Assembly: GCA_036821485.1 (NCBI GenBank)
Contig: DAISJM010000002.1
Location: 3,771 to 67,770, forward strand
Reading direction: 5' to 3'
Source: Verrucomicrobiota bacterium
Lineage (GTDB): Bacteria; Verrucomicrobiota; Kiritimatiellia; CAIQIC01; JAGNIJ01
DNA length: 64,000 nucleotides
This document shows, one piece after another, positions 1 through 64,000 of the stretch. The notes below the pieces were generated by a model. That model saw nothing but the letters and a program-made list of their open reading frames with translations, ran no database searches and was not told the origin of the DNA. How positions within the stretch are numbered: position 1 is the stretch's first letter; every line of letters starts with the position of its first letter. Position numbers and translations under genes: made by a program.

Positions 1-597
1 AAGTTCAATGATCTCCTGACGGGCCGCAAACATGCCCGGCGCGTAGATGAGACCCGTGCTGAGCCCCGCGCCGCCTTCATCCAGCGCCTTCTCCAGCAAC
101 GCCGCCATACCTTTCAATTCGTCGGGTGTCGATTCCCTCGCCTCGTAGCCCACCACACCCGCCCGAATGCTGTTGTGACCGATCAGCAGAACGATATTCA
201 CGCCGGGCTGAACCTGCTCCAGCAGCGCGCGATATTCGGCCACGCTGCTCCACGCGCCGGGGTATTTCTTTGCACGCCAATCCGAGGGCATCTGGTAGGC
301 GCCCACTCGCGGCGCGGCCGATGCCCCACAGTTGCCCACCACTTCCGTGGTTACACCCTGGAAGACCTTGCTCGCCGCGGAGGGCTCGATGAGGATGTAG
401 CCGTCGGAATGGGAATGTACGTCGATGAAGCCGGGACAGACCGTCTTGCCGCGGGCATCCACAACCCGGGCCGCTGCGGAACCCGCCAGATCGCCCATCG
501 CTTCGATGCGGTCGCCTCGGATGCCGACGTCCGCGCGGACCACCGGCTTGCCCATACCGTCCAGCACCAGTCCGCCTGCTATAAGCACATCGAACAT
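1..597 (-). CDS. N-acyl-D-amino-acid deacylase (D-aminoacylase) family amidohydrolase; N-terminal part only, 3' end runs off the window start
   Basis: Minus-strand translation from the ATG at 595-597 (GTG at 601-603 is an alternative) reads MFDVLIAGGLVLDGMGKPVV...TVCPGFIDVHSHSDGY...GNCGASAAP, which is a typical D-aminoacylase N-terminus. It is missing from the ORF track because it is cut by the window edge. Confidence 0.75.
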   Translation of the reverse strand, partial: MFDVLIAGGLVLDGMGKPVVRADVGIRGDRIEAMGDLAGSAAARVVDARGKTVCPGFIDVHSHSDGYILIEPSAASKVFQGVTTEVVGNCGASAAPRVGAYQMPSDWRAKKYPGAWSSVAEYRALLEQVQPGVNIVLLIGHNSIRAGVVGYEARESTPDELKGMAALLEKALDEGGAGLSTGLIYAPGMFAARQEIIEL

Positions 598-636
598 GGC
601 CACTCCATCGGAATGTCCGCGAGTACCCGCGCAGCC

Positions 637-1200
637 CTAAGCCGGCGCGGAATCGGCTGCCGGGGCCTGGGGAACCGCCTGCGGTGCAGCGGCGGCCGGT
701 TGATTACCCAACAGCTCAAGTACCTCACGCTGAACGTGCTCGAGATCCGTCAGCTTCAACCCCGGGTCCGGCACCGTGAAACTCTCGCCCGTGCCACGGT
801 GTTCGTACACGTGGATTCGGGCGCCATCCTCCCGCACCTGCACATCGCGCTCAACCAGAACACGCCGCCGCTCCAGCATGACGGCGAGGATGAAGATGGC
901 ATTCCCGCGTGAAGGATCATTCGTCGCCATGAGTTCGCGGAGCAGCGACTCAGCCGTCTCTTTCTTGAGCGGTTCCGGAGCCGGCGGAGGTGGAAGCTTG
1001 AAGACGGATTTCCACGTGCTCTGCGCCCCCGCCTTGGACTGCGGCTTCTCCCAGCAGGTGCCGCAATAGTCGCCTCTCACGTATTCGCCCTGCTCGAAGC
1101 TCAACTGTGAGAAGAATGTCTCCAAATCAACAAAACCGCGGTTACAGCCCTTGCAGACGTCACTGCGAGCCCTGATGTTCCATTCCTGGTTTGTACTCAT
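637..1200 (-). CDS. hypothetical protein with N-terminal CxxC...CxxC zinc-ribbon-like motif
   Basis: The real product probably starts at the internal Met MSTNQEWNIRARSDVCKGCNRGF...CGTCW. The 401-aa track ORF is a GC-rich N-terminal extension that overlaps pgsA in another frame. Start 1200 lies 24 nt after the pgsA stop. Confidence 0.5.
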   Translation of the reverse strand: MSTNQEWNIRARSDVCKGCNRGFVDLETFFSQLSFEQGEYVRGDYCGTCWEKPQSKAGAQSTWKSVFKLPPPPAPEPLKKETAESLLRELMATNDPSRGNAIFILAVMLERRRVLVERDVQVREDGARIHVYEHRGTGESFTVPDPGLKLTDLEHVQREVLELLGNQPAAAAPQAVPQAPAADSAPA

Positions 1201-1223
1201 GAAGATCGCTCCGGCACGCGGGA

Positions 1224-1811
1224 TCAGTCTTTGCCCTGCAATAGATCCCGATGCTCCTGGAAGTAAAGAAGGCCCGAGGCAAGCGTGATGGCCGCCACAG
1301 CGGCCGAAATTGCGAGCGAAATATAGCCGAAACAGAAATCGTAGTTCTGCAGGAGCTTCTCCGGCGACCCGCGAAGCACATCGTGGCGAACCGCCGTCCC
1401 CAGCAGCAGCGCCACGATCGCCACGATCTGCCAGACGGTCTTGTGTTTGCCCCACTTGCCGGCGGAAACGATCTCGCCCTTGCTCGCCGCCAGCAACCGG
1501 AGACCCGTCACCAAAAATTCGCGGGAAATAATGACCACCGCAATCCATGCCGGCACGAGACGGAGTTCGACGAAGCTGACAAAGGCCGCGCAGACCAACA
1601 CCTTGTCCGTCAGCGGATCCATCAGCCTGCCGAACGCAGTGACGCCGTGACCACTGCGCGCGAGATAGCCATCGAGGTAGTCGGTGATCCCCGCGATGAC
1701 AAAAACCAGAAGTGCGAGACTCTTGGCGAAGGGGAACGAGATGGTCAGCAACGCCATCATGATCGCCGCAAGACCGAGGCGGCTCAGCGTAAGCATGTTG
1801 GGCACATTCAC
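1224..1811 (-). CDS. pgsA: CDP-diacylglycerol--glycerol-3-phosphate 3-phosphatidyltransferase
   Basis: 195 aa; CDP-alcohol phosphatidyltransferase motif DYLDGYLAR...G...G...D and multiple TM segments; 4-nt overlap with the upstream gene. Confidence 0.88.
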   Translation of the reverse strand: MNVPNMLTLSRLGLAAIMMALLTISFPFAKSLALLVFVIAGITDYLDGYLARSGHGVTAFGRLMDPLTDKVLVCAAFVSFVELRLVPAWIAVVIISREFLVTGLRLLAASKGEIVSAGKWGKHKTVWQIVAIVALLLGTAVRHDVLRGSPEKLLQNYDFCFGYISLAISAAVAAITLASGLLYFQEHRDLLQGKD

Positions 1812-2404
1812 GGCTTGCTCTCCGACGTCGAGCCACCCTCAATGTAGGAATCCGGCGGATCCATCACCACGGGCAGCGGCCCCCGTTCAACGTCCGCTGC
1901 AGGCGCCGGGGCCGACACGGTCTGAACCTTCTCGCCCTGTTCAACGGTACGCGCCGCACAGCGGCTGAGGGAAAGTCCCAGGATAACAACCAGCAACAAG
2001 ACTCCCCCGCCGATCGCGGCCGGGCGCTTCCAATTCCTCTGCGTGACAAACAACGTGGCCCACGGACGCCGGGGTATGACGGGCGCGGAATCGTCTGCAG
2101 GCATGTCCTCATCCGGAGGCGGCGGCACAGGCACCGGGCCCTCCGGCGGAATGAACTGCGGCCGCTCCTTCGGCGCATACGTGTCCATGTACTCGCGAAT
2201 GAGCGGCGCGGCATCGAGAGCCAGATACTCGGCATACAGCTTGAGAAAGCCCTTGGCGTAGATCGGCGCGGCCACGCGGCTATAGTCATCCCGCTCCATC
2301 GCCTCGATGGTCTGGATCTTCATACGCGTCGCGGCGGCCGCCTGCGAACAGGTGACCTTCTTGCGCTCGCGCGCGGCTTTGAGTGTTTGTCCCAGCGTGG
2401 GCAT
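1808..2404 (-). CDS. RodZ-like helix-turn-helix (XRE) membrane protein
   Basis: N-terminus MPTLGQTLKAARERKKVTCSQAAAATRMKIQTIEAMERDDY is an HTH_XRE/RodZ-type domain, followed by a Pro-rich linker and one TM segment. Start chosen at the internal Met at 2404; the track ORF extends to 2491 and would overlap ftsK. Confidence 0.7.
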   Translation of the reverse strand: MPTLGQTLKAARERKKVTCSQAAAATRMKIQTIEAMERDDYSRVAAPIYAKGFLKLYAEYLALDAAPLIREYMDTYAPKERPQFIPPEGPVPVPPPPDEDMPADDSAPVIPRRPWATLFVTQRNWKRPAAIGGGVLLLVVILGLSLSRCAARTVEQGEKVQTVSAPAPAADVERGPLPVVMDPPDSYIEGGSTSESKP

Positions 2405-2409
2405 GTTTC

Positions 2410-4839
2410 TTAAACTTCCGTCTCGTCGGTCGGATTCTGCGGAATCTCTCCGTCGAGGTCGATCAGAATTTCCCGCGGATCCGAACCACACGGCGGGCCA
2501 ACAACCCCGCGCTGCTCCAACAGGTCCATCAACCGCGCCGCCCGCGTGTACCCAATCCGCAGCCGCCGCTGCAGCGACGAGGTGGACGCCCGCTTCGTCT
2601 GGCGGATAATCTCGATTGCCGAATCAAGCAGGTCATCCTCCCCCATATCGGGCAAGTCGGGGGCGTTGCTGTCCATCTTGTCCTTGATGGTGTTTTCGTA
2701 CTGCGGCTGCCCCTGCTTCTTGATGAAATCGACGATTCTCCGCATCTCCGCGTCCGTGGTCATCGTGCCCTGCGCGCGGGTCAACTTGCCGCTGCCCGGC
2801 GGCAGAAAGAGCATATCGCCCTTGCCCAGAAGCTTGTCGGCACCGTTGGCATCGAGGATCGTGCGGCTGTCCACCTTCTGCGCCACCTGGAAGGAAATAC
2901 GCGCCGGGAAGTTCGCCTTGATCGTGCCGGTGATGACATTCACCGACGGCCGTTGTGTGGCGAGGATCATGTGGATGCCCACCGCACGCGACAACTGCGC
3001 GAGCCGGGCAATCCCGGTCTCGATTTCCGCCTGCGCCACCAACATCAAGTCCGCCAGCTCGTCCACCACGATCACGATGTATGGCAGCCGGTCCGGCGGC
3101 TCATCGCTCGGCTTCTCAGCCTCGCCCGGCGCGCCCTCGAAAAGTTCGGTCTGCTTCAGAATCGGCCGGGTGTTGTAACTCTTGATGTTGCGCACACCGA
3201 CCTTCGCGAAAAGCTTGTAGCGCTTCTCCATCTCGTTGATCGCCCAGCGCAGTCCGATGCTGACCTTCTTCGGATCGGTGATGACCGGAACGACCAGGTG
3301 CGGCAGGTGGTTGTAGGTGGAGAACTCGACGATCTTCGGGTCGATCAGCATGAGGCGCAGCTCGTCAGGCGTGCGCGACATCAGCAGGCCCGTCAGGATG
3401 GAGTTCATGCAGACCGTCTTGCCGGAGCCGGTCGCACCCGCGATCAGCATGTGCGGCATCTCCGCCAGGTCCGCCACAATCTCGTGACCGCCCACGTCCT
3501 TGCCGATGGCCAGCGGCAACGCGGCCTTCCCGCTCTGCCACGTTGCGCTCTCGATGAGCTCGCGCAGGAACACCACCGTCGTCTTCGAATTCGGCACCTC
3601 GATGCCGACCACGCCCTTGCCGGGAATCGGCGCCTGCACGCGGACGCTCTCCGCCTTCATCGCCAGCGCGATGTTGTTGCCGAGCGCGACGATCTTCTCC
3701 AGCCGCACGCCCGGCGCCGGCAAGAGCTCGTACCGCGTAACCACGGGGCCGCGCTCGACATTCGTCACGTCGACCTCGATACCGAACTCTGCAAAAGTCT
3801 CCTTCAGCACCACCGCACTGGCTTGGAAATCGCCGCGAATTTCCCGGTCCTTTTCAGGCGGTAACGGGTCCAGCATGGAGACGGGCGGCAGTTTGAAGGC
3901 AGAATTGGTCTGGCTGAAGAGGGGCTCCGGGTTGACGGGTTCCGGCGCGCGGACCGGCTTCGGACGTTCCTTCTTCGGCGGAGGCGGCAACTCCTCGACC
4001 TCTTCCTCCACCTCGGGAATCTCCGGCTCGGGCACCGCTCGCGCACCCCGTCCGGGCGTGATGATAACCGCCGGCCGAATGGCGGGTTTTTGCACAGCCG
4101 CCTCGCGCTCAGCCTTCTCCTGCTCTTGCTCGCGCATGACGTCTTCCAAACGCCGGCGCTGCTTCTCAACCTTGCGCTGCTCCCGCTCAATCTGCGACCG
4201 TTCATCGCGGTGCTCCGCGATCTTCTCATCCACCTTCTTAAACAGCGCCACGGCCAGCACCCCAATCGCGTGCGCAATCTGGAGAGGATGAATCTCGATG
4301 AAAAGAATCAGGCTGATCGCCAACAACGACGCCGCGATAATGCCCGTGCCCACCGTACCCAGCCACCGCACCAGCATTTCATCGGTCAGAAAGGACCCCA
4401 CCACACCACCCGGCCCGCAGGTGTTAAGCTTCTCCACAACCCCTTCCCACGCACCGGGTTGTAAATCGAAGATACAAAGCAGCGCCAAGAGCATCACGGT
4501 CAGCCAAACCGCCTTCGGCCAAACGCGCCCCTCGCGTTTGAAAATGAGGAGCAGGCCGATGATCATCAGCCCCGCCGGCAACAGATAGGCCCCAATGCCG
4601 AGGGCCATGAAGAAGAAGAAGGCAGTCCACGCGCCCACAGGACCGATGAAATTCTCGGCAGGCCGGTTTGGCGGCGATTTCAGCAGGGGAATATCGCCCG
4701 GTGCATAGGAAAACAGGCTGAGAAGAAACAGGAGGGCCACCGTCACCAGCAAAATGCCCCAAGCCTCCCGCCACCCGGTTCTAGCTATTTCCTTCCTTAC
4801 CGCCATGGCCGTACAAAATAGCAGTACCCCACGCCTCAA
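2410..4839 (-). CDS. ftsK: DNA translocase FtsK (FtsK/SpoIIIE family)
   Basis: 809 aa; N-terminal polytopic membrane domain, Pro/Glu-rich linker, ATPase core with Walker A GATGSGKT, and a C-terminal gamma winged-helix ...[29 protein letters not shown]. Confidence 0.96.
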   Translation of the reverse strand: [809 protein letters not shown]

Positions 4840-4940
4840 GCAAGCGCGACCGCAACGACCGTTGGGGCTTCAGTATGGCAGACTTCGATGCCAAGACCTT
4901 CGACCATTACGACAGGGTCAATAGCGGCTTGGCGCGACGA

Positions 4941-5228
4941 TTACCCGAAGGACGGAGCTGTGGCAGTCGTCCACAGGAATCCGCCTGATGGATTGATGCA
5001 TGAGAAGTAGATGAGGAAGGACCGCAGGAGGCTGACATCGGTGATGGCCATGTACTCATCCAAGTTCCCCGCCGCATCGTAGGAACAGAGGACCTTTGAC
5101 TCACCGCCGTAGTCGGCCTGCACCAACCGGTATTGAGCGTCGTAGCTATACTTGACCGTTGTCCCCGCCTCCGCGGCAAGAACACAACCTAGCAGCACGA
5201 TCCCCACTAACCACCAACGCTTGTTCAT
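4941..5228 (-). pseudogene. signal-peptide plus YD-repeat N-terminal fragment (RHS/YD family gene remnant)
   Basis: MNKRWWLVGIVLLGCVLAAEA (signal peptide) followed by two YD repeats (YSYDAQYRL..., SYDAAGNL), then unrelated low-complexity sequence and a stop after about 95 aa. Far too short for an intact YD-repeat protein. The upstream in-frame extension to 5360 is unlikely to be coding. Confidence 0.5.
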
Positions 5229-5310
5229 GAACCCCCCTTCGCAAGCTTCATGCTTCTCTTTTTTTTGCAGGCTAACTTCGCCTATTCGACATCCAAGGAC
5301 CGCCCCCGCA

Positions 5311-5883
5311 CTAGAGAGGGATGCAAAAGGGTATGAAGTGCCGGTACTTCTTTTCTTCAAACTTCAACGTCTTCTTCTCCCCCCAACATGACAGCTCTAC
5401 CTCAAGTCTCCCGTCCCGGACTACACCACCCTCAAGCCTCACTGACAATATTGTGCCGCGGAAGATCTCTGTCTCTTGAACGGATGACGGAGCGACAGCA
5501 GCCCCATCAATCTTTTCAAAGATGACATCTCCCAGCCCACCGGAATGCACAAGCTTGAGGATATTCGTTTCGTGAGGGGGATACAGAGCCTTATCGGTCA
5601 TCGGCACAATCGGTATGAAAGCAGGCCCCACCCAACTCATACGATCAGCCAGAACAGGATACACCACAACCTCATTGGTTGTCCCCATAACGAATTCATA
5701 TAGAGGAGGCTTATACTGCCCAAATGAGGGCTCTCTGCTGCGAGTATGCCACCCCCCTTTTTCCACCACATGAAAGCCATCCTCTAAATGCACAAGCGTC
5801 AGGTAATCGGCCGAATCCACGACAGAACACCCGCCCACCAAGCAAACCAGTACACAGGCCGCAGCCAGAACGAGTCTATTCAT
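5311..5883 (-). CDS. hypothetical lipoprotein
   Basis: MNRLVLAAACVLVCLVGGCS has a lipobox LVGGC; about 190 aa with no recognisable domain. The apparent upstream extension in the ORF track is encoded by the transposon inverted repeat and is rejected. Confidence 0.6.
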   Translation of the reverse strand: MNRLVLAAACVLVCLVGGCSVVDSADYLTLVHLEDGFHVVEKGGWHTRSREPSFGQYKPPLYEFVMGTTNEVVVYPVLADRMSWVGPAFIPIVPMTDKALYPPHETNILKLVHSGGLGDVIFEKIDGAAVAPSSVQETEIFRGTILSVRLEGGVVRDGRLEVELSCWGEKKTLKFEEKKYRHFIPFCIPL

Positions 5884-5905
5884 CACCACCACCCTGACAC
5901 CCTTT

Positions 5906-5931
5906 GGGGTCAGACCTACAAATAACAAATA
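5906..5931. repeat. left terminal inverted repeat of the transposase element
   Basis: Exact reverse complement of 6988-7013. Confidence 0.85.
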
Positions 5932-5934
5932 GGC

Positions 5935-6945
5935 TCATTCCAGCACCCCGAGGCTTCTCTCCGCCTGCTCCAACTTCCGCCGCAGCCCCTTGTCTGTCTT
6001 GACCAGCCGATCCGTTCGCCTCACCTGCCAACTGACCGCCGATCCCCACTGGAGCCCCAGCTCCCGCGCCACCTCCCGTTGCGTCAACCCGCTATGCCGA
6101 CTCAGCAACAGCGCCGCCAGCCCCCGCGCGCCCTGCCCCCTGCTCCGACAGCCAATCTCCTCGACAGGCACCCCCATCACCTGCGACACCGTCTTCAGGA
6201 CTCTCCTCGGCGCCACCGCCACCACCTGCCTTCGAAACGTCGTATCCTCCGGCCTCTTCAACCTGCCAACCTGTTCCGCCCCCACCTCCCGCATTCTCTC
6301 CATGAATCCCTCTCCGCCGATCCCCTCACTCGCCCCCTTCACCAACTTCTGGACTTCCTCGTCCGTCTTTGCCAACCCCTGTTCCACATACTTCCGGTAC
6401 GCCGAAGGCCTCCGCCCTTTCTGCCCCGCCAACTGTGCCAGCACCGGCCCCATCTCCAATCCCTCAATCGCCCTTGCCCTCCCCGCATAGGCCGGGTAGC
6501 TGCTCCAGCGATAGCCCCGCAAATACCGAACCTGCTCTTTTAGCGGCCTTTTCTCGATCTCCCCGACATGCACCGGGTTCAAGTGTACATACCGGCTCAG
6601 TTTCAGCAGGTACTCATCCCCCTCCACCGGCTTTCCCCCAAACCGACCCTGCAACAGATGTCCCACCCGCCGGTGCCTCTTGTTGAAGTACATCGTATAC
6701 GCCGTCATCAGCGACTGCATGAATCGGCTGATATTGGCCCCCGGTGTCTCCACCAGCAGATGCACGTGATTGTTCATCAGGCAGTACAGGTACAGCCTCA
6801 CCCCGTGCTTCCCTGCCTGCTCGCTCAACTGATCTAGGAACCGCCCACGATCCCCGTCATCCCGAAAGATATCCTGCCTCCCGTTCCCCCGAACGGTCAC
6901 GTGGTAGATCGCCCCCTCGAACACAATCCTTAGTTTTCTCGCCAT
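5935..6945 (-). CDS. IS200-like HUH (Y1) transposase fused to a DnaA C-terminal-like HTH domain
   Basis: 336 aa; the HUH motif is NHVHLLV; the catalytic Tyr helix AYTMYFNKRHRRVGHLLQGRF fits the IS200/RayT pattern; the C-terminal ~90 aa (SQVMGVPVEEIGCRSRGQGARGLAALLLSRHSGLTQREVARELG) resembles DnaA domain IV. Confidence 0.85.
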   Translation of the reverse strand: MARKLRIVFEGAIYHVTVRGNGRQDIFRDDGDRGRFLDQLSEQAGKHGVRLYLYCLMNNHVHLLVETPGANISRFMQSLMTAYTMYFNKRHRRVGHLLQGRFGGKPVEGDEYLLKLSRYVHLNPVHVGEIEKRPLKEQVRYLRGYRWSSYPAYAGRARAIEGLEMGPVLAQLAGQKGRRPSAYRKYVEQGLAKTDEEVQKLVKGASEGIGGEGFMERMREVGAEQVGRLKRPEDTTFRRQVVAVAPRRVLKTVSQVMGVPVEEIGCRSRGQGARGLAALLLSRHSGLTQREVARELGLQWGSAVSWQVRRTDRLVKTDKGLRRKLEQAERSLGVLE

Positions 6946-6986
6946 ACCCGCCTTCCTACCACCCCTTGCCCTCTCCGTCCACCCTC

Positions 6987-7466
6987 TTATTTGTTATTTG
7001 TAGGTCTGACCCCGGAAAGATCGGAAAGATTGCTTGCAGATCTACTCCCAAAGCTACTGAGTATCAGGCGCCCAAGGGAGGTCATCGTGGCCCACCCAAC
7101 ACCAAGAATGAAAATATTGCTGACAGCAGCATTCACGTAATCGAACACGTTGAAGTTCACAAAATCCTTGCTGTTCACCGGATTGGCAAGGAGAGCTAGA
7201 AGGCATAGCGGAGGAAAGCCCAGGAAAAGAACAAGCCCTGTTACGGCACCGACCGCGCGCTGTGCGAATGATGCAACTCTGAGAGAACAGAATATGAACA
7301 CGAGTCCCGACAACGCGGCGAAGTACAGGAAAACGGGATATCCTTCGGCAAAGAAGAACCCGATCGCGTTCTCTCTTTGGCTTTGCAGCGGGATGCTGGC
7401 AACGACGGAGATAGACGCCACACAACACACAATCGCAGAACCCAGTCTTAGCCTTTCAGTACTCAT
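6987..7466 (-). CDS. small 4-TM membrane protein, candidate RHS immunity protein; 3' end modified by the transposon insertion
   Basis: Starts 10 nt after the stop of the RHS C-terminal gene on the same strand. Four predicted TM helices. The final codons GVRPTNNK and the stop are encoded by the right inverted repeat. Confidence 0.55.
   Translation of the reverse strand: MSTERLRLGSAIVCCVASISVVASIPLQSQRENAIGFFFAEGYPVFLYFAALSGLVFIFCSLRVASFAQRAVGAVTGLVLFLGFPPLCLLALLANPVNSKDFVNFNVFDYVNAAVSNIFILGVGWATMTSLGRLILSSFGSRSASNLSDLSGVRPTNNK
6988..7013. repeat. right terminal inverted repeat of the transposase element
   Basis: Exact reverse complement of 5906-5931; it overlaps the last 8 codons and stop of the upstream 4-TM ORF. 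Confidence 0.85.
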
Positions 7467-7475
7467 CTCAGCACT

Positions 7476-8903
7476 CTATGGGAAGGAAGCCCGAATCACG
7501 GTGTTGGCGCTCGAAGTTGAGGATACGGAACCCCTCGATCCACGGGCTCCAATCGATATTGCTCCGCCATTCACTGGCGCGAGAAACACGCTGCGGGATA
7601 TTTCATTGGGGGTCGTCTGGGAGTCATGAACAATGGGCACCCCCGCAGCACGCAGACCGTCCGCCACAAGAGAACCACAGGTATACTCACTGCCATCAGA
7701 GGACTGAATACCGACTATCGCACCATAGTCATACCCGCCGAAGGTGCCTCCAACAAGAGCCTGCCCCGCAAATTTAAGAAGCCCAGCTTCATCAACCGCG
7801 CCGTTTGGTCGCATGATTTGGAATGTCTTCCCGTCCAGACTGTCCGGGGCATCAATAACAACACCGTCGCCAGGACGAGCCGTTAGAATACCATCCTGCA
7901 CCCTAATGCCAACATGCCCATACACATCTCCGGGAGTATTTGCATCTGCAGTGAAAATAGCGATGATCCACTGAATGATATTGTTATCGACATAGAGATA
8001 CACATCCCCAACCCGTCCCTGCGCCCAACTCTCCCCCCACCCCCACGGGTCGATGAAGTTCACCGGATCGCCGTGGCAGTAGGCGTACAGATTCAACCCG
8101 CCCGGAAGGCCAATCGGATCTTTCGTGAGCCACCGTCTCAGGTCCGCCGCGTAGTACCGCGCTTTGATGTAGTACAGCGACCCACCCTCGTGATACGCCC
8201 CATACCCGCCCCCGAACGTATACGGCGTCTCCACCCCGCCTGCCTGATCCAGCACTTCTCCGTACGGCGAATAGGCGTACTCCGCCACCACCGCCCCGTT
8301 GGTGTCCGTCAGCGCCAGCGTCGACCCCTGCTCATCCGCGTGGAAGTAGTACACCGCTCCGTTTGTTTCCACCTGCGCCAGCAGCCCCCGCGCGCCCCAG
8401 ATGTAGTACCGCACCGGCAGCCCGTTCGTGTCCGCCTCCATCAGCACGTTGTGCAGCGCCGCGCCACGATCCAGCACGAAATGCCGGGTGCCTTGCAGGG
8501 AATGCCGGGTCACCCGATCCCCCAACCCGTCGTATTCATAGGCGCTGGCCGTTCCCTCGTTCACCACGTTCGTCATCCGATTGTCGTGGTCGTATCCCAT
8601 CGCCAGCCCCATCCCGTTGGAGACCAGGTTCCCATTCGGATCGAAGTAGAAGGCGTTGGTCGTCCACGCCTCATCACCCGGGGCCGCAACACGAAGCGTC
8701 TGCGAAAGCCGATCGGCCCCGTCGAAGGTCATGCACTCCACCTTCGGCTGCAGGTCCCCCACCCGCCCCGCCACGATCTCCTCTTCCATCTTAAGCCCCA
8801 GCCCGTCCCGCGTAAATACCCGTTCCAGAAATGCCGTGGCACCGAGAATATAGGAGAATCCCGCCAGCCTCTGTGTATCGTCCCATTCAAACACCCCGGC
8901 CAC
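7476..8903 (-). CDS. 5'-truncated RHS/YD-repeat protein (orphan C-terminal fragment) with a variable C-terminal toxin domain, possibly a permuted papain-fold (LRAT / NlpC-P60-like) enzyme
   Basis: Multiple YD repeats (YEYDGLGDRV, YYFHADEQGSTLALTD, YAYSPYGEV). RHS core end RYYAADLRRWLTKDPIGLPGGLNLYAYCHGDPVNFIDPWG (DPxGL-type). A ~190-aa C-terminal extension with GDVYGHVGIRVQDG (like the LRAT His box) and YTCGSLV (like the NlpC/P60 YDCSGLV Cys box). The ORF opens with GTG directly after an in-frame TAA, so the N-terminal ~1000 aa of a normal RHS protein are missing. Confidence 0.8.
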   Translation of the reverse strand: MAGVFEWDDTQRLAGFSYILGATAFLERVFTRDGLGLKMEEEIVAGRVGDLQPKVECMTFDGADRLSQTLRVAAPGDEAWTTNAFYFDPNGNLVSNGMGLAMGYDHDNRMTNVVNEGTASAYEYDGLGDRVTRHSLQGTRHFVLDRGAALHNVLMEADTNGLPVRYYIWGARGLLAQVETNGAVYYFHADEQGSTLALTDTNGAVVAEYAYSPYGEVLDQAGGVETPYTFGGGYGAYHEGGSLYYIKARYYAADLRRWLTKDPIGLPGGLNLYAYCHGDPVNFIDPWGWGESWAQGRVGDVYLYVDNNIIQWIIAIFTADANTPGDVYGHVGIRVQDGILTARPGDGVVIDAPDSLDGKTFQIMRPNGAVDEAGLLKFAGQALVGGTFGGYDYGAIVGIQSSDGSEYTCGSLVADGLRAAGVPIVHDSQTTPNEISRSVFLAPVNGGAISIGARGSRGSVSSTSSANTVIRASFP

Positions 8904-9231
8904 TTAGGGTCAGCCCTCACGGTCCCCCGCGGATGAATCCGACCGGGCGGGAGATGATGTTCTGTGCGAGAGAAGAAACGACGAGCAGTTCAAGAAGGCA
9001 GATACTTAGGAAAGAGAAATGAAACCCGAGTCGATGGACATGTTTCCGCGGCGCGAGACTCCGTCGCATGCGATGCTCCCCTTGGTGGGTCCTTTTCTAC
9101 ACCCAATCCCCGCTCTCTGACTAGGGGGGGTATCTTGTAGGATGTTCCTGACAAATGGTCCGCTCCATTCCGAGACTCGACAATCATCCCGGAAATCCGC
9201 ATTGTTCTGACAGGTGTAGCCCACAAGGAGC

Positions 9232-10080
9232 GTGGACATGATCAGAAGCATCCTCGTGTGTACGGACGGCTCGCCGCGCAGCGATGTCGCGGCCGATTAC
9301 GCCATCGACCTTGCCAAGCGTCTGAAAGCACGGCTCCTCGGACTCCACGTACTCGACCTGCGCCTCTTTGAGGGGCCTCTGCTGGCCGACCTCTCCGGCG
9401 CGATCGGCGCCCAGCCCTATTCCGACCAGATCGGCCGCTTCCGGGATTTCCTCACCCGGCGGGGTGAGGCGGTCATGACCGCCTTCGTCAGCCGCTGCAC
9501 CACCGCAGGTCTGCAAACCGAAAGCCTCATCCGTACCGGTCATCCGCCGCGCGTCATCCTTCAGGAGGAAGCCCACGCCGAATTGATCGTGCTCGGCCAG
9601 AAGGGCGAGCACGCGGATGTCATCGGCGAGATGATGGGGTCTACGGTAGAGCGCGTCATGCGCAACTCGGTCAAGCCCTGCCTCGTAACCCCGACCGAGT
9701 ACCAGCCGTTCTCGCGGATCCTCGCAGCCTTCGATGGAAGCACCCATGCAGGCCAAGCTCTCCGCGAAGCCGCCGAGCTGGCCATCGCCATGGATATCGA
9801 ACTTGTCGTGCTCACCGTGGGCGAGAATAGCCACGAGGGACAGACGGAGGAAATATCTCAGGACGCCAAGGATCTGGTGAAGCCCCACGGCGCGAAGGCG
9901 TCCTTCGTCACCGTGCACGGCAGGACCGCCGCCGCAATCCTGGAAACCGCGCGCAGCCACAAGTGCGGCCTGATTGCGTTGGGCGCGTACGGGCACAGCC
10001 GTATTCGCGAGATGGTGTTGGGCAGCACCACCACACAGGTGGTTTCACGGGCACACGTTCCCGTCTTAATCGTACGCTGA
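9232..10080 (+). CDS. universal stress protein, tandem UspA domains
   Basis: 282 aa with two Usp domains (ILVCTDGSPRSD..., ...HGRTAAAILE...GLIALGAYGHSRIREMVLGSTTTQVVSRAHVPVLIV). An AAGGAG ribosome-binding site lies 8 nt upstream. Confidence 0.85.
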   Translation: MDMIRSILVCTDGSPRSDVAADYAIDLAKRLKARLLGLHVLDLRLFEGPLLADLSGAIGAQPYSDQIGRFRDFLTRRGEAVMTAFVSRCTTAGLQTESLIRTGHPPRVILQEEAHAELIVLGQKGEHADVIGEMMGSTVERVMRNSVKPCLVTPTEYQPFSRILAAFDGSTHAGQALREAAELAIAMDIELVVLTVGENSHEGQTEEISQDAKDLVKPHGAKASFVTVHGRTAAAILETARSHKCGLIALGAYGHSRIREMVLGSTTTQVVSRAHVPVLIVR

Positions 10081-10089
10081 GATCGACCA

Positions 10090-11135
10090 TGCAGAACACA
10101 TTGTTCATCGTAATCCCGACCCTGGCCGTCATACTCGCCGCCGCATGGTGGATACGCCGCAGCATCCTGGCCGCCATCGCCAAGCCGCGCGACGACCAGT
10201 CGTTCGCCCTCCTCCAGAACCAGGTCAACGCCCTCAACACGCAGGTGGCGCAGGCCCTCGACAACACGCGGAAATCGATGGACGAGCGCCTCGACAACGC
10301 CGCGCGCGTCATCCAGGGCGTGAGCAAACAGCTCGGCCAACTCGACGAATCGTCCCGCCGCATTTTCGATATCGGCAAGGATATGGCCAGTCTGCAGGAA
10401 GTGCTCCGCTCGCCGAAGCTGCGCGGCAATATCAGCGAGCTGTTCCTCGAAGACCTCCTCGCGCAGATCCTGCCGCCGGACCATTACAAAATCCAGCACG
10501 CCTTCCGCGGCGGCGAAACCGTCGATGCCGCCATCGTACTGAAAGCCGGACTCGTTCCGGTGGACGCGAAGTTCCCCCTCGAGAACTTCCGGCTCGTGGT
10601 GGCTGCCGCAGACGATGAAGCGCGCAAGATCGCGCGGAAAACCTTCCTGCGCGATGTTAAAATCCACATCGATGCGATCGCCCAGAAATATATCCGGCCC
10701 GACGAGGGTACATTCGATTTCGCGCTGATGTACATCCCGGCCGAAAATGTCTACTACGAGACGATCATCAAGGATACCGACGGCACCGCGGACTTCTCCC
10801 TGTTCAACTACGCCCTCTCGAAACGCGTCATTCCCGTTTCGCCGAACAGCTTCTACGCCTACCTGCAGACCATTCTGCTCGGCCTGAAAGGCATGAAGGT
10901 GGAGGAAAGCGCGCGCGACATGCTCAACGCACTGGCCGCGTTGCACAAGGATTTCGAGCGGTTCGAGGAACCGTTCCGGCTCATCGGGAAGCATCTGGAG
11001 AACTCGCTCAAGCAGTTCGCCGACGCGGATAAGCGGCTCGGGAAACTCACGGGCCGCATGGAGCAAATCGACAGCGCCACCAAGGGCCTCAACGCACCAG
11101 AGGTTCCGCCTGCGATCCACGGCTCCCCGGAATGA
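10090..11135 (+). CDS. rmuC: DNA recombination protein RmuC
   Basis: Start at MQNTLFIVIPTLAVILAAAWW (N-terminal TM), coiled-coil region, and conserved RmuC C-terminal domain (...FDFALMYIPAENVYYE...). The track ORF has a spurious N-terminal extension to 9963. Confidence 0.85.
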
Positions 11136-13554
11136 TCGCCCCGGCCGACTCTGCATCGCGCCACGGTTTCGAGTCCTTGTAGCTCTCCACCATCTTCGCG
11201 AGCGTTGAGCCCGGCGCAAGCTCCTGCGCCCGCCCAGCCAGTTTCACAGCAGCTCCGAATTCGCCCACTTCGGCATGCGCCGCAGCTCGGACCGCCAGCA
11301 CCAGAGGATCCTTCTTATCGCTCAACCAGCCGGCCCGGTCCGCAAGTCGTACCGCCTCGGCGCCATTACGAACAGCGTCCTCCCGACACGTGGCGCGAAT
11401 CCACCCGAGAGCCACCAAGGCCGACGTCTGGTACGGAAGGTCCTGTAAGACATTCTCATACAGGTCGGCCGCTTCACGAAACTTGCCGCGCCGGACCAGG
11501 AGATCGGCCAACTTCTCCTTTGCACGCGCGAAGTGAGGCAACTCCTTCAACACAGCTTCGAGTCCATCACGCGCATCGTCCAACGCGCCCACGGCCAGCG
11601 CCAGCATCGCGCGGTTGTACAAGCCCTGCACGTTGCGTGGATGCTCGCGCACCACGCGCTCCAGCAAGGCGTAGGCATCGTCGAACCGGCTCATCGATGT
11701 GAAACTGCCCGCCAGGTTCACCTGCGCATCGACGTTCCGCGGATTAAGCTGCAGCGCGCGTTCGAAGAACGGCACGCTTGCGGGAATCGATCCAAGCCCC
11801 GCCAGCCTCGCCCCCACGCGGACAAAATCCCGATCGCGCCCACGCTTATCCACGCCCTCTTCCAAGGTTTGGAGAGCGGCGCCCCGGTCGCCCGCGCGCG
11901 CCTGCGCCTCCGCCAGTTGGAGCTTCAGATCGTGACACCACGGCGCGATTTCGCCGGCCGACTGCAGCACGGGTACCGCCGCCGCACCATCTCCGACGTC
12001 CATCAACAACCGCGCAAAATTCTGCCGCATCATCCAATCGTCGGGCCGCGCGGCCATCGCGCGTTGGTAAAGGTCCCTTACTTCATCGCCGCCCGCAGGC
12101 CGGGCCGCCCGCGCCTTCTCCTGCCACAGGTACACCGCTTCCTCGTTGAAGGCCTGCCGGATAAACGGCGCCCGCTTTGATCGCTCGCAAATCTCCAGGT
12201 ATGTCTTCGCTTCATCCGCGGCCGAAAACGCGATCTGTTCCTTGCACGCGTCCATCGACGGGACTGCATCCGACCCACCCAACCCCAACAGCAAGCCCAC
12301 GCCATCCAGCAGCCGCGATGCCACCCGGTAGTTGCCCTCGAACGAGAAATGTACGTGATCGAGGAAGACACCGTCCCCCAGCAACTCGGGGTCCTCGGTC
12401 AGGTTCAGCAAGGCGAATCGCGGCCGCGAGCAGTCGGACACCGCGAAGATGATCTCGTTGATCCGCGTATCGGCCCGAAACCGCAGCGCATCGAGATCAC
12501 GCGCCGCCTCATATTCCGCCATCGCGTCCTGCCCCAGTCGCTCCATGCACCGCGCACGACGATAGCGCAGCTCGGCATATTCATCATCCAAGCGACTCGC
12601 CTCATCATACGATTTCAGCGCGTCCTTCCAGTCGGCAGATGCCTCGCAGCTGGTTCCATCCGCCCACGCTTTTCCCCACGCCGCGAGGTCCGCTGCGGCC
12701 AGCCCGCGGCGATGCTGCGACGCAAACGGCGGACACACGCGCAGGTTCACCGCGACGGTGCACAGCAACACCCCTGCTTTTGCATCGCCGGCGAAACTCA
12801 TAATGTCGCGCAAGTTCGATTCAAAATGGCTGTAGGCCGCCTCCAACGCGGGATCGTCATGAGCCACCAGCGTCTGCGAAAACATCGAGAGCCCTTCCCA
12901 TTCCGGCAGGCCCCGATCGCCCTTCGCAAGCTGCACGCCGGCGTCGAGCAACTGCCCCACGCGCGTCGCGCGATAGAACATATTCGCGCGGATATACGGC
13001 AGGCTACCCGAGAACGTGCGGAACGTGGTCCCCGGCCCGTACGGCCCGAGGATCTCGTTGTTGCCCATGTAGATAACGAAGAGGTCCGGCTCCGCCTGGG
13101 CACAGGCACGCGCAATCTCACGCACCGCATGCGAGTTGATCGCCGTCATCGCGACATTGACCAGTTCCACCTGCGCGTCCGGATAACGCTCGCGGAGCAT
13201 CACGTCCAATATCCGCGTGAAACTGTAATTGCCGGCAGGGTCGCCAAGCGCCGCCGATTCGCCCAGCACAAAGACGCGGCGGACGCCTGCCGGTTTCGGG
13301 GTTTGCAGGGCCAAATCGAGCGGCGCGCGCGCAATGGCCCGCGGAAAGAACCGCCAGCCGAAACGCTCGTTGACGTGCAACACAGTCCTGCCGTCTGCCA
13401 GCCGCATCGGTACCAGAAAAGCCGAGGGATATCCCCATCCCGCGATGCGCAGCCCAATTTCGAGACAGCCCACCACCAAAGCCGGGGCGAGCAGCGCCAG
13501 AAGCGCCCGCTTGGCCCAAATTGCACCGCGTCCTGTCCGTCCGCCTGTCGTCAT
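11089..13554 (-). CDS. SGNH/GDSL-hydrolase-like N-terminal domain fused to a long TPR-repeat region
   Basis: 821 aa. N-terminal signal anchor, VFVLGESAALG and YMGNNE motifs typical of SGNH hydrolases, and many TPR-like repeats in the C-terminal two thirds. Its 3' end overlaps the rmuC 3' end by ~47 bp (convergent). Confidence 0.7.
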   Translation of the reverse strand: MTTGGRTGRGAIWAKRALLALLAPALVVGCLEIGLRIAGWGYPSAFLVPMRLADGRTVLHVNERFGWRFFPRAIARAPLDLALQTPKPAGVRRVFVLGESAALGDPAGNYSFTRILDVMLRERYPDAQVELVNVAMTAINSHAVREIARACAQAEPDLFVIYMGNNEILGPYGPGTTFRTFSGSLPYIRANMFYRATRVGQLLDAGVQLAKGDRGLPEWEGLSMFSQTLVAHDDPALEAAYSHFESNLRDIMSFAGDAKAGVLLCTVAVNLRVCPPFASQHRRGLAAADLAAWGKAWADGTSCEASADWKDALKSYDEASRLDDEYAELRYRRARCMERLGQDAMAEYEAARDLDALRFRADTRINEIIFAVSDCSRPRFALLNLTEDPELLGDGVFLDHVHFSFEGNYRVASRLLDGVGLLLGLGGSDAVPSMDACKEQIAFSAADEAKTYLEICERSKRAPFIRQAFNEEAVYLWQEKARAARPAGGDEVRDLYQRAMAARPDDWMMRQNFARLLMDVGDGAAAVPVLQSAGEIAPWCHDLKLQLAEAQARAGDRGAALQTLEEGVDKRGRDRDFVRVGARLAGLGSIPASVPFFERALQLNPRNVDAQVNLAGSFTSMSRFDDAYALLERVVREHPRNVQGLYNRAMLALAVGALDDARDGLEAVLKELPHFARAKEKLADLLVRRGKFREAADLYENVLQDLPYQTSALVALGWIRATCREDAVRNGAEAVRLADRAGWLSDKKDPLVLAVRAAAHAEVGEFGAAVKLAGRAQELAPGSTLAKMVESYKDSKPWRDAESAGAIIPGSRGSQAEPLVR

Positions 13555-13667
13555 GACGCCCTGTCAGTACCACATCCGGCACGCCAAGGTGAAGCCAAGG
13601 TTACGGCTCCAAACGCGAACTTTGTCGCTTGAGCCTGCCGGATTTACCCCCTATTCTACGCGCATTC

Positions 13668-14546
13668 ATGACGACTCCGATCATAGCTTTTGCAAATCAA
13701 AAGGGCGGCGTGGGCAAGACCACCACGGTCGTCAGCCTGGCCGCGTGCCTCGCCGAACGGCGCAAGAGGATACTCCTCGTCGACCTCGACCCGCAGGCCA
13801 ATGCCACCAGCGGCCTCGGCATGGAGAAGGTCGAGGGCCAAAGCATCTACCACGCACTCCTCGGCGAGAGCCCCGCGGAACCTCTCATCAAGTCCACCGC
13901 CATGGAGCGGCTCGACATCATCGGCTCGGAAGTCGATCTCGCCGGCGCGGAAGTGGATATCGCCCGCTCCGACCGATATCTGCATCGCTTCAAGGAAACG
14001 ATCACTCCTGTCGCCGACAGCGGCCGCTACGATTACATCTTCGTCGACTGCCCGCCCTCGCTGGGCATCCTGACCATGAACGCATTGACCGCCGCCGAGT
14101 CCATCATCATCCCTCTGCAGTGCGAATACTTCGCGCTCGAGGGCCTGAGCGTGATCACCCGACTCGCCGAGCGGCTGCGCGACAGCGGCGCCAACCCCGG
14201 GCTGCGCGTGGAAGGCATTGCGATGACGATGTACGACATGCGGACGAACCTCTCCCAGCAGGTCGTTCAGGAAGTGGTCTCCCATTTCGGCAATCTCGTC
14301 TACGAAACGCTCATCCCACGCAGCGTGCGCCTCAGCGAAGCACCGAGTTTCGGCAAGCCCATCATCCTCTACGACCGCAACTGCACCGGGTCCGCAGCCT
14401 ATCGCCAACTCGCCCGCGAATTTCTCGACCGTCGACGCATGGGAATCCCGGGCATGCCGGAAGAAGAAATCGTCGAGGAAGAATCCGAGCCCGTTGAGGA
14501 ACAGCCGGCAGAATCGCCGGCCGAAGACCAGCCGCCGGCGCAATAG
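13668..14546 (+). CDS. parA: ParA/Soj-family partition ATPase (orphan, no adjacent parB) with acidic C-terminal tail
   Basis: MTTPIIAFANQKGGVGKTTTVVSLAA... has the deviant Walker A KGGVGKTT. Soj-like throughout. The C-terminus is EEEIVEEESEPVEEQPAESPAEDQPPAQ. The alternative upstream ATG at 13629 is less likely. Confidence 0.85.
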   Translation: MTTPIIAFANQKGGVGKTTTVVSLAACLAERRKRILLVDLDPQANATSGLGMEKVEGQSIYHALLGESPAEPLIKSTAMERLDIIGSEVDLAGAEVDIARSDRYLHRFKETITPVADSGRYDYIFVDCPPSLGILTMNALTAAESIIIPLQCEYFALEGLSVITRLAERLRDSGANPGLRVEGIAMTMYDMRTNLSQQVVQEVVSHFGNLVYETLIPRSVRLSEAPSFGKPIILYDRNCTGSAAYRQLAREFLDRRRMGIPGMPEEEIVEEESEPVEEQPAESPAEDQPPAQ

Positions 14547-14566
14547 GCGGCCGCCGCGCCACACAT

Positions 14567-14647
14567 TTTTCCAATGATTGGAAAAATGGCATTCAGATTT
14601 TCCAACCCTTGGAAAAACAGCGACAGAATTTTCCAAGGGTTGGAAAA
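14567..14647. promoter_or_regulatory. three tandem copies of the 19-bp palindrome TTTTCCAA-N3-TTGGAAAA at 31-bp phasing
   Basis: 14567-14585 TTTTCCAATGATTGGAAAA; 14598-14616 TTTTCCAACCCTTGGAAAA; 14629-14647 TTTTCCAAGGGTTGGAAAA, which is the exact reverse complement of copy 2. They lie in the convergent gap between the parA stop (14546) and the def stop (14648). Confidence 0.6.
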
Positions 14648-15208
14648 TCAGCCCGTCTCGAGCGCCTCGCGCGTTTCCTTCTTCAGCCGCTTGAGTTGAC
14701 CGGACAACGCGATGCGCTTGATGCGCGACATGCGGTCCACGAGAAGCACGCCGTTGAGATGATCGATTTCGTGTTGCGCCACGCGGGCCACGAATTTCTT
14801 CAACCGCAGTTCCTGCGGCTTGCCTTTGAGATCCAGAAATTGAACCGTCACTTCGACCGACCGCGACACCGGCGCATATATATCGGGGAAGCTCAGGCAC
14901 CCCTCGTCGGCCACTTCCTTCTCGCCTGAAAAATCGGTGATCTTCGGATTGACCAGCACCAGCGGCATCGTCACGCCCGGATTGAGTACAACCCCATCTT
15001 CGGAACGATCCATCTCCAGCGGCACTTCGATGACGCAAATCGCGTCGGTACTTCCCACCTGCTGGGCAGCCAACCCGACTCCCCGCTCGAGCCGCATGGT
15101 CTCGATCATATCCTTCGCCAGCGTGCGAATGTTGTCGTCCACCTCGCGAACCGGGACCGCCGGCTCTCGAAGGACCTCGTCGCCATACGTATGGATAGCC
15201 TTCTTCAA
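14648..15208 (-). CDS. def: peptide deformylase
   Basis: 186 aa with the conserved motifs GVGLAAQQVG, EGCLSFP and QHEIDHLNG. Confidence 0.95.
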   Translation of the reverse strand: MKKAIHTYGDEVLREPAVPVREVDDNIRTLAKDMIETMRLERGVGLAAQQVGSTDAICVIEVPLEMDRSEDGVVLNPGVTMPLVLVNPKITDFSGEKEVADEGCLSFPDIYAPVSRSVEVTVQFLDLKGKPQELRLKKFVARVAQHEIDHLNGVLLVDRMSRIKRIALSGQLKRLKKETREALETG

Positions 15209-15304
15209 ATCGGTAAACCTTTCCCTGTCACAATACCTTTTCCATCGAGCAAATCAACCGGTTCCACTTGCCGTTTGCGGGGTCTTTCCATAGAGTATGG
15301 GCGC

Positions 15305-16069
15305 ATGAACCGCATCCTGATCGTCGTACCGACCTATAACGAGAAGGAGAACATTCGCGAGATCGCGCAGGCCATTCTGGCCGCCTGCCCGCAAGCCAAT
15401 ATCCTTTTCGTGGATGATAATTCCCCGGACGGCACCGGCCGCATGGCCGATGAGATGAGCCAGGCCGACCAGCGTATTCAGGTTCTGCACCGCAGTGGCA
15501 AGCAAGGTCTGGGCCGCGCCTACCTTGCCGGTTTCAAGTGGGCCCTTGAGCGTGACTACGAATTCATCTTCGAGATGGATGCCGATTTCTCCCACAACCC
15601 GGCCGACCTGCCCCGTTTGCTGGAGGGCGCTCAGTCGGCCGACCTCGCATTGGGCTCCCGCTACATCGGCGGCATCCGCGTCATCAACTGGCCCCTGAGC
15701 CGGCTCTTCTTGAGCAAAGGCGCCGCCGTCTATGTCAGACTGATCACGGGGATGCCGTTCACAGACCCGACCGGCGGATTCAAGTGCTATCGCCGCGCGG
15801 TGCTGGAGACCATCAACCTGGAACATATCAAATCCAACGGATACTCATTCCAGATCGAAATGACACACACGGCATGGCGCAAGGGCTTCCACATCGTGGA
15901 GGTTCCGATCACGTTCGAGGAACGTCGCTCCGGTTTTTCGAAAATGAGTTCGCATATCGTACGCGAAGCGTTGTGGATGGTGTGGAAGTTGCTCCTTCGC
16001 TCGGGATTCCGGCGCAGCCCCGGCCAGCGCAACGCCCGAAGCGCTATCGCCCACGGAGCCCCGTCATGA
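15305..16069 (+). CDS. GT2 family polyprenol-phosphate mannosyl/glycosyltransferase (Dpm1-like)
   Basis: MNRILIVVPTYNEKENI...FVDDNSPDGT...EMDADFSHNP; Dpm1/Ppm1-like. Start chosen at the internal Met at 15305. Confidence 0.8.
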   Translation: MNRILIVVPTYNEKENIREIAQAILAACPQANILFVDDNSPDGTGRMADEMSQADQRIQVLHRSGKQGLGRAYLAGFKWALERDYEFIFEMDADFSHNPADLPRLLEGAQSADLALGSRYIGGIRVINWPLSRLFLSKGAAVYVRLITGMPFTDPTGGFKCYRRAVLETINLEHIKSNGYSFQIEMTHTAWRKGFHIVEVPITFEERRSGFSKMSSHIVREALWMVWKLLLRSGFRRSPGQRNARSAIAHGAPS

Positions 16070-16968
16070 GCAAGCCCTGGCTTCTCAGTCTCTTCCAAGC
16101 GCTGCGCCCGAAACAGTGGACCAAAAACGCGGTCGTGTTTGCCGCATTCTTCTTCGCGCTCGGCGACCGCAACCAACAGGTCGGCCTCGCCGCTTTCTGG
16201 ATTGCCGTGCAAGCCACGCTGCTCTTCTGCGTGGTCTCAAGCGGAATCTACCTCATGAACGACGTCCGAGATGCGCCGTGGGATCGCGCACACCCGACGA
16301 AGAAGTTTCGCCCCATCGCTGCGGGCGAGGTATCGCCCGCCGCAGCTCTCGTCGCCGCCGCCCTGCTCCTCGCAGCAGGCATGACCGGCGCGTGGTTCCT
16401 GTCGCACAACTTTGCCGCCGTTCTACTGTCCTACATCGGTCTGCAAATCGTGTACACGCTGGTGCTGAAGCAGGTCGTTCTGTTGGATCTTTTCGTCATC
16501 GCGGCCGGGTTCGTGCTGCGGGCCATGGCCGGCGCCGTCGCTGTCAACGTCACTATCTCGCCCTGGCTCCTGCTGTGCGCCATGTTGCTGGCCCTGTTCC
16601 TGGCCCTGTGCAAACGCCGCCACGAGAAGGTGGTCGTGGGCGACACCGCCGGCGAAACCCGGGCCAATCTCGGCCGATACGATGAGCGACTGCTGGATCA
16701 GCTCATCGCCGTGGTCAGCGCCGCGACGCTGGTCTTCTACGCGCTCTACACGCTCTGGCCCGATACGGTACAGAAGTTCGGCAACGCCCGGCTGGCATTC
16801 ACCATCCCCTTCGTCATCTTCGGCCTCTTCCGCTACCTCGACCTGGTCTACCGGCACGACAAGGGCGGCCACCCGGAACAAATCCTGCTCACGGATGCCC
16901 CCCTTCTGGTGGACCTCCTGCTCTACGGCGCCACCGTCTTCGTGCTCCTCTTTGTCGCCCACCCGTAA
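16066..16968 (+). CDS. UbiA-family prenyltransferase (decaprenyl-phosphate phosphoribosyltransferase-like)
   Basis: MSKPWLLSLFQALRPKQWTKNAVVFAAFFFA...; polytopic membrane protein with UbiA-type Asp-rich motifs; 4-nt ATGA overlap with the upstream GT2 gene. Confidence 0.75.
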   Translation: MSKPWLLSLFQALRPKQWTKNAVVFAAFFFALGDRNQQVGLAAFWIAVQATLLFCVVSSGIYLMNDVRDAPWDRAHPTKKFRPIAAGEVSPAAALVAAALLLAAGMTGAWFLSHNFAAVLLSYIGLQIVYTLVLKQVVLLDLFVIAAGFVLRAMAGAVAVNVTISPWLLLCAMLLALFLALCKRRHEKVVVGDTAGETRANLGRYDERLLDQLIAVVSAATLVFYALYTLWPDTVQKFGNARLAFTIPFVIFGLFRYLDLVYRHDKGGHPEQILLTDAPLLVDLLLYGATVFVLLFVAHP

Positions 16969-17092
16969 GTTTGTTGAACACCCCCGTTCCCGCGTTGTCG
17001 AAGGGGTATAAGTTCTTGACGGTAGGGCACTAAAAGCCATACCTTCCTGTGCTCACGGACTCGAAATAAGGGCTCTTTATCAGGCAAAATCT

Positions 17093-20000
17093 ATGGCCGT
17101 GTCTAATGTGAAGTCAAAACCGGCGCCGGCACCCGTTTCCCCGGAGAAACCGGCAGTTCCCGATCAACAAACCGGCGCCTTCTTTCGGCGCGTGGACTGG
17201 GCAGCTTTCTGGACCACCTTTCTGATCACCCTGGCGGTCTATGTCTATACTCTCGCGCCCACCGTCACACTCGAAGACTCGGGCGAACTCGCCGTCGGTT
17301 CGGATTACCTTGGCGTCCCCCATCCTCCGGGCTACCCCATCTGGACGCTGATCACATGGTTCTTCCAGTGGATATTCGGCTGGGTCCGCTACTACGGCCA
17401 TCCCAATCCTGCCTGGTCGGTCGGCCTTGCCTCCGCCTTCTTCGGCGCGCTGGCTTGCGGGCTGCTGGCCCTTCTGGTCTGCCGATCCGGCTCGGATATG
17501 CTCCGCAGCCTGAAGCGCACCACGGAGGTGCTCGGGTACCAGACAGAGAACTTCCTCTGCTGGGTTGGTGGCGTCGCGGGCGGCCTGCTGCTTGCCTTCA
17601 GCCCCGTCCTCTGGTCCCAGTCCGTAATCGTGGAAGTGTATGCCCTGAACGCTTTCTTCCAGGGCTTGATCATTCTCCTGGTCTACCGATGGATGTGTCG
17701 CCCGCGCGAGGATAGCATCCTCTATGCGACCGCATTCATCTTCGGTCTTGGCCTTACGAATCACCAGACACTCCTCTTCGTTGCCCCCGGATTGCTCGTG
17801 GCCATCTGGTTCCGCGACCGCCCTCTCTTCCGCGATTGCCTCGCCCTCTTGTTCTGGGCCGTGGCCGGGCTGATGTTCTGGAAGTCTTCACAGATAACCG
17901 GCGGCAACCTGAGCCCCGAGGCCCTGCGCGACAAGCACACGCAGATGACGCTCGGCCTGCTCTTCCTCGTCGCCCCGGTCGGCCTGTTCCTCATCGAACG
18001 CAAGCTTTTCACCGAGTGGAAACGCGTCATCATCGCTGCGCTACTGGTCGTGCTCGGCGTCTCCTTCTACGCCTATCTGCCGTTCTCGTCGGAACAGAAC
18101 CCGCCCATCAACTGGGGCTATCCCCGCACCCCCGAGGGTTTCTGGCATGCCCTCAGCCGCGGCCAGTATGAGAAAATCACCCCGGCCGACATCTTCACCA
18201 AGAAATTCCTTCTACAGGTGTCGTCCTACCTGGGCGACTTGCGCCAGCAGTTCACATTCCCCATCACACTGATCGGCCTCGTGCCCTTCTTCTTTATCCA
18301 CAAGATCGATCGGAAGACACGGACGTGGCTCTTCACCACGCTGATTTCATTCTTCTCGCTCGGCATCGTGCTCATCACCTTCCAGAACCCGCAGTTGGAT
18401 ATCCAGACGCTCTTCATCGGTCGCGTGCAATTCATCCAATCCCACGCCGTGTACGCCATCTGGCTGGGCTATGGCCTGCTGTTCGGGCTGGCCTTCGCCG
18501 AAGCCGCCCTTGGCGGACGCTTCGGTCAGGGCGAGAAGGCTCGGAAGCCGTGGGTCTTCGGCATCAGCCTCGCCTACCTCGTGCTGGGCACGCTGCTCAT
18601 CCTTAAGATCAGTGCTGCCGACGTCGCCGCGATCTGGACGATCTTCTTCATCCTGCTCGGCCTCACCATCATCGTGATCGTTTTCGGTCACCGCCAGGCC
18701 GCCCGTATCGCAGCCGTGGGTCTGGCCCTGCTCATTCCTCTCACGCTCATTTTCCAGAACGCCTACGATGAGGAGCAGATCAAGATCGTCGGCGGCGCCG
18801 AGCAGAATGGCCATGACTTCGGTTGGCAGTTCGGAAGCTGGGAACTCCAGGGCGAAGAAGGTATCCGCGAAAGCCTCAGCTACAAACGCTCGCCCGAGGA
18901 GTTCGAGAAGATCTGGGCAGACTATCCCACGCCCGGGTACCCGTTGCCGATGGACACCAACGCCATCTTCTACGGAGGCACCGATCCCGGCCGTTTCGTG
19001 CCGACCTACATGATCTACAGCGGCAAAGTCCGTCCGGACGTCTACCTCATCACGCAGAACGCGCTCGCGGACAACACCTACATGAGCGTCATGCGCGACC
19101 TCTACGGCGATACCATCTGGATACCCTCCCAGCAGGACAGCAACTACGCGTTCCAGAAATACGTCGAGGATGTGCAGTCAGGGCGCATCCCCGCCGGCGC
19201 CGAGGTACAGTTTGAGAACGGTCGCGTCAGCGTGCAGGGCGTGCAGGGCGTGATGATGATCAACGGCATCCTTGCCAAGATGATCTTCGAGGCCAACCGG
19301 CACAAGAACACCTTCTACGTCGAGGAAAGCTACGTCATTCCGTGGATGTACCCCTACCTCGAACCCCACGGCCTGATCATGAAGATCAACAACGAACAGC
19401 TCTCCAGCCTTACGCCGGAAATGGTGAACAACGACCGCAAGTTCTGGGACTGGTACACCAAGTATCTCATGGACAACCCCAAGTTCCTGCGCGACGTCGT
19501 TGCCCGCAAGACCTTCTCCAAGCTGCGCGGCGCCATCGCCGGTATCTATGCCTTCCGGCGCATGTTCCCCGAAGCCGAATATGCCTTTGTGCAGGCCATC
19601 GAGCTCTACCCGCTCAGCCCCGAAGCCAATTTCCGTCTCGCCGATGTTTACATGCAGCAGCGCAAATTCACCCAGGCGCGCGAACTCATTGAGCGCTTCC
19701 TCAAGGAAGATCCGGGCAACGACAAGGTCGAGGGGTTCCTCAACCAGATTCGTGAAACAGAAAATGCTGACGGCCGCCGTCAGGAACTCGAGCAGAAATT
19801 CTCCAGCGGTCAGGCCGACCTCAATGTCGCGCTGGAACTTGCCGACCTCTATCGCAAGCTCGCCATGGACGGCCCCTTCCAAGGGCTGACGACCAGCATC
19901 CTGAACGATACCAATGTTCCGGCCAACGTGTATCTCGCGGTGGCCAAACTGTTCGCAGACGCGAAGCGCGGCGACCTGCTCATCAATGCGCTACAACGCT

Positions 20001-20254
20001 ACCTCGCACGCGAACCGGCCAACCCGCGCGTGTGGATTGACCTTGCGGCGATCCAAGCCGGCATGCAGAAACCTGACGATGCGATTCAGTCTATTTCGCG
20101 CGCAGTCGAAATTGGCGGGGAACCCGCACGGGATATGGTTCGCAAGGATCGGCGGTTTGACGGGCTGCGCGACAACCCGAGATTCAAGGCCTTGGTGCCA
20201 CAGGCGGCGCAGTCTTTGCCCATCAGCCTCCCGGGCAATCTGCCGCTGTTCTGA
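17093..20254 (+). CDS. GT-C-fold membrane glycosyltransferase-like protein (DUF2723 / PMT-2-like N-terminal domain) with C-terminal TPR repeats
   Basis: 1053 aa. N-terminal half has 11 or more TM segments with YPIWTLITWFFQW and DxD-like motifs; C-terminal ~300 aa are TPR repeats. Paralogous to the gene at 23107-26322. Confidence 0.7.
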   Translation: MAVSNVKSKPAPAPVSPEKPAVPDQQTGAFFRRVDWAAFWTTFLITLAVYVYTLAPTVTLEDSGELAVGSDYLGVPHPPGYPIWTLITWFFQWIFGWVRYYGHPNPAWSVGLASAFFGALACGLLALLVCRSGSDMLRSLKRTTEVLGYQTENFLCWVGGVAGGLLLAFSPVLWSQSVIVEVYALNAFFQGLIILLVYRWMCRPREDSILYATAFIFGLGLTNHQTLLFVAPGLLVAIWFRDRPLFRDCLALLFWAVAGLMFWKSSQITGGNLSPEALRDKHTQMTLGLLFLVAPVGLFLIERKLFTEWKRVIIAALLVVLGVSFYAYLPFSSEQNPPINWGYPRTPEGFWHALSRGQYEKITPADIFTKKFLLQVSSYLGDLRQQFTFPITLIGLVPFFFIHKIDRKTRTWLFTTLISFFSLGIVLITFQNPQLDIQTLFIGRVQFIQSHAVYAIWLGYGLLFGLAFAEAALGGRFGQGEKARKPWVFGISLAYLVLGTLLILKISAADVAAIWTIFFILLGLTIIVIVFGHRQAARIAAVGLALLIPLTLIFQNAYDEEQIKIVGGAEQNGHDFGWQFGSWELQGEEGIRESLSYKRSPEEFEKIWADYPTPGYPLPMDTNAIFYGGTDPGRFVPTYMIYSGKVRPDVYLITQNALADNTYMSVMRDLYGDTIWIPSQQDSNYAFQKYVEDVQSGRIPAGAEVQFENGRVSVQGVQGVMMINGILAKMIFEANRHKNTFYVEESYVIPWMYPYLEPHGLIMKINNEQLSSLTPEMVNNDRKFWDWYTKYLMDNPKFLRDVVARKTFSKLRGAIAGIYAFRRMFPEAEYAFVQAIELYPLSPEANFRLADVYMQQRKFTQARELIERFLKEDPGNDKVEGFLNQIRETENADGRRQELEQKFSSGQADLNVALELADLYRKLAMDGPFQGLTTSILNDTNVPANVYLAVAKLFADAKRGDLLINALQRYLAREPANPRVWIDLAAIQAGMQKPDDAIQSISRAVEIGGEPARDMVRKDRRFDGLRDNPRFKALVPQAAQSLPISLPGNLPLF

Positions 20255-20375
20255 GAGAAGTTGTCATTCTGATGCCGCTCTTGCGGCAGAAGAATCTCGT
20301 CTTCGGATCTGGGCAACACGCCCTCGAGAGTGTCTTCTGTGGCCGCGACCGTGGGTCGCGGTTCGGCAGGACCGG

Positions 20376-21191
20376 TCACTCGCCCTGATGAATTTGCCGA
20401 CGCGGCATCACCATGCGCCGGCCCGCGTCAAGACTGACCACATCCACCGGGTGGGCATACACGCGCGACAGTTCCGCCGCTTCCATGACTTCTGCTGCCG
20501 CACCACGCCGCACCACACGGCCGTGATCCAGCAACACCAGATCGGAGCAGAACTCGGCCGCCAGATTCAGGTCATGCAGCGACATGACCACCGTGACGCC
20601 ATGGTTACGATTGAGATCACTGATGATTTCTGCCAGGTGCCACGCATGCTGGATATCAAGGTGTGCCGTGGGTTCGTCGAGCAACAGCATGGATGGTTCC
20701 TGCGCCAACGCCAACGCCACCAGCGCTCGCTGCCGCTCACCAGCACTGAGTTCGTCGACAAGCCGATCCTCAAACCCGATGAGGTCGGCCATTTCCAATG
20801 CCCGATGCACGGCTGAAACATCCTCCGGGGAAAGACGCTGCCAGCCCGAAAGGTAGGGAGTCCTCCCAAGCGCAACCAACTCTCCCACGGTGTACGCCAC
20901 AGGGATATCCACTCCCTGCGGAACCACCGCCAGCATCTGCGAGACCCCTCGCCGCGAGATATCGTCCAACAGCCTGCCGCAAATCATCACTCGCCCTTCT
21001 GACGGTCGGATGGACCCGCAGAGCACCCGCAGGAGAGTAGTCTTCCCGGCGCCGTTCGGACCTATGATGCCGGTCATCCCGCCAGCGGGAAGACACAACG
21101 ACACGCCCGTGAGCGCCTCGCGCTCTCCGTATAGCACGCGCACGCCACACGCTTCCATGGCTGCACCGCCATCCGTTGACATCACGTCCAT
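20376..21191 (-). CDS. ABC transporter ATP-binding protein (FecE/BtuD-like, iron-chelate/cobalamin type)
   Basis: Walker A GPNGAGKTT, signature LSAGERQR, Walker B LLLDEP. Start placed at MDVMSTDGG (21191); the longer track ORF has an Arg/Cys-rich N-terminal extension that looks like a GC artefact. Confidence 0.85.
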   Translation of the reverse strand: MDVMSTDGGAAMEACGVRVLYGEREALTGVSLCLPAGGMTGIIGPNGAGKTTLLRVLCGSIRPSEGRVMICGRLLDDISRRGVSQMLAVVPQGVDIPVAYTVGELVALGRTPYLSGWQRLSPEDVSAVHRALEMADLIGFEDRLVDELSAGERQRALVALALAQEPSMLLLDEPTAHLDIQHAWHLAEIISDLNRNHGVTVVMSLHDLNLAAEFCSDLVLLDHGRVVRRGAAAEVMEAAELSRVYAHPVDVVSLDAGRRMVMPRRQIHQGE

Positions 21192-22157
21192 ATTTCCCTC
21201 TGCTTGCGCCGTAGAAGAAGAAGAAAGAACGGGCCGCCCACGATGGCCGTAATGACACCCACGGGCACTTCCACCGGATAGAAGAGCGCACGGCCGAGAC
21301 CGTCGGCCAACACAAGAAAGGCCGCACCGAGAAACGCGGAGGCAATAATCAGGCGCCGATGCTCCGGGCCCACCAGGGCGCGGGCGGCATGGGGCACCGT
21401 CAGCCCCGCAAACGCAATGAGCCCGCTCACGCACACCGAGGCCGCCGTCATCAGCGCCGCCAACGCCAGCAGGATGATCTTCGTCTTCTCCGCATCCACA
21501 CCCGCATGTCCCGCCACCTCATCCCCCAACACCAGCACGTTCATTTCGCGCGCCAGGAAACTGCAGGCCAGCAGACTGAACAGCACCACGCCGCCCGCCC
21601 ACCCGACAAGCCGCGTGTCGAACACCTGCAGGTCGCCCAGAAACCACCAGAGAATCGCATGCAACCCTTCGGCTGAAGATTGGGAAACCAGGAACATCAG
21701 TATACTGCCGCAAAGAGAACTCCACACGACACCGGCAAGAATCAACGTCTGGGGTGCCGTGCGCCGCCCCACGCGGGCAAGCTGATAGACCGCCATGAGA
21801 CTCGCCACAGCCCCGACAAATCCTGCCGCCGGCAACGCCAACGCCCCCAGCGCCATACCCCCGCTAATGATCATCAGCGCAGTTGCAAGCCCTGCTCCGG
21901 AGGAGATGCCCAACACGTAGGGTTCGGCCAGGGGATTCCTCAGCACCGCTTGAAGGACGGCGCCGGATACCGCCAGCGAAGCACCAACCATGGCCCCCAG
22001 TGCTACGCGCCACAGACGTATGGCAAGAATACCACGATGTGCAGGCTCCAGAAGGGAAAGCGGATGCCTCCAACCCTCGCCGAGGAACACCCCCGCCCCC
22101 ACAACAAGCGGGCAAATCACCATCAACGTCCAGAACCATGTTGTACGTTCAGCTCTC
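21182..22157 (-). CDS. FecCD-family ABC permease (iron-chelate/cobalamin type)
   Basis: Polytopic; LGISSGAGLATALMII..., typical of BtuC/FecCD. Start placed at MRAERTTWFWTLMVI (22157). Confidence 0.85.
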
Positions 22158-22199
22158 ATGCGTATCACGGAATCAAAATCACGGAGACGGCGCGCCGAC

Positions 22200-23066
22200 C
22201 TAAGGGCTGTGCTGCATGAGCCAATCCGCAAAGGCCTCCGCGCCCTCGATCATGCGCGGCCCCGGCCGAAGCAGCCAATCCGGCGGTATCGTAGTGCAGA
22301 CCTTCCCGCTTTGCACAGCCCGAATCCTGTCCCAGCCCGGTCGCCGGGCAAGCCGTTCCGGTGCCGCCATCCCCGGCAACATGTAGGCCAGCAGGATCAC
22401 GTCAGGATCCTCGCGAATGACCCACTCCGAACTGATATGCACGTAACGACCCTTCAGGCCTTCCGCAATATTGTGCCCGCCGGCAAGCCCCACGAGATCG
22501 TGAACAAACGTCGCCCCGCTGACCGTAGTCAACGGATCGCCCCATACTTCCACGTACACCCGTAACTTCTCACGCCCGACAAAATACTTGGCCGTCCTGG
22601 AGGAGAGCGTGTCTCGCCGCGTCTCCATTTCCTTAACCCACTCCTCGCCGCGCGCGGGTTGTCCGAGTTCGCGACTGATCTCCCGCGCGGCGCTCATGAG
22701 GTCGGTCCACCCCTCGCACGGCAGGATGAGCACCCGGACCCCCATCTTCTCCAGCCGGTGAAGCGCCCCCGGCTTCTCAACATCCGTAGCGAGCACCACA
22801 TCAGGTTTGAGATTCTCCACCATTTCGAGCTGCGGCCGTCCGAACCCCCCCGCGATCGGAAGTTGGCACACCGACGGCGGGTAATCGCAGGCACTGGACC
22901 GGCCGACCAGGTGATCACCCAAACCGAGGGCGCACACAAGCTCCGTCAGGCTCGGGGCCAGGCTGACCACGCGAAAACAAACAACGTTCGTTTCGGCTTT
23001 GGAAACAACCGGCGGGAAAAGGCAGGCAAGAAGCAGCGCAAGAAAAAGCTGACGCACCAGGATCAT
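22200..23066 (-). CDS. periplasmic substrate-binding protein, BtuF/FhuD-like (class III SBP)
   Basis: Signal peptide MILVRQLFLALLLACLFPPVVSKA, then VVSLAPSLTELVCALGLGDHLVG, characteristic of cobalamin/iron-siderophore binding proteins. Confidence 0.8.
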   Translation of the reverse strand: MILVRQLFLALLLACLFPPVVSKAETNVVCFRVVSLAPSLTELVCALGLGDHLVGRSSACDYPPSVCQLPIAGGFGRPQLEMVENLKPDVVLATDVEKPGALHRLEKMGVRVLILPCEGWTDLMSAAREISRELGQPARGEEWVKEMETRRDTLSSRTAKYFVGREKLRVYVEVWGDPLTTVSGATFVHDLVGLAGGHNIAEGLKGRYVHISSEWVIREDPDVILLAYMLPGMAAPERLARRPGWDRIRAVQSGKVCTTIPPDWLLRPGPRMIEGAEAFADWLMQHSP

Positions 23067-23106
23067 AGAAGCCCAGCCACCCCAAGACTCCGGCGCGAAG
23101 AAGGCA

Positions 23107-26100
23107 TCAGGCCCCGCCGCGCAGGCGCTTGACCAGATTACGCAGTTCGTCGTACGACTCCGGCCTCAGCTGGCCAGGCCGCGCAAGAAGAGGATCCGCC
23201 AGCCGCAAAGCCTCCTCCTTCATGCCCCGCTTTTCATAGACTTGAGCCATGTGGAGATTGAACTGTGGATCTTCGGGCCGGAACGAAAGGGCCTTCTGAA
23301 TCGCCGCCTGTGCTTCGTCAGCCTTCTCCAGCTTCAACAGTACCATGCCCAGCGTATCCCACGCGGCCATGTGGCGATCATTGACCACGACGGCCTCACG
23401 TGCCAGCGCCAGCGATTCTTCGTAGCGGCCCTTGAGCAGAAGGAGCCAAGCCAAATCGTTGAGCGCGTCGGCGCTACGCTGCTTCTGCAGGCTGGCGCGG
23501 TAGGACGATTCGGCCAGCTCATATTCCTGACGCGAAAACTGAATGGATCCGAGGATATAGTTGGCCAACGCATTGTGCGGGTCCAACGTCAGCAAACGCT
23601 CGACGTGCTCTTCCGCTTTCTGACGAACGCCTTGGGTGACGTCGAGCTGCAGGAGCCACTCAAGTGCTGTGCGATTGTTCGGCTGAATACGCAACACGTT
23701 ATCGAGGTGCTTTCGCGCCCCGTCAAAGTCACGCTGCGCAAGCGCCAGTTGTGACAAGGTCAGCAGAATCTGCGGAGACTCGGTCGCCGCCGGTGTCAGA
23801 ACCGACAGGCATCTGTTTACCGTCTTTTCGTCGTTATCCTCGCTGGCCACCGCCGCAAGCAGCGTCCACGCCGACAAGTTCTTGGGATCTTCCTCAACGA
23901 GCTTCTGCAAGGTCGCTTTGCCGGCAGCTATATCTCCGGAAAGGACCTCAACCATGGCCTCGCGCAGGCGGATCAGTGCGGTAGGCGCGCCAATTTCCTT
24001 CAGCTTGGCGATTGTAGCACGGGCACTGTCGAAATCGCCTTTGCGCATGGCCACATCCAACAACCCGACAAGGGCCGTAGGATTCTCCGGATTGTCCTCC
24101 AGCACCTTGCCGTACAGATCACCGGGCTCGTCCTTCATGCCCTGCATAAGATAGAAGGATGCCATCGCCAGCGACGCCAGTTCCTTGTTGGCCCCCATAG
24201 CCACCGCACGCTGCATTTCGCTGATGGCCATGTTCGGCTTGCCCGACATAGCCCATGCCCAGCCGCGGTTCACAAACGCCTCCGGATTGCGAACATAGCC
24301 GTACGTCTGCGCAAGCGACCAAATGCGCAACCGCGAGCGAAGGCGGCCGGAGAAGTCATCGAACTCGGTCTTCAGCTCTTCCAACTCGGGCCGCGAATCC
24401 CTCTGCGCCACAGAGACCATGTTGAGCAGCGCGCTGACGTTATTCGTGTCGAGTTCCCGCGCTTGATGATAGGCTTCGAAGGCGAGATCGTTGCGGCCAC
24501 TATCCTCCAATGCTACCCCGAGGTTATTGGCCACCTTGCTGATGTGTCCAAGCGCCCAGCGACTCCAATCCGACACTGCACTGTCGGATGCAGCCGAAGC
24601 CTTCAGTTCTGCTCCGCACGTGTTCCAGAACTTCTCATGCTGAGAGAGCGCGGCCTCAGGATCAGGCAGTGTGGCGCTGGGAGCTCCAAGGAAGAGCACC
24701 TCCGCGGGGATGGGCACCTTGTTTCCTCCAAACCACAAATCGCTGGCCGCCAAGACCGCCAACTCATTCTCAACACCAGGTCGGCTCATCCATTCCGAGA
24801 CGAGGGGAATCATTCCCACCTGCGCAAGCCCTCTTAGCCGCGTGTCGTCCAGAAGCGAGGCCACGTAGCGGAGATAGGCGCCCAACCCCTGACCCATGTT
24901 GATGACATGAACCGGCACGTTCTGCTCATGCGCCGAAAGCACGATGAGATCATCCAACACCCCGTTGGAGAGCAGCCAAGTCCGCCCGCCGAGGCGCTCC
25001 ACAACCGCATCTGCAAAATCAGTCAAGGCGCGGCCCGTCCGACCATCAGCCGCTTTGACATTCAGCACAGCGCTCGCCGCAAAGAGCACAAGCAGCATGG
25101 GTATCAGCAGGGCTCGGCCCACACCTCGCAGAATCGATGCCGACCGCGCGTCAAACCGGCTGCGCTGCGCAAGGATGATGTACCAGTAGCCCACCAGGTA
25201 ACCTGTCCAGCAGGCCATGATGACATATGGCGTCACCAGCAGCGGGCGAAAGTGAAGCAGCGGCCACGGAGCGATGGGAATGTTGAACATCACAAGCACA
25301 GACAGAATACTCAGTAACGCGTGCAGAAACTGCGAGCCGTACACGGTGCTCCGCGTCATTGCGCGCTTGGGCGAGCCCACCACGATCATCCATGGAATCA
25401 CGCTCACCAACAGCACCATCAACCAGCCGATCTGCGGCATGCTGAACATGATCGTCCGGTACTGCTCCCTCCAGATGAACCAGAGGACCATGAAGTAGGA
25501 GTTAAATGCGCGCCACTCATAGGCCGGGTGCAGCCGATAAAGCCACGCGTGAATGAAGTAGACGGATAGACCCAACACGTAGAGCAGGACACACCGCGTC
25601 ACCGTGCCCGCTGTCAACGTCTTGGTTCGCCACATCGCCAACGCGAGCACAAACGCCATGAATGGAGCCAACACGATGAAGGTCGCAAACTCCGTGGTCG
25701 CCAAACCGTACAGCAATACGAATGCATTGAGATGACTGCTCTTCCCTGTCTCCTGAAAACTCATCAGCAGGCGAACGCTGAGCAGGAGCAGAAACACATC
25801 GAATGCCGCCGTATGTGCGCGGGTCGATACAATCCAGAACGGAACACAAAGGGCCAGATACAAGCCGGCGACAAGGCCGGAGATCGTGGCGGGAGCATCC
25901 GCAGGAAACCGCGATTCCACTTCTTCGGCCGTGCGGTTGTGAGGAATACGGGAGACGATTCCGTAGAGCAGCCAAACAGCACCCGCTCCGCAAAGCGCGC
26001 TGAAGAAGTTCAGACGCAACGCGATATCGAAGATCGGGATTACGCCGAGAAGCCGCACCGCCAGGAAATACAAAGGATGCGACATCGGGGGGAACGGATC

Positions 26101-26322
26101 CAGCCCCAGATGCTGCACCATCAGGCGGGCTGATTCACCGGGCGCAGCCGTACGGCTCAACGTCAACAAGTAGACCACCAGCGAAAGCGCAAACAGCCAC
26201 ACGCCGGCCGACCTACGCGAGTTCTTCAGAATACGGTCAATCTTATCGAACATGGCTGCACATGTTAAAGGAAGAGGCCCAATGAGGCAACGCTCATGTG
26301 TGAGGACAGACGCGGGCCGCAC
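23107..26322 (-). CDS. GT-C-fold membrane glycosyltransferase-like protein (DUF2723-like) with C-terminal TPR repeats; paralog of 17093-20254
   Basis: 1071 aa; N-terminal polytopic domain, C-terminal ~450 aa of TPR repeats. The true start may be the internal Met MFDKIDRIL. Confidence 0.7.
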   Translation of the reverse strand: MRPASVLTHERCLIGPLPLTCAAMFDKIDRILKNSRRSAGVWLFALSLVVYLLTLSRTAAPGESARLMVQHLGLDPFPPMSHPLYFLAVRLLGVIPIFDIALRLNFFSALCGAGAVWLLYGIVSRIPHNRTAEEVESRFPADAPATISGLVAGLYLALCVPFWIVSTRAHTAAFDVFLLLLSVRLLMSFQETGKSSHLNAFVLLYGLATTEFATFIVLAPFMAFVLALAMWRTKTLTAGTVTRCVLLYVLGLSVYFIHAWLYRLHPAYEWRAFNSYFMVLWFIWREQYRTIMFSMPQIGWLMVLLVSVIPWMIVVGSPKRAMTRSTVYGSQFLHALLSILSVLVMFNIPIAPWPLLHFRPLLVTPYVIMACWTGYLVGYWYIILAQRSRFDARSASILRGVGRALLIPMLLVLFAASAVLNVKAADGRTGRALTDFADAVVERLGGRTWLLSNGVLDDLIVLSAHEQNVPVHVINMGQGLGAYLRYVASLLDDTRLRGLAQVGMIPLVSEWMSRPGVENELAVLAASDLWFGGNKVPIPAEVLFLGAPSATLPDPEAALSQHEKFWNTCGAELKASAASDSAVSDWSRWALGHISKVANNLGVALEDSGRNDLAFEAYHQARELDTNNVSALLNMVSVAQRDSRPELEELKTEFDDFSGRLRSRLRIWSLAQTYGYVRNPEAFVNRGWAWAMSGKPNMAISEMQRAVAMGANKELASLAMASFYLMQGMKDEPGDLYGKVLEDNPENPTALVGLLDVAMRKGDFDSARATIAKLKEIGAPTALIRLREAMVEVLSGDIAAGKATLQKLVEEDPKNLSAWTLLAAVASEDNDEKTVNRCLSVLTPAATESPQILLTLSQLALAQRDFDGARKHLDNVLRIQPNNRTALEWLLQLDVTQGVRQKAEEHVERLLTLDPHNALANYILGSIQFSRQEYELAESSYRASLQKQRSADALNDLAWLLLLKGRYEESLALAREAVVVNDRHMAAWDTLGMVLLKLEKADEAQAAIQKALSFRPEDPQFNLHMAQVYEKRGMKEEALRLADPLLARPGQLRPESYDELRNLVKRLRGGA

Positions 26323-26461
26323 GCCTTTCGCACCTCCCTGCCGCCTTGCGCGGCGGGAGACGGAATCCTGACTCCCGCGACGCGGGGTCGCCGAGAGCCT
26401 GCAGACTGTAGGGCCGCTGCTTGTCGGCGGCCAATTCTATGACCCAACGGCGATAGTGCGA

Positions 26462-26507
26462 GCCACAAAAGCAAGAGCCCCGCCCTGCGTTAGCAGGACA
26501 GGGCTCT
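26462..26507 (-). terminator. putative rho-independent terminator downstream of the PEP-CTERM gene
   Basis: Imperfect 15-bp stem AGAGCCCCGCCCTGC/GCAGGACAGGGCTCT (13 of 15 pairs) with a GTTA loop at 26474-26507. On the minus strand it is followed by CTTGCTTTTGTGG. Confidence 0.5.
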
Positions 26508-26526
26508 CAGATCACTTTGGTTCAAA

Positions 26527-27102
26527 TTACTTGGCAAAGCGGCGACGGAGGACCATCACCAACGCGCCAAGACCCATGAACGCCCACGTAGCCGGCTCAG
26601 GAACCGCTTCATACGAATTCGCATTCAATGTCTCGCCAAAACCTGTGGTCGTAACATCGATGTTGTAATCGATCGGAGTATATGGCGCCGTCATGTCCGT
26701 AGTATTTGTCGTATAACCATTGAAATACCACATGCCCTGTGTAACGGCTGTGGGGCTTCCAACATCGAATACGCGGACATAGTAGTAGCCGGAAACGAAG
26801 GATTGCGTGTACTGCGGCGCGATGAAATTGGCCCAGGGACTGGCCGTAATGGTGAAATCCGCCCACCACTGATCATCGCCACCGACATAATGCGGATCGG
26901 AGGCATCCGGCAAATCAATGGTCCCATTAGCCCCGCAGAAGATCAACTGAGCCAAAGCCGATCCGCCAGCGTTCAGCAAGCCATTCGGATAACTTGTGTG
27001 CCCAAAAAAACCATCAAGGGACATCCATGTCGTCCCAATTTCGGCCGTCGCAAGCGAGGCCCCCACCGCCACAATCAACGCCACCAGAGCGATCTTCTTC
27101 AT
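26527..27102 (-). CDS. PEP-CTERM sorting-domain secreted protein
   Basis: N-terminal signal peptide; C-terminus VPEPATWAFMGLGALVMVLRRRFAK matches the PEP motif, TM helix and basic tail of PEP-CTERM. Confidence 0.85.
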   Translation of the reverse strand: MKKIALVALIVAVGASLATAEIGTTWMSLDGFFGHTSYPNGLLNAGGSALAQLIFCGANGTIDLPDASDPHYVGGDDQWWADFTITASPWANFIAPQYTQSFVSGYYYVRVFDVGSPTAVTQGMWYFNGYTTNTTDMTAPYTPIDYNIDVTTTGFGETLNANSYEAVPEPATWAFMGLGALVMVLRRRFAK

Positions 27103-27161
27103 CTAATCTCCTCCTGTACTTTACGTTCTCGCCATTATGCGCACAAATACCAGCCAGCCTG

Positions 27162-27869
27162 TTACGGCCAAGTGTAAGGTTTGCTTTCGACCCAATCAAC
27201 CGACTGCGTCGTCCTCACCCAGAAAGCCTGCCCAGGATGTATCACCAAATCAGCCGCCCCATCCCAGACGCCACCGCGAGGATTCTTGGCGTATGGTCCC
27301 AAATACTTATTTGATTCAGAAGACCAAATATAGAGCAGCGAGTTAGCGGGCAACTTCTTGGCCAAATCTGTGTTCGTCCAAGCGGTGTCCACGGGATAAG
27401 GATACCCCAATATGTTCAGTCCAAAGATGCCATCCACCGTGGTGGTGGGAGCTGTGCTCCTGTCGGGAACTTCACCCATCATGAAGACGGGGTAGCTGTT
27501 GGAGGCCGCGCTCTCTGGAATCTTAATCCAAAATCCTTCGCCACGGCACAGGAGATTGGATCCCCCAACACCCCAGCCGCCACGTGGATCGCGAGCAACA
27601 GTCGTCTTATATGTCCTGGTGTCGTAGTTCCAAAGATAGAGGAGCGTCGCAGACGGAAACTGAGTTGAATCAAGCAGGTTTGACAGCACTGTGCAACCAC
27701 CTTGACTGCCATCCATGGATTCAAAATCGAGCCGAACAAGGGCAAACTTGCCTCTCTCTGCATCGACCTTCACGTACCCCACCGCGTTGCGGCTGAGTAC
27801 TTGGGTCTGACCAAAGGCCAGCGTACCAGTCACGACCACCGCCAGCATCACCAGAACCATTCTTTTCAT
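27162..27869 (-). CDS. hypothetical secreted protein
   Basis: Start at MKRMVLVMLAVVVTGTLAFGQ (signal peptide); no recognisable domain; upstream of and co-oriented with the PEP-CTERM gene. Confidence 0.55.
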   Translation of the reverse strand: MKRMVLVMLAVVVTGTLAFGQTQVLSRNAVGYVKVDAERGKFALVRLDFESMDGSQGGCTVLSNLLDSTQFPSATLLYLWNYDTRTYKTTVARDPRGGWGVGGSNLLCRGEGFWIKIPESAASNSYPVFMMGEVPDRSTAPTTTVDGIFGLNILGYPYPVDTAWTNTDLAKKLPANSLLYIWSSESNKYLGPYAKNPRGGVWDGAADLVIHPGQAFWVRTTQSVDWVESKPYTWP

Positions 27870-27984
27870 GACGAGCCTCCCAATGGTGAATTCAGTTTTG
27901 CCGATATTCTTACACCCTGTCGAGAGCAAAGTATAGAACACCCGCGTTTATCCACTCATCGACAGTAGTAAGTTACCCATGCGC

Positions 27985-28008
27985 CATATACGTGTCAACA
28001 CGTATATG
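27985..28008. promoter_or_regulatory. perfect 10-bp inverted repeat CATATACGTG-N4-CACGTATATG followed by a T-run, in the divergent intergenic region upstream of the sensor kinase
   Basis: Seen directly; followed by TCTTTTTCT. It lies ~108 bp upstream of the histidine-kinase ATG and ~115 bp upstream of the divergent secreted-protein gene. Confidence 0.45.
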
Positions 28009-28115
28009 TCTTTTTCTAACGAAACATCCAACGCCACGCAAAACACCAGCACCTTGCAGGGCAATTCTTCGTTTTTCCGTGAATTGCACTCCATCGCTGT
28101 TTATCCTACATAGCC

Positions 28116-29879
28116 ATGACTCCGGCGCCTGTCTCACATTCCACACGATGGCCATGGGTGGCAGCCGCCCTCACTGCAGCATTCGGGTTCTCCATCACTA
28201 CTGTCCTTTGGAGAGCACGTATCCACCTGGAGGATACAACTGCCACCGACGAGTTCCGCGCAGAAGCCGACAGCTTGCACCAGCGAGTGAATCGCGAAGT
28301 TCGTCTCTTCACCGACGTCTTGGATTCCATCCGCGATTTGCACAGTATCTCCACGCGCATCACACCCGATGAACTCGAGGAGTTTGTCGGCAAGGGCATG
28401 CTTCACCAGAAGGAAATCCTCGGCTCGTTCGGATTCGCCCAACGGATCGCGCGCGATGTGCGAGGCGCTTTCGAGGCCTCTTCGACGGAGGCTGTCGGCG
28501 CAGGACCGAAGATTGTCGAACAGGATGCCGAGGACTCCTTCCGCCCAGCAGGCGACAGACCCGAATATTATCCGCTCACCTATCAGACACCATCGAACGG
28601 CTTATCCCTGCCCATTGGTTTCGATTTTGGCTCGCGTGCCGACGATCGCGCCGCCATCCAGCACATGCTGGACACTGGGCTCTTCTCACAGGGACATCGC
28701 TTTGCAGCGAACGATCGCTTCGTCGGTGTGTACGTCTTCGCCCCTATCATCTCTCCTGCGGATAACACACCTCCGCCCCCACGGCTCTACATGGCCGGTT
28801 TCGCGGTCGCAATCTTCCAGCCATCACTGATTCTCGACCGCGCTGCAACTGGATTGAATGTTCCCCATTTTCGCGCCGAGTTTGCTGAACCACCCCCCAC
28901 CTTCCATGCATCCACTCCCGTCGTAACAACCATCGGCTCTCCTTCCACAGCCCTTCGATTTGAGGCGCCGGTACGGGTGGCTGATCATACGTGGCTACTC
29001 CGTTGCGAAGCGGGTCCCGAATACCTGCTCGCCAAGCGGTCTGGGCAACCGCTCCTTCTACTGGTCGGCGGCAGCGTCATCACCGTGCTGCTGGCCACGC
29101 TTCTCTTCACACTCGTCAGTCGTACGCGCCGCACGGAGAAGATTGTCCAAACGCGCACCGCTGCCCTGCGCGAGGCCCACGAACACCTCCGCCGGGAAAT
29201 GGCGGAGCGCGGCCGGCTTGAGCATGAACTCCTGGAAATCAGCGAGCGCGAACAGCACCGCGTAGGCCGCGACCTCCATGATTCGCTCGGCCAGAAACTT
29301 ACCGGTGCCGTCTATCTCAGCCGCGCCCTGCTCAGCCAACTGGCCGACGCCGGCGACGAGACCCGCGAAAGCGCGGAGAAGATCAACGGCATTCTCAAGG
29401 ACGCTGTCACACAGGTCCGACGCATTGCGCGCGGCCTTGCCCCCGTCGAACTCGAGGAGGGCGGCCTCGCCTACGCGCTGCGCAAGCTGGCCGAGGAAGC
29501 GCGCGAACTCTATAACGTGTCGTGTGAGTTCACCTCCTCCAACCTCCGCCTCCCCGGCAAGACATCGCTGCACCTCTACCACATCACCCAGGAGGCGATC
29601 CACAATGCCGTCCGCCACGGAGGCGCCACGCACATCCGCATCGGCCTCAGCGAAGCCGGCGGCAACGGTGTGCTTACGGTCGAGGACGATGGCCGCGGCA
29701 TCCCCGATGCGGCGGAGCGGAAGAGCGGCATGGGCCTCCACATCATGGGCTACCGGGCCGAGTCCATCGGCGGAACGTTCGACGTGAGGCGGAAGAGCGA
29801 TCGAGGGACCGTGTTGACATGTCGGTTCAGAATTGGCAACCAATCAGGTGCCGGCGGCACGCCGAGCAAGGACACGTGA
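28116..29879 (+). CDS. sensor histidine kinase, NarX/DesK-type (HisKA_3) with a periplasmic CHASE-like sensor domain
   Basis: Two TM segments bracket a ~270-aa extracytoplasmic domain. HisKA_3 box EREQHRVGRDLHDSLGQ; HATPase_c motifs (HNAVRHGGA, VEDDGRGIP, GMGL). Confidence 0.85.
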   Translation: MTPAPVSHSTRWPWVAAALTAAFGFSITTVLWRARIHLEDTTATDEFRAEADSLHQRVNREVRLFTDVLDSIRDLHSISTRITPDELEEFVGKGMLHQKEILGSFGFAQRIARDVRGAFEASSTEAVGAGPKIVEQDAEDSFRPAGDRPEYYPLTYQTPSNGLSLPIGFDFGSRADDRAAIQHMLDTGLFSQGHRFAANDRFVGVYVFAPIISPADNTPPPPRLYMAGFAVAIFQPSLILDRAATGLNVPHFRAEFAEPPPTFHASTPVVTTIGSPSTALRFEAPVRVADHTWLLRCEAGPEYLLAKRSGQPLLLLVGGSVITVLLATLLFTLVSRTRRTEKIVQTRTAALREAHEHLRREMAERGRLEHELLEISEREQHRVGRDLHDSLGQKLTGAVYLSRALLSQLADAGDETRESAEKINGILKDAVTQVRRIARGLAPVELEEGGLAYALRKLAEEARELYNVSCEFTSSNLRLPGKTSLHLYHITQEAIHNAVRHGGATHIRIGLSEAGGNGVLTVEDDGRGIPDAAERKSGMGLHIMGYRAESIGGTFDVRRKSDRGTVLTCRFRIGNQSGAGGTPSKDT

Positions 29880-29886
29880 CCATCGT

Positions 29887-30570
29887 ATGAAGAAAACCGA
29901 CTCACATGACAATCGGAAGGCGCGCATCCTGGTGATCGACGATCACTCCGTCGTCCGTCACGGCCTGGCTGCCCTGCTCGCCGGAGAAAAGGATATGACC
30001 ATCTGCGGCGAGGCGGCTACCTACGAAGAAGGACTCGCCGCTGCGCTGGAACTGCGGCCCGACATGATGCTGGTCGATATCGTACTCAAGGACCGCAGCG
30101 GCCTGGATCTGATCCGCGACGCGCGCGAGAAGGGTTTCGAAGGCTATTCGCTTGTACTCTCCATGCACGACGAGACCACGCACGCGGAGAAGGCGCTACG
30201 CGCCGGCGCGCAGGGCTACGTGATGAAGGAAAACGCCGACGAGGTCATCGTGGGAGCCATCCGCGAGGTGCTGCGCGGCGAACTCTATTTCAGTGAGCGT
30301 GCCTCGGAACAAATTCTGCGGCAAATGATCGAGAACCCGCCGGGCGAAACGCCGGAGCATGGCGTGGAGAGCCTGACCGCGCGCGAAAAGGAAGTTTTCG
30401 TTTGCATCGGCGAAGGTCTATCCACAAAGAAGATCGCGGAGAAACTCGAATTGAGCGCGCGGACCGTGGAAGTGCACCGCGCACACATCAAGCACAAGCT
30501 GCAGTGCGAAGATGCGGCACAGGTGTTCCGCGAGGCCGTACGCTGGGTCGAACAGCAGGCCGGGAATTGA
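29887..30570 (+). CDS. response regulator, NarL/FixJ (LuxR-type HTH) family
   Basis: REC domain (ILVIDDHSVVRHGL...D...K) plus a C-terminal LuxR HTH (LTAREKEVFVCIGEGLSTKKIAEKLELSARTVEVHRAHIKHKL). Confidence 0.9.
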   Translation: MKKTDSHDNRKARILVIDDHSVVRHGLAALLAGEKDMTICGEAATYEEGLAAALELRPDMMLVDIVLKDRSGLDLIRDAREKGFEGYSLVLSMHDETTHAEKALRAGAQGYVMKENADEVIVGAIREVLRGELYFSERASEQILRQMIENPPGETPEHGVESLTAREKEVFVCIGEGLSTKKIAEKLELSARTVEVHRAHIKHKLQCEDAAQVFREAVRWVEQQAGN

Positions 30571-30577
30571 TGTCCAT

Positions 30578-31243
30578 ATGAACCCGATTATCCTCAAGTC
30601 GCTATTGATCCTCGCCGCCTATCTCCTGGGCGCCGTCCCAATCGGGCTGCTGCTCGCACGCATGAAAGGCGTGGACATCCGTACCGTGGGCAGCGGCAAT
30701 ATCGGTGCAACCAATGTATTCCGATCCGTCAGCAAAGGATTGGGCATCCTGACGTTCGTGGGTGACGCCGTGAAGGGCTTTGTGCCAGCGTTCGTTTTTC
30801 CAATCCTTGGAAAATACCTCTTCGGAACTCTCCAAGGTTCGGAAATCGGCATCCTGTGCGGGTTCGCCGCCATCGCCGGACACAACTGGCCCGTCTTCCT
30901 TCGCTTCAAGGGCGGCAAAGGCATCGCCACCAGCGCCGGAGTACTGCTTGGCATCGCTCCTGCCGCCGTCGGCATCGGTCTCGCTGCGTGGATACTCCTC
31001 TTTGTCATCAGCCGGTATGTGTCCGTGGCGTCCATCGGCGCTGCCCTTGCCGTGCCAGCCGCATCGTGGATCATGTATCTCCCCCGGGGGCTTTTGCTCC
31101 CCTCTGTCCTGACCCTGCTGGGCTTGATCGCCGTGTGGCGTCACAAATCCAACATCCAGCGGCTCCTCAACGGCACCGAGCATCGGTTCCAGTTTGGGAA
31201 GAAGCCCAACGAAAGCACATCTGGATCAACACATCAGAACTGA
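30578..31243 (+). CDS. plsY: glycerol-3-phosphate acyltransferase PlsY
   Basis: MNPIILKSLLILAAYLLGAVPIG...GSGNIGATNV...GHNWPVFLRFKGGKGIATSAG. Confidence 0.9.
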   Translation: MNPIILKSLLILAAYLLGAVPIGLLLARMKGVDIRTVGSGNIGATNVFRSVSKGLGILTFVGDAVKGFVPAFVFPILGKYLFGTLQGSEIGILCGFAAIAGHNWPVFLRFKGGKGIATSAGVLLGIAPAAVGIGLAAWILLFVISRYVSVASIGAALAVPAASWIMYLPRGLLLPSVLTLLGLIAVWRHKSNIQRLLNGTEHRFQFGKKPNESTSGSTHQN

Positions 31244-31256
31244 TCATTGGAGCTCT

Positions 31257-32249
31257 ATGAATATATCCATCATCGGTGACGGAGGTTGGGGTACAGCCCT
31301 GGCCATGGTACTCCACGAGAATCAACATGCGGTCCGCATCTGGGGTCCCTTCGAGGAATACATCGACCAGATCCGGCGCACCGGCGAGAACACCAAGTTC
31401 CTTCCCGGCGTCAAGTTGCCGCACGGTCTACGCTGGACCTCCGACCGCCGTGAGGCCACGGCATCTGCCGATATCGTGGTCTTCGCCGTCCCATCGCGAT
31501 TCTTCCGCGCGGTGGTGAAGTCGTTTGCGGCCGACATCCCCAAGACCTGCCCCGTCGTTAGCGTGACCAAGGGTCTCGACAAGGATACCTGTCATCGCAT
31601 GACCGACGTTGCCGCCGAACTGCTCGGCCGCGGCCCCATCGCCGCGCTCTCCGGACCCAGCCACGCGGAGGAGGTTGCCCGCGGCGTACCCACGGCCGTG
31701 ACGATCGCCTGTGAGGACCACGGCGTTGCAGAGCAGCTTCAGAAGGCCTTCATGCAACCGGCGTTTCGTGTGTACACGTCGGACGACGTGATCGGTGCCG
31801 AATTGGGTGGCGCGTTGAAGAACGTCGTCGCCATCGCTGCCGGCGTGTGCGACGGCATCGGCTTCGGCGACAACACGAAGGCCGCCCTGATGACGCGCGG
31901 CCTTGCAGAAATCGGCCGGCTCGGCTGTGCACTTGGCGCGCATCCCGCCACCTTCGCCGGCCTGAGCGGCATGGGCGATCTTGTCGTTACCTGCTTCAGC
32001 CGCCACAGCCGCAATCGCGCCGTGGGCGAACGGCTCGGGCGCGGCGAGCCGATCCAGAAGATTCTCGACAGCATGGAGCAGGTGGCCGAGGGCGTGTGGA
32101 CCTGCGCCACGGCCCGCGCGTTGGCGGCGCAACAGAACATCCCCGTGCCGATCACAGACGAGGTGTATGGGGTGATCTACGAGGGCAAGGATCCGCGGGC
32201 AGCCGTGCAGGCGCTGATGACGCGCGACCCGCGGCCCGAAAGGGATTAG
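31257..32249 (+). CDS. gpsA: NAD(P)H-dependent glycerol-3-phosphate dehydrogenase
   Basis: MNISIIGDGGWGTALAMVL...; GpsA motifs throughout; directly downstream of plsY. Confidence 0.92.
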   Translation: MNISIIGDGGWGTALAMVLHENQHAVRIWGPFEEYIDQIRRTGENTKFLPGVKLPHGLRWTSDRREATASADIVVFAVPSRFFRAVVKSFAADIPKTCPVVSVTKGLDKDTCHRMTDVAAELLGRGPIAALSGPSHAEEVARGVPTAVTIACEDHGVAEQLQKAFMQPAFRVYTSDDVIGAELGGALKNVVAIAAGVCDGIGFGDNTKAALMTRGLAEIGRLGCALGAHPATFAGLSGMGDLVVTCFSRHSRNRAVGERLGRGEPIQKILDSMEQVAEGVWTCATARALAAQQNIPVPITDEVYGVIYEGKDPRAAVQALMTRDPRPERD

Positions 32250-32264
32250 TCCGTCCCGGTGCGC

Positions 32265-35207
32265 TTACCAGGGCGGTGTGGCTTCGATCCGCTGCACTTC
32301 CTGGATCGCCATCTGCATGGTCAGCATGTCACCCGCTTCCTTTGCCACCACCGCGTAGTCGCGCCAAAGATCCGCCTTCCAAGGTGCCAAGTCGGTCGCT
32401 TTTCTGAGCCATTCCTTGGCCGATGTCCAGTCGCCCTTGACCGTGCCGACATACTTGCCCTTGAGGGCCATGAAGAGCGGCGCCTCGGGATAGAACGACA
32501 TGGCGCGGTCGATAAGCTGACCAGCAAATTCCTGGTTCCCAGCCTGCATGGCCAACACAGTCAGCCGGTGAAGCGACCAGAAATCATCCTGATTCAGCCG
32601 CAGCACCAACTGGTATTGGTACGCCGCGTCCTGCAGATTCCCCATCCCCTGTAGCGTCTCTGCGGAAGACCGGAGCAGCCGCGTGAAATCATCGCGGATC
32701 ACGGGGTTGCGCGGCGCCAGCGCAGATGCCTTCTCCAACAGGTCATACGCCATCTGATTCTCACCGGCCGTCTTCCGAGCATTGGCCTCCAGCGCGACCT
32801 TCAAACCCTCATGTTCATCCAGAACTGTCTTTGCCGCGGCCTCGTCGAGTCCCTCGAGAAACGACTGTGGCAAGGCCGTGAAATTCTGCAGCAGCAGTTC
32901 CATGTTGTCGTTGCTGGTGTAGCGCAGCGCATTCTTCGGCGCAGAAAACTCTACGTAAGGATGCGCGTCCGTGTTCAGCGCTCCCTTGCCGAATAACGCG
33001 TCGGACTTGGACAGGTCCGCCACGAACATGCCAAGAATCAACTCCGGCGCTTCGATACCAATGCCTGCAAGCGACGCTTTCACTTCGGGAATCGCGAACC
33101 GTGAACGAAGCACGGCCGGGTCGAGTTTCATCTCGCCATTGAAGCCGAGAAGCAGCGTGTCATCCCCCGTATAGAACATCGCGCACTTGGGGAACACCAT
33201 CACAAAGGACCTCACGATCATCGAAAAGTCTTCCTTCGACAACTCGTAGAGCGGGAGGTACTGGCACATGATGCCGCCCTCAGCCAGCCTCATCCGGGCC
33301 TGGCGGAAGTGCTCCACCGTGTAGAGATTGTTGGCGCCCGAATAGACGGGCTCAAAAGGATCCGACGTAATCACGTCGTACTTCATCGTTGTGCAAAAGA
33401 GATGATTGCGCCCGTCGCCCATCGTCACGTGTGCGCGAGGCGACGCCAGCACGTCGTGATTCCAACGGGCAAAAGCCTTGGCCACAGCGCGAACCGCCGG
33501 CTCAATCTCGACGACCTCGAGATGATCGACCGGATAACAGCTCAGCGCACCGAAGGTCACCCCGGCACCCAGACCGATGTTGACCACCCGCTTGGGGTTG
33601 GGATGGAAGAGCATCGGCAGGTGCCCCATCATCCGCTGCAGCATCATGCTGCGCGAGGTCGTGTCAGCCTCCACCTTGCCATCGCTCGAGAAGTAAAGTG
33701 CCTGATCGTCCGACCGCGTCACCGCCACGTTGGCCAAGAGCCCTTCCTTGTAGAGCAGCACTTCCTCGGAGTCCATGCGCTCGCGCAACACGATATCGCC
33801 GTCCTTAAGGAAACCCCATGGAGCGAAATAGGGTCCAACCGCCATCAGCTTCTGATTCCACCCTGGATGTGTCGCATAGCCCCATGTGCCAAGCAGCAAC
33901 ACCATGGCCAGAGCAATACCGACCGGCTTCACCGCCGCACGTGAGGTCAACACCAGCAGCGCGCCAACCACGAGCGCCAATCCGGCTAACACCAGCAATG
34001 ACCGCTCTGCACCCAGCATGGGCAGGAGCAGGAATCCCCCTGCGCAGGAACCCAACACGCCGCCGATGGTGTTCAGCGTGTAGGCCCGGCCAACCGCACG
34101 GTGCGAGACGCCGAGCGCGCGGCGCACCGTCTTGGTCGCCGCCGTAAACGAAAGCCCCATGAATATCGACGGAACCAGTAGGAAGAAGGTCGTGATAAGG
34201 AACCGTGCTCCGGTGATCGCCTCCCACGTAAGCGACTCCCGCTTCAAGTACTCAAGCAGGAATATCGGCATGCGGTTAAACCAACGAAGCGACAACACGG
34301 TGAAGAGGCCAATCGCAATCTGTGCGCCGCCGAACACGAGCACCGGGAACCGGCTCCGGTCCGCCAACCAGCCGAACGCCAGCGAACCCAATGCCATACC
34401 AAACAGCATGACGGACAGCATTGCGCTGAACGAGTACGTCGTCGATCCGAACACCAGCACAAGCGCACGGAACCAAACGACCTCCAGCGCCAGCGCCACG
34501 AAGCCGGAGAGTAACACCGCCGCGGCCAACCCGGTCCCCACGTTCGGCATCCCAACCTCCAACGCATCCCGGGTACCCGGCACCGGCTCGTCGACCTTCC
34601 CCGTGGCACCCAGCATCAACGCTCCGCCTGCAACCAGCAGGTTCAACAACACCGCCACCGTGTTTGCCCCGGACACACCAATGCGCGCGATCAGGATGAA
34701 TCCACTGGCCAGCAATCCCGCCACCGCACCCAGCGTGTTGATCCCATACAACCAGCCCAGTCGCGACCCAAAGCGCTCATCTTTTCGCAACAATGCACGG
34801 GCGAGTACGGGCAACGTGCCGCCCATGCACATCGTCGGCACCAGCATGACCGCAATGGCCAGCGTGAAGCGGAGCGGTGTCAGCACCCAAAGCGAGTCGG
34901 ACATGTGCTGGTACGCAGCCCGGTAAGTAATCCGCATGAGAGAGAACAGCACCGGCATCGCGAGCGCATAAAGGCCAATCACGAGATTCAACAGACCGAA
35001 CAGTCGGACAGGCCGCCAACTGCGTCCCGCCTGTTTGCCAAAGAGATGGGCGCCGAAAGCCAGCCCTCCCATGTAGGCCGTGAAGACCGTCGTTGCCGCA
35101 TAAACCGTGTTGCCAAAGATGAGCCCAAGCTGCCGCATCCAAAGCAGCTCGTATACCAACGCGGCAAACCCCGAGCAGAAGAAGAGCAGACTAACCACAA
35201 TCGTCAT
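32265..35207 (-). CDS. fused MFS-like membrane domain / spermidine-synthase-like (class I SAM-MTase fold) protein with C-terminal TPR repeats
   Basis: N-terminal ~480 aa with 12 or more TM segments; central VVNIGLGAGVTFGALSCYPVDHLEVVEIEPAV...DVITSD (spermidine synthase / PABS-like); C-terminal TPR repeats. Start placed at MTIVVSLLFFCSG (35207). Confidence 0.75.
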   Translation of the reverse strand: MTIVVSLLFFCSGFAALVYELLWMRQLGLIFGNTVYAATTVFTAYMGGLAFGAHLFGKQAGRSWRPVRLFGLLNLVIGLYALAMPVLFSLMRITYRAAYQHMSDSLWVLTPLRFTLAIAVMLVPTMCMGGTLPVLARALLRKDERFGSRLGWLYGINTLGAVAGLLASGFILIARIGVSGANTVAVLLNLLVAGGALMLGATGKVDEPVPGTRDALEVGMPNVGTGLAAAVLLSGFVALALEVVWFRALVLVFGSTTYSFSAMLSVMLFGMALGSLAFGWLADRSRFPVLVFGGAQIAIGLFTVLSLRWFNRMPIFLLEYLKRESLTWEAITGARFLITTFFLLVPSIFMGLSFTAATKTVRRALGVSHRAVGRAYTLNTIGGVLGSCAGGFLLLPMLGAERSLLVLAGLALVVGALLVLTSRAAVKPVGIALAMVLLLGTWGYATHPGWNQKLMAVGPYFAPWGFLKDGDIVLRERMDSEEVLLYKEGLLANVAVTRSDDQALYFSSDGKVEADTTSRSMMLQRMMGHLPMLFHPNPKRVVNIGLGAGVTFGALSCYPVDHLEVVEIEPAVRAVAKAFARWNHDVLASPRAHVTMGDGRNHLFCTTMKYDVITSDPFEPVYSGANNLYTVEHFRQARMRLAEGGIMCQYLPLYELSKEDFSMIVRSFVMVFPKCAMFYTGDDTLLLGFNGEMKLDPAVLRSRFAIPEVKASLAGIGIEAPELILGMFVADLSKSDALFGKGALNTDAHPYVEFSAPKNALRYTSNDNMELLLQNFTALPQSFLEGLDEAAAKTVLDEHEGLKVALEANARKTAGENQMAYDLLEKASALAPRNPVIRDDFTRLLRSSAETLQGMGNLQDAAYQYQLVLRLNQDDFWSLHRLTVLAMQAGNQEFAGQLIDRAMSFYPEAPLFMALKGKYVGTVKGDWTSAKEWLRKATDLAPWKADLWRDYAVVAKEAGDMLTMQMAIQEVQRIEATPPW

Positions 35208-35253
35208 GTTGTATCCGTTATGCGGCCGGCTCGAAGAATCCCCGCGCGCGGGA

Positions 35254-37086
35254 TCAGAGATCGGGCAGCACCCTTGTTTCCTTGAGATAACCAATCACCC
35301 GCGACACAGCTTGAGCCGCTACGCATGGAGCGTCGAACTGCAGGTCCGCCTCTCCCTCCGCGCGCGACCCTATACGAATCGAAACCATTTTCGCAGGGCT
35401 TACCAACGTCTCGATGTCCTTGAGATTCTTGTCGGTAAGCAGTTGCGCTGTGCAAATGACGAGGAGCCCGGCGTCAAGCAGCACGTGCAGCATTTCGCCG
35501 AGCCGGCGGACCTGCTCGCGTGCCAGGCGATCATCCCCAAGACTCTCGGCATGGATATCCGCATCCAACCCGTGCACCACACTGCCCATGCCCAGGAAAT
35601 ACACCACGCGGCCCATGTTGAAGAGTTCCTGCTCCAGCGTCCGGGCCAGTTCCTTCCGGCCGACGCCAAGCTTGCCGGTGATGACGATCAGCGCCGCCTG
35701 TTGGGCAAAACGCTCGGCCCGCAATTCGGGCGATATGCGACTGCGCACCCATTTCTCGTCGCGGACGAAGGCCTCCCGCCGGAGATCCGACTCCTCATCC
35801 GGTAACGCTTCGCGAATGATCCCGCCGCCGGCAATGTTGTAGTTGTCGACGATGACAAACCGTCCGGTCCGCGGCGATTCCGTAATAATGTCGAACGCCG
35901 CCGGACGACGCGTCCTGAGTACGCACTCGGCCACTTCGTGCCGGTTCACCGACTTCCGCTCGCGATCCACCCCCAAGGTCGAGGCATCCAGCACCCACGA
36001 CACTTCCTCGACTTGCACGGGCAAATCCATCGCGCCGAGCTTGAACTTATAAGTCTTCTCCGGCGTCATCGGCTGCCGCGCCAACCAGAAAAGGTCCACG
36101 CGAAACCGCGATGTGACCTTTGGCGGTGGCTCGCCTTCGCGCGAGATCATCTCCCCGCGCGCCACGTAAATCTGTTCCGTCAGCGTGATGCCGACCGGCT
36201 CGCCCACCGCCGCCGACTGCGGTGCAGTCCTGTTGAATGCTTCAATACTCTGGACCACTGCGCGCTTGTTGGACGGCGAAAAGAGAACCGCGTCCCCCAC
36301 GCGAATCGTGCCGGCCTCGACGCGACCGGCCACAATCCGCCGCTCGTCGCCGAGCGCGGTGAACTTGTAGACATCCTGCACCGGCATACGCAGAGGCTTG
36401 TCGACATCCAACCGGCCGAGCTCGAAGCGATCAAACGTCTCCAGCACCGTAGGGCCCTTGTACCACTTCATCTTTTCCGAGGCTGCGGCCACATTAAAGC
36501 CGTTCCGTGAGTCCACCGGGATGAAGGCCACCGGCTTGGCTTTGATCTGCCCGAGGAACTGTCGGTACTCGCGCTCGATCTGTTCAAAAGCCTCCTGCCG
36601 GTAGTCCACAAGATCCATCTTGTTGATCACCACCACGAATTGGTCGATGCCCAGGATAGAGAGGAAATAGCCGTGCCGCCGCGAATTCTCGCGCACACCT
36701 TCGTGTGCGTCGATCAGGAGCAGCGCCGCGTCCGCGCGGGCCGCGCCCGACACCATGTTCTTCAGAAATTCGATATGCCCGGGCGCATCGATGATGATGT
36801 AATCGCGTTTGGCCGTCTTGAAGAAGCACCGCGCGGAGTCGATGGTTATGCCCTGCGACTGCTCATCCTTCAGTGCATCCAGCAGGTAGGCGTATTCCAG
36901 CGGCTTGGAGTTCCGCTCGCACTGCGCGCGGATCGCCTCCAGCTTGCCCTCGGGCAGATTCCCTGTGTCGGCCATGAGCCGCCCCACCAGCGTGCTCTTG
37001 CCATGGTCCACATGCCCGACCACCACCACACTCAGCCGCTCGCGGGTGTTGGTCTCGGCGCTTCTTGTTGGAGAGTCAGGGTTCAA
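35254..37086 (-). CDS. cysN: sulfate adenylyltransferase subunit 1 (CysN) fused to a degenerate APS-kinase-like C-terminal domain
   Basis: GTPase motifs [22 protein letters not shown]. The C-terminal ~170 aa align to the APS kinase fold, but the P-loop reads GKLGVGRKE instead of G(L)SGSGKST. Confidence 0.85.
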
Positions 37087-37127
37087 TGGATTCCAAGTTC
37101 CAGGTTCCTAATTTCAAGTTCTGCCTG

Positions 37128-38009
37128 CTACATGTAGCCTTCTCTTCGCAAGGTCTCGAGGCCACCGCCGTCTTCCTTGTCCTGTGCGCGACCGGATCGT
37201 TCCGCGATGCGCGCGAACTTGCCGCTGCGCAGTTCCTCCACAATGTCGCGCGGACACTTCGCGGTCGACGCCACCGGCTTCGTGCAGGGCGCACAGCCAA
37301 GCGAGCGGTAGCGTTGTCCGTTGCCCTGGTCGAAGTAGAGTGACGTCACCGGCACCTTCTCGCGGTCGATGTATTCCCAGATGTTCAGCTCCGTCCAATC
37401 GAGCAACGGGTGCACGCGAATGTGGGCGCCCGGTGGAAAATCGGTATTGAACTGGTTCCAGAATTCCGGCGGCTGGTCGCCGATATTCCAGTCGTTGTTC
37501 CGGTCGCGCGGCGAGAAGTAACGCTCCTTCGACCGGCTCCCCTCCTCGTCCGCACGAACGCCGACGATGACCCCCGTGTAGGGCTCCGGGTTGCTCTCCA
37601 CCTCGTACTGCCCCGTGCGATGGTTCAAGCGGTAACGCGGCCACTCGCCGGACAACGTCTTCTTCAGCGCCTCGGTCTTCAGACTCGCGCAACACTCCAG
37701 CCGCGTCGCCATCCCGTCTGGAAAAGTCTGCTTCGCCTCAAGCGCCTGCCGGTTCATGCCGTAGACCATGATCAGTTTCATCTCGCGCGCCAGCCGGTCG
37801 CGGTAGGTGATCATCTCCGGGATCTTGAAGTGGGTATCGACGTGCACCAGCGGAAATGGCACGTGACCGAGAAAGGCCTTGCGCGCGAGCCACAGCATCA
37901 CGGTGCTGTCCTTGCCGATGGACCAGAGCATGCAGAGGTTCTTGAACTTCGCGTAGGCCTCGCGAAGGATGTAGACGCTTTGACTTTCCAGTTGCTCGAG
38001 ATGATCCAT
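37128..38009 (-). CDS. cysD: sulfate adenylyltransferase subunit 2 (CysD)
   Basis: [22 protein letters not shown]...[12 protein letters not shown] (PAPS reductase / ATP sulfurylase small subunit family). Start at the internal Met at 38009; the long upstream extension is rejected. Confidence 0.88.
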
Positions 38010-38026
38010 GACGACGCTCCGACGGG

Positions 38027-38641
38027 CTACGCGGACTTCCCGCGCGCCCCACGGTTCGCGCCCATCATACCGTGCTTTTTCAGCAACGCAACCAGATCGG
38101 TCACGCAGGATTCGACGGAACGGCCGGCCGTGTTGATCCGCAACGCAGGCTTGCGCGGAGGCTCGTAGGGCGCGCTGACTCCCGTGAAATCCCGCACCGC
38201 GCCCGCCCGCGCCTTGCGATACAGCCCCTTCACGTCGCGTCGCTCGCACACTTCGAGCGCCGTCGCCACATGAATCTCAAAGAAGCGGTCGCGACCGATG
38301 ATCTGCCGCGCGCGGTCGCGCGCTGCCCGATACGGCGAAATGAACGCCGTGATGCAAATCACGCCCGCCTTCGCGAAGAGCGCCGCCACCTCGGCCAGCC
38401 GGCGAATGTTCTCGTCGCGGTCGCGAGCCGAGAACCCGAGGTCGCTGCACAGCCCCGTACGAATAATATCTCCATCCAACACGAAAACGTTGCGACCCAA
38501 TCGAAGCATCCGCTGCTCCAACGCCTCCGCCAGCGTGGACTTGCCCGACGACGGCAGCCCCGTGAACCACACAACGCAACCGCGCGGCCGCACGGCCCCT
38601 GCAGATCCTGATTTTGTTTTAGCGGTGCGACGCTTCATCAT
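38027..38641 (-). CDS. cysC: adenylyl-sulfate kinase (CysC)
   Basis: Intact P-loop [13 protein letters not shown], then DGDIIR and the rest of the APS kinase fold. Confidence 0.88.
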
Positions 38642-38645
38642 GAAA

Positions 38646-39407
38646 TCAGCTCGCGTGAATCAATCCCCACTGACGACGAATGCGATGCTCGATTCGACCG
38701 AAAACCAACCGGTCCACCAACAGGCCGATCACGATGGTCATCAGCATGATGCCGATGACCTGCGCGACATCGTTCAACTCGCGCCCCATGTGCAGCAGGA
38801 AGCCAAGGCCGATCGAGGACTTGATCAACTCCGCGGAAACCGCGCCATGCCAACCCATCGTCCACCCCAGCTTGATCCCGGTGACGATGCTTGGCAGTGC
38901 AGCAGGCATGATCACGCGATACCACATCTCACGGCGCGGCGTCCCCAGCGTCTGGGCGGCGCGCAGGTACGGCGGCGGGATGTGCCCGATTCCGTCGGCC
39001 GTCGCAATCGCCACCGCAGCCATGGAACTCATCACGATGACGAAGTAGATGCCCGTATCCTTCAATCCAAAGATCAGCAACGAGATCGGCACCCAGGCTG
39101 CCGACGGCAGTGTCTGCAGGCCCAGGAACAAAGACCGCAACGCCTCCGCGACCGTCCGATTCATTCCCATCATCAGCCCAAACACGAGGCCGATGACCGC
39201 CGAAAGCCCAAAGCCTATCCCCATGCGGAGCAATGTCGTCCGAATGCTCGGCCACAGAAACCCGTCCGCGGCCAACTCCCGCAGGCGGCTCAACACGATC
39301 AGGGGCGATGGCAACATGTACTTCGGCGCCACACCGAGGTCGAACACCGCCTGCCAGATCGCCAGCAAGAGGACATAGAACAACAGTATCTTAAGCTTCC
39401 GTTTCAT
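38646..39407 (-). CDS. ABC transporter permease (SsuC/TauC/NrtB family)
   Basis: MKRKLKILLFYVLLLAIW...; six TM segments; EAA-like loop ...AAQTLGTPRREMWYRVIMPAALPSIVTG. Confidence 0.85.
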   Translation of the reverse strand: MKRKLKILLFYVLLLAIWQAVFDLGVAPKYMLPSPLIVLSRLRELAADGFLWPSIRTTLLRMGIGFGLSAVIGLVFGLMMGMNRTVAEALRSLFLGLQTLPSAAWVPISLLIFGLKDTGIYFVIVMSSMAAVAIATADGIGHIPPPYLRAAQTLGTPRREMWYRVIMPAALPSIVTGIKLGWTMGWHGAVSAELIKSSIGLGFLLHMGRELNDVAQVIGIMLMTIVIGLLVDRLVFGRIEHRIRRQWGLIHAS

Positions 39408-40209
39408 GATTCGTATCGCCCGTCGGCGGCAGTTCACTCCGGAGTTCGCCCAGAATCTGGCCCGCGAGACGGCTCACGTCCGGATCGTAGAAATCCCTCG
39501 GTCGCGCCAGCGGGACCGCGATCTCGCGCTTGATTCGCCCCGGCCTCGAAGTCAAGACCACCACGCGATCCCCCAGGCACGCCGCCTCGCGCACGTTGTG
39601 CGTCACAAATACACCCGTCTTCTTCGTACGCAGGAAGATTTCCTGGATCTGCGCGTAGAACCGCTCGCGCGTCAACGCGTCGAGCGAGCCAAAGGGCTCG
39701 TCGAACAGGATGATGTCCGGCTCGGGTGTGAGTGCGCGCGCCAACGCAACCCGCTGCCTCATGCCACCCGACAACTCGTGAATGCGCGACTTCTCGAAGC
39801 CGCTGAGCTGGACCATGTCGAGGTAGTGCCGCGCGCGCTCGAAACGCTCCTTGCGGTTAAGCTGTCGCTGATGCTCGATGCCGAAGAGCACATTGCCGAT
39901 GACCGAGCGCCACGGAAAGAGTGCGTGCTCCTGGAACATCATCATGCGGTCCGAGCCGGGCCCCTTCACCGGCTTGCCATCCACCAACACCTTGCCCGTC
40001 GTTGGAAACTCCAGCCCTGCGATCAGGTTGAGCAACGTCGTCTTGCCGCAGCCCGACGAGCCGACCATGCAGAGAAACTCGCCCGCGGCCACATGGAGCG
40101 TGATGGCCTGAACGGCCTCGACCACCTGCGTGTTGGAGGTGAAGACCTTCGTCACGCCCTCGAGGCTGAGCTTCGGGGTTGCCCCCGTCTGTGCAACGGT
40201 ATCCGCCAT
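39391..40209 (-). CDS. ABC transporter ATP-binding protein (SsuB/TauB/NrtD family)
   Basis: GSSGCGKTTLLN, LSGGMRQRVALARAL, ILFDEP. Confidence 0.9.
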   Translation of the reverse strand: MADTVAQTGATPKLSLEGVTKVFTSNTQVVEAVQAITLHVAAGEFLCMVGSSGCGKTTLLNLIAGLEFPTTGKVLVDGKPVKGPGSDRMMMFQEHALFPWRSVIGNVLFGIEHQRQLNRKERFERARHYLDMVQLSGFEKSRIHELSGGMRQRVALARALTPEPDIILFDEPFGSLDALTRERFYAQIQEIFLRTKKTGVFVTHNVREAACLGDRVVVLTSRPGRIKREIAVPLARPRDFYDPDVSRLAGQILGELRSELPPTGDTNHETEA

Positions 40210-40210
40210 T

Positions 40211-41263
40211 CTACTTCACTTCAGGCAGGCCCTTTTCCTTCAGGACTTCGTTCAGAATCGACAGGCTGTAGATGCCATCCAACTTGGGGGATTCCTTGAG
40301 AAACCCGGCTTCAAAGGCGTCCTGCGCGGACTTGAAGAGCGAGCTGGAAACAGGATCCCAAGTGAACTCGACCCGCTGGAACGCCTTCTGGATCACTTCG
40401 GGATCCAACGCCTTACCCGTATCCTTCTTGATCTGTTCATTGACCACGGCCGCAGCGACCGCCTTGTCCGCGTTCAGCTTCTGCGTAATTTCAACATGCG
40501 CCTGCAGCAATTTCTTCACAAGCTCGGGATTCTTCGCGAGGAATTTCCGGCTGACAATGAGATGCGTCGTGACATACCGGCCTTCCGGCCAGAGCGAACT
40601 CTCTTCCAGGAACACCTTGCCTCCCCCATCCTTCTCCAGCCGCGACACCCAAGGCTCCACCGTCCACGCGCCATCGATTTCCTTCTTCTGCATCATCAAG
40701 AGCTGGTCGGGATTGGCCAGCGGCATAACCGTGAGCGTGCCCCCTTTTTCGGCGAATTTGTAGCCGTGCTTGGCAAACCACGCGCGCGCTGCCACATCCT
40801 GCGTATTGCCGAGCTGCGGCGTGGCGATGGTTTTGCCGTCGAAATCCTTGTCGGTTGCGATGTTCGAATCCGGCCGGACGACCAGCGCCGCGCCGCCGCT
40901 CGCACCGCCCGCCACAATGACGAAGCTCTCCCCCTCCGACTTGATGAACCCGTTGACGGCAGGATTCGGGCCGATGAAGGTCGCATCAATTGCGTCTGCA
41001 AACAACGCCTCGACGGCGGAAGGTCCGGCGTTAAACACCGTCCACTTGATCGGCACGCCGACGGCTTTCTCAAACTCACCCGACGCCTTGGCCATCAAGG
41101 CCTGCGCGTGCGTCACGTTGGGGAAATGGCCCAATCGCAATTCCGTGGCCTGCTGCCCGAACACCGCCGATGCACCCAGCACGCTCAACGCCAGAAGACA
41201 ACCCACCCATGTGCGCGACTTCACCGAAGCCCTCCTTGTTTGGACCTGAATCGCAGCCGCCAT
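40211..41263 (-). CDS. ABC transporter substrate-binding protein (SsuA/NrtA/TauA-like aliphatic sulfonate/nitrate family)
   Basis: Signal peptide, then LRLGHFPNVTHAQALMA...; NMT1/SsuA-like periplasmic binding fold. Confidence 0.8.
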   Translation of the reverse strand: MAAAIQVQTRRASVKSRTWVGCLLALSVLGASAVFGQQATELRLGHFPNVTHAQALMAKASGEFEKAVGVPIKWTVFNAGPSAVEALFADAIDATFIGPNPAVNGFIKSEGESFVIVAGGASGGAALVVRPDSNIATDKDFDGKTIATPQLGNTQDVAARAWFAKHGYKFAEKGGTLTVMPLANPDQLLMMQKKEIDGAWTVEPWVSRLEKDGGGKVFLEESSLWPEGRYVTTHLIVSRKFLAKNPELVKKLLQAHVEITQKLNADKAVAAAVVNEQIKKDTGKALDPEVIQKAFQRVEFTWDPVSSSLFKSAQDAFEAGFLKESPKLDGIYSLSILNEVLKEKGLPEVK

Positions 41264-41334
41264 GTCTAATCCAAGGAAAAGGGTTAGGCAACGCTATTCT
41301 GGGTACGGCCGGGCACGCCGGGCTCTGGCCAGCC

Positions 41335-41766
41335 TCATCCAGCGGACGGCAACCCCGTACGCCAGAGAATTCCGGGAATCCCGGCAAAGTGCCGGTCGTG
41401 GCTGATGATCTCTGCGTGGATCGATTGCGCGCAGACGGCAATGGCGAGATCGGTAAGCGGCAACACCCGGCCCTTACGGTCCAACTTCCACGCCAGATTC
41501 GCCACAGCTTCCCAAATAGCCGCGGTGGTCTCCACGGAGGGAATGAGATCGAAGAACTCCTCCATCTCCGACCGGACTGCCGGGTTAATGACCCCCCGGA
41601 TGACTTCCGCCCGGATCAGGCCGCAAGACGCCAGCGCCCCGGACTGGACATAGGGCGCCAGCATTCTGACGGGACTGTGACCACGCCTCATCCAGTCGAT
41701 ATAGACCGTGGAATCAACGAGCAGAACGGCCACGAGGCGTCTCCCGGTTGCGCATGGCGACCACAT
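41335..41766 (-). CDS. vapC: type II toxin VapC (PIN-domain ribonuclease)
   Basis: ...VAVLLVDSTVYIDW...PLTDLAIAVCAQSIHAEIISHDRHF. The true start is probably a few codons inside and overlaps the vapB stop. Confidence 0.8.
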   Translation of the reverse strand: MWSPCATGRRLVAVLLVDSTVYIDWMRRGHSPVRMLAPYVQSGALASCGLIRAEVIRGVINPAVRSEMEEFFDLIPSVETTAAIWEAVANLAWKLDRKGRVLPLTDLAIAVCAQSIHAEIISHDRHFAGIPGILWRTGLPSAG

Positions 41767-41953
41767 CGTACTTCGGGTCCACGGCGGACTTGTATTCCGT
41801 TTCGCGGACCGCGCAGGTCAGCAGCTTCTTCAACCGTGCCGCGCGCTCAGCTTCGGTCAACGCGTAATCCACCGCGGCCTTACGCGTCTTGAGACCCGCC
41901 ACCTGCATCACGCGCTTGAGCTTGGCCTCATCGATATCAATCGTGGTCTTCAT
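41714..41953 (-). CDS. vapB: type II antitoxin VapB (DUF2191 / RHH-like)
   Basis: MKTTIDIDEAKLKRVMQVAGLKTRKAAVDYALTEAERAARLKKL...; overlaps vapC. Confidence 0.8.
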   Translation of the reverse strand: MKTTIDIDEAKLKRVMQVAGLKTRKAAVDYALTEAERAARLKKLLTCAVRETEYKSAVDPKYDVVAMRNRETPRGRSAR

Positions 41954-42028
41954 ACGGGAAATGATACGGCAGATGCTGCCGTACTTCAAGCCGTATTACG
42001 GAGTCTCGCGACGGTTACTGCGGATGGC

Positions 42029-42847
42029 TCAGAACCGATACGTTCCGGTAAGCTCCACGTTCTGCCGGTCGCCAAATCCGCCTTCAAGCGAAATTTCGAC
42101 GTTCCGACCGACGCACAGGGCCACCCCCGCAAGGTAATTCCAAGGGGTGTCATCCTTAAGGCGCACGTTGTAATCCACCGGGCCAAGGCCGGTGATATTG
42201 ATCGAGCCCTTGTGCTCTTCCGTCACCTGCTGGTACATCGCGCCGAGCCAGAGAATCACGTTGTTCTTCTCGCCCGGCCCCTTGAGCTGCGCGCCCACGC
42301 GGGGCTGCAACACCCAGGCATTGATCGTGGAATCCTGCTCGTCCAACTCCGTGCCGGTGTAGATGCCGGTCAGCGAAGCAAAGTATTCTTTCCAGCCGCC
42401 GGCCAACACCGCGCCACCGCCGTACACAATGCCGTTGTAGTCCACCTCGATCTTCGGCAGCGGCGGCATCATCTTGATGTCGGTCTGGCCGTCGATATTC
42501 CCCAGCAGCGCAAAGACGTTAAGGAAGGGAAGCAGCCAGACGTCGAACTTCACATTCTCTTCAATGGTCTCATTCTCAATACTCAGCGCGTCTACGCCTG
42601 CGCTGAGTTGCGCGATCATGGCGTTGACTTCCGGAATCGGCGAACTCGCCTGCCAGCGGTCCAGTGAGTAGTCCTGGCTTTGCCAGTAGAAGGTCAGCCC
42701 CACCCCCATCGGCAGCGGCATCTCTTCATTCTTCGCGGCAGGACGCCCCCATGGCAGAACGTCGCCCGGTCCCCCAGCCCATGCCGCACCCACGCCCGCA
42801 AGAACCACAACCAGAAGAATGAAGAATAAGCCTCTCTTCACAATGCT
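42029..42847 (-). CDS. putative outer-membrane beta-barrel protein
   Basis: GTG start preceded by GGAGGA; signal peptide KRGLFFILLVVVLAGVGAAWA; alternating amphipathic strands; C-terminal ...LTGTYRF with the terminal Phe typical of outer-membrane proteins. The long track ORF extension to 43177 is rejected. Confidence 0.55.
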   Translation of the reverse strand, partial: SIVKRGLFFILLVVVLAGVGAAWAGGPGDVLPWGRPAAKNEEMPLPMGVGLTFYWQSQDYSLDRWQASSPIPEVNAMIAQLSAGVDALSIENETIEENVKFDVWLLPFLNVFALLGNIDGQTDIKMMPPLPKIEVDYNGIVYGGGAVLAGGWKEYFASLTGIYTGTELDEQDSTINAWVLQPRVGAQLKGPGEKNNVILWLGAMYQQVTEEHKGSINITGLGPVDYNVRLKDDTPWNYLAGVALCVGRNVEISLEGGFGDRQNVELTGTYRF

Positions 42848-42979
42848 CCTCCACGTTTGGGTTGCGAGGCACGTTCGCCTCTTGGCTGAAGGGTAGCCGG
42901 TAGCCCGATACGCGACAATCATGAATTCACGTCCAAATGTCTTGAGACCACGCCGGGGTTGAATCACATTGTCCGCAGC

Positions 42980-43561
42980 ATGAAACACGCGGGCATCGTT
43001 CTGGCGGCGGGCGCTTCGTCGCGTATGGGTCAACCCAAGGCACTCCTGCCCACACCCGGCGGCGTGCCGCTTGCGATTCACCAGGCGCGACTCCTCCAAG
43101 CCGCCGGCTGCGCACCCGTCATCATCGTCCTCGGTGCCCAAGCCAACCGCATCCGCCCACAACTCGCCGGCTTCCAAGTCGCCCTTAATAAGGAATGGGG
43201 AACCGGCCGGGTTTCATCGGTCCAGACCGGCCTGCGCGCGGCCGCGGCAGACGGCTACATCATTCTTCCCGTCGACACTGTGGGCGTTCAAGCCGGCACC
43301 CTGAAGCGACTGCGCGAAACGGCCGACACCACCACCGCCCACGCAATCCGACCGACGTTCGGCGGCAAGGAAGGCAAGGTGATGTGGATCTCCGCCACAC
43401 TCGCCGCCACTATCCTCCAGCTCGACCCCAAAAACGAAAACTCCCGGCTCGACCACTTCTTCCGCACCCAGTCCGAGCAACTCCCCTGCCCCGACCCCGC
43501 TCTCCTGAACAATGTGAACACACCGGAGGATTGGGAAAAGGCGCGTGGAACGCTAAGGTAA
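42980..43561 (+). CDS. MobA-like NTP-transferase (molybdenum cofactor cytidylyltransferase MocA-like)
   Basis: MKHAGIVLAAGASSRMGQPKALL...; GT-A-like nucleotidyltransferase fold; convergent with the molybdoenzyme operon. Confidence 0.75.
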   Translation: MKHAGIVLAAGASSRMGQPKALLPTPGGVPLAIHQARLLQAAGCAPVIIVLGAQANRIRPQLAGFQVALNKEWGTGRVSSVQTGLRAAAADGYIILPVDTVGVQAGTLKRLRETADTTTAHAIRPTFGGKEGKVMWISATLAATILQLDPKNENSRLDHFFRTQSEQLPCPDPALLNNVNTPEDWEKARGTLR

Positions 43562-43564
43562 GCC

Positions 43565-44437
43565 TTACCCGCACACGTGCGCGAGTTCTTCGAGGAAGCC
43601 GCGGACCAACCGGCCCGACACCCACCCGCGATATTCTGCAGTTGAACGGATGTCGTCGATCGGTTTGAGGGACGCCGTCACCTTCGCTTCAACTTCGTCG
43701 AGCAGCTTCTTGTTGATCTTCTTCCCGGGCAGCCACGCCTCCAAGTCGCCCAAGCGAACCGCCGTCGGCGCCATGCTGCCCAGCGCGACGGCAAACGATT
43801 CCACAACGCCCGCGGACGCCTTTCCGCGCCACGCGCCCATCACTTTGGAAATCGCCTGCGCCGCACGCGGCCCAAGTTTCGTGAAGCCTTCCCGGAAACC
43901 ATACGGCAGTTTGGGCAGCACAAAACGGACAATCAATTCCTCGGGCTTGAGGTCGATCTTCCGGTAGCCAAGGAAGAATTGCGCCAGCGAAATCGTGCGC
44001 TCGCCCGCTACCGACGCCACCACCACGCTCCCGCCGGTCACCAGCAGTGCGGGCGCGAGATCGCCCGCCGGACTTGCATTGGCCACGTTGCCCGCAATCG
44101 TGCCGAGCGATTGAATCTGCACACCGCCGACCGTCGCCGCCGACGCGGCCAGCGCGGGCGCGAATTGCCGAACCAGCGCCGACGTGTGAAGCTGCCAGTG
44201 CGTCGTTGCCGCGCCTACAACGATCGCGTCGTCTTCCTCGCGGATACCGCGGAGCTCCGGCACGCCAAGGATGCCGACGACACGCTCCGGCGCAGGCTGC
44301 AGGCCCGACTCCCATTGCACCATGAGGTCGGTGCCGCCTGCGAGGATGCGGCCGCGCCGCTTCTCATCGGCCTGAATCTCCAGCGCCTCCTTGAGGCTGG
44401 CCGGAAACACGCACGCTATGTCTTCGACGCTTCGCAT
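43565..44437 (-). CDS. molybdopterin dehydrogenase FAD-binding subunit (CoxM/XdhB-like)
   Basis: ...ILAGGTDLMVQWESG...; FAD_binding_5 plus CO-dehydrogenase flavoprotein C-terminal-like domain. Confidence 0.85.
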   Translation of the reverse strand: MRSVEDIACVFPASLKEALEIQADEKRRGRILAGGTDLMVQWESGLQPAPERVVGILGVPELRGIREEDDAIVVGAATTHWQLHTSALVRQFAPALAASAATVGGVQIQSLGTIAGNVANASPAGDLAPALLVTGGSVVVASVAGERTISLAQFFLGYRKIDLKPEELIVRFVLPKLPYGFREGFTKLGPRAAQAISKVMGAWRGKASAGVVESFAVALGSMAPTAVRLGDLEAWLPGKKINKKLLDEVEAKVTASLKPIDDIRSTAEYRGWVSGRLVRGFLEELAHVCG

Positions 44438-44440
44438 CGG

Positions 44441-44920
44441 TCACGCACGCTTCCACTTCGTAGCCGCCAACTCCACTGCTTCAACAATCTTCTGATAGCC
44501 CGTGCACCGGCAGAGGTTACCCGCGTGCGCCGTGCGGATCTCGGCCTCGTCCGGATGCGGATTCCGCGTCAGCAACGCGTAGGACGACATGATCATGCCG
44601 GGGATGCAGAACCCGCACTGCGCGGCGCCCTTCTCGACATAGGCCTCCTGCAACAGCCGGCCGTTTTCGGTCTTCTCCAAACCCTCCACCGTCATCAGCT
44701 CCGATCCGTCGGGCACGTGACCCGCGGCCATGAGACAGGAAACCACGGGCTGGCCGTTCAGCAAAATCGTACACGCACCGCACTCGCCCTCGCCGCAACC
44801 TTCCTTGGTTCCGGTGAGCTTGAGTTCAACCCGCAACACGTCGAGCAGCCGCCGCGCGGGCGGCACATCCACTGTCCGACTCTCGCCATTCACGACCCAG
44901 GTTCGTTTGACCGTTTTCAT
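44441..44920 (-). CDS. (2Fe-2S)-binding subunit of xanthine dehydrogenase/CO dehydrogenase family (CoxS-like)
   Basis: CGEGECGACTILLNG...C...; second cluster QCGFCIPGMIM...CRCTGY. Confidence 0.9.
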   Translation of the reverse strand: MKTVKRTWVVNGESRTVDVPPARRLLDVLRVELKLTGTKEGCGEGECGACTILLNGQPVVSCLMAAGHVPDGSELMTVEGLEKTENGRLLQEAYVEKGAAQCGFCIPGMIMSSYALLTRNPHPDEAEIRTAHAGNLCRCTGYQKIVEAVELAATKWKRA

Positions 44921-47238
44921 TTCGTGTCTTTCGCGCTCAGGGCCCGCAGCAATTTCTCGGGCGTGATCGGGAGGTCGGTCATCCGCACGCCCGTCGCCTG
45001 GAACACCGCGTTGGCAATCGCCGGCGCAAGGCCATCCATCGGCATCTCGCCCACACCCTTCGCGCCGGGCGCGGCAAATTCGTAGGGGAACTCGACAAAG
45101 TGAATATCGTACTCGGGCACGTCAAGCATGGTCGGAATGATGTAGGTCTGCATGCGGTCGGCGTCGAACCGGCCGTTGCGGATGCCCATCTTCTCCATCA
45201 CCGCGTAGCCCAGCGCCTGCGTCAGCCCACCTTCGATCTGGCCTTTCGCCAGCACCGGGTTGATCAGGCGACCGATATCAAACACCGCCGTAACTTTCCT
45301 CACGCTCAGCGCAAGCGTGCGTGGATCGATCTCAACCTCGGCAATGTTGCAGCCCCATGCGAACGCGGGATACGCATCGCCGCGGAACGTCTTTTGATCC
45401 CACTTGATCTTGTCGGGCAGCTTGAACCCATTTTCCACGCGGGTGGGTCCGTGCTGCTGCAGGTACTTGTCGGCCACGCTGTCGAATTGGCGCGCGCTGG
45501 TGATCGGCTTGCCGGCGAATTCCTCCAGCATGGCGCGGAGTTTCTGAGCCGCACCAAAAAGCGTCGCGCCGACCACCATCGTCGTGCGGGATGCAACCGT
45601 CGGCCCGCTGTTGGGCGCGAGCGATGTGTCCGGCAGCGGATAGCGCACCTGCTCGATCGCGGCGCAGAGCCCGTCGGCGACAATCTGCGAAAGCACGGTG
45701 AACGCGCCCTGCCCCATATCGGTGGAGCTGACGCGAATGGTGACGCCGGGCCGGCCGTTCTCAAACCAGCCGAGCTCGAGCAACACCTTTGTGCCGATCT
45801 TCGATTCGCCGTCGCCGGTGAAGCCAGAACCGTGCGCGAAGAACGAAAGGCCAATGCCGTACCACGATTTGGCGCCGGGCTTGCCGTGCGTACAACGCTT
45901 GAGTTTCTGGTCGAACTTCGCGCGCTGTAGCGCTTCGGTGAGGACGGTCGGCGAGCCCACGCTGTCGATCAACACCATGCCCGTCGGCGTCGTATCGCCA
46001 ACCTGCAGACAGTTTTTCAGCCTGAACTCGTGCGGGGCAACACCGAGAGCTTCGGCGCAGCGGTCAATCTGCGACTCCATACCCCACGTCGCCTGCGGCG
46101 CGCCGAAACCACGGAACGCGCCCGACGGAAAAACATTCGTGCGACCGGTCAGCCCGTTGACGTCAACATTCGGGCAGCGGTAACCCATCGCCGCGTGGAG
46201 GATGCCGCGGTACATCACGACATCGCTCAACGTCAGGTACGCACCGCCGTTGAGCAGGAAATCGACCTTGATCGCGGTGATCGTGCCGTCGCGCTTGAGG
46301 CCGGTCTTGTGGCGAACCCAGACGGGGTGGCGCTTGGTGGTGAAGAGAATGTCCTGGTGGCGGTCGTAAATCAGTTTCACCGGTTTGCCGGATTTCAGCG
46401 CCGGAAGCGCGCAGTAGCCGGCGACCATCGACGGGAATTCCTCCTTGCCGCCAAACGCTCCGCCCACGGCTTCCTGTCGCACGCGCACCTTGTCCGCCGG
46501 CAGGCCGAGCGCTTCATGAAGCTCATGCACCACATAGTACGGACACTGCAAGCTGCCGCGCAGGAACACGCCGCCGTCCTTCTGCGGAATGGCAATCATG
46601 CCCTGCGGTTCGATATAGAGCTGCTCCTGGTATCCGGCGGTGTACTCGCCCTCGACGACAAGGTCCGCTTCGGCCAGCCCCTTCTCGACATCGCCCTTGA
46701 TGATGGACTGACTGCAGAGGACGTCACCCGACGCGGGCGTACCCCCGGCAAATCCGCCGACGCCCGCAGGCGCCTGCTGTTCGACGCCGGTCACCAGCTT
46801 CCCGTCCTTGAACAGCGCCACGAGTTCTTCCAGCGTGAGGATGGGCGGCAGTTCCTCGATATCGGCCTTGATATGCGCGGCGGCTTCCTTCGCTTGTGCG
46901 AGCGTCGGCGCGGCGACGAGTGCCATCGGCTCGCCAATGTAGCGCACGGTGTCGGCCGCGAGCACGGGCATGGAGCGGTCGTGCATCACGAAGAGATTGG
47001 GGCCGGGAATGTCGGACGCCGTGACGACGACAACCTTGGACCAGTCGAAGGCGGGGTCGAGTTGCAGGCCGCGGAGCTTGCCATGAGCCACGGGCGAGCG
47101 AACCACGAACGCATGCCAGCAACCCGGCATGTCGAGATCATCCACGTACTGGGTGATTCCGCGCACCTTCTCAAGGCCATCCACGCGTGCGATGCCCTTG
47201 CCGATGATGCCCTTGCGATGTGTCACGCCTGTGGTCAT
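44917..47238 (-). CDS. molybdopterin-binding large subunit of xanthine dehydrogenase/aldehyde oxidase family
   Basis: a/b-hammerhead domain GKGIARVDGLEKVRGITQYVDD..., then the Mo-pterin binding domains. Start at MTTGVTHRKG (47238). Confidence 0.88.
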   Translation of the reverse strand: MTTGVTHRKGIIGKGIARVDGLEKVRGITQYVDDLDMPGCWHAFVVRSPVAHGKLRGLQLDPAFDWSKVVVVTASDIPGPNLFVMHDRSMPVLAADTVRYIGEPMALVAAPTLAQAKEAAAHIKADIEELPPILTLEELVALFKDGKLVTGVEQQAPAGVGGFAGGTPASGDVLCSQSIIKGDVEKGLAEADLVVEGEYTAGYQEQLYIEPQGMIAIPQKDGGVFLRGSLQCPYYVVHELHEALGLPADKVRVRQEAVGGAFGGKEEFPSMVAGYCALPALKSGKPVKLIYDRHQDILFTTKRHPVWVRHKTGLKRDGTITAIKVDFLLNGGAYLTLSDVVMYRGILHAAMGYRCPNVDVNGLTGRTNVFPSGAFRGFGAPQATWGMESQIDRCAEALGVAPHEFRLKNCLQVGDTTPTGMVLIDSVGSPTVLTEALQRAKFDQKLKRCTHGKPGAKSWYGIGLSFFAHGSGFTGDGESKIGTKVLLELGWFENGRPGVTIRVSSTDMGQGAFTVLSQIVADGLCAAIEQVRYPLPDTSLAPNSGPTVASRTTMVVGATLFGAAQKLRAMLEEFAGKPITSARQFDSVADKYLQQHGPTRVENGFKLPDKIKWDQKTFRGDAYPAFAWGCNIAEVEIDPRTLALSVRKVTAVFDIGRLINPVLAKGQIEGGLTQALGYAVMEKMGIRNGRFDADRMQTYIIPTMLDVPEYDIHFVEFPYEFAAPGAKGVGEMPMDGLAPAIANAVFQATGVRMTDLPITPEKLLRALSAKDTK

Positions 47239-47356
47239 CGAATAGCGAACCCGTGTCCTCAGAATACGCACCGCCACTGAATAAATCAAACGCTTCGGCC
47301 CCGCTCCACTCACCTTCTTCCTTGTTAACCTTCAGATGCAATGGCAACGTAGCAAG

Positions 47357-48350
47357 CGTGACACGCTATTGGGCATATGGGTTGGGCGCTGTTGTGATGA
47401 TACTGGCCGCCGGGTGCCAATCCCCGCAGGAAATCCGCCCGTTTACAGACGCGCAGCTTCGCGGCTTCTATTCGCGCGCCAAGGACCCGCGCCAATTCTG
47501 GCTTACGCCGTACGAATCGAATGACGGCCCCGTGTATTCGGGCGCCAACCGGCTGCACCCGGAAAAGATGGCCCAGTTCCAGTTCCGCGGCAACAGCCGT
47601 TCCACAGCGCCGATCATCCCCTTCAAGGCCGAACGGCCGGAAAATGAATTCCTGGCCCTGGTCGACACGTCCTCCAAGGAAAGCTGGCTGGACCTCAACA
47701 CGGCACGGGGAGTCGGCGTGACCCCCATCGCACCGCCGCCGGCAAGAGTCATACCGGAACATGTTCAGGAAACTATCACCGGCTACGCCACGGTGGCGAG
47801 GCAGCTTCTCCTGGATAAGTGCCCCATCGAGATGGCGCTGCTATTCACCCGCGGCGCAACCGGCCCGCTCGGCGCGCTCGCCCGCGGCGAGGAACACCCC
47901 AGGCCCGGCGCCGTGTTCGGCTACGACCTCCTGCGCCAGTTTGCCTTCGTCCAATTCGATTTTGCCCTGCGAACGATTACCTTCTCGTCCAGCATCGACT
48001 ACAACCCTGAACCGGAAGTACTGGTCGCCAGCGTCCCCTTCTTTCTGCAGGACGGGGCACTGGCAGTGCGGGGAACCGTGGAGGGTGAGCCGACCACGAT
48101 CCTGCTCGACACGGCGGGCGATTTTGAACTGGCCCTGAAAGAACCCCGGTTGGACCCCGTGCGAAGGCTCGGGCTGGGCAGCCTTGTGATCATGAACGTC
48201 AACCCGGCCATCCACCAGGATTTCAATCTGGGCCTGACGGACTACCCGCGTGTCGGACGGAAACTGCTCGCGCGATACAGGATCACCATTTCCAATAAGC
48301 AGCGCAGGATATTCTTCGAACGACCAAGCCGCCTGCCAAAGGCGAAGTGA
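47357..48350 (+). CDS. lipoprotein with two retropepsin/pepsin-like aspartic protease motifs
   Basis: Likely GTG start giving MTRYWAYGLGAVVMILAAGC (lipobox); the alternative ATG is at 47396. Motifs ALVDTSS and LLDTAGD in separate halves. Confidence 0.6.
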
Positions 48351-48365
48351 TCGACCGGGGGAGCA

Positions 48366-49430
48366 ATGAATCAACGGCTGCCCGTTATGTTCCTGGCCTT
48401 GTGCGCCGCCACGCTCGCAGGCTGTAGCACGCTGCCGCCACCGGGCGAGCCGCTCGCACCCCGACAGAAGACTGCGCTGGAGCGGCGGGCCCGGCAGCCC
48501 GAAGCCCTGGGCGTAAGCGCGCGCGTGGAAAATGGAAGCCTGAAGCTCTCCAACATCCGCGAAGTGGATTCGCTTGCACTGCCGATCTCGCTCCTCCTCA
48601 ACACCGAATTTCTCCAACCCGCCCGCTTCCCGGTCGTTCGCATGCGGATCAATGGACATCTCGTCTTCGGCCTGCTGGATACCGGCTCCTCGCTCTCGCT
48701 GATCGAATACGGTGCTACGATGCGGGCGCGCGTCGCGCCCCTCGGTCCACCACTGGTCGCTTCGCGCGGCCAGGGACTCGGCGGCCGTCTGCGCTGTTAC
48801 GTCGGCATCGCAGAATCCGTAATGCTGGATGAGTTGCAACTCCGGCGTGTACCTTTCGGCATCGTGGACGATGCATGGGGCCTCACTCCGCTGTGGTGGC
48901 TGGAGGGTCACCGCGTCGAAGCGATACTGGGCAACGACTTCCTCCAACCACTGGGATATCTGTCCATCAACCTGCCCGGCGAAAGAGCAACCCTGGGTGG
49001 CGACGGGCCATACACACCCAATCCCGACCGCCTCGCTGCCGCACTGCCCTTTTCCATGGAGAACGGCGTGCCGGTAATCAATGCCGATGTGGACGGCATC
49101 GGGCGGCTGCGCATAGTCATCGATTCGGGTGGCGATTTCGGCCTGTGGATCCCGCGCGGGATTGCAGGTCAACTTAAGCTTTCAGTCCTGAACGACACAA
49201 CGCGCGTCAGCATCGGGTCCGGTGTCGGCGGCGAAAGTGTATGGAAGGACGCCGGTCCGCACGTCGTCAGCCTCGCAGGCCTTGAGCTTGCAAACGTGGA
49301 GACACACGTTTCCATGATCAATTTCGGCGAACAGGATCCGCCCTTTGCGCTCATGGGTCTGCAGGCTCTGCAGAATTACCTCATCACCTTTGACTACCGG
49401 TATCACACGGTGTACTTAGAATACCCTTAA
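48366..49430 (+). CDS. lipoprotein with two aspartic-protease-like motifs (paralog of the upstream gene)
   Basis: MNQRLPVMFLALCAATLAGCS (lipobox); motifs LLDTGSS and VIDSGGD in two pseudo-symmetric halves. Confidence 0.65.
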   Translation: MNQRLPVMFLALCAATLAGCSTLPPPGEPLAPRQKTALERRARQPEALGVSARVENGSLKLSNIREVDSLALPISLLLNTEFLQPARFPVVRMRINGHLVFGLLDTGSSLSLIEYGATMRARVAPLGPPLVASRGQGLGGRLRCYVGIAESVMLDELQLRRVPFGIVDDAWGLTPLWWLEGHRVEAILGNDFLQPLGYLSINLPGERATLGGDGPYTPNPDRLAAALPFSMENGVPVINADVDGIGRLRIVIDSGGDFGLWIPRGIAGQLKLSVLNDTTRVSIGSGVGGESVWKDAGPHVVSLAGLELANVETHVSMINFGEQDPPFALMGLQALQNYLITFDYRYHTVYLEYP

Positions 49431-49495
49431 GGGTGTATCAGATCGCGGCGGGCGCTCTTTGCAGGCGAAACCGCGTTAGCGGGGAGGGTTGTAGC

Positions 49496-50626
49496 ATGAC
49501 TCCATCCAGCGTAGATCGTTCTTCGCTCGTCACGCGCGGAGCGCGCGTTCAATTCGCCACCGGAGTCGCCTTGGTGTCCATCATCCCGCTGCTGACCTTT
49601 CTATATCTCTACCTCAACCGTACCGCTTTCGGTGCCGACACGCTGGTCGTCGTGCTGCTGCTCGCGGTCACCGGATTCGGCGGCTATGGCATCCTTCGCA
49701 AATATCCCGTCAACATCGTGCGGCTGCGCGGCTACCTCGAACACATGATCTACGGCGAGTTGCCCGAACAGGTGCAACTGCTCAAGGCCGAGGATGACAT
49801 CGCGGCCGTCGAGCGCTGCTTGAACCTGATTGTCGACCAGCTTCGCGAGCGGCTGGGCATCCTCCAGCAGGAAAAGAAGAACCTGCAGCAGCAGCTCTAC
49901 CAGATGCAGAAGATGGAAAGCCTCGGCGTGATGGCAGCGGGCGTTGCCCACGATTTCAACAACCTGCTGACCGGTATCCTCGGCAACGTCAACCTCCTCT
50001 CTGAACGCGTTCGCGACAATGCCGAGGTGCGCCGGAACATCAAGGATATGGAAGACCTCGTCATGCGGGCCTCCGAGCTGACACACCAGATGCTCACTTA
50101 CTGCGGCAAGGCCCAGAGCGTCATGGTTCCGGTCGACGCCAACATGATCGCCCGCGATATGGATGCGCTGCTCTCCGCCGCAGTGGCCAAGGGCGTACAT
50201 CTCCAGTGTGACCTTGCCGGCGACCTGCCCAAGGTCCACGCCGACCCCACCCAACTCCGGCAGGTTATGATGAATCTCGTCATCAACGCTTCCGATGCCA
50301 TCGGTGCGCGCGGCGGCAAGATCACGGTCGCCACGCGGGCAATCCACTGCGATCGCAACGACTTCCTTGGCGCCTGCATCAACGGCAAGCTCCCCGAGGG
50401 CGAATGTGTTTGCATAGAGGTCGGGGACAATGGCTGCGGCATCGATGCGGACAAGCAGGCGAAGATATTCGACCCCTTCTTCTCCACCAAGCCGAGGGGC
50501 CGTGGGCTCGGCCTCGCGGTGGTCCTCGGCATCATCGTGGCGCACAAGGGCGCTGTCGTACTCGAGAGCGAACCCGGGAAGGGAACGATGTTCCGGATCC
50601 TGCTCCCCGCTGTGAAGGCGGCCTGA
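49496..50626 (+). CDS. sensor histidine kinase (HisKA + HATPase_c), no adjacent response regulator
   Basis: Two N-terminal TM segments, coiled coil, H-box ESLGVMAAGVAHDFNNLLT, N/G1/G2 boxes (NLVINASDA, DNGCGID, GRGLGLAV). Confidence 0.85.
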   Translation: MTPSSVDRSSLVTRGARVQFATGVALVSIIPLLTFLYLYLNRTAFGADTLVVVLLLAVTGFGGYGILRKYPVNIVRLRGYLEHMIYGELPEQVQLLKAEDDIAAVERCLNLIVDQLRERLGILQQEKKNLQQQLYQMQKMESLGVMAAGVAHDFNNLLTGILGNVNLLSERVRDNAEVRRNIKDMEDLVMRASELTHQMLTYCGKAQSVMVPVDANMIARDMDALLSAAVAKGVHLQCDLAGDLPKVHADPTQLRQVMMNLVINASDAIGARGGKITVATRAIHCDRNDFLGACINGKLPEGECVCIEVGDNGCGIDADKQAKIFDPFFSTKPRGRGLGLAVVLGIIVAHKGAVVLESEPGKGTMFRILLPAVKAA

Positions 50627-50681
50627 TGCCGAGTGTTTTCATCATTGACCCGCGGCGGGTTGAGAAGAACAATCCCCTCAC

Positions 50682-51761
50682 ATGACTGTTGCGGTCCACA
50701 TCCGAGACGTCACGAAGACTTTTGAGAATACGCGGGCGGTAGATCGCATCACGCTCGACATCGCCCCCGGTGAGCTCTTCTTCCTGCTCGGACCCAGCGG
50801 CTGCGGCAAGACCACCCTCCTGCGCTGCATCGCGGGCTTCTACACGCCGGATACAGGCTCCATCTCTTTCGACAATCGCGATATCACCCGGCTGCCTCCG
50901 CACGAGCGCAACACGGGCATGGTCTTCCAGAGCTACGCGCTCTGGCCTCACATGACCGTCGGCGAGAACGTAGCCTTCGGCCTTGAACTCCGGGGGCTAC
51001 CCAAGGCGGACATCCGCCGCCGGGTTGGCGAGGCGCTCGATATGGTACGCATGGGCGACCGCGCCGACGGCAAGCCCAACGAGCTGTCCGGCGGGCAGCA
51101 GCAGCGCATCGCGCTGGCCCGCGCGCTGGTAATCCGCCCGCTCTGCCTGCTCCTCGATGAGCCCCTCTCCAACCTCGACGCCAAGCTGCGTCTCGAGATG
51201 CGCGCGGAAATCCGCCGCATCTGCAAGGAAGCCGGGCTCACCGCCATCTACGTCACGCACGATCAGAAGGAAGCCCTCTCCATCGCTGACCGCCTCGCCA
51301 TCCTCGAAAGCGGAGCCATACGCCAGTGCGGCCGGCCGCAGGATGTCTACCTCCGCCCCAACAGCCGTTTCGTCGCCGGCTTTATCGGCGAGACCAATCT
51401 CGTTGACGGCGTTGTCCGGAACGCCACGGCGGGCAAGCTCGTCGTTCGCACCGCGTTCGGCGACGTAACCAGCACGGCATTGACCGACGAATCACCCGCG
51501 AACGGGACCGCCGTAACCTTGTCGCTCCGGCCGGAAGTCATCCGGCTTGGGACACCGCCCGCCGGGACGGTCAACGTGTTTGATGGCGAAATCCACGACA
51601 CGAATTACCTCGGCGAAATCGCCCAGCACCAGGTCCGGCTCGGACCATCCGGTACGGAATTCAAAGTCTTTGAGATGCATCCGAAGTTCGTCGCACGGGA
51701 TCACGTTGAACGGGCGCAGGCATGGATCGATGCCGCGGACGTCATCGTGTTGACCAGGTAG
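50682..51761 (+). CDS. ABC transporter ATP-binding protein (PotA/FbpC/MalK-like)
   Basis: GPSGCGKTT, LSGGQQQRIALARAL, LLLDEP; C-terminal TOBE-like domain. Confidence 0.9.
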   Translation: MTVAVHIRDVTKTFENTRAVDRITLDIAPGELFFLLGPSGCGKTTLLRCIAGFYTPDTGSISFDNRDITRLPPHERNTGMVFQSYALWPHMTVGENVAFGLELRGLPKADIRRRVGEALDMVRMGDRADGKPNELSGGQQQRIALARALVIRPLCLLLDEPLSNLDAKLRLEMRAEIRRICKEAGLTAIYVTHDQKEALSIADRLAILESGAIRQCGRPQDVYLRPNSRFVAGFIGETNLVDGVVRNATAGKLVVRTAFGDVTSTALTDESPANGTAVTLSLRPEVIRLGTPPAGTVNVFDGEIHDTNYLGEIAQHQVRLGPSGTEFKVFEMHPKFVARDHVERAQAWIDAADVIVLTR

Positions 51762-51821
51762 TAGCATGCACAGGGATGAGGAAGCGTAAACGGCCGGCGG
51801 CGCCCGACCAGAGAGTGAAAT

Positions 51822-53168
51822 ATGACAGATGCCATTATCGACGACGGTCAGGACAAGGCCGTACATCATTACCCCCGCGGCTTTCGTCCGCGACGCGGGC
51901 TCAACTGGGGATTCGTGGGCTTCAGCTATGCCTCGTTCTACCTCTGCCGCTACAACTTGTCGTTCGCCAACAAGGCGATCTGCGATGAGTTCGGTTTCTC
52001 GAAGGACCAGTTCGGCTGGGTGCTGACGGCCTTCTTCTGGGCCTACGCCATCGGCCAGATGGTAAACGGCCTCATCGCGGACCGCATCGGCGGCAAACAG
52101 GCCCTCGCGATCGGCGCATTCGCCACGGTCGTGCTGAATATTCTTTTCGGTGTAGCCTCGTTCTGGGGACTGTTGAGCGTGTTTGTGCTCATCTGGCTGT
52201 TGAACGGGTTCATGCAGGCCTTCGGCGCGCCGGGCATGATCAAAACCAACACCGCCTGGTTCAGCCAACGCGAACGCGGCAAGTTCGCCGGCATCTTCGG
52301 CTTCATGATCCAGCTCGGACGATTTGTCATCACGAAGCTGGCACCAACCCTGATGGCAGGTTTCACCATTCTGTGGTGGACCGTCGAGCCTCTTCACTGG
52401 CGCTATGTCTTCTGGGTGCCCGCGGGCATTGCCTTCATCGTGACCCTGCTCATGCTGGTGTTTGTGAAAAACACGCCGGAAGAGGCCGGGTTCCACAACA
52501 TGCATCCGGGCGAGGAAGACCACGCCGAGAACGAACGTGCAGGGCTCCTGGAGAGCTTCAAGGTCATCTTCAGCAACCGCTACATCTGGATCTTCGCCGG
52601 CGCCTACGCGTGCACCGGCGTTGTGCGTCAGGGCATCGACCAGTGGTTCCCCCGCTACATGCAGGAGGTCTACAACGTCTCGCTCAAGTCTGCGGAGTTC
52701 GGCTGGGTCGCTTTCGGCATCCCCCTGGTCGCCGTGCTGGGCGCACTGTCGGCCGGCTTCCTCTCGGACACCGTGTTCAAGGGACGTCGCGCACCGGTCG
52801 CCGCGATCTTCTACTTCGTGGAGACGGTTATCATCGTTGCGGCGTTCTTCTTTGCCAAGTCGCTGGTCAGCACGTCCATCTTCCTCATCCTGATTTCCTT
52901 CACTGTCAACTCGACACACTCCATCCTCGGCACCGCCGCGGCCATGGACATCGGCGGCCGTCGCATGGCCGGCACGGCATCAGGTGTAATCGATTCATTC
53001 CAATATTACGGCGGCGGCATCGCGGGCTTTTTCCTCGGCTGGCTGCTGGAAAAGTACGGCTGGAATTCCTGGCTGATCAGTCTGGCGGGCTTTGGCATCA
53101 TCGGCGGCTGCCTGATGCTGTCGATTTCGAAAAAGGCCAATCTGAAGGCAGGCACCCAGGAGGCGTGA
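51822..53168 (+). CDS. MFS transporter, organophosphate:phosphate antiporter-like (GlpT/UhpC family)
   Basis: 12 TM segments; SYASFYLCRYNLSFANKAI and GLIADRIGGKQ motifs typical of the OPA family. Confidence 0.75.
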   Translation: MTDAIIDDGQDKAVHHYPRGFRPRRGLNWGFVGFSYASFYLCRYNLSFANKAICDEFGFSKDQFGWVLTAFFWAYAIGQMVNGLIADRIGGKQALAIGAFATVVLNILFGVASFWGLLSVFVLIWLLNGFMQAFGAPGMIKTNTAWFSQRERGKFAGIFGFMIQLGRFVITKLAPTLMAGFTILWWTVEPLHWRYVFWVPAGIAFIVTLLMLVFVKNTPEEAGFHNMHPGEEDHAENERAGLLESFKVIFSNRYIWIFAGAYACTGVVRQGIDQWFPRYMQEVYNVSLKSAEFGWVAFGIPLVAVLGALSAGFLSDTVFKGRRAPVAAIFYFVETVIIVAAFFFAKSLVSTSIFLILISFTVNSTHSILGTAAAMDIGGRRMAGTASGVIDSFQYYGGGIAGFFLGWLLEKYGWNSWLISLAGFGIIGGCLMLSISKKANLKAGTQEA

Positions 53169-53214
53169 GGCATCCAGTCCTCCGTCGAACGTCGGGTCGT
53201 AGACGCGTGGCGCT

Positions 53215-54972
53215 TTGGTCATGTTGAAGAACATCTCCATCCTGGTCCTGGCAGCACTTGTCATCGCCCTGCCTTTCCTGTTCCGCAGCCCCACAACCCG
53301 TGCTGATTGGCGGCCGGGCGACCCGGTCGTTGTCATCATCACGCCGATGAACGAGGCGATCCGTTACGAATTCGGCCGGGCCTTCTCCGCCTGGCATCAG
53401 CAGAAGTATGGCCGCCCGGCCCTCGTCGACTGGCGCGCCATCGGCGGCAGCACGGAGATCAGCCGTTACCTCACCTCGGAAATGGTCAATGCCGTCCGCG
53501 CGTGGTGGACCGGCCAGGGCAAGTCATGGCCCCGCGGCACCGGCGAGGCAATCCTCGACGCAAAGTTCGAGGCCAACGCGCCCGCGCCCGAGGCCCGCGC
53601 CGCGTGGGACCAGCAGCATGCCGCATGGCTCGCCTATCGCGCGACGGATGACCCCGCCGCTTTCACGTGCCGCATCGACCTTCTCTTCGGCGCGGGCGAG
53701 TACGACCATACCGATGCGCAACGCAAGGGCCTCACCGTTCCCGCGTGGCCACCGGGCGGCGCGCCGACAGGACTCTTCGCCCGTGAAGACGGCGCCATGC
53801 TCATCCCGGAAAGACTCAGCGGCGAAACATGGCGCACCCCGAACATGTTCGGTACCGTGCTCAGTACGTTCGGCATCTGCTACAACACCGATCGTCTCGC
53901 CGATCTCGGCATCACCCATCCACCGCTGCAGTGGGATGACCTCGCCGATCCCGCCTACTTTCGCCAGGTCGGCGTCGCCGACCCGACGAAGAGCGGCAGT
54001 ATCGCCAAAGCCTTCGAAATGATCATCCAGCAGAAGTGCCGTCAGGCCGTCGGCGCAGCCGGATTTGACGAGACGGCGATCGACCGCTTTGAGGCCCTCT
54101 TCAAGAAAGCCGGCCTGCCCCCCGGCGAAGTACCCGAAGGCGTGCCCGCGATCTACCAGGCCGCCGTCGAGCGCGGCTGGGAGGATGGCCTGCACCTTGT
54201 CCAACTCATCGGCGCCAACGCGCGCTACTTCACCGACTCGGCCAGCAGGGTGCCCATCGATGTCGGCGCGGGCGATGCCGCGGCCGGCCTCGTGATTGAT
54301 TTCTATGGACGCTACCAGGCCCAGTGCAGCCGTCCCGCCGATGGTCGCGATCGCATGTTCTACGTCACCCCGATCGGTGGCTCGAGCGTGAGCGCCGATC
54401 CTCTCGGACTGATCCGCGGCGCGCAGCATCGCGAAACCGCCCTGCGATTCATCGAGTTCACGCTCAGCGAGGAAGGTCAGCGACTTTGGACCTACGCGCC
54501 CGGCACTCCCGGCGGCCCGGAGAAATACGCCTTGCGACGACTGCCCATCCGCCGCGATTTCTACCCGTCGGACGACCCCGCCATGAATGCCGCGGCGGTC
54601 GCGAACATGAAGTACGCCACGGACGACTTGGCAGACCCGGACATCAACCCGTACACGCTGGCCACGAATTTCACCTACCGCAGTCGCTGGACTGGCTCAC
54701 ATTTTGGCGTCCAGCGCGACTTGATCCGGGCCATGTGCCTCGACTCGGCCGACGAACTTCGCGCAGCATGGGAAGCCATTCTCCGGCACGGAGGACCCGC
54801 CGCACAGCCGGAGGCCATGGAACTTCTCGGCCGCTTGCCGGATGCGCCCGAACAGCTGTCATGGCACAACGCCACCGCCATCGCAAAGAAGTATGATGCG
54901 ATGGAACGCATGCGCACGTGGACAGCCTTCTATCGGGGCAACTACAGGAAAGTGAAGGAGCTGTTGGAATAA
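53215..54972 (+). CDS. ABC transporter substrate-binding protein (family 1; Fe3+/polyamine/thiamine type), unusually long
   Basis: N-terminal signal anchor MVMLKNISILVLAALVIALPF; 585 aa; bacterial extracellular solute-binding protein fold. Confidence 0.65.
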   Translation: MVMLKNISILVLAALVIALPFLFRSPTTRADWRPGDPVVVIITPMNEAIRYEFGRAFSAWHQQKYGRPALVDWRAIGGSTEISRYLTSEMVNAVRAWWTGQGKSWPRGTGEAILDAKFEANAPAPEARAAWDQQHAAWLAYRATDDPAAFTCRIDLLFGAGEYDHTDAQRKGLTVPAWPPGGAPTGLFAREDGAMLIPERLSGETWRTPNMFGTVLSTFGICYNTDRLADLGITHPPLQWDDLADPAYFRQVGVADPTKSGSIAKAFEMIIQQKCRQAVGAAGFDETAIDRFEALFKKAGLPPGEVPEGVPAIYQAAVERGWEDGLHLVQLIGANARYFTDSASRVPIDVGAGDAAAGLVIDFYGRYQAQCSRPADGRDRMFYVTPIGGSSVSADPLGLIRGAQHRETALRFIEFTLSEEGQRLWTYAPGTPGGPEKYALRRLPIRRDFYPSDDPAMNAAAVANMKYATDDLADPDINPYTLATNFTYRSRWTGSHFGVQRDLIRAMCLDSADELRAAWEAILRHGGPAAQPEAMELLGRLPDAPEQLSWHNATAIAKKYDAMERMRTWTAFYRGNYRKVKELLE

Positions 54973-54974
54973 CC

Positions 54975-56681
54975 ATGCAGCGCCGCTTGCACAGATTCAT
55001 CTTCGGCTTTGCTCTCGTCACGCTCGGCGTGCTCTTCATCGCGCCGCTGTCCATGGTGATCAGCGGCGGTTTCCACGTCGGCGGCCGCTTCACGCTGAAA
55101 TATCTCGCGGGCGTCTTCCAAAACCCGATTTACGCCGAGGGCCTGGTGCGCAGCGTGATGATTGCCATTGGCACAACGACGCTGGCCACACTCGTCGCCA
55201 TTCCGCTGGCATGGCTCTCGAACCGATTTGAGTTCGCGGGCAAGAAATGGATCAACGGACTCGTTCTCATACCGATGATCCTGCCGCCCTTTGTCGGCGC
55301 CATCGGCTTCCAACAGATCCTCGGCCAGTACGGCGTCCTGAACGCCCTGCTCGGACTCGGCCCGATCGACTGGCTTGGACGCGGGCGCTACTTCGGCGTG
55401 ATCCTGCTCCAGGCACTCGCGCTCTATCCCATTCTCTATCTCAACGTCACCGCCGCGCTGGCCAACATCGATCCCGCGATGGAGGAGGCTGCCGAGAATC
55501 TAGGCTGCCGGGCCCTGCGCCGGTTCACGCGTATCACGCTGCCGCTCATGATGCCCGGCCTGTTCGCCGGCGGCACCATCGTCTTCATCTGGAGTTTCAC
55601 CGAACTCGGCACACCACTGATCATGAACTACACGCGTTGTGCGCCGGTCCAGGTATTCGATGCGCTGAAGGAAATCGGCACCAACCCGTTTCCCTACGCG
55701 CTCGTCTGCGTGATGCTGACGGCCAGCGTCGGGCTGTACGCGGTAAGCCGGTTTGTGTTCGGACGGAAGGCCTACGCGATGCAGAGCAAAGCCGCCACGG
55801 CGTCCACCGCAGCGCGCGTGCACGGCCCGCGTGCCATGCTGGTGGCCCTGCCGTTTCTCGTCGTCATCGGCCTCGCTATCCTGCCCCACATCGGCGTCAT
55901 CCTCACCAGCTTTTCGGAACCCGGAAGCTGGTATCGATCCGTCTTGCCCGCCCGATTCACCACGGAGAATTACATCGAGGCGCTGGGGCACAGCATGACG
56001 GTCAGCAGTATCCGCAACAGCCTGCTCTATTCATCGCTCGCCGTCTTCGCAAACGCGATCCTCGGCATTGCCATCGCCTTCGTTGTCGTCCGCTCCGATA
56101 TCCGCTGGCGCGGCGCGCTGGACACGCTTGCCATGCTTCCGCTGGCGGTACCCGGCCTTGTCATGGCCTTCGGGTACCTCGCCATCAGTTCGCGGTTGTC
56201 GAATCTCGATGCCGTGAAGGATTCGCCCCTGCTCCAATCCCTGGTCGATGTCCGCGTAAACCCGACCCTGTTTCTCGTCATCGCCTACAGCGTTCGACGC
56301 CTTCCCTACATGGTGCGATCTGCGGTCGCCGGATTGCAACAGACCTCGGTGACGTTTGAGGAGAGCGCGGCGAATCTCGGCGCGGGACCCATGACAACAC
56401 TGCGGCGGATCACCCTGCCGCTGATCTCGGCCAACCTCATTGCGGGCGCACTGCTCGCCTTCGCGTTCAGCATGTTGGAAGTGTCGGACAGCCTGATGCT
56501 CGCGCAGCGATCCGATTTCTATCCGATCACGAAGACGATCTATGAACTCTTCGGCCTCATCGGCACAGGCAAGTACGTGGCCGCTGCGCTCGGTGTCTGG
56601 GCCATGGCCTTCCTGACCGTCACCATCCTCGGGAGCAGCCTGATCCTTGGCCGCAAACTCGGCGCCCTCTTCCGGGCTTAA
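54975..56681 (+). CDS. ABC transporter permease with duplicated permease domains (FbpB/PotBC-like, 12 TM)
   Basis: Two EAA-loop-containing permease modules in a single polypeptide; start MQRRLHRFIFGFALVTLGVLF directly after the binding-protein stop. Confidence 0.8.
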   Translation: MQRRLHRFIFGFALVTLGVLFIAPLSMVISGGFHVGGRFTLKYLAGVFQNPIYAEGLVRSVMIAIGTTTLATLVAIPLAWLSNRFEFAGKKWINGLVLIPMILPPFVGAIGFQQILGQYGVLNALLGLGPIDWLGRGRYFGVILLQALALYPILYLNVTAALANIDPAMEEAAENLGCRALRRFTRITLPLMMPGLFAGGTIVFIWSFTELGTPLIMNYTRCAPVQVFDALKEIGTNPFPYALVCVMLTASVGLYAVSRFVFGRKAYAMQSKAATASTAARVHGPRAMLVALPFLVVIGLAILPHIGVILTSFSEPGSWYRSVLPARFTTENYIEALGHSMTVSSIRNSLLYSSLAVFANAILGIAIAFVVVRSDIRWRGALDTLAMLPLAVPGLVMAFGYLAISSRLSNLDAVKDSPLLQSLVDVRVNPTLFLVIAYSVRRLPYMVRSAVAGLQQTSVTFEESAANLGAGPMTTLRRITLPLISANLIAGALLAFAFSMLEVSDSLMLAQRSDFYPITKTIYELFGLIGTGKYVAAALGVWAMAFLTVTILGSSLILGRKLGALFRA

Positions 56682-56691
56682 CAGCAGCCGG

Positions 56692-57477
56692 TCAAGTGCG
56701 CATGCGGTGCCAGACCAGTAACAGTCCGCCCAGCAGAAGCATCAGCGCCGTTGGCTCGGGGATTATTGCAATCCGCGAGAAGGTCACGGTCTCCTCGGGG
56801 CCCAAATCCGAGCCCGTGCCGTTGATGACTCCGACGTAGAACCTGGTGTCCTGGTTGAAGGGGGTAGTGGCAACCGTCATGCCCGAAGTCACGATCCTGC
56901 CCGAACCCGCGTCATACCAAAGCGCCGCCGTCGTCCCGTTGAGGTCCATGCCAAAGGTGAATCCATCGACTGACGAGCCGACATTGAGGAAACCTAGCTT
57001 GTAGCTCTCATTGTTGTAAGACGTGTGGTCCGCGTCTGTTTTCTCAAACAGGTTGAACCAGAAGGTACCGTCGTTCAAACTGAGTTCGGCCATAACCCCG
57101 TTGGAGTTGTTGTAGTCATCCCACGGCTCGGGATCTGTGTTCCCGTCCGTGGTCGAGAGATACATACGCGCAGCCACGCTATTGTTGCTTGTAAGGTCCC
57201 AGCTCTGAACGGTCATCTGGTAGGATACAAGGCCATTCGCAACCCAGGAATTCGACGAACCTTCGGTGACGATGCCCGACTGCCGCCAGCCGGAAGAACC
57301 ATCTGATGGATTCAGAATCAATGCCCCGTTCACGCTTCCCTGACAGGATCCCATATGGTTCCACTGCCAGTTCGTACCCAAGCTCGTACCCGGGAATGTG
57401 TCCACCAAAGCCGGAGCCAAAGTAGCTCCCAGAATCAGACCAACGATCACCATCCCAATAGTTGCCGCCCTCTTCAT
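56692..57477 (-). CDS. PEP-CTERM sorting-domain secreted protein
   Basis: Signal peptide; C-terminus IPEPTALMLLLGGLLLVWHRMRT. Confidence 0.85.
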   Translation of the reverse strand: MKRAATIGMVIVGLILGATLAPALVDTFPGTSLGTNWQWNHMGSCQGSVNGALILNPSDGSSGWRQSGIVTEGSSNSWVANGLVSYQMTVQSWDLTSNNSVAARMYLSTTDGNTDPEPWDDYNNSNGVMAELSLNDGTFWFNLFEKTDADHTSYNNESYKLGFLNVGSSVDGFTFGMDLNGTTAALWYDAGSGRIVTSGMTVATTPFNQDTRFYVGVINGTGSDLGPEETVTFSRIAIIPEPTALMLLLGGLLLVWHRMRT

Positions 57478-57600
57478 ACGCCCTCCCCTTTATTGATGAA
57501 ATACGGGCACATCCTATTACGCAAACGTTTGCTGTCAACAAGGAAAACTTAGCGCACGACACATAGCAGGAGGACTTGTCCCGTCAGACAAGGCGAGACT

Positions 57601-58146
57601 TCAGACGTTACCAATATTGTCTGCGTCGAGTGCGGCATCGGATACGGCATTGGCCGCATCGGGCTGACCTTGGCCGGCCAGGGAAATCACAACGCATTTC
57701 TGGCCGTGCTCGTCAGGCACCCCCGACTGTGTTTGCACCGCCGTATTCTCTCTGAGCGCCTGGTGAATAACGCGCCGGTCAGAAGCCCCCATCGGCGGCA
57801 GCGTCACTGCGCGGCCTGTTTCCCGTACTTCTTCCGCTGCTTCCAGCGCCTGTTGCACAAGGCGATCCTTTTTCCGCTGGCGGTAGCGCTCGATATCCAC
57901 AACACAATGCGGAGCGGCCTCAACCTGCCGCAGCATCATCCGGTTCAACAATAGTTGGAGAGCGTCCAGCACCTGCGCGCCACGCCCAATCAGACGCGCG
58001 GCATCCGGGGATTCGATTTGCAGAAGGATTTCGTCCTCCTGAACGCCGGCTTCAATCTTGCCCTCGAAACCGATCTGGCGAAGCAGCTCGCCAAGCACCT
58101 CGGCGGCTTTTTCTTTCGCCTTGTCCACGGATCCCTGCTCACTCAT
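57601..58146 (-). CDS. jag: Jag/KhpB-like RNA-binding protein (KH + R3H domains)
   Basis: KH-like LLQIESPDAARLIGRGAQVLDALQ and R3H LPPMGASDRRVIHQAL; directly downstream of yidC. Confidence 0.8.
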   Translation of the reverse strand: MSEQGSVDKAKEKAAEVLGELLRQIGFEGKIEAGVQEDEILLQIESPDAARLIGRGAQVLDALQLLLNRMMLRQVEAAPHCVVDIERYRQRKKDRLVQQALEAAEEVRETGRAVTLPPMGASDRRVIHQALRENTAVQTQSGVPDEHGQKCVVISLAGQGQPDAANAVSDAALDADNIGNV

Positions 58147-58174
58147 GGCAGCCCCCGTCGTTGCGCGCCGGACA

Positions 58175-59947
58175 TCAGGCTCCGGCTGCTTTCTTCTTCC
58201 GATGCATCATCAATTGCTGTGCAATCATCAGGCACTGGTTCGTCGTCCAGTAAAGCGCCAGGCCCGCCGCAAAGTTGTAGAAAATCACCAGCATCATCAC
58301 CGGCATGACCATCATCATCTTCTGCTGGCTGGCATCGCCGGCCGAAGGCGTCAGCTTCTGCTGCCAGACCATCGTCACCGCCATGATGATCGGCAAGATG
58401 TTCAACGGAATCGGCAGCAGACCCGCCAACAGATTCTCCGGCTGGCTCAAATCGCGCACCCACAGGAACGGCGCGAAACGCAGTTCGATCGCGCTCCGCA
58501 GCACGACAAACAGGGCAATAAACACCGGGATCTGAATCAGCGTCGGCAAGCAGCCGCCCAGCGGGTTGACCTTGTGCTCCTTGTAGAGCGCCATGATCTC
58601 CTGCTGCTGCTTCTGGGCATTGTCTTTGTATTTTTCACGCACCGCGGCCACGAGAGGCTGAATCTCCGACATCTTCTTCATGCTCTCGGTGCTCTTGCGC
58701 GTGATCGGCCAGAAGACAACGCGAATGATGATCGTCAGCAGCATGATCGCCACGCCGTAGTTCCGGAACACCCTGTGCAGCGCATTGAGCGTCGCCAGCA
58801 GCACCTTGCCGACCGGCGCCCACATCCCGAATTCCATCACATCCACAAACCGCTGCCCATACCGGTTCAGCTCCGAGTACTTCTTCGGCCCCACGTAGTA
58901 TTCCATCGGCAGCGTGAACGTCGTGCCCGGCTCTACGTTGAACTCCGGCAGCAGGATGCGGGAGGAGACTTCCTTGACGACCGCAGTCTTCACGCGCGCA
59001 GCCGGATTGGCCATTTCCTGCGGCGAGACATCGCGCACAGCGTGGATGACACTGTTCTCGCCGCCATTCTCGGGGGCAAGAATCTGAACGAAATACTTGT
59101 TCTTCGCCGCCGCCCAGTGCACGGGCTTCGCGAGCGACCAGTCCAACGTGACCGGCGGCTTCGCCAGATTGCGCTCCTTGCGCTCCACATCAAACTGCTT
59201 CACCAGTTTGTTGCCCCAGTACTTCACACCCTCGCCTCCCGGCGAAAGGGTGTCCACGCCGAGGAACGCGATGCCCCGCACGGAACCATCACCCACCAGG
59301 CTCTGCATCATGCCCGTCTGGATAAATCGTGCGGGCAGGCGAACGGCCGCGGCTGACTCGTTGGCCATTTCGTCCGTAACCTTCGCCATGTAGCGATCAT
59401 CCAGGCTGATCGTGCGGACAAACTTGAGCCCGTCGGGCGTGGCCCGCTCGAAGCGGACCGACCGGCCATCTTCCGCCACCGTCATGGCGAACTGCTGCCG
59501 CGCGCTCAGCCCAGCCCAATCCACATAGGCCAAGGCGGGCACACCGTCAAAATCCAACACCAATGGGCCACTGTCCGGGTCCACCGTCTGGCGATAGTCC
59601 CGCTCCTTGAACTCAACTGATTTCACCGATGCGCCGCGCGAAGAAACGGTAAGCTTGATCGCCTCATTCTCCAGCACCGCGGTCTCTTCCGGCAGAGCGT
59701 CTTCTTCCGGTTCAGCCTCCACCTTGGCCGGAGCGGCTTCGGTGGTCTCGTCAGCAAGCAGCGTCGCCGGCGCCTCGCCCAACGCGGCATCAGTCACCGC
59801 GCCCGGAACGTCCGATGCAGGCTCCGCAGCGGCTGGAACCGCACTGTCATGGAAGAAGTATTTCTTGATGACCTGACGGTCGATGATGGGCCATGCCAGC
59901 CAAAGAGCGAACAAGGCTACGAGTATGATGATGTCTTGTTTCTTCAT
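58175..59947 (-). CDS. yidC: membrane protein insertase YidC
   Basis: 590 aa; N-terminal TM, large periplasmic domain, and conserved C-terminal five-TM YidC/Oxa1 core (...GCLPTLIQIPVFIALF...). Confidence 0.93.
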   Translation of the reverse strand: MKKQDIIILVALFALWLAWPIIDRQVIKKYFFHDSAVPAAAEPASDVPGAVTDAALGEAPATLLADETTEAAPAKVEAEPEEDALPEETAVLENEAIKLTVSSRGASVKSVEFKERDYRQTVDPDSGPLVLDFDGVPALAYVDWAGLSARQQFAMTVAEDGRSVRFERATPDGLKFVRTISLDDRYMAKVTDEMANESAAAVRLPARFIQTGMMQSLVGDGSVRGIAFLGVDTLSPGGEGVKYWGNKLVKQFDVERKERNLAKPPVTLDWSLAKPVHWAAAKNKYFVQILAPENGGENSVIHAVRDVSPQEMANPAARVKTAVVKEVSSRILLPEFNVEPGTTFTLPMEYYVGPKKYSELNRYGQRFVDVMEFGMWAPVGKVLLATLNALHRVFRNYGVAIMLLTIIIRVVFWPITRKSTESMKKMSEIQPLVAAVREKYKDNAQKQQQEIMALYKEHKVNPLGGCLPTLIQIPVFIALFVVLRSAIELRFAPFLWVRDLSQPENLLAGLLPIPLNILPIIMAVTMVWQQKLTPSAGDASQQKMMMVMPVMMLVIFYNFAAGLALYWTTNQCLMIAQQLMMHRKKKAAGA

Positions 59948-59953
59948 AATAAA

Positions 59954-60172
59954 TCACTTTCCTGCCGGAACAGGATCCAAGCCACCCGGATGAAATGGAT
60001 GGCAGCGCAGCAGTCTCCGCACACCCAACCAGAGACCGCGCAGAAACCCATGTTTCTCAAGCGCCTCGATCCAGTAGGCTGAACACGAGGGATAGAATCG
60101 GCAACACTGACCAACAAACCGTGAAAGGGTCAACTGGTAGAGACGAATCAACGCTATAAGCAATCTCGTCAT
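59954..60172 (-). CDS. yidD: membrane protein insertion efficiency factor YidD
   Basis: [35 protein letters not shown]. Confidence 0.9.
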
Positions 60173-60573
60173 TCCCGCCGCTCTCCCTGCGCGCCCGACT
60201 CCAGCAGCCCGGCAAACTTCGCCAACTCCAGAAGCTCGCCCTCGATGTCATTCCACGGCGCCGCAAGAATGTCGCGGCGCGCCACAATGACCACATCGAA
60301 CGGGCCCGCCATCCGAAAGCGATTGCGCCGGTAGGCCTCCCGAAGGAGCCGCTTGGCCCGGGCACGGGCGACGGCGTTTCCGACCTTCTTGCTCGCAACA
60401 ACGCCCAGCCGCAGCGAAGCGTCATCCCCCGAGCGCAACCACAGGACCATGAAACGGCCGATCCAGCGGCGACCTTGGGCGTAGGTCTGGCGGAACAACG
60501 CCGTTCGAGTCAGACGCTGGCTTCGCCTCAAGCCCTGATCGGGCTTCGCGCCTTCCCCGCTGCCCCCCGCCAT
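60169..60573 (-). CDS. rnpA: ribonuclease P protein component
   Basis: [22 protein letters not shown]...[23 protein letters not shown]; 4-nt overlap with yidD. The true start may lie inside the annotated ATG. Confidence 0.85.
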
Positions 60574-60584
60574 GACGACTCCTT

Positions 60585-60719
60585 TTACAGCGAAACTCTC
60601 TTGCGGCCCTTGCGCCGGCGGCGTTGCAAGACTTCGCGCCCCTGCTTCGTAGACATGCGCTTCCGATAACCATGTGACCGGCTGCGTTTCCTCTTTGACG
60701 GCTGATAAGTTCTCTTCAT
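60585..60719 (-). CDS. rpmH: 50S ribosomal protein L34
   Basis: Hand translation gives [44 protein letters not shown]. Not in the ORF track because it is under 60 aa. Confidence 0.92.
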
Positions 60720-60834
60720 TTTGTCTTCCTTACATCGTGGAACTGGCCTTTTCTAACAGCTTCCCCCCGGAAGTCAAATCCGGAAGGACACCTCGCGACC
60801 CCAGTCCATGGGGCGAGAAATCGTTGGATTTCGG

Positions 60835-61737
60835 TCAAAACGGCGCGGCCGTACCGATCTTGCCGCCAAGGGCCGCCTCTGCAATCGAGCGGCCGTCGGC
60901 CAGCACCGGCGTGCGGCGCGGAATCCATTGCCGACGCTTGCCCCGCGCTACCAGGTGGTATCCGCGGGTGAAGAACAGCAGGCCGTCGAGCTGCGCGGCC
61001 AGCCAAAAGACAGGATAAAGAAAGGAATACACCCGAAAGGCCTTCTCGATCTTGCGGAAGTCCTGCTCGTCGGCCAGCATCCCCGCGAAGTCGGCGGACG
61101 AACGGTCTTTGTTGACCTGCCGCACCACGAACCGGCCCAGCGTATCCACCAGTTCCACGAAGAAACGCGAGTAGGTCTTCGCGTCCTGAACGTCAAACCC
61201 GTCCTTGAGCAGCGTGAACAGTTGCGGTTCGGTATAACCCGGCCGCAGGCGGCCGTAGCGCTCATCCGTCAACCCCAGCATCTGCCGGAGCGGCGGCAAC
61301 AAGCCCCACGATTTCACCAGCGGAACCGTGAAAATCAGCCACCCCTTCGGCTTGAGTACCCGGTGACACTCCGCCACAAAAGCCGACTCGTCGGCCACGC
61401 GCTCGAGCACATCGATCGCCACAACCACGTCGAAACTCGCGTCTTCAAAGGGAAACTTTCCGTCGCTGCCGATCTGCGCGCCATCCCCCACCAGCGCCGC
61501 GCAGGCCGCGGCAGACTTCGCATCCAGCTCCAAACTCCGCCACGTACCGCCAAATCGCCGGAGATTCTGGCTGAAAACACCGGAGTGACCGCCAATATCC
61601 AGTCCACGGCGCCCCTCAATGGAACCGCCCAGCAGGGCGGCAATCGACCTGAGCTTCAATTGCCCGGCCAGGGACTTGCTGAAAAGCCTGAGCCTCCATT
61701 CCTGGCTCGAACCGGCCTGTGTCGTTTCTTTCTGCAT
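60835..61737 (-). CDS. class I SAM-dependent methyltransferase
   Basis: MTase motif I LDIGGHSGVFSQNL..., post-I acidic residue, and VVAIDVLERV (motif II/III). Start at MQKETTQAG (61737); the longer track ORF would translate through the palindromic repeats. Confidence 0.75.
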   Translation of the reverse strand: MQKETTQAGSSQEWRLRLFSKSLAGQLKLRSIAALLGGSIEGRRGLDIGGHSGVFSQNLRRFGGTWRSLELDAKSAAACAALVGDGAQIGSDGKFPFEDASFDVVVAIDVLERVADESAFVAECHRVLKPKGWLIFTVPLVKSWGLLPPLRQMLGLTDERYGRLRPGYTEPQLFTLLKDGFDVQDAKTYSRFFVELVDTLGRFVVRQVNKDRSSADFAGMLADEQDFRKIEKAFRVYSFLYPVFWLAAQLDGLLFFTRGYHLVARGKRRQWIPRRTPVLADGRSIAEAALGGKIGTAAPF

Positions 61738-61815
61738 CGGACCCGGATTGTAGCACGCGGAAACGGCGTGTCGCTGAAAAAAAGCCCCGGCCAGATGGCG
61801 CGGCGGGGTATCAAA

Positions 61816-61864
61816 ACTCCCGGGTTTGCGGTATATTTCCAATGCTTGGAAAAAAGGAGGCGGG
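61816..61864. promoter_or_regulatory. two copies of the TTTCCAA-N3-TTGGAAAA palindrome at 30-bp spacing in a divergent promoter region
   Basis: 61816-61834 TTTCCAATGCTTGGAAAA; 61846-61864 TTTTCCAACCATTGGAAAA; these end ~45 bp upstream of the ATG at 61911. Confidence 0.6.
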
Positions 61865-61910
61865 GTTTTCCAACCATTGGAAAATCCGTCGCCCACGGCA
61901 GCAGGTGACT

Positions 61911-63620
61911 ATGAATCACAATCCGATGGATGTAACCGTCACGTTCGAGGACGGCCGCAAGACAACATGCCCGGCCGGTACGCCGCTCAAGGTGCTCATG
62001 AAGGAGCGCCGCACGCCTCAAGGCCTGGATTACCTCGGCGCGCTGGTGAACAACGATGTGGTCTCCCTCTCCTACCCGCTCGAAGTCGACAGTGAAATCA
62101 AGTTCCTCACGCTGGCCGACTCCCACGGTCAGCGCATCTATCGCCGCTCCGCCTCGTTCATCCTCGCCAAGGCCGTGCGCGAGCTTTATCCGCAGGCCCG
62201 CTTTTCCGTCGAGCATTCGCTGGGCGATAGCTTCTACTGCAGCTTTGACATGAACGGCTCGGTGGCCAACCACAACGGCAACAATCACAACGATCATCCC
62301 GTCACCCAGGAACAACTCGACGCGATCGAACGCCGCATGCGCGAACTGGTCACACGCAACATTCCCATCGAGCGCCGGAAAATATCCTTCACCGAGGCAA
62401 TGAAGCAGTTCGAAACCGAGCAGCAGATGGACAAGTACAACTTGCTGCGCTTCCGCAACCCACCGAAGATCGTGATCTTCTGGTGCGAGGGATTCTCCGA
62501 TCTCGGTCATGGCCCGCTCGTCGAAAGCACCGGCGCCGTCCGCACCTTCAAGCTCATCCCCTACCCGCCCGGTTTCGTCATCCAGTTCCCGGAAAAGGAA
62601 AAGCCGGCGGAGCTTTCCCCGTTTGAGCCGCAGCCGTACCTGTTCCACATTTTCAAGGAACACAAGGAATGGGGCCGCATTCTCGGCGTCAACACCGTCG
62701 GCCGCCTGAACGAAATCATCGCGAATCGAGAGATCGGCGACTTCATCAAGATCGCCGAGGCGTTCCACGAGAAACGCATCGCGCGCATTGCGGACGACAT
62801 CCAGGGCAACCGCGACCGGATCAAGTGGATCCTCATCGCCGGGCCTTCCTCCTCAGGCAAAACCACGTTCGCCAAGCGGCTTGCCGTTCAGCTCCGCGTC
62901 AACGGCCTGCAGCCGGTCACGATCTCCGTCGACAACTACTTCGTGAACCGCGAGCAGACGCCGCGCGACGAAAAGGGCGATTACGACTTCGAGAACATCG
63001 AGACGATCGATCTCGCCCTCTTCAACGACCACCTGAAGCGTCTCGACGAGGGCGGCGAAGTCGACGTGCCGCACTACGATTTCGGAACAGGCACACGCGA
63101 ATATCGCGGCGAGAAGCTGCACATCGCCCACGGCCAACTCGTGCTGGTGGAAGGCATTCACGCGCTGAACCCGAAACTGACGGAGTCGGTGCCCACCGAA
63201 CACAAGCTGCGGATTTATGTCAGCGCGCTGACCCAGCTCAACCTCGACTTCAACAACCGGATATCTACCACCGACAACCGGCTCGTGCGGCGGCTCGTGC
63301 GCGACAACGCCTTCCGCGGCAACTCGGCGCTGACCACGCTCTCGATGTGGCCCAATGTGCGCCGCGGCGAGAAGACGTGGATCTTTCCGTTCCAGCAATA
63401 TGCGGATATCGCCTTCAACTCGGCGCTGGACTACGAGCTCGCGGTGCTGAAGCCTTCGGTCGAACCCCTGTTGGCAGAAGTGAAGCCCAACCAGCCGCAA
63501 TACGCGGAAGCGCGGCGCATGCAGGATTTCCTCGCGAGTTTTCTGAGCGTGTCGGACCACCTGGTTCCGCCGACGTCGATCCTGAGGGAATTCATCGGCC
63601 GCAGCAGTTTCCGCTACTGA
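61911..63620 (+). CDS. TGS-domain (ThrRS N-terminal-like) protein fused to a uridine kinase / phosphoribulokinase-family nucleoside kinase
   Basis: N-terminal TGS-like domain (MNHNPMDVTVTFEDGRKTTCPAGTPLKVL...); C-terminal P-loop kinase ILIAGPSSSGKTTFAKRL...VSVDNYF...LVLVEGIHAL, typical of Udk/PRK. Confidence 0.8.
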   Translation: MNHNPMDVTVTFEDGRKTTCPAGTPLKVLMKERRTPQGLDYLGALVNNDVVSLSYPLEVDSEIKFLTLADSHGQRIYRRSASFILAKAVRELYPQARFSVEHSLGDSFYCSFDMNGSVANHNGNNHNDHPVTQEQLDAIERRMRELVTRNIPIERRKISFTEAMKQFETEQQMDKYNLLRFRNPPKIVIFWCEGFSDLGHGPLVESTGAVRTFKLIPYPPGFVIQFPEKEKPAELSPFEPQPYLFHIFKEHKEWGRILGVNTVGRLNEIIANREIGDFIKIAEAFHEKRIARIADDIQGNRDRIKWILIAGPSSSGKTTFAKRLAVQLRVNGLQPVTISVDNYFVNREQTPRDEKGDYDFENIETIDLALFNDHLKRLDEGGEVDVPHYDFGTGTREYRGEKLHIAHGQLVLVEGIHALNPKLTESVPTEHKLRIYVSALTQLNLDFNNRISTTDNRLVRRLVRDNAFRGNSALTTLSMWPNVRRGEKTWIFPFQQYADIAFNSALDYELAVLKPSVEPLLAEVKPNQPQYAEARRMQDFLASFLSVSDHLVPPTSILREFIGRSSFRY

Positions 63621-64000
63621 AGCCAGGCGGTTTCGTAGGGCTCGAGCCGAAGCTTTCCGCCGGAACTCCCGGCGGGACGCCCCGTCAGCAGATTCAGCGC
63701 GTAGCTTCCCGGGACGGTCGCCTCCTGCGCCTCGGCCGTGCAATTGCTCACAGCCAACACCGCCGCTCCGTCCTTGGTTCTGCGTTCTACGGCGAACAGA
63801 GCCGGACCCAGATCCAGGATGCGCTGCGCGGCGGCGGGATGAAACACCGGGTGTGCGGCGCGCAACGCGAGCACACGCGTGTACTCGGCGAACACCCGCG
63901 AGGTGGCGGCCGACTCGCCACCGATGGCCTTCTCAAGCTCATCTTCCGTCCAGCGCCCGCGGTTGATGGATCGCGCGCGCCCGGTCTCCTTCAACCCGGC
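63614..64000 (-). CDS. C-terminal end of a GH13 (alpha-amylase / sucrose-phosphorylase-like) protein; 5' part lies beyond the window end
   Basis: ...RVLALRAAHPVFHPAAAQRILDLGPALFAVERRTKDGAAVLAVSNCTAEAQEATVPG...LRLEPYETAWLQ resembles the C-terminal beta-sandwich of amylosucrase/sucrose phosphorylase. Weak; based on the tail only. Confidence 0.4.
   Translation of the reverse strand, partial: AGLKETGRARSINRGRWTEDELEKAIGGESAATSRVFAEYTRVLALRAAHPVFHPAAAQRILDLGPALFAVERRTKDGAAVLAVSNCTAEAQEATVPGSYALNLLTGRPAGSSGGKLRLEPYETAWLQ

Follow-up and report, generated by a model that had tools for sequence, protein, structure and literature searches.

Between the conserved genes ftsK and uspA, the window analysed here (the whole stretch of DNA, 64,000 nt) carries ~4 kb of accessory DNA in which every gene lies on the minus strand. 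What are these genes the remains of, how did the interval arrive at its present form, and does any part of it still work? The features on which an answer draws are the following, in window coordinates.

2410..4806, minus strand: ftsK, conserved flank (Pfam FtsK domains, 798-aa gene call, synteny)
4941..5228, minus strand: intact gene for a small, 95-aa secreted protein with a signal peptide, two YD beta-hairpins, a helix and a variable tail (RHS_repeat match), hereafter SP-YD
5311..5883, minus strand: predicted lipoprotein, 190 aa, lipobox LVGGC; orphan immunity or accessory candidate
5900..7020, minus strand: IS-like unit of 1.12 kb in which perfect 26-nt inverted repeats enclose a RAYT-like Y1 (HUH) transposase gene
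5906-5931 and 6988-7013: the perfect 26-nt inverted repeat flanking the transposase gene (0 matches in 100 shuffles)
5935-6945, minus strand: Y1_Tnp transposase gene, 336 aa, with a C-terminal HTH (Y1_Tnp, E 6e-14)
6987..7466, minus strand: 159-aa four-TM protein (4TM), candidate cognate immunity protein for the toxin tip
7476-8903, minus strand: rhs C-terminal fragment, 475 aa (TIGR03696 Rhs_assc_core, aa 211-288)
7476..8033, minus strand: 186-aa toxin tip CT_w (rhs-fragment residues 291-475), following the DPIGL...DPWGW core motif
8034..8903, minus strand: 5′-truncated Rhs shell/core, last ~290 aa, core domain intact, stop codons immediately upstream
8904..8929, minus strand: 26-nt junction filler, a deletion scar with the gene remnant on one side and rhs homology on the other
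8930..9069, minus strand: first 47 codons (signal peptide) of a gene whose intact form in sister strains encodes a 436-aa secreted protein
9238..10080, plus strand: uspA-type tandem Usp gene, conserved flank (Pfam Usp, E 2e-44)

Synteny identified the interval as an insertion. The exact uspA protein was found on 14 contigs. The closest other-species relatives that keep uspA at this place (L001, L002, L016 and L022) have rmuC-uspA directly upstream of ftsK; in L001, ~130 bp separate the tblastn matches of uspA and ftsK, with the gene starts an estimated 100 bp or so apart. None of the five island proteins had a match in 80 related loci. An earlier note on this DNA had proposed an accessory island of same-strand genes between ftsK and uspA, with direct adjacency of the two as the expected ancestral state, to be sought in relatives; both points were borne out, and the opposite possibility, a conserved core locus shared by relatives, is contradicted by the same comparisons.

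In base composition the island is a mosaic rather than uniformly AT-rich. The toxin tip (GC3 0.505), the 4TM gene and the lipoprotein gene (GC3 0.555), with GC contents of 0.50–0.54 and GC3 of 0.51–0.56, do rank near the bottom of the GC range across 500-bp windows (64-kb mean 0.611, sd 0.032), but the rhs core and the transposase are at host level (GC 0.62–0.64, GC3 about 0.80). This is the classic Rhs mosaic of a GC-rich core with AT-rich tip and immunity genes. A promoter/terminator scan was uninformative, with one promoter-like site vs. 2.0 expected.

The rhs fragment scored 76.9 bits against TIGR03696 (E 1.2e-21; cut-off 32.5) and retains the C-terminal autoproteolysis motif of Rhs cores, DPxGL...DPxG[LW], in the form KDPIGL...DPWGW. 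Different tips follow DPWGW/DPWGL in the alleles P0002 (97% identical core) and P0004 (80% identical core), which, together with the core domain, supports the original assignment to a polymorphic-toxin (Rhs) locus. From its first codons, homology of the fragment begins at residue 183 of P0003 and at residue 526 of the main rhs of L096; main rhs frames in related loci comprise 1987–2068 codons (~2000 aa). A complete YD-repeat shell (~1000 aa or more), an N-terminal trafficking/secretion domain and a signal peptide are all missing. No rhs or YD-ORF homology was found upstream of the truncation, and rhs homology occurs nowhere else in the 64-kb window, which hence holds no full-length or main rhs. 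Lacking a signal peptide and some three quarters of its shell, the remaining rhs locus is unable to deliver a toxin. The earlier reading of the rhs gene as truncated debris holds; its Rhs core is intact. The tip itself returned only noise against Pfam (E ≤ 10) and PDB sequences, had no detectable relatives in a tip-only homologue search (which did not return the query protein itself either), and reached a pLDDT of 31.6 in a single-sequence AlphaFold2 model. One stretch, GHVGI...EYTCGS, gives the impression of a Cys/His papain-like motif.

Comparison with sister strains located the event that removed the 5′ part. The remnant ORF of the secreted-protein gene stops in the window at 8917, after 50 codons; its N-terminus, MRRSLAPRKHVHRLGFHFSFLSICLLELLVVSSLAQNIISRPVGFIR, is identical in L113 and L115, where it extends to 436 aa. 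The alignment of the window with both contigs breaks exactly at 8930/8929, beyond which L113 and L115 continue with the rest of the 436-aa gene and then a Laminin_G_3 protein. Since this homology ends inside the 436-aa gene, the rhs gene was truncated by deletion, and the "orphan" rhs of the window is, judging by these alignments, a main or upstream copy cut down in place. In related loci, LamG_3+TSP3 proteins lie directly upstream of the 1987–2068-codon rhs frames. The 330 bp previously described as non-coding are not all so, as 8930–9069 contain the 47-codon gene remnant.

Downstream of the tip, the 4TM gene starts 9 nt past the rhs stop, and the CT_w–4TM pair is colinear in L124. A 5′-truncated rhs with a small gene directly downstream that travels with its tip corresponds to an orphan rhs-CT/immunity module, an established pattern downstream of main rhs genes (Poole et al. 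2011, PMC3150448); the full-length rhs that such a module follows in an array is absent from the window. By its position, 4TM is therefore a candidate immunity protein of CT_w. It has no Pfam or other known-family match, its dN/dS of 0.33–0.50 stems from very few substitutions and is thus uninformative, and its last 13 codons have been altered where the gene joins the Y1 unit (...SASNLSDLSGVRPTNNK in the window vs. ...SASNK in sister strains). In L124 and L122, CT_w–4TM is followed, 22 nt on, by another orphan rhs, with neither Y1 unit nor lipoprotein gene. Because the pair is directly followed by an orphan rhs there, the lipoprotein gene falls outside the toxin/4TM unit, making it unlikely that it encodes a second immunity factor for this toxin, as had been considered. 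Restricted to window-type contigs and without Pfam or NCBIfam match, it is, from where it lies, probably an immunity or accessory gene left over from a lost cassette.

Several independent samples (L111, L112, L117 and L081) have exactly the window arrangement. Another arrangement, type B (L121), has uspA followed by the secreted-protein gene, here cut at about codon 64, ~50 nt deeper than in the window; next comes the Y1 unit, and after it the final 10 nt of the CT_w ORF together with 4TM. From this layout it follows that the window lineage and type B both lost delivery or toxin genes and both kept 4TM. Intact upstream genes (type C) and CT_w do not occur together on any contig. Together, the variant sequences indicate that at least two independent deletions shrank a larger ancestral locus. 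Horizontal acquisition followed by a mobile-element hit, the history first suggested, names an accessory insertion and a mobile element that are both there, but is too simple in view of these deletions.

The mobile element deserves a closer description than "transposon". Its transposase exceeds the Y1_Tnp cut-off (52.7 bits vs. 23) and matches best, among NCBIfam models, NF047646 REP_Tyr_transpos, below the cut-off (60.9 vs. 80 bits); against NF033573 it scored 19 bits vs. a cut-off of 55, short of a family-level IS200/IS605 match. The unit, 97% identical across window positions 7020–5900, is found at another site in L121, L119, L120 and L123, so that copies 97–100% identical occupy two different sites, each a synteny breakpoint. 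In type B both deletion ends adjoin the element; of the two breakpoints in the window, one lies against it. The involvement of a mobile element is thereby supported, and its position at the breakpoints suggests that it may have caused the deletions.

The small gene beside ftsK had been taken for the N-terminal stub of a larger YD protein, running into frame decay. Synonymous differences from a sister-strain allele (L087) number 28.7 and non-synonymous ones 8.3 (dN/dS 0.06; dS 0.69 vs. 0.146 for the neighbouring ftsK), and indels between alleles are in frame. Hence, the gene is not decaying; it is intact and under purifying selection. A word-index search returned two near-identical proteins only, and the family emerged from a full HMMER scan, in which ~25 cluster representatives of 80–117 aa matched end to end (family-wide pS 0.29–0.63 vs. 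pN 0.09–0.21). The conserved helix carries the motif ITDxxYLxSFLxYFS; the segment once read as decay (ITDVSLLRSFLIYFS) is the family's most characteristic conserved motif, and the motif following the YD hairpins occurred in none of seven longer proteins inspected. An AlphaFold2 model from a 27-sequence alignment (pLDDT 75) comprises a helix at residues 3–18, four strands, and a helix at 65–76. SP-YD proteins, for which there is no dedicated Pfam or NCBIfam model, recur within Rhs arrays in metagenomes; we know of no earlier description of such a recurrent small gene in Rhs arrays. Tentatively, and with somewhat less than even confidence, we suggest that in bacteria of the PVC group the family is a standard working part of Sec-type Rhs toxin arrays, placed after toxin/immunity pairs and directly before main or orphan rhs genes, and possibly acting in trans with Rhs. 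It may supply or cap the shell edge, or help with export or folding of 5′-truncated orphans.

Other explanations for the SP-YD gene were tried and rejected. An apparent tandem duplication in L088 reflects a scaffold in which sequences from two strains are linked through Ns; a single frameshifted gene comprising the YD ORF and the downstream rhs is at odds with frame offsets that vary between loci. Circular permutation, with excision rejoining the YD ORF to the truncated rhs, was discarded as the island ends lack att-like direct repeats, the YD gene of a related element (L083) is internal to that element, and the YD ORF represents a self-contained family.

With a probability of roughly 78%, we consider the region to be the remains of a strain-variable Sec-type Rhs array that entered the uspA–ftsK interval of a single Kiritimatiellia species, was eroded by deletion and is now likely defensive. 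The ancestral array, its order pieced together from fragments and from other taxa (related PVC loci), would have comprised LamG-type secreted proteins, a ~2000-aa main rhs ending in CT_w, 4TM, further orphan rhs-tip/immunity cassettes, and the SP-YD gene, followed by ftsK. In the window lineage, a deletion starting at codon 47 of the first secreted-protein gene and reaching into the rhs shell would have removed the delivery part, and another rearrangement, where the Y1 unit ends, would have eliminated the cassette(s) that once separated 4TM from the lipoprotein gene. The remainder would most likely serve defence, in that 4TM, and probably the lipoprotein, would guard against sister strains firing matching toxins, while the truncated rhs would persist as an orphan cassette, potentially reusable through recombination. 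Gene content, points of truncation, strain variants, movement of the Y1 unit and selection on the SP-YD gene are directly shown by the sequences; roles in immunity, the sequence of events and a benefit in defence are inferred from them.

Could the remnant still be active, or have come about by another route? Truncated rhs and 4TM may form an active intracellular toxin–antitoxin-like module, for which there is a reported precedent in the Salmonella orphan rhs (PMC7043789). The rhs ORF is open, with core and tip intact, its GTG start lies 14 nt past the stop of the remnant ORF, behind the former promoter region of that gene, and the independent samples named above share the arrangement; a cytoplasmic toxin fragment may be expressed from this start. 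However, start codon and ribosome-binding site are weak, and type B deleted the toxin and kept 4TM alone, arguing for selection on immunity and not on the pair, so that an active module appears unlikely. As to origin, the island might be what remains of an integrative element with its own integrase, which would have brought in an rhs–immunity–YD module by site-specific recombination. In L083, a homologous module (5′-truncated rhs, Ank immunity and YD protein) indeed resides in a 7.43-kb element with an integrase, an excisionase and 46-nt perfect direct repeats of the 3′ half of tRNA-Val. Integrase, tRNA/att target and direct repeats, all present there, are each lacking here: the window contains no tRNA, the island ORFs are all accounted for with no integrase-like gene among them, and the island ends carry no direct repeats. 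That sister strains have a larger locus with other contents at this site fits in-place erosion, and we hold delivery by such an element to be decidedly improbable.

Two further readings concern the Y1 gene and the extent of decay. The Y1 gene could be a domesticated, immobile RAYT with two flanking REPs, unconnected with the rearrangements. RAYTs are flanked by inverted REPs, which form REP/REPIN populations strongly over-represented across the genome, and are typically single-copy, vertically inherited and positionally stable (PMC5581495); the best NCBIfam match, the flanking repeats, and a 34%-identical homologue in L096 with its own 24-nt flanking inverted repeats agree with this. Yet the score is below the family cut-off, the two gene-flanking copies of the repeat are the only ones in 64 kb, and the unit holds two positions in near-identical strains, both at synteny breakpoints; we thus see little chance of an immobile gene. 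That the whole island is decaying, with the YD ORF as the N-terminal stub of a frame-broken rhs, would accord with the mini-Rhs-like start of this ORF (P0198, 52% identity over residues 6–60), with its location at the island edge, and with a frameshifted copy of such a gene elsewhere (L107, L108). The low dN/dS, in-frame indels, uniform length among ~25 independent cluster representatives, absence of the post-YD motif from the seven longer proteins inspected, and family-wide excess of pS over pN all contradict it, as do related main rhs N-termini, which look unlike the YD ORF (that of L104 has a Transglut_core domain). This view is largely refuted and very improbable.

As an eroded array, the locus offers a clean example of Rhs warfare locus erosion in a little-studied phylum and is useful for genome annotation. 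That two sister lineages independently kept the same putative immunity gene after loss of delivery or toxin fits selection for defence against armed kin. The analysis flags three sequence families without annotation—toxin tip, 4TM protein and lipoprotein—as well as a conserved small YD-repeat protein of Rhs arrays that is easily dismissed by eye as a pseudogene stub. If a true Rhs partner, the SP-YD protein would be an additional component in models of the assembly or export of non-T6SS Rhs toxins. A literature search found no report pairing Kiritimatiellaeota with Rhs.

How does the locus compare with known systems? Classic E. coli Rhs elements are associated with an insertion-sequence-like element, H-rpt, and an element of this kind is likewise associated with the present locus. 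Further resemblance to enterobacterial Rhs elements (PMC3150448) lies in the GC-rich conserved core ending DPxGL...DPxG[LW], the AT-rich variable toxin tip, the immunity-type gene directly downstream, 5′-truncated orphan copies, and cassettes varying between strains. Here, by contrast, the host lineage is PVC (Kiritimatiellia) and neither a T6SS-type N-terminal context nor a PAAR context was seen; in related main genes the N-terminus resembles a signal peptide, as read from their sequence, a transglutaminase-like domain is present, and LamG/TSP3 proteins come before them. Tip, 4TM and lipoprotein are without known family, the window lacks a main rhs, and the arrays include the recurrent SP-YD gene. 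The outlasting of a cognate toxin or delivery gene by immunity-type genes recalls orphan immunity retention in T6SS effector/immunity arrays (PMC5361080), although the present case concerns Rhs with presumed Sec export and the immunity function of 4TM is putative.

The Y1 unit, in turn, shares with RAYT and IS200/IS605 elements a single-domain HUH/Y1 transposase (HVH in NNHVHLLV, Tyr in RYVHLNPV), and with RAYTs the location of the gene between inverted copies of a ~25-nt repeat. It differs from these groups in scores under both family cut-offs and in the additional C-terminal HTH region; from RAYTs, typically single-copy and vertically inherited (PMC5581495), in its mobility between sites in sister strains; and from IS200/IS605, which have subterminal hairpins and no terminal inverted repeats, in its perfect terminal ones. 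Overall, the locus is an Rhs orphan array of ordinary type found in a new lineage, with the SP-YD family as a modestly novel by-product.

The interval between uspA and ftsK in this Kiritimatiellia genome (PVC group, GC ~61%) is an eroded orphan array of Rhs genes with an insertion sequence, a locus of an ordinary kind in an unusual lineage, and it carries toxin and putative immunity families that lack annotation. Every part that the earlier note had listed between the two genes was recovered, all on the minus strand, and the presence of an accessory region is confirmed. The interpretation offered in that note is supported in part: it stood for the eroded Rhs locus with a mobile element and failed for the signal-peptide/YD ORF, taken there for a decaying stub. 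The window's exact proteins are also carried by the MAG GCA_964523715.1 (contig CAZGBH010000004.1).

Genes of the uspA–ftsK region, in window coordinates
9238–10080, plus: uspA, flank of the region
9069–8917, minus: 50-codon ORF, first gene 5′ to 3′ after uspA
8903–7476, minus: rhs fragment, 475 aa
7466–6987, minus: four-TM ORF (4TM), 159 aa, starting 9 nt past the rhs stop
6945–5935, minus: Y1 transposase, 336 aa
5883–5311, minus: lipoprotein, 190 aa
5228–4941, minus: signal-peptide/YD ORF, 95 aa
4806–2410, minus: ftsK, other flank of the region

An FtsK-based scan of one genome per species (nearest relative's FtsK identity, 69%) revealed four loci (L001, L002, L016, L022) with rmuC–uspA directly upstream of ftsK; in L001, ~130 bp separate the matches and the gene starts lie an estimated ~100 bp apart. 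As these four have rmuC–uspA beside ftsK and none of 80 related loci matched any of the five island proteins, the synteny check proposed in the earlier note favours an insertion between uspA and ftsK. The AT-richness ascribed to the region proved to be a mosaic: GC3 is low in the toxin tip (0.51), 4TM (0.54) and the lipoprotein gene (0.56), whereas the rhs core (0.81) and the transposase gene (0.79) are at the host level (ftsK, 0.82; uspA, 0.79). Rhs loci classically combine a GC-rich core with AT-rich tips. Elsewhere in the window, a second low-GC patch (26500–28000, GC 0.52–0.54) holds two minus-strand ORFs, one of 191 aa (26527–27102) whose C-terminus (VPEPATW...RRRF) resembles, by eye, a PEP-CTERM sorting signal, and one of 259 aa (27162–27941) with a signal-peptide-like N-terminus; a third patch lies at 56750–57500.

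The rhs fragment matches the Rhs-associated core model TIGR03696 (E = 1e-21) and runs through the motif KDPIGL...DPWGW into a 186-aa tip (CT_w). Its first codons already align, to residue 183 of the Rhs protein P0003 and to residue 526 of the main Rhs of locus L096; stop codons lie directly upstream, and no Rhs-like sequence was found in 8904–9231. Since main rhs frames in related metagenome loci comprise 1987–2068 codons and homology in the window begins at the first codons, the gene has lost about three quarters of its shell and any export signal. The core is 97% or 80% identical to that of two other Rhs alleles (P0002 and P0004, respectively), yet the sequence right past DPWGW/DPWGL is unrelated, as in a true polymorphic toxin. 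Homologue, Pfam and PDB sequence searches with the tip returned no relatives and no family.

Sister contigs, identified by look-up of the exact UspA and 4TM cluster, are 97–99% identical to the window in their flanks and differ in the uspA–ftsK interval.

Interval types among sister strains, read from uspA
Type A (window, L111, L112, L117, L081, L082): 47-codon remnant, truncated rhs with CT_w, 4TM (159 aa), Y1 unit, lipoprotein, YD gene
Type B (L121, L119, L120, L123): same gene cut ~50 nt further in (~codon 64), Y1 unit, 23 nt, last 10 nt of the CT_w ORF, 4TM (147 aa), orphan rhs, 93-aa gene
Type C (L113, L115): intact 436-aa secreted protein, 303-aa Laminin_G_3 protein, further secreted protein
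Type D (L124, L122): CT_w and 4TM contiguous, 22 nt, orphan rhs; no Y1 unit or lipoprotein

Homology between type C and the window ends exactly at 8930, and the alignment identifies the window's 50-codon ORF as the start of the 436-aa gene, of which 47 codons remain. In other PVC loci, the ~2000-aa main rhs is directly preceded by LamG_3/TSP3 proteins. One of these loci, with Laminin_G_3 and bacterial TSP3-repeat proteins upstream of its main Rhs, also illustrates a transglutaminase-like N-terminal domain of such Rhs proteins (L104:1652–3400; Transglut_core, E = 7e-9). In the simplest reading, a single deletion would have taken everything between codon 47 of the 436-aa gene and a point within the rhs shell, with the 26-nt filler at 8904–8929 as its scar. 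Type B, whose orphan rhs is P0004 (268 aa, with a differing tip), has other end points and represents a separate, independent deletion. Both deletion lineages kept 4TM, the best, though indirect, evidence that it is the immunity gene and the target of selective retention. As another rhs directly follows CT_w–4TM in type D, the lipoprotein gene likely comes from another cassette, the toxin of which is gone from the window. The sister strains provide evidence, at the population level, that the weapon was lost repeatedly and the putative shield kept.

The presumed pseudogene stub is a real gene and belongs to a conserved family of small proteins linked to Rhs arrays. When the YD gene is compared with a sister allele (L087/L089), synonymous changes number 28.7 and non-synonymous ones 8.3 (dN/dS 0.06), and the two indels are both in-frame. 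Scanned in full with HMMER, 1.84 billion representatives yielded ~25 clusters of 80–117-aa proteins matching residues ~8–80, a span that includes the part previously read as frame decay; family pairs have pS of 0.29–0.63 and pN of 0.09–0.21. Against the sister allele, dS is far higher in the YD gene (0.69) than in adjacent ftsK (0.146), which places the boundary between core and accessory DNA at the 3′ end of the YD ORF (~4955). AlphaFold2, run on a 27-sequence alignment (pLDDT 75), predicts a signal helix, four strands that pair into two YD hairpins, and a second helix (residues 65–76); fold matches in the PDB were shells of Rhs proteins and teneurins, with E-values short of significance. Pfam and NCBIfam detected only the generic YD repeat, and none of seven longer proteins searched for the post-YD motif contained it (only generic YD repeats matched). 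True decay does occur in the family, with a frameshift after ~60 codons in L107:7908–8173 and L108:6337–6575. An apparent tandem duplication of the gene start (L088:366–375) was dismissed as an assembly artefact, the ENA scaffold joining two strain haplotypes across Ns.

Genomic context was assessed in 21 metagenome loci plus L083. Of the 16 cases in which sufficient upstream sequence was present, 14 have the YD gene same-strand downstream of an rhs core and presumed immunity gene (tallied from coordinates; window and L083 included). Seven times another rhs follows it immediately: the main gene in L094, and 5′-truncated orphans in L093, L095, L096 and L100. Both orphan rhs ORFs of L096 (3488–5320 and 5700–7700) overlap the preceding YD gene and open with a conserved leader of ~75 aa (M..ARTWRWLAVPALLWP...ASFTHP.PREALIR...) absent from the main rhs of that locus; they may be independently exported. 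In L083, rhs, an ankyrin-repeat (Ank) gene of immunity type and the YD gene are cargo of a 7.43-kb integrative element in tRNA-Val (9631–17106; integrase, excisionase, 46-nt perfect direct repeats); modules of this kind do spread horizontally. This element also has a divergent HTH pair, and its 5′-truncated rhs begins ~60 nt from attL; the Ank/YD/HTH module is found again in L092, there behind a complete rhs frame of 2068 codons. Our best, speculative guess is that the YD protein, so easily mistaken for a pseudogene product, is a candidate Rhs partner outside the cytoplasm.

The window's transposase gene is bracketed by a 26-nt perfect inverted repeat, GGGGTCAGACCTACAAATAACAAATA (chance expectation, 0), and comparison with L121 delimits the full shared unit to 5900–7020 (1121 bp). 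The unit follows 4TM in the window and precedes it in type B, a synteny breakpoint lies at each of its ends, and the last codons of the window's 4TM have been rewritten by it (...SASNK to ...SASNLSDLSGVRPTNNK); we infer that it may have caused the deletions. Its inner-left part (6960–7013, TAACAAATAAGAGGGTGGACGGAGAGG) strongly resembles the sister strains' native spacer after the 4TM stop (TAACAAATAGGAGGGTAAATGGGGAGG, L119:595–635), which could reflect a footprint of recombination or a ribosome-binding region common to both. In L096, an Rhs array of three cassettes ends in a YD gene that is immediately followed by a gene for a 350-aa Y1 transposase (8333–9452); this enzyme shares 34% identity with the one in the window, and its gene has a perfect 24-nt inverted repeat of its own (GGGGTGACATCTCAACATTCAACA) on either side. 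The occurrence, in one of 21 other loci, is a hint that transposases of this type turn up repeatedly at Rhs arrays. The window's protein is a Y1/HUH transposase whose closest model is that of RAYTs, with a score under the cut-off. Like RAYTs, the unit has flanking inverted repeats; RAYTs, however, are described as single-copy and vertically inherited (PMC5581495), whereas the unit moves in an IS-like manner.

Follow-up and report, generated by a model that had tools for sequence, protein, structure and literature searches.

The names TIRYT, for a gene, and TIRtron, for the unit that carries it, were introduced by Di Nocera, De Gregorio & Rocco (2013, BMC Genomics 14:522), who catalogued 26 examples, counted solo copies of the inverted repeats (TIRs) and described GGGGWSAS as the outer TIR motif; movement of the unit was not demonstrated. 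Such units combine a RAYT-like Y1/HUH gene with long TIRs a short distance from it, and occur in the PVC group and other phyla without REPs. Quentin et al. (2018, BMC Genomics 19:475) placed the TIRYTs in TnpA_REP subclass 2.1, with a DnaA_C-like tail and no REPs, and found class 2 genes to be low in copy number, with little identity between copies. They also thought it doubtful that the TIRs are what the C-terminal domain recognises, because GGGGWSAS is unlike a DnaA box. The literature searched contained no biochemistry of a TIRYT.

The RAYTs, exemplified by E. coli TnpA_REP (4ER8), are single-copy genes for proteins of about 165 aa, which lie between inverted copies of their cognate repeat, recognise REP hairpins that bear a GTAG tag, in single-stranded form, and are accompanied by hundreds of dispersed REPs. 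Elements of the IS200/IS605 type, such as IS608 and ISDra2, encode transposases of about 130-155 aa and have asymmetric ends, subterminal hairpins, no TIRs and a fixed tetra- or pentanucleotide target on the left. This nuclease family is known only for single-stranded hairpins, and the puzzle posed by the element considered here is that its ends are simple inverted repeats and its protein has a domain of duplex-binding type.

The element lies in the window, a 64-kb stretch of DNA from a member of the Kiritimatiellia. Judged by its sequence, it is likely to be a TIRtron, i.e. a compact autonomous IS-like element, with a TIRYT of TnpA_REP subclass 2.1 as its gene, the subclass being assigned by published signatures. 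Taken jointly, TIRtron identity and mobility are propositions that we hold with high confidence. In itself the element adds an ordinary further member to a class that already has a name; compared with the TIRtrons of Di Nocera et al., the host and the TIR sequence are new, and the present analysis adds identical ends in several flanks, the lack of a target-site duplication, paired 7-nt repeats and one-sided flank duplications.

Anatomy of the element

The unit spans 5906-7013 (1108 bp) of the window and is enclosed by perfect inverted repeats of 26 nt, GGGGTCAGACCTACAAATAACAAATA, at 5906-5931 and 6988-7013. One intact ORF of 336 aa, 5935-6945(-), lies between them, leaving 42 nt between TIR and ATG and 3 nt between the stop codon and the other TIR. 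The first-pass annotation had described a single-ORF element with exact 26-bp repeats, as is indeed the case. The features are as follows.

5906-7013, minus strand: probable complete TIRtron, transposase on the minus strand; homology to the L003, L004, L089 and L091 copies is bounded at both positions
6988-7013, minus strand: left (upstream) TIR, from which the 4-TM ORF also takes the codons for GVRPTNNK and the TA of its TAA stop
5906-5931, plus strand: right (downstream) TIR, past the transposase stop codon
7006-7013, minus strand: terminal motif GGGGTCAG, left end (published consensus GGGGWSAS; GGGTCA-type anchor in the family)
5906-5913, plus strand: terminal motif GGGGTCAG, right end, on the same basis
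6988-7001, minus strand: inner half of the left TIR, with the 7-nt repeat ACAAATA twice in tandem, read from sequence; the C-terminal domain is proposed to bind here
5918-5931, plus strand: two tandem ACAAATA repeats in the right TIR, read from sequence
5935-6945, minus strand: intact gene of 336 aa, probably a TIRYT, with more than 4196 homologues of full length
6583-6912, minus strand: aa 12-121, nuclease domain of HUH/Y1 type containing H60/H62 and Y119/N123/P124 (Pfam Y1_Tnp, invariant columns, 4ER8 fold match)
5938-6225, minus strand: about aa 241-336, helix-turn-helix domain at the C-terminus, similar to DnaA domain IV (profile match, 1J1V and 3PVP fold matches)
7014-7031, minus strand: 9-nt tandem duplication of host flank against the left TIR (AATCTTTCC GATCTTTCC, minus strand), encoding NLSDLS of the 4-TM ORF tail
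7033-7049, minus strand: GGGAGTAGATCTGCAAG, the outermost 17 nt of an older, degenerate sequence resembling a TIR, common to the L004/L090 alleles
6987-7466, minus strand: 4-TM ORF (putative Rhs immunity protein), its 3' end running into the element

Each TIR begins on its outer side with GGGGTCAG, which matches the GGGGWSAS of the published TIRtrons; both are composed of a terminal motif conserved in the family, (R)GGGTCAG, and the two tandem 7-nt repeats. The TIR also contains GTAG, and CTAC/GTAG adjoins a short palindrome, GGTCNGACC. Folded as single-stranded DNA, neither end of the element forms a hairpin better than shuffled sequence does (z -0.8 to +1.3), and allowing up to three mismatches no further copy of GGGGTCAGACCTACAAATAACAAATA occurs in the 64 kb, as was also the case in 100 shuffles (0 matches). 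A scan of the element for sigma-70 promoters found none.

The transposase

The N-terminal part of the protein matches Pfam Y1_Tnp over residues 12-121 (E 5.7e-14; 52.7 bits against a cutoff of 23). Its HVH motif is H60-V61-H62, within an NHVH HuH signature, and H60, H62 and Y119 are invariant among 26 homologues. The first-pass annotation had recognised HVH correctly and had placed the catalytic tyrosine on a helix ending in GHLLQGRF; that segment is residues 95-102, and the catalytic tyrosine is instead the invariant Y119 in SRYVHLNP, where Y119-V-H-L-N123-P124 are all invariant or nearly so in the alignment of homologues, fitting the class 2 signature Y---NP. These signatures, together with a long C-terminal extension resembling Bac_DnaA_C or HTH_23/28 and the lack of REP-like structures nearby, are those of TnpA_REP subclass 2.1/2.1.2.

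About 200 aa with a duplex-DNA-binding fold extend beyond the Y1 domain. As a single sequence this part matches Bac_DnaA_C weakly (E 0.02; 15 bits, under the cutoff of 31.5), with weak Pfam matches also to HTH_23 and HTH_24. A single-sequence PDB search with the transposase gave only noise, hence the need for a family profile of 26 sequences, which matches DnaA domain IV of 2HCB/1L8Q with an E value of 7e-4. In the AlphaFold model of the 336-aa protein (pLDDT 83.8), the C-terminal domain superposes on 1J1V with a TM score of 0.88 and an rmsd of 1.4 A over 93 columns, i.e. the same fold across the whole 94-residue domain, and on 3PVP with a TMt of 0.85-0.86. The earlier description, in which a HUH/Y1 transposase is joined to a DNA-binding domain resembling DnaA domain IV, is thus borne out. 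The resemblance is one of fold, whereas identity to DnaA is 10-17%, an AAA+ module is absent, and the box-contacting residues are not conserved, the base-contacting DHTTV of DnaA being replaced by GSAVS. The target is likely to be something other than a DnaA box. The best fold match of the N-terminal domain is E. coli TnpA_REP 4ER8 (E 6.8e-5, TMt 0.73), and it also matches TnpA of IS608 and ISDra2, with which it shares HUH/Y1 catalysis. Among NCBIfam models the best match is REP_Tyr_transpos (60.9 bits, below the equivalog cutoff of 80), and transpos_IS200 scores 19 bits against an equivalog cutoff of 55. In comparison with a RAYT the present protein is twice as long and has an extra domain of duplex-binding type, its TIRs are not hairpins, and the element appears to move as a unit.

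Copies in other contexts

Homology of the unit to loci L003, L004/L090, L089, L088 and L091-094 begins and stops at the outer ends of the TIRs. The L003 copy adjoins the gene for a giant Laminin_G_3 protein, that of L004/L090 sits inside the Rhs gene, on the upstream side of the same 4-TM gene, and the copies of L089, L088 and L091-094 follow a different Rhs toxin and a 119-aa TM ORF. L003, L089, L088 and L091 have no flank in common with the window past the TIR ends. The 1108-bp unit is found with identical ends in at least four different flanks, and in six copies there is no target-site duplication beyond chance, which on comparison of these sequences indicates that the unit moves as a whole. 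The window and L004 copies have a left flank of 7 nt and a right flank of about 15 nt in common, so local rearrangement instead of transposition could account for this one pair, between which adjacent segments are swapped. The left flanks of the copies differ (TTTCC, TTTCA, CGAAA, GCTCA, CGATC and CGTGC), and no conserved tetra- or pentanucleotide target lies against one end only.

A solo end is present at L091:3953-3978, and decayed ends also exist. Many homologues lie on contigs of 1.1-1.7 kb, the pattern of collapsed repeats; the exact protein occurs at one locus only in this MAG. A pattern for the 22-nt TIR core gave 0 matches in a collection of representative genomes to which the host species does not belong, and 3 matches, 2 of them genuine, in metagenome contigs, whose coverage is partial, as the matches did not include the JGI contig of the window itself. 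The third of these matches, in L007, was rejected as a chance occurrence inside a CTP synthase (pyrG-like) gene. The insertion is present or absent among strains more than 98% identical, and because of this polymorphism it is probably recent, as had been proposed from the window alone. The jumping gene is probably still active.

Ends and flanks across the family

Homologues of the TIRYT protein number more than 4196 at full length, with at least 589 matches in representative genomes of PVC bacteria, Nitrospirota, Desulfobacterota, Acidobacteriota and others. In 59 relatives from many phyla the same bounded architecture recurs in unrelated neighbourhoods, with a common end layout of RGGGTCA and often two tandem 7-nt repeats; the GGGTCA anchor or a close variant stands at both ends of the 59 loci. 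By a strict test (shuffle P<=0.05) only 25 of the 59 have a period-7 tandem pair, and the sequence of the 7-nt repeat varies from element to element. The palindromic core GGTCNGACC was considered as a cleavage site and rejected as a general model, since most relatives, e.g. GGGGTCAAATC, are without the palindrome.

In these 59 elements the distribution of candidate target-site duplications equals that of the permuted control, and the pooled ends display only a weak A-T-Y bias. What does distinguish the ends is one-sided tandem duplication of the adjacent flank, spanning the junction, at 28 of 117 ends (24%) against 47 of 2340 control windows (2%). The right edges of these duplications are scattered over 0-8 nt and define no single nick position.

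Alternative explanations

The first-pass annotation assigned the element to the REPtrons, in which a domesticated single-copy RAYT lies between two inverted REP hairpins and mobilises many dispersed REP/REPIN copies rather than itself. The best NCBIfam model and the best structural match, the hairpin-bound E. coli TnpA_REP, both lean this way, as do CTAC/GTAG beside the palindrome and the one solo end in L091; however, the family model is matched below its equivalog cutoff, the ends fold no better than shuffles, the 64 kb hold no further repeats and the metagenome collection only two genuine core matches, the unit occurs complete with its gene in several contexts, and the family conserves a sequence, GGGTCA, and not a stem or hairpin. 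The assignment is therefore given up as improbable. A classical IS200/IS605 insertion sequence, moving by single-strand 'peel and paste' with subterminal hairpins and a flanking tetranucleotide target, would account for the Y1_Tnp domain, the resemblance to IS608 and ISDra2 TnpA and the lack of a target-site duplication. We regard it as very improbable, and the first-pass annotation had set it aside too: the TIRs are perfect and subterminal hairpins absent, the tyrosine motif is Y---NP (class 2) and not of the class 1 type, the transpos_IS200 score falls far under its cutoff, the 200-aa extension is additional, and no tetranucleotide is conserved against one end only.

It might also be argued that the gene is domesticated and immobile, its contexts arising by recombination of a variable Rhs locus and its repeats being regulatory sites bound by its own helix-turn-helix. 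Rhs toxin/immunity loci make up three of the four contexts, adjacent segments have changed places between the window and L004, which have short flanks in common, and class 2 genes are generally low-copy. Against this stand the L003, L089, L088 and L091 copies, which have no common flank past the TIR ends, the bounded architecture of 59 loci in many phyla and unrelated neighbourhoods, and the existence of decayed and solo ends, and to our minds such a gene is the least probable of these explanations. A mobile TIRtron remains the preferred interpretation.

A possible mechanism of transposition

For such a TIRtron the following steps can be proposed, although as a set we would give them somewhat less than an even chance. 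The C-terminal domain would bind the element-specific pair of 7-nt repeats as duplex DNA at each end and thereby place the HUH domain at GGGGTCA, the conserved end motif; Y119 would nick there and form a 5'-phosphotyrosine link. Strand transfer to a new site would then follow by HUH chemistry, with no duplication on opposite sides, while repeated nicking or a tightly bound end protein might generate the one-sided tandem duplications of the adjacent flank. With respect to the doubt of Quentin et al., the inner TIR half here carries an element-specific 7-nt tandem pair, a better candidate site than GGGGWSAS.

More tentatively, and with rather more doubt than belief, TIRtrons may constitute a very large, overlooked and active IS family that docks on duplex DNA through a DnaA domain IV-type module reading 7-nt pairs, rather than on single-stranded hairpins, and cuts at GGGGTCA, with one-sided duplications as a new footprint. 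The exact mobile ends without target-site duplication, the terminal motif with its variable 7-nt pairs and the one-sided flank duplications offer starting points for biochemistry. As a separate observation, the low copy number of class 2 genes fits domestication better than active transposition, and to that extent speaks against both the mechanism and mobility.

The Rhs locus and the insertion junction

The 4-TM ORF, which has no Pfam or NCBIfam match, directly follows an Rhs C-terminal ORF (7476-8903; Rhs_assc_core, E 1.2e-21). It ends in GVRPTNNK, and its last eight codons and TAA stop are supplied by the TIR, as the first-pass annotation had seen; the element thus gives a putative Rhs immunity protein a new C-terminus. 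The same annotation had reconstructed the native gene by removal of the element. Deleting 5906-7013 does give the reading ...NLSDLS-KGCQGGGDE-TAG, overlapping ATGAATAG at the lipoprotein gene, but as the ancestral state this is unsupported. No empty site was found, a search of metagenome contigs with the pattern GGGAGTAGATCTGCAAG-N15-45-GGTGGTGATGAATAG giving 0 matches. The NLSDLS codons are themselves the 9-nt tandem duplication against the TIR, of the type enriched at family ends. Homologues of the 4-TM protein form a single cluster, the L004/L090-type allele, and these, the only other alleles, differ: they end in ...GSRSASNK* inside the older degenerate TIR-like sequence, and downstream lies an Rhs fragment, not the lipoprotein gene. 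A search for homologues of the lipoprotein returned only itself. The 3' remnant in L004 was considered as a simple deletion of the present copy and rejected, the remnant being about 20-25% diverged and the adjacent gene about 99% identical. Because the element recurs in Rhs toxin/immunity loci, it may contribute to the shuffling of such cassettes.

Classification of the element

The element at 5906-7013 (minus strand, 1108 bp) belongs to the TIRtron/TIRYT class. Di Nocera et al. 2013 (PMC3733652) described RAYT-like genes that carry long flanking inverted repeats (TIRs) in place of REPs, coined the terms TIRYTs for the proteins and TIRtrons for the units, and found the motif GGGGWSAS to be common to many TIRs. 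Quentin et al. 2018 (PMC6006769) assigned 20 of 26 of these examples to TnpA_REP subclass 2.1, which has a C-terminal Bac_DnaA_C/HTH_23/HTH_28-like domain and no REP-like structures nearby, and noted that GGGGWSAS is unlike the DnaA box. A full-text literature search found the terms in these two papers only, with no newer literature on TIRtron mechanism, so the kind of element is already named and known, but experimentally unstudied. The features of the locus are as follows.

4941-5360, minus: ORF with a signal peptide and then YD-type repeats (MNKRWWLVGIVLLGC...YSYDAQYRLV...SYDAAGNL), downstream of the lipoprotein gene
5311-5886, minus: lipoprotein ORF, 191 aa, with a good lipoprotein signal at its start (MNRLVLAAACVLVCLVGGC)
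5906-5931 and 6988-7013: perfect 26-nt inverted repeat, GGGGTCAGACCTACAAATAACAAATA
5935-6945, minus: transposase ORF, 336 aa, the sole ORF occupying the inter-repeat interval
6987-7466, minus: upstream 4-TM ORF, reading through the repeat to a C-terminus of GVRPTNNK-TAA

The first-pass annotation was right about what is present and partly right about what it means. The perfect repeats are as it described, and the repeat does supply the GVRPTNNK-TAA end of the 4-TM ORF. The transposase ORF begins 42 nt in from one repeat, its stop lies 3 nt from the other, and the repeat begins GGGGTCAG (cf. the published GGGGWSAS). The annotation had further called the repeats hairpin-capable and the element a REPtron. 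Both ends, taken on both strands as single-stranded DNA, fold no better than shuffles (z -0.8 to +1.3), and the 64-kb window holds no further copy of the 26-mer at up to 3 mismatches (0 in 100 shuffles) and no additional copy of the repeat core, so this identity is rejected. IS200/IS605 elements are without TIRs and depend on subterminal hairpins, and membership of that family therefore fails as well. At the protein level REP_Tyr_transpos is the nearest NCBIfam model, yet it scores 60.9 bits against a cutoff of 80, and the IS200 equivalog falls far under its cutoff (19 bits against 55).

Transposase protein

The pairing of a transposase with a DnaA-like domain, as first annotated, is borne out. 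Pfam Y1_Tnp matches residues 12-121 of the 336-aa protein (E 5.7e-14), and among 26 aligned homologues (46-89% identity) H60 and H62 (NHVHLL) and Y119, N123 and P124 (SRYVHLNP) never vary. Since Y---NP is the signature of all class 2 (TnpA_REP-type) Y1 proteins (Quentin et al. 2018, PMC6006769), Y119, which lies on a predicted helix at 111-121, is the predicted catalytic tyrosine, rather than one near GHLLQGRF (residues 95-102) as previously proposed.

The C-terminus gives weak HTH matches in a single-sequence search (Bac_DnaA_C, E 0.02), and a family profile matches DnaA domain IV from Aquifex (2HCB/1L8Q, E 7e-4) and Bacillus (8BTG, E 4.5e-3). In an AlphaFold model (mean pLDDT 83.8) the N-terminal part resembles E. 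coli TnpA_REP (4ER8; E 6.8e-5, TMt 0.73), and the C-terminal part resembles both E. coli DnaA domain IV on a DnaA box (1J1V; TMt 0.88, rmsd 1.4 Å, 93 columns) and the M. tuberculosis DnaA-DBD (3PVP; TMt 0.85-0.86). The DHTTV stretch of DnaA, which contains base-contacting residues in the 1J1V complex, is GSAVS in the transposase family, so this domain would not be expected to target a DnaA box.

Movement as a whole unit

The exact protein occurs at one locus, in the Kiritimatiellia MAG GCA_964523715.1 (JGI 3300010355). Close relatives of the element, with 80-97% nucleotide identity, occupy other contexts.

L003: adjoins a 3098-aa Laminin_G_3/LTD protein
L004 and L090: within the Rhs gene, with the window's 4-TM gene downstream
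L088 and L089: short contigs
L091-L094: preceded by another YD-repeat toxin and a membrane ORF of 119 aa

At all of these loci similarity to the window is bounded by the G/C runs on the outer side of the TIRs, the upstream end differs among copies in its first base (GGGG, AGGG, CGGG), and no direct repeats flank the element at any copy. Sequence comparison thus provides evidence for an element that moves as a whole unit without target-site duplication (TSD). A second, unrelated ORF in L004 also enters the TIR and ends GVRPTNNK*, which shows that the GVRPTNNK tail is element-encoded. At L091 (3953-4010; also L092-L094) a perfect 26-mer stands alone: the element sequence breaks off within a few more bases, and an end of another TIRtron type (GGGGTCAGCCCCTGACAATTGATAATCAG) lies directly against it.

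Of the four contexts that can be told apart, three are loci of an Rhs/YD-repeat toxin with a small, immunity-like membrane protein (window 7476-8903 and 6987-7466; L004, L090, L091-L094); the fourth, L003, is the one beside the Laminin_G_3/LTD protein.

Terminal layout and one-sided flank duplications

Protein searching returned more than 4196 significant homologues, mostly full-length (about 340 aa) and many of them on contigs of 1.1-1.7 kb, and at least 589 relatives turned up when a single genome per species was scanned. An inverted-repeat search around the gene at 80 fetched loci gave 59 elements bearing a GGGTCA anchor, exact or slightly varied, at each end (1.01-1.43 kb, median 1.10 kb). 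The base preceding this anchor is G at 84 and A at 31 of 118 ends, and no TSD beyond chance was seen across the 59. Two 7-nt repeats in tandem make up the inner TIR half in 25/59 (shuffle P<=0.05); their period is always 7 and their sequence is element-specific, ACAAATA in the window and TTGATAT, TTAAGAT, CGAATAA or TTGACAT in others. This layout would fit a division of labour, with the conserved domain carrying out catalysis at the conserved terminus and the variable DNA-binding domain giving specificity through the variable subterminal pair.

Tandem duplication of the host flank immediately next to the TIR (period 8-20 nt, <=1 mismatch) marks 28 of 117 ends (24%; the L003-L089 loci and the window), against 47/2340 (2%) for random windows of the same loci under the same test. 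Examples are listed below.

L003: AGCGAAAGGGGTCA, two copies
L020: AGGCACAGGGGTCA, two copies
L031: ACAGTCCGGGGTCA, two copies
Window, 7014-7031, minus: AATCTTTCC GATCTTTCC

Some duplicated ends have three or four copies, the duplicated unit takes in at least 5 terminal TIR bases in 11 cases, and several units, those of L003, L020 and L031 among them, stop exactly after GGGGTCA. Because both copies lie adjacent on one side of the element, these are not TSDs. We read them as probable scars at active ends, left either by repeated nicking and repair or, alternatively, by replication slippage against bound protein. The evidence for whole-unit mobility without TSD, the 7-nt pairs and the one-sided duplications go beyond the descriptions of Di Nocera and Quentin, and provide entry points for testing how this unstudied system transposes.

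Pattern scans for this repeat can yield coding false positives: at L007:5304-5325 an unrelated low-GC organism has a chance match to the 22-nt TIR core within its CTP synthase (pyrG-like) gene. The TIR reverse complement reads FVICRSD. A single GGGGTCACGCC motif at 47715-47725 (minus) fits the family terminus pattern; the window has 3 matches to this pattern where 0.7 would be expected, which is not significant. On a high-GC metagenome contig (L005:1160-1350), a classical GTAG-tagged REP hairpin cluster (e.g. GTAGCGGCGGATATCGCATCCGCC) directly adjoins a decayed end of a related TIRtron; a second end starts 381 bp further on.

History of the locus

Removal of the element had been proposed to restore a native junction between the 4-TM ORF and the lipoprotein gene; the arithmetic is correct, and the history is unsupported. 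The only other 4-TM alleles, in L004 and L090 (99% and 95% nucleotide identity), end GSRSASNK*. The stretch encoding this end, GGGAGTAGATCTGCAAGTAACAAATAG, aligns colinearly and in the same frame with the TIR-encoded GVRPTNNK* and is identical to the TIR at 20/26 positions (26/32 including flanks). It is an older, degenerate end at the same place. Past it these alleles lead into a fragment of an Rhs core whose C-terminal domain is different; the lipoprotein gene does not follow them. Of the degenerate remnant the window retains only the outer 17 nt (7033-7049), after which come the duplicated 9-mers and then the intact element, which makes 'NLSDLS' unlikely as native sequence. No empty site was found, nor any lipoprotein homologue outside the window's contig. 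The insertion is polymorphic among nearly identical strains, so its description as recent is reasonable.

The lipoprotein gene is called with later starts by JGI (66 codons in, 125 aa) and NCBI (82 codons in, 109 aa), and the 4941-5360 ORF resembles an Rhs N-terminus that has been cut short. L004:2926-4519 and window 7485-5891 represent two strain types with opposite orders of the adjacent 4-TM gene and element; the element segment carries 7 nt and about 15 nt of common flank, and 1.4 kb of the Rhs gene is absent from L004. This swap resembles a circular permutation or a rearrangement linked to the element.

Follow-up and report, generated by a model that had tools for sequence, protein, structure and literature searches.

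Between the converging parA and def genes lies an array of three palindromes, and the question that this locus raises is whether such an array is bound by a protein, copied as a mobile repeat, transcribed into hairpins, or kept for some other reason. We addressed it in the window, by which we mean the whole 64,000-nucleotide stretch of DNA analyzed, and in related loci from other genomes. A pattern search of the window for the 19-bp motif TTTTCCAA-N3-TTGGAAAA returned exact copies starting at 14567, 14598, and 14629, which confirms the three phased palindromes at 31-bp steps described in the first-pass annotation; as also described there, copies 2 and 3 are exact reverse complements of each other, and the motif recurs at two further places in the window, namely 30796 and 61835/61866. 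The features are as follows.

5935-6945: Y1_Tnp gene, RAYT-like, the sole Y1_Tnp in the window
13668..14546, + strand: parA, orphan, Soj-like (gene call; Pfam AAA_31, 1.6e-56, also CbiA)
14567..14585, no strand assigned: palindrome copy 1, exact, TTTTCCAA-TGA-TTGGAAAA, starting 20 bp past the parA stop codon
14586..14597, no strand assigned: spacer 1, ATGGCATTCAGA, 12 bp, constrained in length and free in sequence
14598..14616, no strand assigned: palindrome copy 2, exact, center CCC, 31 bp from copy 1
14617..14628, no strand assigned: spacer 2, ACAGCGACAGAA, 12 bp
14629..14647, no strand assigned: palindrome copy 3, exact, center GGG
14648..15208, - strand: def, peptide deformylase, the convergent neighbor (Pfam Pep_deformylase, 2.2e-50)
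30796..30814, no strand assigned: single exact palindrome within plsY, inside the G3P_acyltransf domain, with the in-frame reading F-P-I-L-G-K
61835..61853, no strand assigned: first palindrome of a doublet 5' of the nucleoside-kinase gene, one mismatch
61866..61884, no strand assigned: second palindrome of the doublet, exact, 31 bp from the 61835 copy and ending 26 bp before the ATG at 61911
61911..63620, + strand: nucleoside-kinase gene, with a tRNA_SAD/ThrRS-like N-terminal region and a uridine kinase/PRK region (Pfam PRK, NCBIfam udk)

A LuxR-type response regulator (29887-30570) is encoded just upstream of plsY. In some annotations, the nucleoside-kinase gene is made to start at an ATG that lies in a palindrome loop, and the motif thus misleads gene callers.

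Palindromes in the window and the parA-def gap

At two or fewer mismatches, the window contains six motif matches against 0.01 expected from dinucleotide-preserving shuffles, and none of 100 shuffled windows reached six. All six TTGGAAAA octamers and all five TTTTCCAA octamers of the window reside inside full palindromes, with no lone half-sites. A natural variant of copy 3 (L004) carries a T-to-A change at the first base.

The intergenic gap is convergent, as first annotated, and measures 101 bp rather than the 100 bp given; a promoter scan of it gave no sigma-70-like promoter, which agrees with the claim that there is no promoter to serve. Copy 3 was said to overlap the def stop codon (14648-50). 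It directly adjoins this codon, since its 19-bp core ends at 14647, and only a 21-bp version of the palindrome would share one base with it. The description of parA as an orphan also holds, with no parB downstream either here or in the relatives L209-L215; by comparison, most of the ParA loci fetched from outside Kiritimatiellia have ParB next after ParA. The loci that a metagenome scan with ParA brought up were for the most part unrelated ParA-ParB loci, the best at 64% and 61% identity, and the motif occurred in none of them. An origin is likewise not apparent in the window, which has no DnaA-box cluster and no GC-skew switch, and an identity of the arms with DnaA boxes was rejected, TTTTCCAA being only partly like TTATCCACA.

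The parA-def array is also present in two of three syntenic relatives. In one of these (L211; ParA 86% identical), three exact copies take up the whole gap between the two stop codons, and the other (L213; ParA 76% identical) has two copies. Between the window and L211, the core bases are identical at 48 of 48 positions, compared with 62% for the spacers and 61% for the third-codon positions of def. Because no recurrent ParA was found beside other clusters, parA is a mere neighbor to which the motif is not functionally tied.

Distribution, spacing, and conservation of the motif

An exact-pattern scan over 185,579 species genomes yielded at least 120 loci. Among the matches listed, about 100 of 120 loci belonged to about 50 MAGs assigned to Kiritimatiellia, Pontiella, or Tichowtungia or loosely labeled as PVC, and the other 20 were singletons in unrelated phyla, 17 of them below 50% G+C. 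Viral matches were mostly AT-rich singletons (median G+C, 0.36), together with three G+C-rich viral contigs that carry 31-bp-phased copies. In a single MAG, the clusters were distributed over at least 14 contigs, and the density of clusters is about one per 17-20 kb (site density in the window, about one per 10 kb), and extrapolation from this sampled density puts the copies per genome in the hundreds. Carriage is patchy among relatives, many Kiritimatiellia lineages having the motif and others not; it is absent from L128, L209, L210, L214, L215, and L329 (about 120 kb combined). Among the genomes with the motif are GCA_964523715.1, GCA_052033915.1, GCA_035913195.1, and the LaPlata-15m-a_bin-260 MAG; GCA_936417635.1 and the L329 lineage probably do not carry it. 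Most copies are perfect (16/16), a share that is inflated by the choice of loci through exact matches. A literature search found no paper that mentions the motif in a bacterial context and none that ties Kiritimatiellia to such palindromes. The motif is an undescribed family of near-perfect 19-bp palindromes restricted to Kiritimatiellia.

With respect to genes, 70-80% of the clusters among the matches listed are intergenic, and about 20-29% of clusters are intragenic, in frame, with all three frames used. Many copies abut stop codons, lying 0-12 bp past the stop, or lie 14-50 bp ahead of a start. The first-pass annotation had named two outcomes that would count against its own binding-site reading. 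One of these, a dispersed family of the REP/MITE kind with no positional bias, is what we observed as far as gap types are concerned, with sites at similar frequency in convergent (12 of 62), divergent (16 of 67), and tandem (56 of 394) gaps. The other, absence from the syntenic regions of close relatives, was not observed; several relatives keep their sites in place, and this syntenic conservation speaks against REP/MITE. In some genomes, the spacers follow a loose within-genome consensus (e.g., TTTCnCGGAAA), which hints at copying of composite units.

The distances between neighboring copies are quantized. Among the matches listed, they are 31 bp (n = 70), 32 bp (n = 22), 22 bp (n = 11), or 30 bp (n = 4), with no pairs at 23-29 or 33-41 bp and no other distance below 42 bp. 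All four 30-bp steps adjoin a 22-bp step, the sum of 52 bp corresponding to about five turns. Larger distances are few (42, 53, 63, 63, and 74 bp, plus five at 125-148 bp), and arrays hold up to six copies, again among the matches listed. Copies scoring at least 12/16 lie mainly at about 52-53, 62, 83-84, 93, 114, and 124 bp from an exact site, and a few lie at about 42, 71-74, and 103-105 bp. A ripple of about 10.4 bp in the similarity profile is partly a by-product of the 31-bp period and the 11-bp half-site offset, and it was therefore left out as independent evidence. A REPIN-like pairing of neighboring centers was also rejected, the apparent excess of center triplets that are identical or complementary being confounded by genome-specific center "dialects." The quantized spacing itself could partly reflect duplication history. 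In a logo of 234 sites, 16 bases are conserved, spacer positions carry about 0 bits, and the flanking signal is limited to a weak T before and a weak A after the core.

Among the genes adjoining the motif, the nucleoside-kinase gene is the most consistently conserved. Its upstream motif is kept in three of four independently fetched orthologous loci and, via the motif scan, in L079. It is preceded by phased copies in the window, in L326, in L079, and, in degenerate form, in L327, and L328 has one degenerate copy there; the kinase orthologs with an upstream motif are 71-77% identical, and one at 68% is without it. Phosphoribosyltransferase orthologs that are 56% identical have sites immediately 5' in both L029 and L080. 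Furthermore, the plsY site is kept at orthologous codons in L039 (PlsY 57% identical) and consists of rare codons, with a joint synonymous probability of 4e-5. Overall, orthologous positions keep copies between genomes whose flanking proteins are 50-77% identical. The cores are under purifying selection and the spacers are not, and positions are kept across genera, including inside a coding region.

A candidate DNA-binding protein and its rivals

We consider it fairly probable that the parA-def array is one of a family of high-affinity sites for a putative sequence-specific DNA-binding protein in many Kiritimatiellia lineages. Given their spacing of two or three DNA turns and their persistence at the same positions across genera, the palindromes are most likely docking sites for such a candidate protein; from these patterns we infer its binding, its oligomerization, and an effect of binding. 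The first-pass suggestion of cooperative sites for a dimeric DNA-binding protein is supported by (i) the quantized spacing of 22 or 30-32 bp, (ii) the 16 conserved bases with free spacers, together with purifying selection at orthologous positions, and (iii) the independent decay of both arms in degenerate copies. The same evidence from spacing, logo, selection, and arm decay also favors the alternative offered there, the operator of a global regulator. Moreover, only 6 of 66 two-mismatch copies are compensated, which points to double-stranded DNA rather than a hairpin. Our verdict is that the arrays would be same-face sites for a dimeric, oligomerizing protein, which would work either as a global regulator or as a nucleoid-associated protein.

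Under this model, a dimer would read the two 8-bp arms, TTTTCCAA and TTGGAAAA, whose centers are 11 bp apart, so that the arms would face it in successive major grooves. Dimers at neighboring sites would touch on one face of the helix, a contact that would be possible only at two turns (22 bp) or three turns (31-32 bp) and would thus give arrays of two to six sites. The putative protein would act genome-wide, at about one cluster per 17-20 kb. The array 5' of the nucleoside-kinase gene probably acts as an operator, whereas the parA-def array, once bound by the protein, is more likely a roadblock or insulator between converging transcription units, or an architectural anchor.

The neighborhood of the sites was searched for the binder and for a regulon. 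In tblastn searches with E. coli Lrp, AsnC, NrdR, and ArgR and with B. subtilis ParB, no homolog was found beside any site, and the sole Lrp-family match lay 4 kb from a site (L069). A Pfam scan of ten further window proteins gave no DNA-binding regulator except a VapB antitoxin. The genes facing a site by their 5' end (n = 71) matched 107 Pfam families and those facing it by their 3' end (n = 63) matched 98. A regulon defined by neighboring genes was rejected, with no shared function and only sulfatases recurring among the flanking families; sulfatases are abundant in Kiritimatiellia, and for this reason their recurrence was taken as background. Consistently, all-against-all clustering of 333 neighboring proteins gave no recurrent family. 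Per gap, sites are equally common in promoter-less convergent gaps, and many sites overall adjoin stop codons, which is unlike a purely promoter-centered regulator. Also weighing against the binding-site reading, copies are mostly perfect, whereas classical regulons show graded sites; near-perfect copies by the hundreds would better suit REP-like repeats or sites of the parS kind; and carriage is patchy among relatives. A bolder version, which we hold to be rather unlikely, is that these are the sites of a chromosome-wide DNA-organizing system new to science and no ordinary regulon, in which a dedicated sequence-specific protein would form same-face oligomers on hundreds of near-perfect sites, among them intragenic ones upheld by rare codons and ones in convergent gaps that have no promoter, shape transcription-unit boundaries or the nucleoid, and possibly serve as a ParB-type stand-in where ParA is an orphan.

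Selfish REP/BIME-like palindromes, copied by a RAYT-type Y1 transposase via single-stranded DNA hairpins and clustered in BIME-like arrays, are an unlikely source of the motif, although they would account for a high copy number (about one cluster per 17-20 kb, 70-80% intergenic), near-perfect copies in arrays of up to six, the many copies at stop codons, the spacer consensus within some genomes, the patchy carriage among relatives, and the presence of the motif on a few viral contigs. As in REP/BIME elements, the motif is a short palindrome capable of forming a hairpin (8-11-bp stem) and has many extragenic copies; copies 2 and 3 together form a REPIN-like 21-bp hairpin, and a RAYT-like Y1_Tnp gene resides in the window. 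However, the perfect 26-bp inverted repeats flanking this Y1_Tnp gene are unrelated to the palindrome, and a cognate RAYT flanked by the repeat was found neither in the window nor among the 134 flanking genes scanned, whose listed Pfam families include no Y1_Tnp. With the model for REP-associated tyrosine transposases, whose cutoff is 80 bits, the window Y1_Tnp reached only 60.9 bits; it shows a faint DnaA_C-like HTH (E = 0.18) and has a 90% identical homolog in an unrelated context without the motif; a RAYT link was accordingly rejected. Further, the 234-site logo contains no GTAG/CTAC head, and the same 16 bases are found class-wide, with orthologous copies persisting while their spacers drift at a neutral rate. 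Neither the exclusion from coding regions nor the unconserved positions of REP/BIME elements were observed: about 20-29% of clusters are intragenic and in frame, in all three frames, which a 19-bp insertion cannot yield, and the plsY copy is conserved and built of rare codons. Arm pairing is also lost in most degenerate copies.

An RNA-level element, with hairpins in 5' or 3' UTRs serving as terminators, mRNA stabilizers, or sites for an RNA-binding protein or RNase, appears decidedly improbable. Copies located 0-12 bp after stops or 14-50 bp before starts are probably transcribed, the region folds far better than its shuffles (z = -6.4 and -7.1), and compensated double changes are mildly enriched (6 observed versus about 1.5 expected). 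Also in keeping with such an element, a strict scan found no canonical intrinsic terminator in the intergenic regions of the window, and the motif-less loci L210 and L214 have a canonical bidirectional terminator after parA. The arrays themselves, however, went uncalled as terminators in two scans, one of them strict. In place of a G+C-rich stem with a U-tract, only two of eight stem pairs are G-C, single hairpins fold only weakly, at -5.8 to -11.7 kcal/mol, and the A/T runs lie on the opposite sides from those of a terminator, with a T-run 5' and an A-run 3' of the stem (5'-UUUU-stem...stem-AAAA-3'). The window gave no Rfam family match at gathering thresholds and no tRNA, and pairing is broken in 60 of 66 two-mismatch copies as well as in the orthologous degenerate copies (L327, L328). 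Moreover, an RNA element does not account for why spacers measure exactly 3 or 11-13 nt and nothing else, and it leaves unexplained the two-strand symmetry, the sites in divergent promoter gaps, and the intragenic copies.

A sequence tag that arises from a biased process and has no local function, such as a DNA-uptake signal or a "self" mark (cf. DUS/USS and cyanobacterial HIP1), is very hard to credit. Such a tag would fit the class-wide conservation of the motif, its presence both in and between genes, where the intragenic copies arose by substitution, and the lack of functional enrichment among neighbor genes. Uptake sequences, however, are short, nonpalindromic words that occur singly about once per kb, whereas the present clusters are far sparser (about one per 17-20 kb), the octamers are found only in full palindromes, half-sites are never alone in the window, and the strict 22/31-32-bp phasing and the conservation at specific orthologous genes are left unexplained.

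Finally, it is barely credible that the array serves as a centromere, or partition site, at which a putative ParB substitute works with the neighboring orphan ParA. In favor of this role, the array lies directly 3' of parA in three species, this lineage has no adjacent parB, and phased palindrome arrays are a typical feature of plasmid centromeres, F sopC among them. The ParA-linked role, one option in the first-pass annotation, is nevertheless not supported: a ParA gene adjoins only 1 of about 145 clusters listed (about 50 genomes), the clusters of one MAG occupy at least 14 contigs, several ParA relatives (L209, L210, L214, L215, L129, and L130) are without the motif, the logo is unlike the parS consensus TGTTNCACGTGAAACA, and the window gives no origin signal.

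Significance and comparison with known systems

Kiritimatiellia play an important part in breaking down sulfated polysaccharides, whether in oceans and sediments or in digesters and guts. If the preferred reading of the palindromes as protein-binding sites is true, a whole bacterial class possesses an undescribed cis-element, and its partner protein would likely rank among the clade's major global regulators or nucleoid proteins. The 16-base motif provides an exact handle with which to fish out this partner in cultured Pontiella or Kiritimatiella. The arrays also offer a natural test of how, in G+C-rich genomes, intrinsic terminators may give way to protein roadblocks or architectural sites.

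Among known repeats, the REP/BIME elements of Enterobacteria and Pseudomonas are similarly short, mostly extragenic palindromes, often located after stops, that form regular clusters and, as inverted pairs, longer hairpins. The present motif differs from them in having no GTAG head, in not flanking the local RAYT-like gene, in its class-wide and orthologous conservation, in its in-frame copies within genes, in linkers that are unconserved across genomes, and in arms that decay independently. The sites parS, the Noc-binding site, and F sopC are likewise near-perfect palindromes kept over large evolutionary distances, in and between genes, and those of sopC are arranged in tandem and in phase. 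However, parS (TGTTNCACGTGAAACA) and the Noc-binding site (ATTTCCCGGGAAAT) are unrelated in sequence and have contiguous arms, whereas the arms here are split by N3; and sites of the ParB family are few and near the origin, whereas here there are, by extrapolation, hundreds of dispersed clusters with no ParB nearby.

NrdR provides a closer parallel in spacing. The NrdR box has the consensus acaCwAtATaTwGtgt. For NrdR tetramers, the two 16-bp boxes must be separated by whole helical turns, with a 15-16-bp gap that gives 31-32 bp from center to center, and the length of the spacer is conserved while its sequence is not (PMC12051234). The present sites are also paired palindromic boxes at an integer number of turns (31 bp, n = 70; 32 bp, n = 22, among the matches listed), with spacers of fixed length and free sequence, and some of their conserved targets are in nucleotide salvage (nucleoside kinase and phosphoribosyltransferase). 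They differ in that the box is unrelated to the NrdR consensus and in that NrdR has a handful of sites at nrd promoters, against hundreds here, by extrapolation, that include promoter-less gaps and coding sequence; the Pfam lists of flanking genes contain no ribonucleotide-reductase family, and the fetched loci contain no NrdR homolog.

E. coli Lrp has a global, nucleoid-associated character. In the Lrp/AsnC family, adjacent dimers share one face of the DNA with their centers two or three helical turns apart, and the FL11 site is a 13-bp palindrome (PMC2995911). The Kiritimatiellia sites are similarly clustered palindromes with an odd center, spaced at 22 and 31-32 bp, and such clustering of (semi)palindromes at two or three turns on one face is borne out by 22 and 30-32 bp being the only distances below 42 bp. 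Unlike Lrp sites, which are "quite degenerated," the copies here are mostly 16/16, and they are longer (19 bp) and unrelated in sequence; no Lrp-family gene was found near any site here by tblastn, and an Lrp-family binder is a candidate only. The element unites features that are usually separate: it is as numerous and as perfect as REP-like repeats, is phased on the helix like Lrp- or NrdR-type sites, and keeps its positions across genera, within a coding region as well.

Palindromes in the window and their wider family

The gap between the convergent genes for a Soj-like ParA and peptide deformylase (def), at 14547-14647, contains three exact copies of a 19-bp palindrome, TTTTCCAA-N3-TTGGAAAA, which start at 14567, 14598 and 14629 with a start-to-start step of 31 bp and are separated by 12-bp spacers unrelated to each other. 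These are the three evenly spaced palindromes described in the first-pass annotation, and copy 3 is, as stated there, the reverse complement of copy 2; it directly abuts the def stop codon, however, rather than overlapping it as had been proposed. A pattern search allowing up to two mismatches found six copies in the window, against 0.01 expected from dinucleotide-preserving shuffles; besides the parA-def array, these are:

30796, single palindrome
61835 and 61866, pair of palindromes with a 31-bp step

At three mismatches the sole extra copy, at 11858, is doubtful. All six TTGGAAAA octamers and all five TTTTCCAA octamers in the window fall within complete palindromes. The identical array is also present in the metagenome-assembled genome (MAG) GCA_964523715.1 and in several metagenome contigs, all matching the window. 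In a metagenome variant of the same species (L004, position 7334, equivalent to window 14629), the first base of copy 3 is changed from T to A, which is the only difference across a 161-bp alignment of eight sequences.

When 185,579 species, each represented by one genome, were scanned for exact matches to the pattern, at least 120 loci were found. About 100 of the loci listed come from about 50 genomes named Kiritimatiellae, Kiritimatiellales, Pontiella, Pontiellaceae or Tichowtungia, or given the looser labels 'Lentisphaerae' or 'Verrucomicrobia'; multiple copies are common within these genomes among the matches listed. The 20 loci listed from other phyla have one copy each, and in 17 of them G+C is under 50%, which is what chance would give. 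The same scan on viral contigs gave 110 loci, nearly all singletons, with a median G+C of 0.36, while three G+C-rich viral contigs carry copies phased at 31 bp. One of these, L269 (IMGVR_UViG_3300035698_006241), has three such palindromes at 3427-3507 within one ORF that begins with an XRE-like N-terminal segment; because 31 bp is one base more than ten codons, each of the three falls in a different reading frame (DFPVVGK, EFSNHWK and HFQSLEK). The others are L305, where the copies lie near a terminase gene, and L322.

Across 234 sites with at most one mismatch, taken from the matches listed, conservation is limited to the 16 arm bases, with a weak T before and a weak A after the core; 92% have C or G at the central position, and spacer positions hold essentially zero information. 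The centre triplet varies by lineage, in 'dialects' that include TSA, GSC and CCA/TGG. Neighbour spacing permits two or three helical turns only: distances between copies in the loci listed are 31 bp (n=70), 32 bp (n=22), 22 bp (n=11) and 30 bp (n=4), with no pairs at 23-29 or 33-41 bp and few longer values (42, 53, 63 twice, 74, and five at 125-148 bp). All four 30-bp steps adjoin a 22-bp step, the sum of 52 bp being about five turns. Further copies around exact sites lie mainly near 52-53, 62, 83-84, 93, 114 and 124 bp, with a few near 42, 71-74 and 103-105 bp. Arrays in four rumen MAG loci (L033, L045, L097 and L113) mix 22-bp and 30/31-bp steps, with a common G+C-rich consensus in the 11-nt spacers (around ATCCGCCCG/CGGGCGGAT), which suggests that a composite unit has propagated in that lineage; spacers in LaPlata bin-260 resemble TTTCnCGGAAA.

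Conservation at orthologous positions

The motif recurs in the parA-def gap of two syntenic relatives. In L211 (ParA 86% identical), three exact copies in 31-bp steps fill the 81-bp gap from stop codon to stop codon, and in L213, from a separate assembly (ParA 76% identical), two copies with a 31-bp step begin one base past the parA stop. Between the window and L211, the cores are identical at 48 of 48 bases, whereas the spacers are 62% identical, a level matched by def third-codon positions (61%); the cores are therefore strongly constrained, while the spacers drift neutrally. The gap of a third syntenic relative, L209 (ParA 76% identical), contains neither motif nor motif remnant; a 128-aa HNH-endonuclease gene (10888-11274) sits there instead, exactly at the array position of the other three.

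Site positions are also shared at other genes, among them the following:

61911-63620, nucleoside-kinase gene (ThrRS-like N-terminal region and uridine kinase)

Doublets lie directly upstream of this gene in the window and in the comparison loci L326 and L079; the L326 kinase is 77% identical, and its upstream neighbour gene differs. Degenerate arrays do exist: in L327 (kinase 71% identical), the two degenerate phased copies called (9866 and 9928) are 62 bp apart, and partial matches in phase with them can be seen by eye at 9897 and 9959; L328 (72%) has a single copy with three mismatches. In L329 (68%), no copy was found across 21.7 kb. The kinase ORF is lengthened by an ATG (61842-61844) within the loop of the palindrome at 61835, and at least one public gene call (P0241, 592 aa) uses the corresponding upstream start; AGGTGA precedes the ATG at 61911, which is the more probable start.

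Sites are likewise found directly upstream of a phosphoribosyltransferase gene in two genomes (proteins 56% identical), and site positions are common to orthologous pairs of a GH106 rhamnosidase gene and a PstS-like gene. The palindrome within plsY (30796-30814) occupies the same codons in L039 (3456-3474), which encodes a PlsY of 57% identity. Both genomes spell the site with rare codons ending in A or T (TTT CCA xTT GGA ...); the joint synonymous probability is 4e-5 for the window and 1.6e-3 for the L039 genome. In both, gpsA follows plsY.

Gene context and alternative origins

Genes were called with a purpose-written codon-bias caller, which recovers nearly all public calls where the window overlaps L001. 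Of 145 clusters, 42 were called within genes, about 30 of them deep inside confident genes, and the remainder lie in tandem (56), divergent (16) and convergent (12) gaps or at locus edges (19). With 84% of the surveyed DNA coding, sites are enriched about ten-fold between genes. Convergent gaps, which lack promoters, are not poorer in sites (12/62 occupied) than divergent (16/67) or tandem (56/394) ones, and for 12 of the 80 distances measured from a site to a gene end facing it, the stop codon is no more than 2 bp away. The neighbours are functionally diverse: the 71 genes with their 5' end towards a site fall into 107 Pfam families, and the 63 with their 3' end towards one into 98. Sulfatases are the sole recurrent family, taken as background because the family is abundant in this clade.

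A REP-like or formerly selfish origin would account for the loose spacer consensus within some genomes and the patchy occurrence among close relatives, and we consider it improbable. A REP driven by a RAYT transposase was rejected on four grounds: (i) the window's Y1 transposase is bracketed by its own inverted repeats; (ii) the palindromes have no GTAG head; (iii) a 19-bp element cannot insert in frame; and (iv) conservation of position and sequence far exceeds that of REPs. No Y1 transposase is listed among the Pfam families of the site-flanking genes. The transposase unit and other window features are:

5906-5931 and 6988-7013, perfect 26-bp inverted repeats (GGGGTCAGACCTACAAATAACAAATA and its complement)
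5935-6945(-), Y1_Tnp (RAYT-like) gene, 336 aa
4941-5228 and 7476-8903, Rhs/YD-repeat fragments flanking the Y1_Tnp unit
41335-41989, VapBC toxin-antitoxin pair (PIN domain and VapB)

The Y1_Tnp protein belongs to a family with over 4,000 homologues, about 335-350 aa long, and ends in a faint DnaA_C-like HTH (E = 0.18). The unit looks mobile, since a second genome (L128) carries a 90% identical copy whose surroundings are unrelated, and the G+C of 4001-8000 (0.569, against a window mean of 0.611) fits a small mobile island.

An RNA hairpin or terminator was rejected as well: the stems are A/U-rich (-5.8 to -11.7 kcal/mol) with the U-run on the wrong side, pairing is lost in 60 of 66 two-mismatch copies and in degenerate orthologous copies, and spacers of exactly 3 or 11-13 nt would have no cause. 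No Rfam family matches the palindromes. The centromere-like role linked to ParA that had been suggested is not supported: just one of the clusters surveyed is par-linked, the ParA relatives L209, L210, L214, L215, L129 and L130 lack the motif, and the window has no origin signal (neither a GC-skew switch nor a DnaA-box cluster). The window's own ParA is the only one among site-flanking genes; ParA of this lineage (window 13668-14546; L209-L215) has an acidic, proline-rich C-terminal tail and no parB downstream, whereas ParB directly follows ParA in most non-Kiritimatiellia loci fetched (L131-L208).

Candidate binding sites and known systems

The 8+3+8 symmetry, the turn-quantised spacing and the core-only constraint support the other proposal made for the array, namely that it binds a dimeric protein or serves as the operator of a global regulator. 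Judged from sequence, a symmetric site whose arm centres are one turn apart is probably the footprint of a dimeric helix-turn-helix-type protein, and two- and three-turn arrays with free spacer sequence would indicate dimers touching one another across neighbouring sites on one face of the helix. Since the sites occur no less readily in convergent gaps and coding regions than in promoter regions, a global or nucleoid-associated factor is a likelier identity for the putative binder than a classical local regulator. The parA-def array may act as a roadblock, insulator or architectural element. A canonical bidirectional intrinsic terminator, a G+C-rich hairpin flanked by an A-run and a T-run, follows parA in the motif-less relatives L210 (10932-10971) and L214 (10919-10958); a strict scan of the 64-kb window found no canonical intergenic terminator. 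The existence of a binding protein, the oligomeric state it adopts and any effect on transcription are inferred from these patterns.

The palindromes apparently form a cis-element family across the class Kiritimatiellia that was not previously described (a literature search found no description of the motif), and apparently represent phased operator arrays at REP-like abundance. The element works like Lrp/AsnC- and NrdR-type systems and is a member of neither, because its sequence is unrelated, its copies number in the hundreds per genome (an extrapolation from 8-kb blocks) and are mostly perfect (a proportion overestimated by exact-match discovery), and homologues of Lrp, AsnC, NrdR, ArgR and ParB are absent from the vicinity of every site in the fetched loci. 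For NrdR, the 16-bp boxes must be a whole number of turns apart, with 15-16 bp linking them (PMC12051234), and the palindrome arrays resemble this arrangement in that their spacing, too, is set by integer helical turns.

Follow-up and report, generated by a model that had tools for sequence, protein, structure and literature searches.

Do a GT2 glycosyltransferase, a UbiA-family protein and a giant GT-C-like protein (GTC1), encoded side by side in a Kiritimatiellia MAG, constitute a glycosylation pathway? The initial annotation of this stretch of DNA (64,000 nt, here called the window) had proposed that a polyprenol-phosphate-sugar donor and GT-C transferases are grouped in it, with a second giant (GTC2) and an ABC importer close by. 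We put the probability at roughly 0.5 that GT2, UbiA and GTC1 act, by the mechanism proposed below taken as a whole, as an extracytoplasmic glycosylation module in Kiritimatiellia, Lentisphaerota and related 'Verrucomicrobia' MAGs; the set probably serves envelope protein glycosylation. The source organism comes from a Gram-negative (diderm) lineage within the PVC group, and we know of no study of protein or envelope glycosylation in this bacterial group.

The seven genes described initially were all recovered in place (Table 1). Their Pfam scores far exceeded the curated cut-offs, the gene calls of public Kiritimatiellia contigs include identical proteins, and GTC1 has more than 3700 homologues at E <= 1e-10. 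Thus we concluded that these genes are not chance ORFs. The sequence itself shows the overlap of the GT2 stop with the UbiA start (ATGA). The length of 1071 aa reported for GTC2 counts from the first GTG (26322), while public gene calls start at 26253 and yield 1048 aa. An 821-aa TPR protein at 11089-13554 was dropped from consideration, as its synteny is absent outside the source genome.

Table 1. Features of the locus, with positions in the window.
Feature	Position	Strand	Remarks
Peptide deformylase	14648..15208	-	divergent from GT2; left-hand neighbour conserved beside GT2-UbiA
GT2	15305..16069	+	254 aa; Pfam Glycos_transf_2 E 2.6e-29
UbiA	16066..16968	+	300 aa; Pfam UbiA E 1.6e-23
GTC1	17093..20254	+	1053 aa; TMEM260-like PF11028 E 1.3e-34 and TPR repeats
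ABC ATPase	20376..21191	-	Pfam ABC_tran
Permease	21182..22123	-	Pfam FecCD
Periplasmic binding protein	22200..23066	-	Pfam Peripla_BP_2
GTC2	23107..26253	-	1048 aa; PF11028 E 5.9e-13 and long TPR array
Terminator-like hairpin, 17-bp stem	26472..26509	-	candidate from consensus scan; between PEP-CTERM gene and GTC2
PEP-CTERM secreted protein	26527..27102	-	191 aa; Pfam PEP-CTERM E 8e-6

GT2 proved to be Dpm1-like, as annotated, and not of the ArnC or GtrB kind. The closest solved relative in a comparison with the PDB was the DPMS of P. furiosus (5mlz, E 1.9e-34, 122 bits), far closer than ArnC with 49 bits (E 4e-12), and GtrB gave no match. DPMS residues D89, D91, H94, R117, R131, S135, F177, R202 and K208 correspond to D92, D94, H97, R119, R133, S137, F182, R207 and K213 of GT2, and all nine are invariant across 73 orthologues. 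They comprise the DxD motif (D92-A-D94) and R119/R133/S137, the counterpart of the R117/R131/S135 triad for the acceptor phosphate of Dol-P, which is 'conserved in bona fide DPMSs' (PMC5526996). GT2 stayed below every NCBIfam equivalog cut-off (best hits: AglJ 61 of 325, ArnC 52 of 529 and PpgS 46 of 370 bits). From its sequence GT2 is predicted to be a soluble DPM1/Ppm1-type polyprenyl-phosphate hexose synthase, with mannose as the most likely sugar.

The phosphoribosyltransferase assignment of the UbiA protein held as well. It scored above the NCBIfam equivalog cut-offs of NF008977 (251.2 vs 234 bits) and NF008978 (216.1 vs 207 bits) and matched PDB entry 8j8j with an E of 2.7e-39. Comparison with Rv3806c covered residues for PRPP (contacts to the pyrophosphate, the ribose and the 5'-phosphate), Mg and the lipid phosphate, and 11 of 13 were identical: R22, K28, Y70, N73, D77, K87, R90, Q135, Y138, K143 and K191 of Rv3806c equal R14, K20, Y62, N65, D69, K79, R82, Q127, Y130, K135 and K183. 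Of the two exceptions, Y157 is replaced by Phe, a swap also seen in some mycobacteria, and the position of K208 is occupied by A200, which adjoins the invariant R199. By sequence the UbiA protein is thus a polyprenyl-phosphate phosphoribosyltransferase (PPPRS) of the Rv3806c type with a UbiA fold. Its 300 aa consist of the UbiA domain alone.

GTC1 had been described as a GT-C membrane protein fused to TPR repeats, and the data bear this out. PF11028 matched with 120 bits at a cut-off of 24.2, and the GTC1 profile aligned to human TMEM260 (PDB 9rql) with an E of 1.1e-23 over chain residues 32-408, i.e. the whole membrane domain. GTC1 has a GT-C fold. The catalytic Asp, on which the assignment had been made to depend, is present: D62 in the first extracytoplasmic loop equals the catalytic D52 of TMEM260, and all 56 homologues compared share it. 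The membrane domain (about aa 30-558) is followed by a C-terminal half made up of a highly conserved periplasmic alpha/beta domain (about aa 560-815), for which no solved relative was recognisable, and TPR repeats (about aa 815-1035). GTC1 is a bacterial GT-C of the TMEM260 family and is predicted to have transfer activity. In its 1000-aa form the protein occurs in at least 589 species-level bacterial genomes, and the homologues listed, which come from Kiritimatiellia, Lentisphaerota and 'Verrucomicrobia' MAGs, are 50-70% identical. Such strong conservation would fit a core function in the envelope. In the searched literature we found no bacterial study of DUF2723/PF11028, and bacterial TMEM260 homologues are mentioned there solely as 'distant homologs'.

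Human TMEM260 was recognised in 2023 as a protein O-mannosyltransferase with Dol-P-Man as the donor (PMC10214176). It shares with GTC1 the Pfam family, a nearly identical first luminal or periplasmic loop (DSGEL...HPPGYP) and a C-terminal extramembrane region with TPR repeats. On the other hand, the bacterial protein is about 350 aa longer, its strongly conserved alpha/beta domain of 250 aa gave only a faint, non-significant alignment with TMEM260 (a fourth stretch), and its gene is coupled to that of a phosphoribosyltransferase, for which the TMEM260 pathway offers no equivalent.

If the substrate were not protein, GTC1 might modify lipid A/LPS core, peptidoglycan or exopolysaccharide in the manner of the Arn and Rgt enzymes, with the TPR repeats as a periplasmic scaffold. 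ArnC/ArnT and RgtE/RgtA-D are pairs of a GT2 and a GT-C, a logic also common to GtrABC and to the module described here, and one GTC1 orthologue has Bac_transf, GT4, EpsH and EpsI as neighbours in an EPS/exosortase locus. Yet TMEM260 was the only characterised match to GTC1 by sequence. Among the structural relatives of GTC1 the scores of Pmt4 and AglB nearly equalled that of ArnT. The characterised GT-Cs encountered here with TPR fusions are TMEM260 and TMTC1-4, all of them protein O-mannosyltransferases. In contrast to GtrABC and ArnC-ArnT the present GT-C carries a TPR domain, no GtrA-like flippase was found among the window genes scanned and GT2 is much nearer to DPMS than to ArnC. An Arn- or Rgt-like role is unlikely in our view.

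The adjacency of GT2, UbiA and GTC1 recurs in related loci. GT2 was directly upstream of UbiA in 57 of 60 loci and in two more across a gap of about 500 nt (59/60). GTC1 followed UbiA directly in 26 of the 60 and after one intervening gene in another two (28/60). At the level of GTDB species, about 15 of 54 loci have GT2-UbiA immediately 5' of GTC1, among them loci of Lentisphaerae and Victivallales. The complete order GT2-UbiA-GTC1 was seen in loci L001, L002/L003, L008 and L092 with differing flanks and a GTC1 identity of 55-60%. Locus L059 has no UbiA, yet its GT2 gene immediately precedes a GTC1-like gene, which ties GT2 to the GT-C. Locus L091 has GT2-UbiA without GTC1. In over half of the loci GTC1 does not adjoin GT2-UbiA, so the link is recurrent, not obligate. 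Where GTC1 was absent, a constant third partner 3' of GT2-UbiA was looked for and rejected: the genes were heterogeneous and included a TrmB-like methyltransferase (7 loci), Bac_transf, an MsbA-like ABC exporter, GNAT, Rnf and PFOR.

That heterogeneity, together with GTC1 standing alone in most species loci, would also fit three genes that are neighbours by descent and share no common pathway. However, the adjacency was kept down to about 40-45% GTC1 identity across Kiritimatiellia and Lentisphaerae/Victivallales while the flanks changed, and the biochemistry of the three gene products is complementary. Mere neighbourhood is therefore very improbable. The synteny supports a functional link of GT2-UbiA to GTC1, and with it the grouping of a polyprenol-phosphate-sugar donor with a GT-C that had been proposed initially.

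Taking the families, the residues for catalysis and substrate binding, the fold and the gene order together, we infer the following pathway. At the cytoplasmic face the two translationally coupled enzymes would charge the polyprenyl phosphate carrier, GT2 forming polyprenyl-P-mannose or the derivative of another hexose and the UbiA enzyme converting PRPP into polyprenyl-P-ribose-5-phosphate. A putative flippase would turn the lipid-linked donor across the membrane. In the periplasm GTC1 would transfer the sugar, most likely from the polyprenyl-P-mannose made by its neighbour, and the acceptor would most likely be Ser/Thr of envelope or secreted proteins, picked out by the highly conserved periplasmic domain together with the TPR repeats. 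A protein acceptor is favoured by the homology to TMEM260 and by the GT-C-plus-TPR design common to both (PMC10214176); glycoprotein or lipid data for organisms of the source type were not found in the searched literature. A mannose-only pathway leaves the near-obligate pairing of GT2 with UbiA unexplained.

The pairing leads to the question whether the pentose, not the hexose, is what GTC1 transfers. The locus could encode a pentofuranose system of the three-component type of Kelly and Whitfield, in which the donor of GTC1 is polyprenyl-P-ribofuranose or a derivative from the UbiA enzyme and GT2 feeds another GT-C elsewhere in the genome. UbiA is the gene immediately 5' of GTC1 and its product keeps all PRPP-specific residues. 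Experimental work has established systems of a PPPRS and a GT-C in Gram-negative bacteria, and TfpW adds arabinose to pilins (PMC11127046, PMC11194591). The C. youngae system consists of the PPPRS ORF15, the MATE flippase ORF14 and the GT136 GT-C ORF12 (PMC11127046). Like our proposal, the three-component systems and P. aeruginosa TfpW have a UbiA-fold PPPRS encoded beside a GT-C and add sugars outside the cytoplasm. In contrast to them, the present PPPRS lacks a fused HAD phosphatase, and no flippase of the MATE or another type, no 5'-phosphatase and no epimerase were found among about 36 window genes scanned. GTC1 matches PF11028 and is a GT-C of the TMEM260 type with TPR repeats. There is also an extra DPMS-like GT2, nearly always coupled to the PPPRS. 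Moreover, the characterised TMEM260-family member uses Dol-P-Man, L059 does without UbiA and L091 has the GT2-UbiA pair without GTC1. Taken together we regard transfer of a pentofuranose by GTC1 as doubtful.

The same scan bears on the arabinan-type glycan that had been suggested for the locus. The combination of a Ppm1-type enzyme, an Rv3806c-type enzyme and a GT-C is common to mycobacterial PPM/DPA synthesis and the module, and AftB, AftA, AftD and EmbA are structural relatives of GTC1. Yet neither DprE1/DprE2 nor a phosphatase or Rv3807c-like gene was present among the about 36 window genes scanned, and GTC1, with its TPR repeats, is of a different GT-C family. On the evidence of the window genes scanned a DPA pathway was discarded.

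Instead of serving separate routes, GT2 and the PPPRS might cooperate on one product or glycan, either by placing a hexose on the 5'-phosphate of polyprenyl-P-ribose-5-P or by supplying mannose and pentofuranose together for proteins. The TMEM260-type enzyme would then attach it to envelope proteins or to proteins sorted by PEP-CTERM, and the modification would be central, perhaps even essential, to the cell envelope of this group. This is a long shot. If true, the former variant would yield an unprecedented lipid-linked phosphodiester donor and make a phosphatase unnecessary, and cooperation of both enzymes with a TMEM260-type enzyme would point to a bacterial origin of the O-mannosylation pathway of animal TMEM260.

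To return to mannosylation by GTC1, the module is a variation on known periplasmic glycosylation systems that use a lipid carrier and a GT-C, and it would extend the recently defined pentofuranose systems of the periplasm. The linkage of GTC1 to a DPMS-type enzyme and a PRPP-dependent lipid phosphoribosyltransferase offers a testable route to protein or envelope glycosylation.

The btuFCD-like importer between the giants is present in the window as annotated. It is a type II ABC importer with btuD-, btuC- and btuF-like genes, which scored below the NCBIfam equivalog cut-offs (BtuC 241.6 of 461, BtuD 118.9 of 281, BtuF 80.9 of 234 bits) and so do not mark it as a vitamin B12 importer. In the syntenic locus L001 both giants are directly convergent with no gene between them. 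Because the importer is absent there, it was rejected as a fixed component and is a unit separate from GT2-UbiA-GTC1. In 6 of 55 species loci importer-like genes lie beside a GTC1 orthologue, and two different orientations occur.

Finally, we compared the two giants, which had been called paralogous. PF11028 matched GTC2 with 49.4 bits (cut-off 24.2). Paralogy stood at long range, with an hhalign probability of 99.8% (E 6.6e-28) between the family profiles, while close kinship did not, given 18% identity and separate families. A word-indexed search with the GTC2 N-terminus produced 5 matches only; an exhaustive search of representatives, used instead, yielded 311 cluster representatives at E <= 1e-30. 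By sequence, GTC2 represents a separate, faster-evolving family of proteins of about 1050 aa and is a divergent TMEM260-like/TPR paralogue. The catalytic Asp was not conserved across this family: among 138 members the column holds Glu in 58, Asp in 15 and a non-acidic residue in 65 (including L9, A8, R8, T6 and Q6), with Glu in GTC2 of the window. The second acid of loop 1, E65 in GTC1, is Arg in the GTC2 of the window and variable across the family. The register of the loop alignment was confirmed by hhalign. Thus the view of GTC2 as a GT-C with a conserved catalytic Asp had to be given up. An AF2 model of GTC2 from 6 sequences (pLDDT 71.5, pTM 0.45, loop 1 below 50) was unfit for reading the active site and too poor to be entered into the fold search.

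GTC2, which is linked to the PEP-CTERM gene, may be a partner that lacks catalytic activity or acts in another way. This gene is upstream of and co-directional with GTC2, and the order of an unknown protein of about 235 aa, a PEP-CTERM protein and GTC2 is the same in L001 and L094. The position of a degenerate GTC2 beside PEP-CTERM genes gives a hint of a connection with exosortase-dependent sorting.

All genes of the neighbourhood proved to be real and to lie where the initial annotation had put them (see table). The closest solved relative of GT2 was the dolichyl-phosphate mannose synthase (DPMS) of Pyrococcus furiosus with an E-value of 1.9e-34 and 122 bits, whereas ArnC scored only 49 bits and GtrB gave no match at E < 0.001. 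GT2 residues were placed by alignment to P. furiosus DPMS using the positions from its structure paper (PMC5526996). The DxD motif (D92, D94) and the mannose-contacting histidine (H97) are kept. So is the acceptor-phosphate triad R117/R131/S135 as R119, R133 and S137, which is described as conserved among genuine DPMSs and difficult to locate in GtrB (PMC5526996). F177, R202 and K208 of DPMS are present as F182, R207 and K213, and all these mapped residues were unvarying across 73 orthologues. GT2 departs from the archaeal enzyme at two positions, with S for Q93 and Q for K178; human DPM1 probably has the same two states. Like DPM1 and mycobacterial Ppm1, GT2 lacks a transmembrane domain. Thus its description as Dpm1-like was borne out. 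Because GT2 reached no NCBIfam equivalog cut-off, mannose is the most likely sugar rather than a demonstrated one.

The UbiA protein exceeded the curated cut-offs of two NCBIfam decaprenyl-phosphate phosphoribosyltransferase models and aligned with M. tuberculosis Rv3806c (8j8j) at E 2.7e-39, gap-free across the catalytic half. In Rv3806c 13 residues bind Mg, ribose, 5'-phosphate, PRPP pyrophosphate and lipid phosphate (PMC10994848). Eleven of them are identical in the UbiA protein and invariant in its family. A binding Tyr is replaced by Phe, a change also reported within mycobacteria, and the alignment puts an invariant Arg beside the place of a binding Lys. The phosphoribose-binding positions are not conserved among ordinary UbiA prenyltransferases (PMC10994848). 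For these reasons the protein is a phosphoribosyltransferase of the Rv3806c type, and judged by its sequence the product should be polyprenyl-P-ribose-5-phosphate.

GTC1, the 1053-aa giant, scored 120 bits against the DUF2723/TMEM260-like family PF11028. Its single sequence matched human TMEM260 (9rql) with E 5e-18, and a 56-sequence profile with E 1.1e-23 over chain residues 32-408. When the first periplasmic loop, TLEDSGELAVGSDYLGVPHPPGYP, was compared with a 23-residue stretch of human TMEM260, D62 aligned on D52, the Ala mutant of which is inactive (PMC10214176). D62, E61, E65 and an HPPGYP stretch were unvarying in 56 homologues; the catalytic Asp of a GT-C enzyme is thus retained. C-terminal to the membrane domain follow an alpha/beta domain of ~250 aa with the long invariant motifs GGTDPGRFVPTYM, LITQNALADNTYM and YVEESYVIPWMYPYL, which had no recognisable relative among solved structures, and then a TPR domain, in line with the proposed GT-C/TPR fusion. 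GTC1 of the window has a ~70-aa insertion (aa ~477-545), predicted to form two additional transmembrane helices, which P0011 alone has among the aligned homologues. The homologues listed were 50-72% identical over ~1000 residues. GTDB relatives, retrieved with two invariant 8-residue motifs, occurred in at least 589 species genomes, mostly of Kiritimatiellia, Pontiellaceae, Lentisphaerae/Victivallales and 'Verrucomicrobia' MAGs. Proteins 100% identical to GTC1 and UbiA are found on public contigs named Kiritimatiellia bacterium.

The order Def(-) / GT2-UbiA-GTC1 was repeated in the loci of distant relatives (L001, L002/L003, L008, L092) with otherwise different flanks. GT2-UbiA was scored directly upstream of GTC1 in 14 of the 54 GTDB loci with enough upstream sequence; locus L043 has the same arrangement outside the distance filter and is not counted. 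In a second sample, 60 metagenome loci found from UbiA, GT2 was immediately upstream of UbiA in 57 and separated by a ~500-nt gap in 2 more. GT2-UbiA is therefore a near-obligate pair, its codons usually overlapping or almost abutting. A GTC1 start immediately followed UbiA in 26/60 (2 more with one gene inserted); GTC1 was the sole recurrent partner, the remaining downstream genes being heterogeneous. Locus L059 lacks UbiA, its GT2 lying immediately ahead of a GTC1-like gene, and L091 has GT2-UbiA without GTC1. In our reading the genes are truly linked in function, in an order that is not obligate. Single loci have, after the pair, either an MsbA-like ABC exporter, which may be a flippase candidate, or a Bac_transf phosphoglycosyltransferase whose gene overlaps the UbiA stop.

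Features of the window and of compared loci
Feature	Locus	Position	Strand	Remark
GT2	window	15305-16069	+
UbiA	window	16066-16968	+	own ATG overlaps GT2 TGA as ATGA
GTC1	window	17093-20254	+
ABC ATPase, FecCD permease, periplasmic binding protein	window	20376-23066	-	FecCD/ABC_tran abutting GTC1
FecCD/ABC_tran abutting GTC1 orthologue	L090	13332-15121
FecCD/ABC_tran abutting GTC1 orthologue	L011, L013, L029, L009, L033, L046, L092
GTC2	window	23107-26253/26322	-
Unknown secreted protein (~235 aa) and PEP-CTERM genes ahead of GTC2	window	26527-27941	-
Same	L001	17081-18399
Same	L094	3859-5220
Peptide deformylase gene	window	left of GT2	divergent	ParA further out
PEP-CTERM protein, secreted protein without known function, CHASE histidine kinase, LuxR-type regulator, PlsY, GpsA	window	right of GTC2
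MsbA-like ABC exporter or Bac_transf after GT2-UbiA	L122 / L119	5950-7788 / 2050-3462
1090-aa protein, central HNH_4 domain, ~Cas9 size	L059 (Verrucomicrobia MAG)	10821-14093	+	downstream of GTC1-like gene
336-aa protein	window	5935-6945	-	N-terminal IS200-like Y1 transposase domain
Adjoining 475-aa protein	window	7476-8903	-	TEN/YD-shell domain by public gene calls
1009-aa protein	window	32265-35294	-	MFS-like membrane region and spermidine/spermine synthase domain
Sulfate-activation cluster	window	35254-41263	-	adjoins NMT1-type ABC transporter

The logic of the module matches that of periplasmic glycosylation systems already described: GtrABC and ArnC/ArnT, the mycobacterial PPM/DPA-dependent GT-C enzymes and the PPPRS-MATE-GT136 pentofuranose systems (PMC11127046). 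Unlike theirs, the GT-C of the window is of the TMEM260 family with TPR repeats, a TPR-bearing design also seen in TMEM260 and TMTC1-4, which are protein O-mannosyltransferases. The module also differs in coupling a DPMS-type GT2 with a PPPRS and in having no linked flippase, phosphatase or epimerase. As the likeliest mechanism, with a probability of about 0.5, GTC1 would move lipid-linked mannose, possibly plus a ribose-derived sugar, onto envelope proteins. One main rival is a pentofuranose product, with which the predicted UbiA product and the PPPRS-MATE-GT136 likeness are consistent. Arabinan-type glycan synthesis, one of the two initial suggestions, has no local support because DprE1/E2, a PAP2 or HAD phosphatase and a GtrA or MATE flippase were absent from the ~36 window genes scanned. 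The other main rival, transfer to LPS or polysaccharide, would agree with the logic of ArnC/ArnT; the DPMS residues of GT2 make mannose the likelier sugar and the TMEM260 kinship of GTC1 makes proteins the likelier acceptor. The literature searched held no paper on bacterial DUF2723/TMEM260-like proteins, and the GT2-UbiA-GTC1 finding makes bacterial TMEM260-type glycosylation directly testable.

While the initial interpretation was largely supported for GT2, UbiA and GTC1, it needs correction for GTC2 and the btuFCD-like importer. GTC2, annotated as a paralogous GT-C/TPR giant, is indeed homologous to GTC1 (hhalign probability 99.8%) at just 18% identity, in a separate family of ~1050-aa proteins (311 representatives at E <= 1e-30). 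At the catalytic-Asp column the window protein has Glu, and 138 family members have E58, D15, L9, A8, R8, T6, Q6 and others. GTC2 has other residues in place of GTC1's second loop acid and of the motifs SQS..EVY.LN and GLGLTNHQ. By the refuting condition set out initially, lack of the conserved GT-C catalytic Asp, the interpretation is thus refuted for GTC2 at the family level and not for GTC1. In comparison with GTC1, GTC2 has a reduced form of the large conserved alpha/beta domain and a longer TPR array. The importer had been described as bracketed by the giants. In L001 the giants are directly convergent with no gene between them, the remainder being syntenic with the window; thus the importer genes are not a fixed part. 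FecCD/ABC genes abut GTC1 orthologues in two orientations in 6/55 species loci; some lie 38 nt downstream in the same direction and lack a binding-protein gene. The importer genes missed all NCBIfam equivalog cut-offs, so that no substrate can be assigned.

GTC2 is syntenic with the secreted and PEP-CTERM proteins in the window, L001 and L094. The top NCBIfam match of its TPR array was the PEP-CTERM system lipoprotein PrsT with 140 bits, under its cut-off, and exosortase EpsH/EpsI comes immediately before one GTC1 orthologue (L089). TMEM260-like/TPR proteins may be linked to exosortase sorting.

In the sulfate-activation cluster a CysN-type GTPase carries a fused APS-kinase domain; the cluster also encodes a CysD-like protein of the PAPS-reductase family. 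The window, part of a Kiritimatiellia MAG, has a G+C content of ~61%, and its GC skew (1-64000) is negative in each 2-kb bin; therefore it contains no origin- or terminus-like switch.
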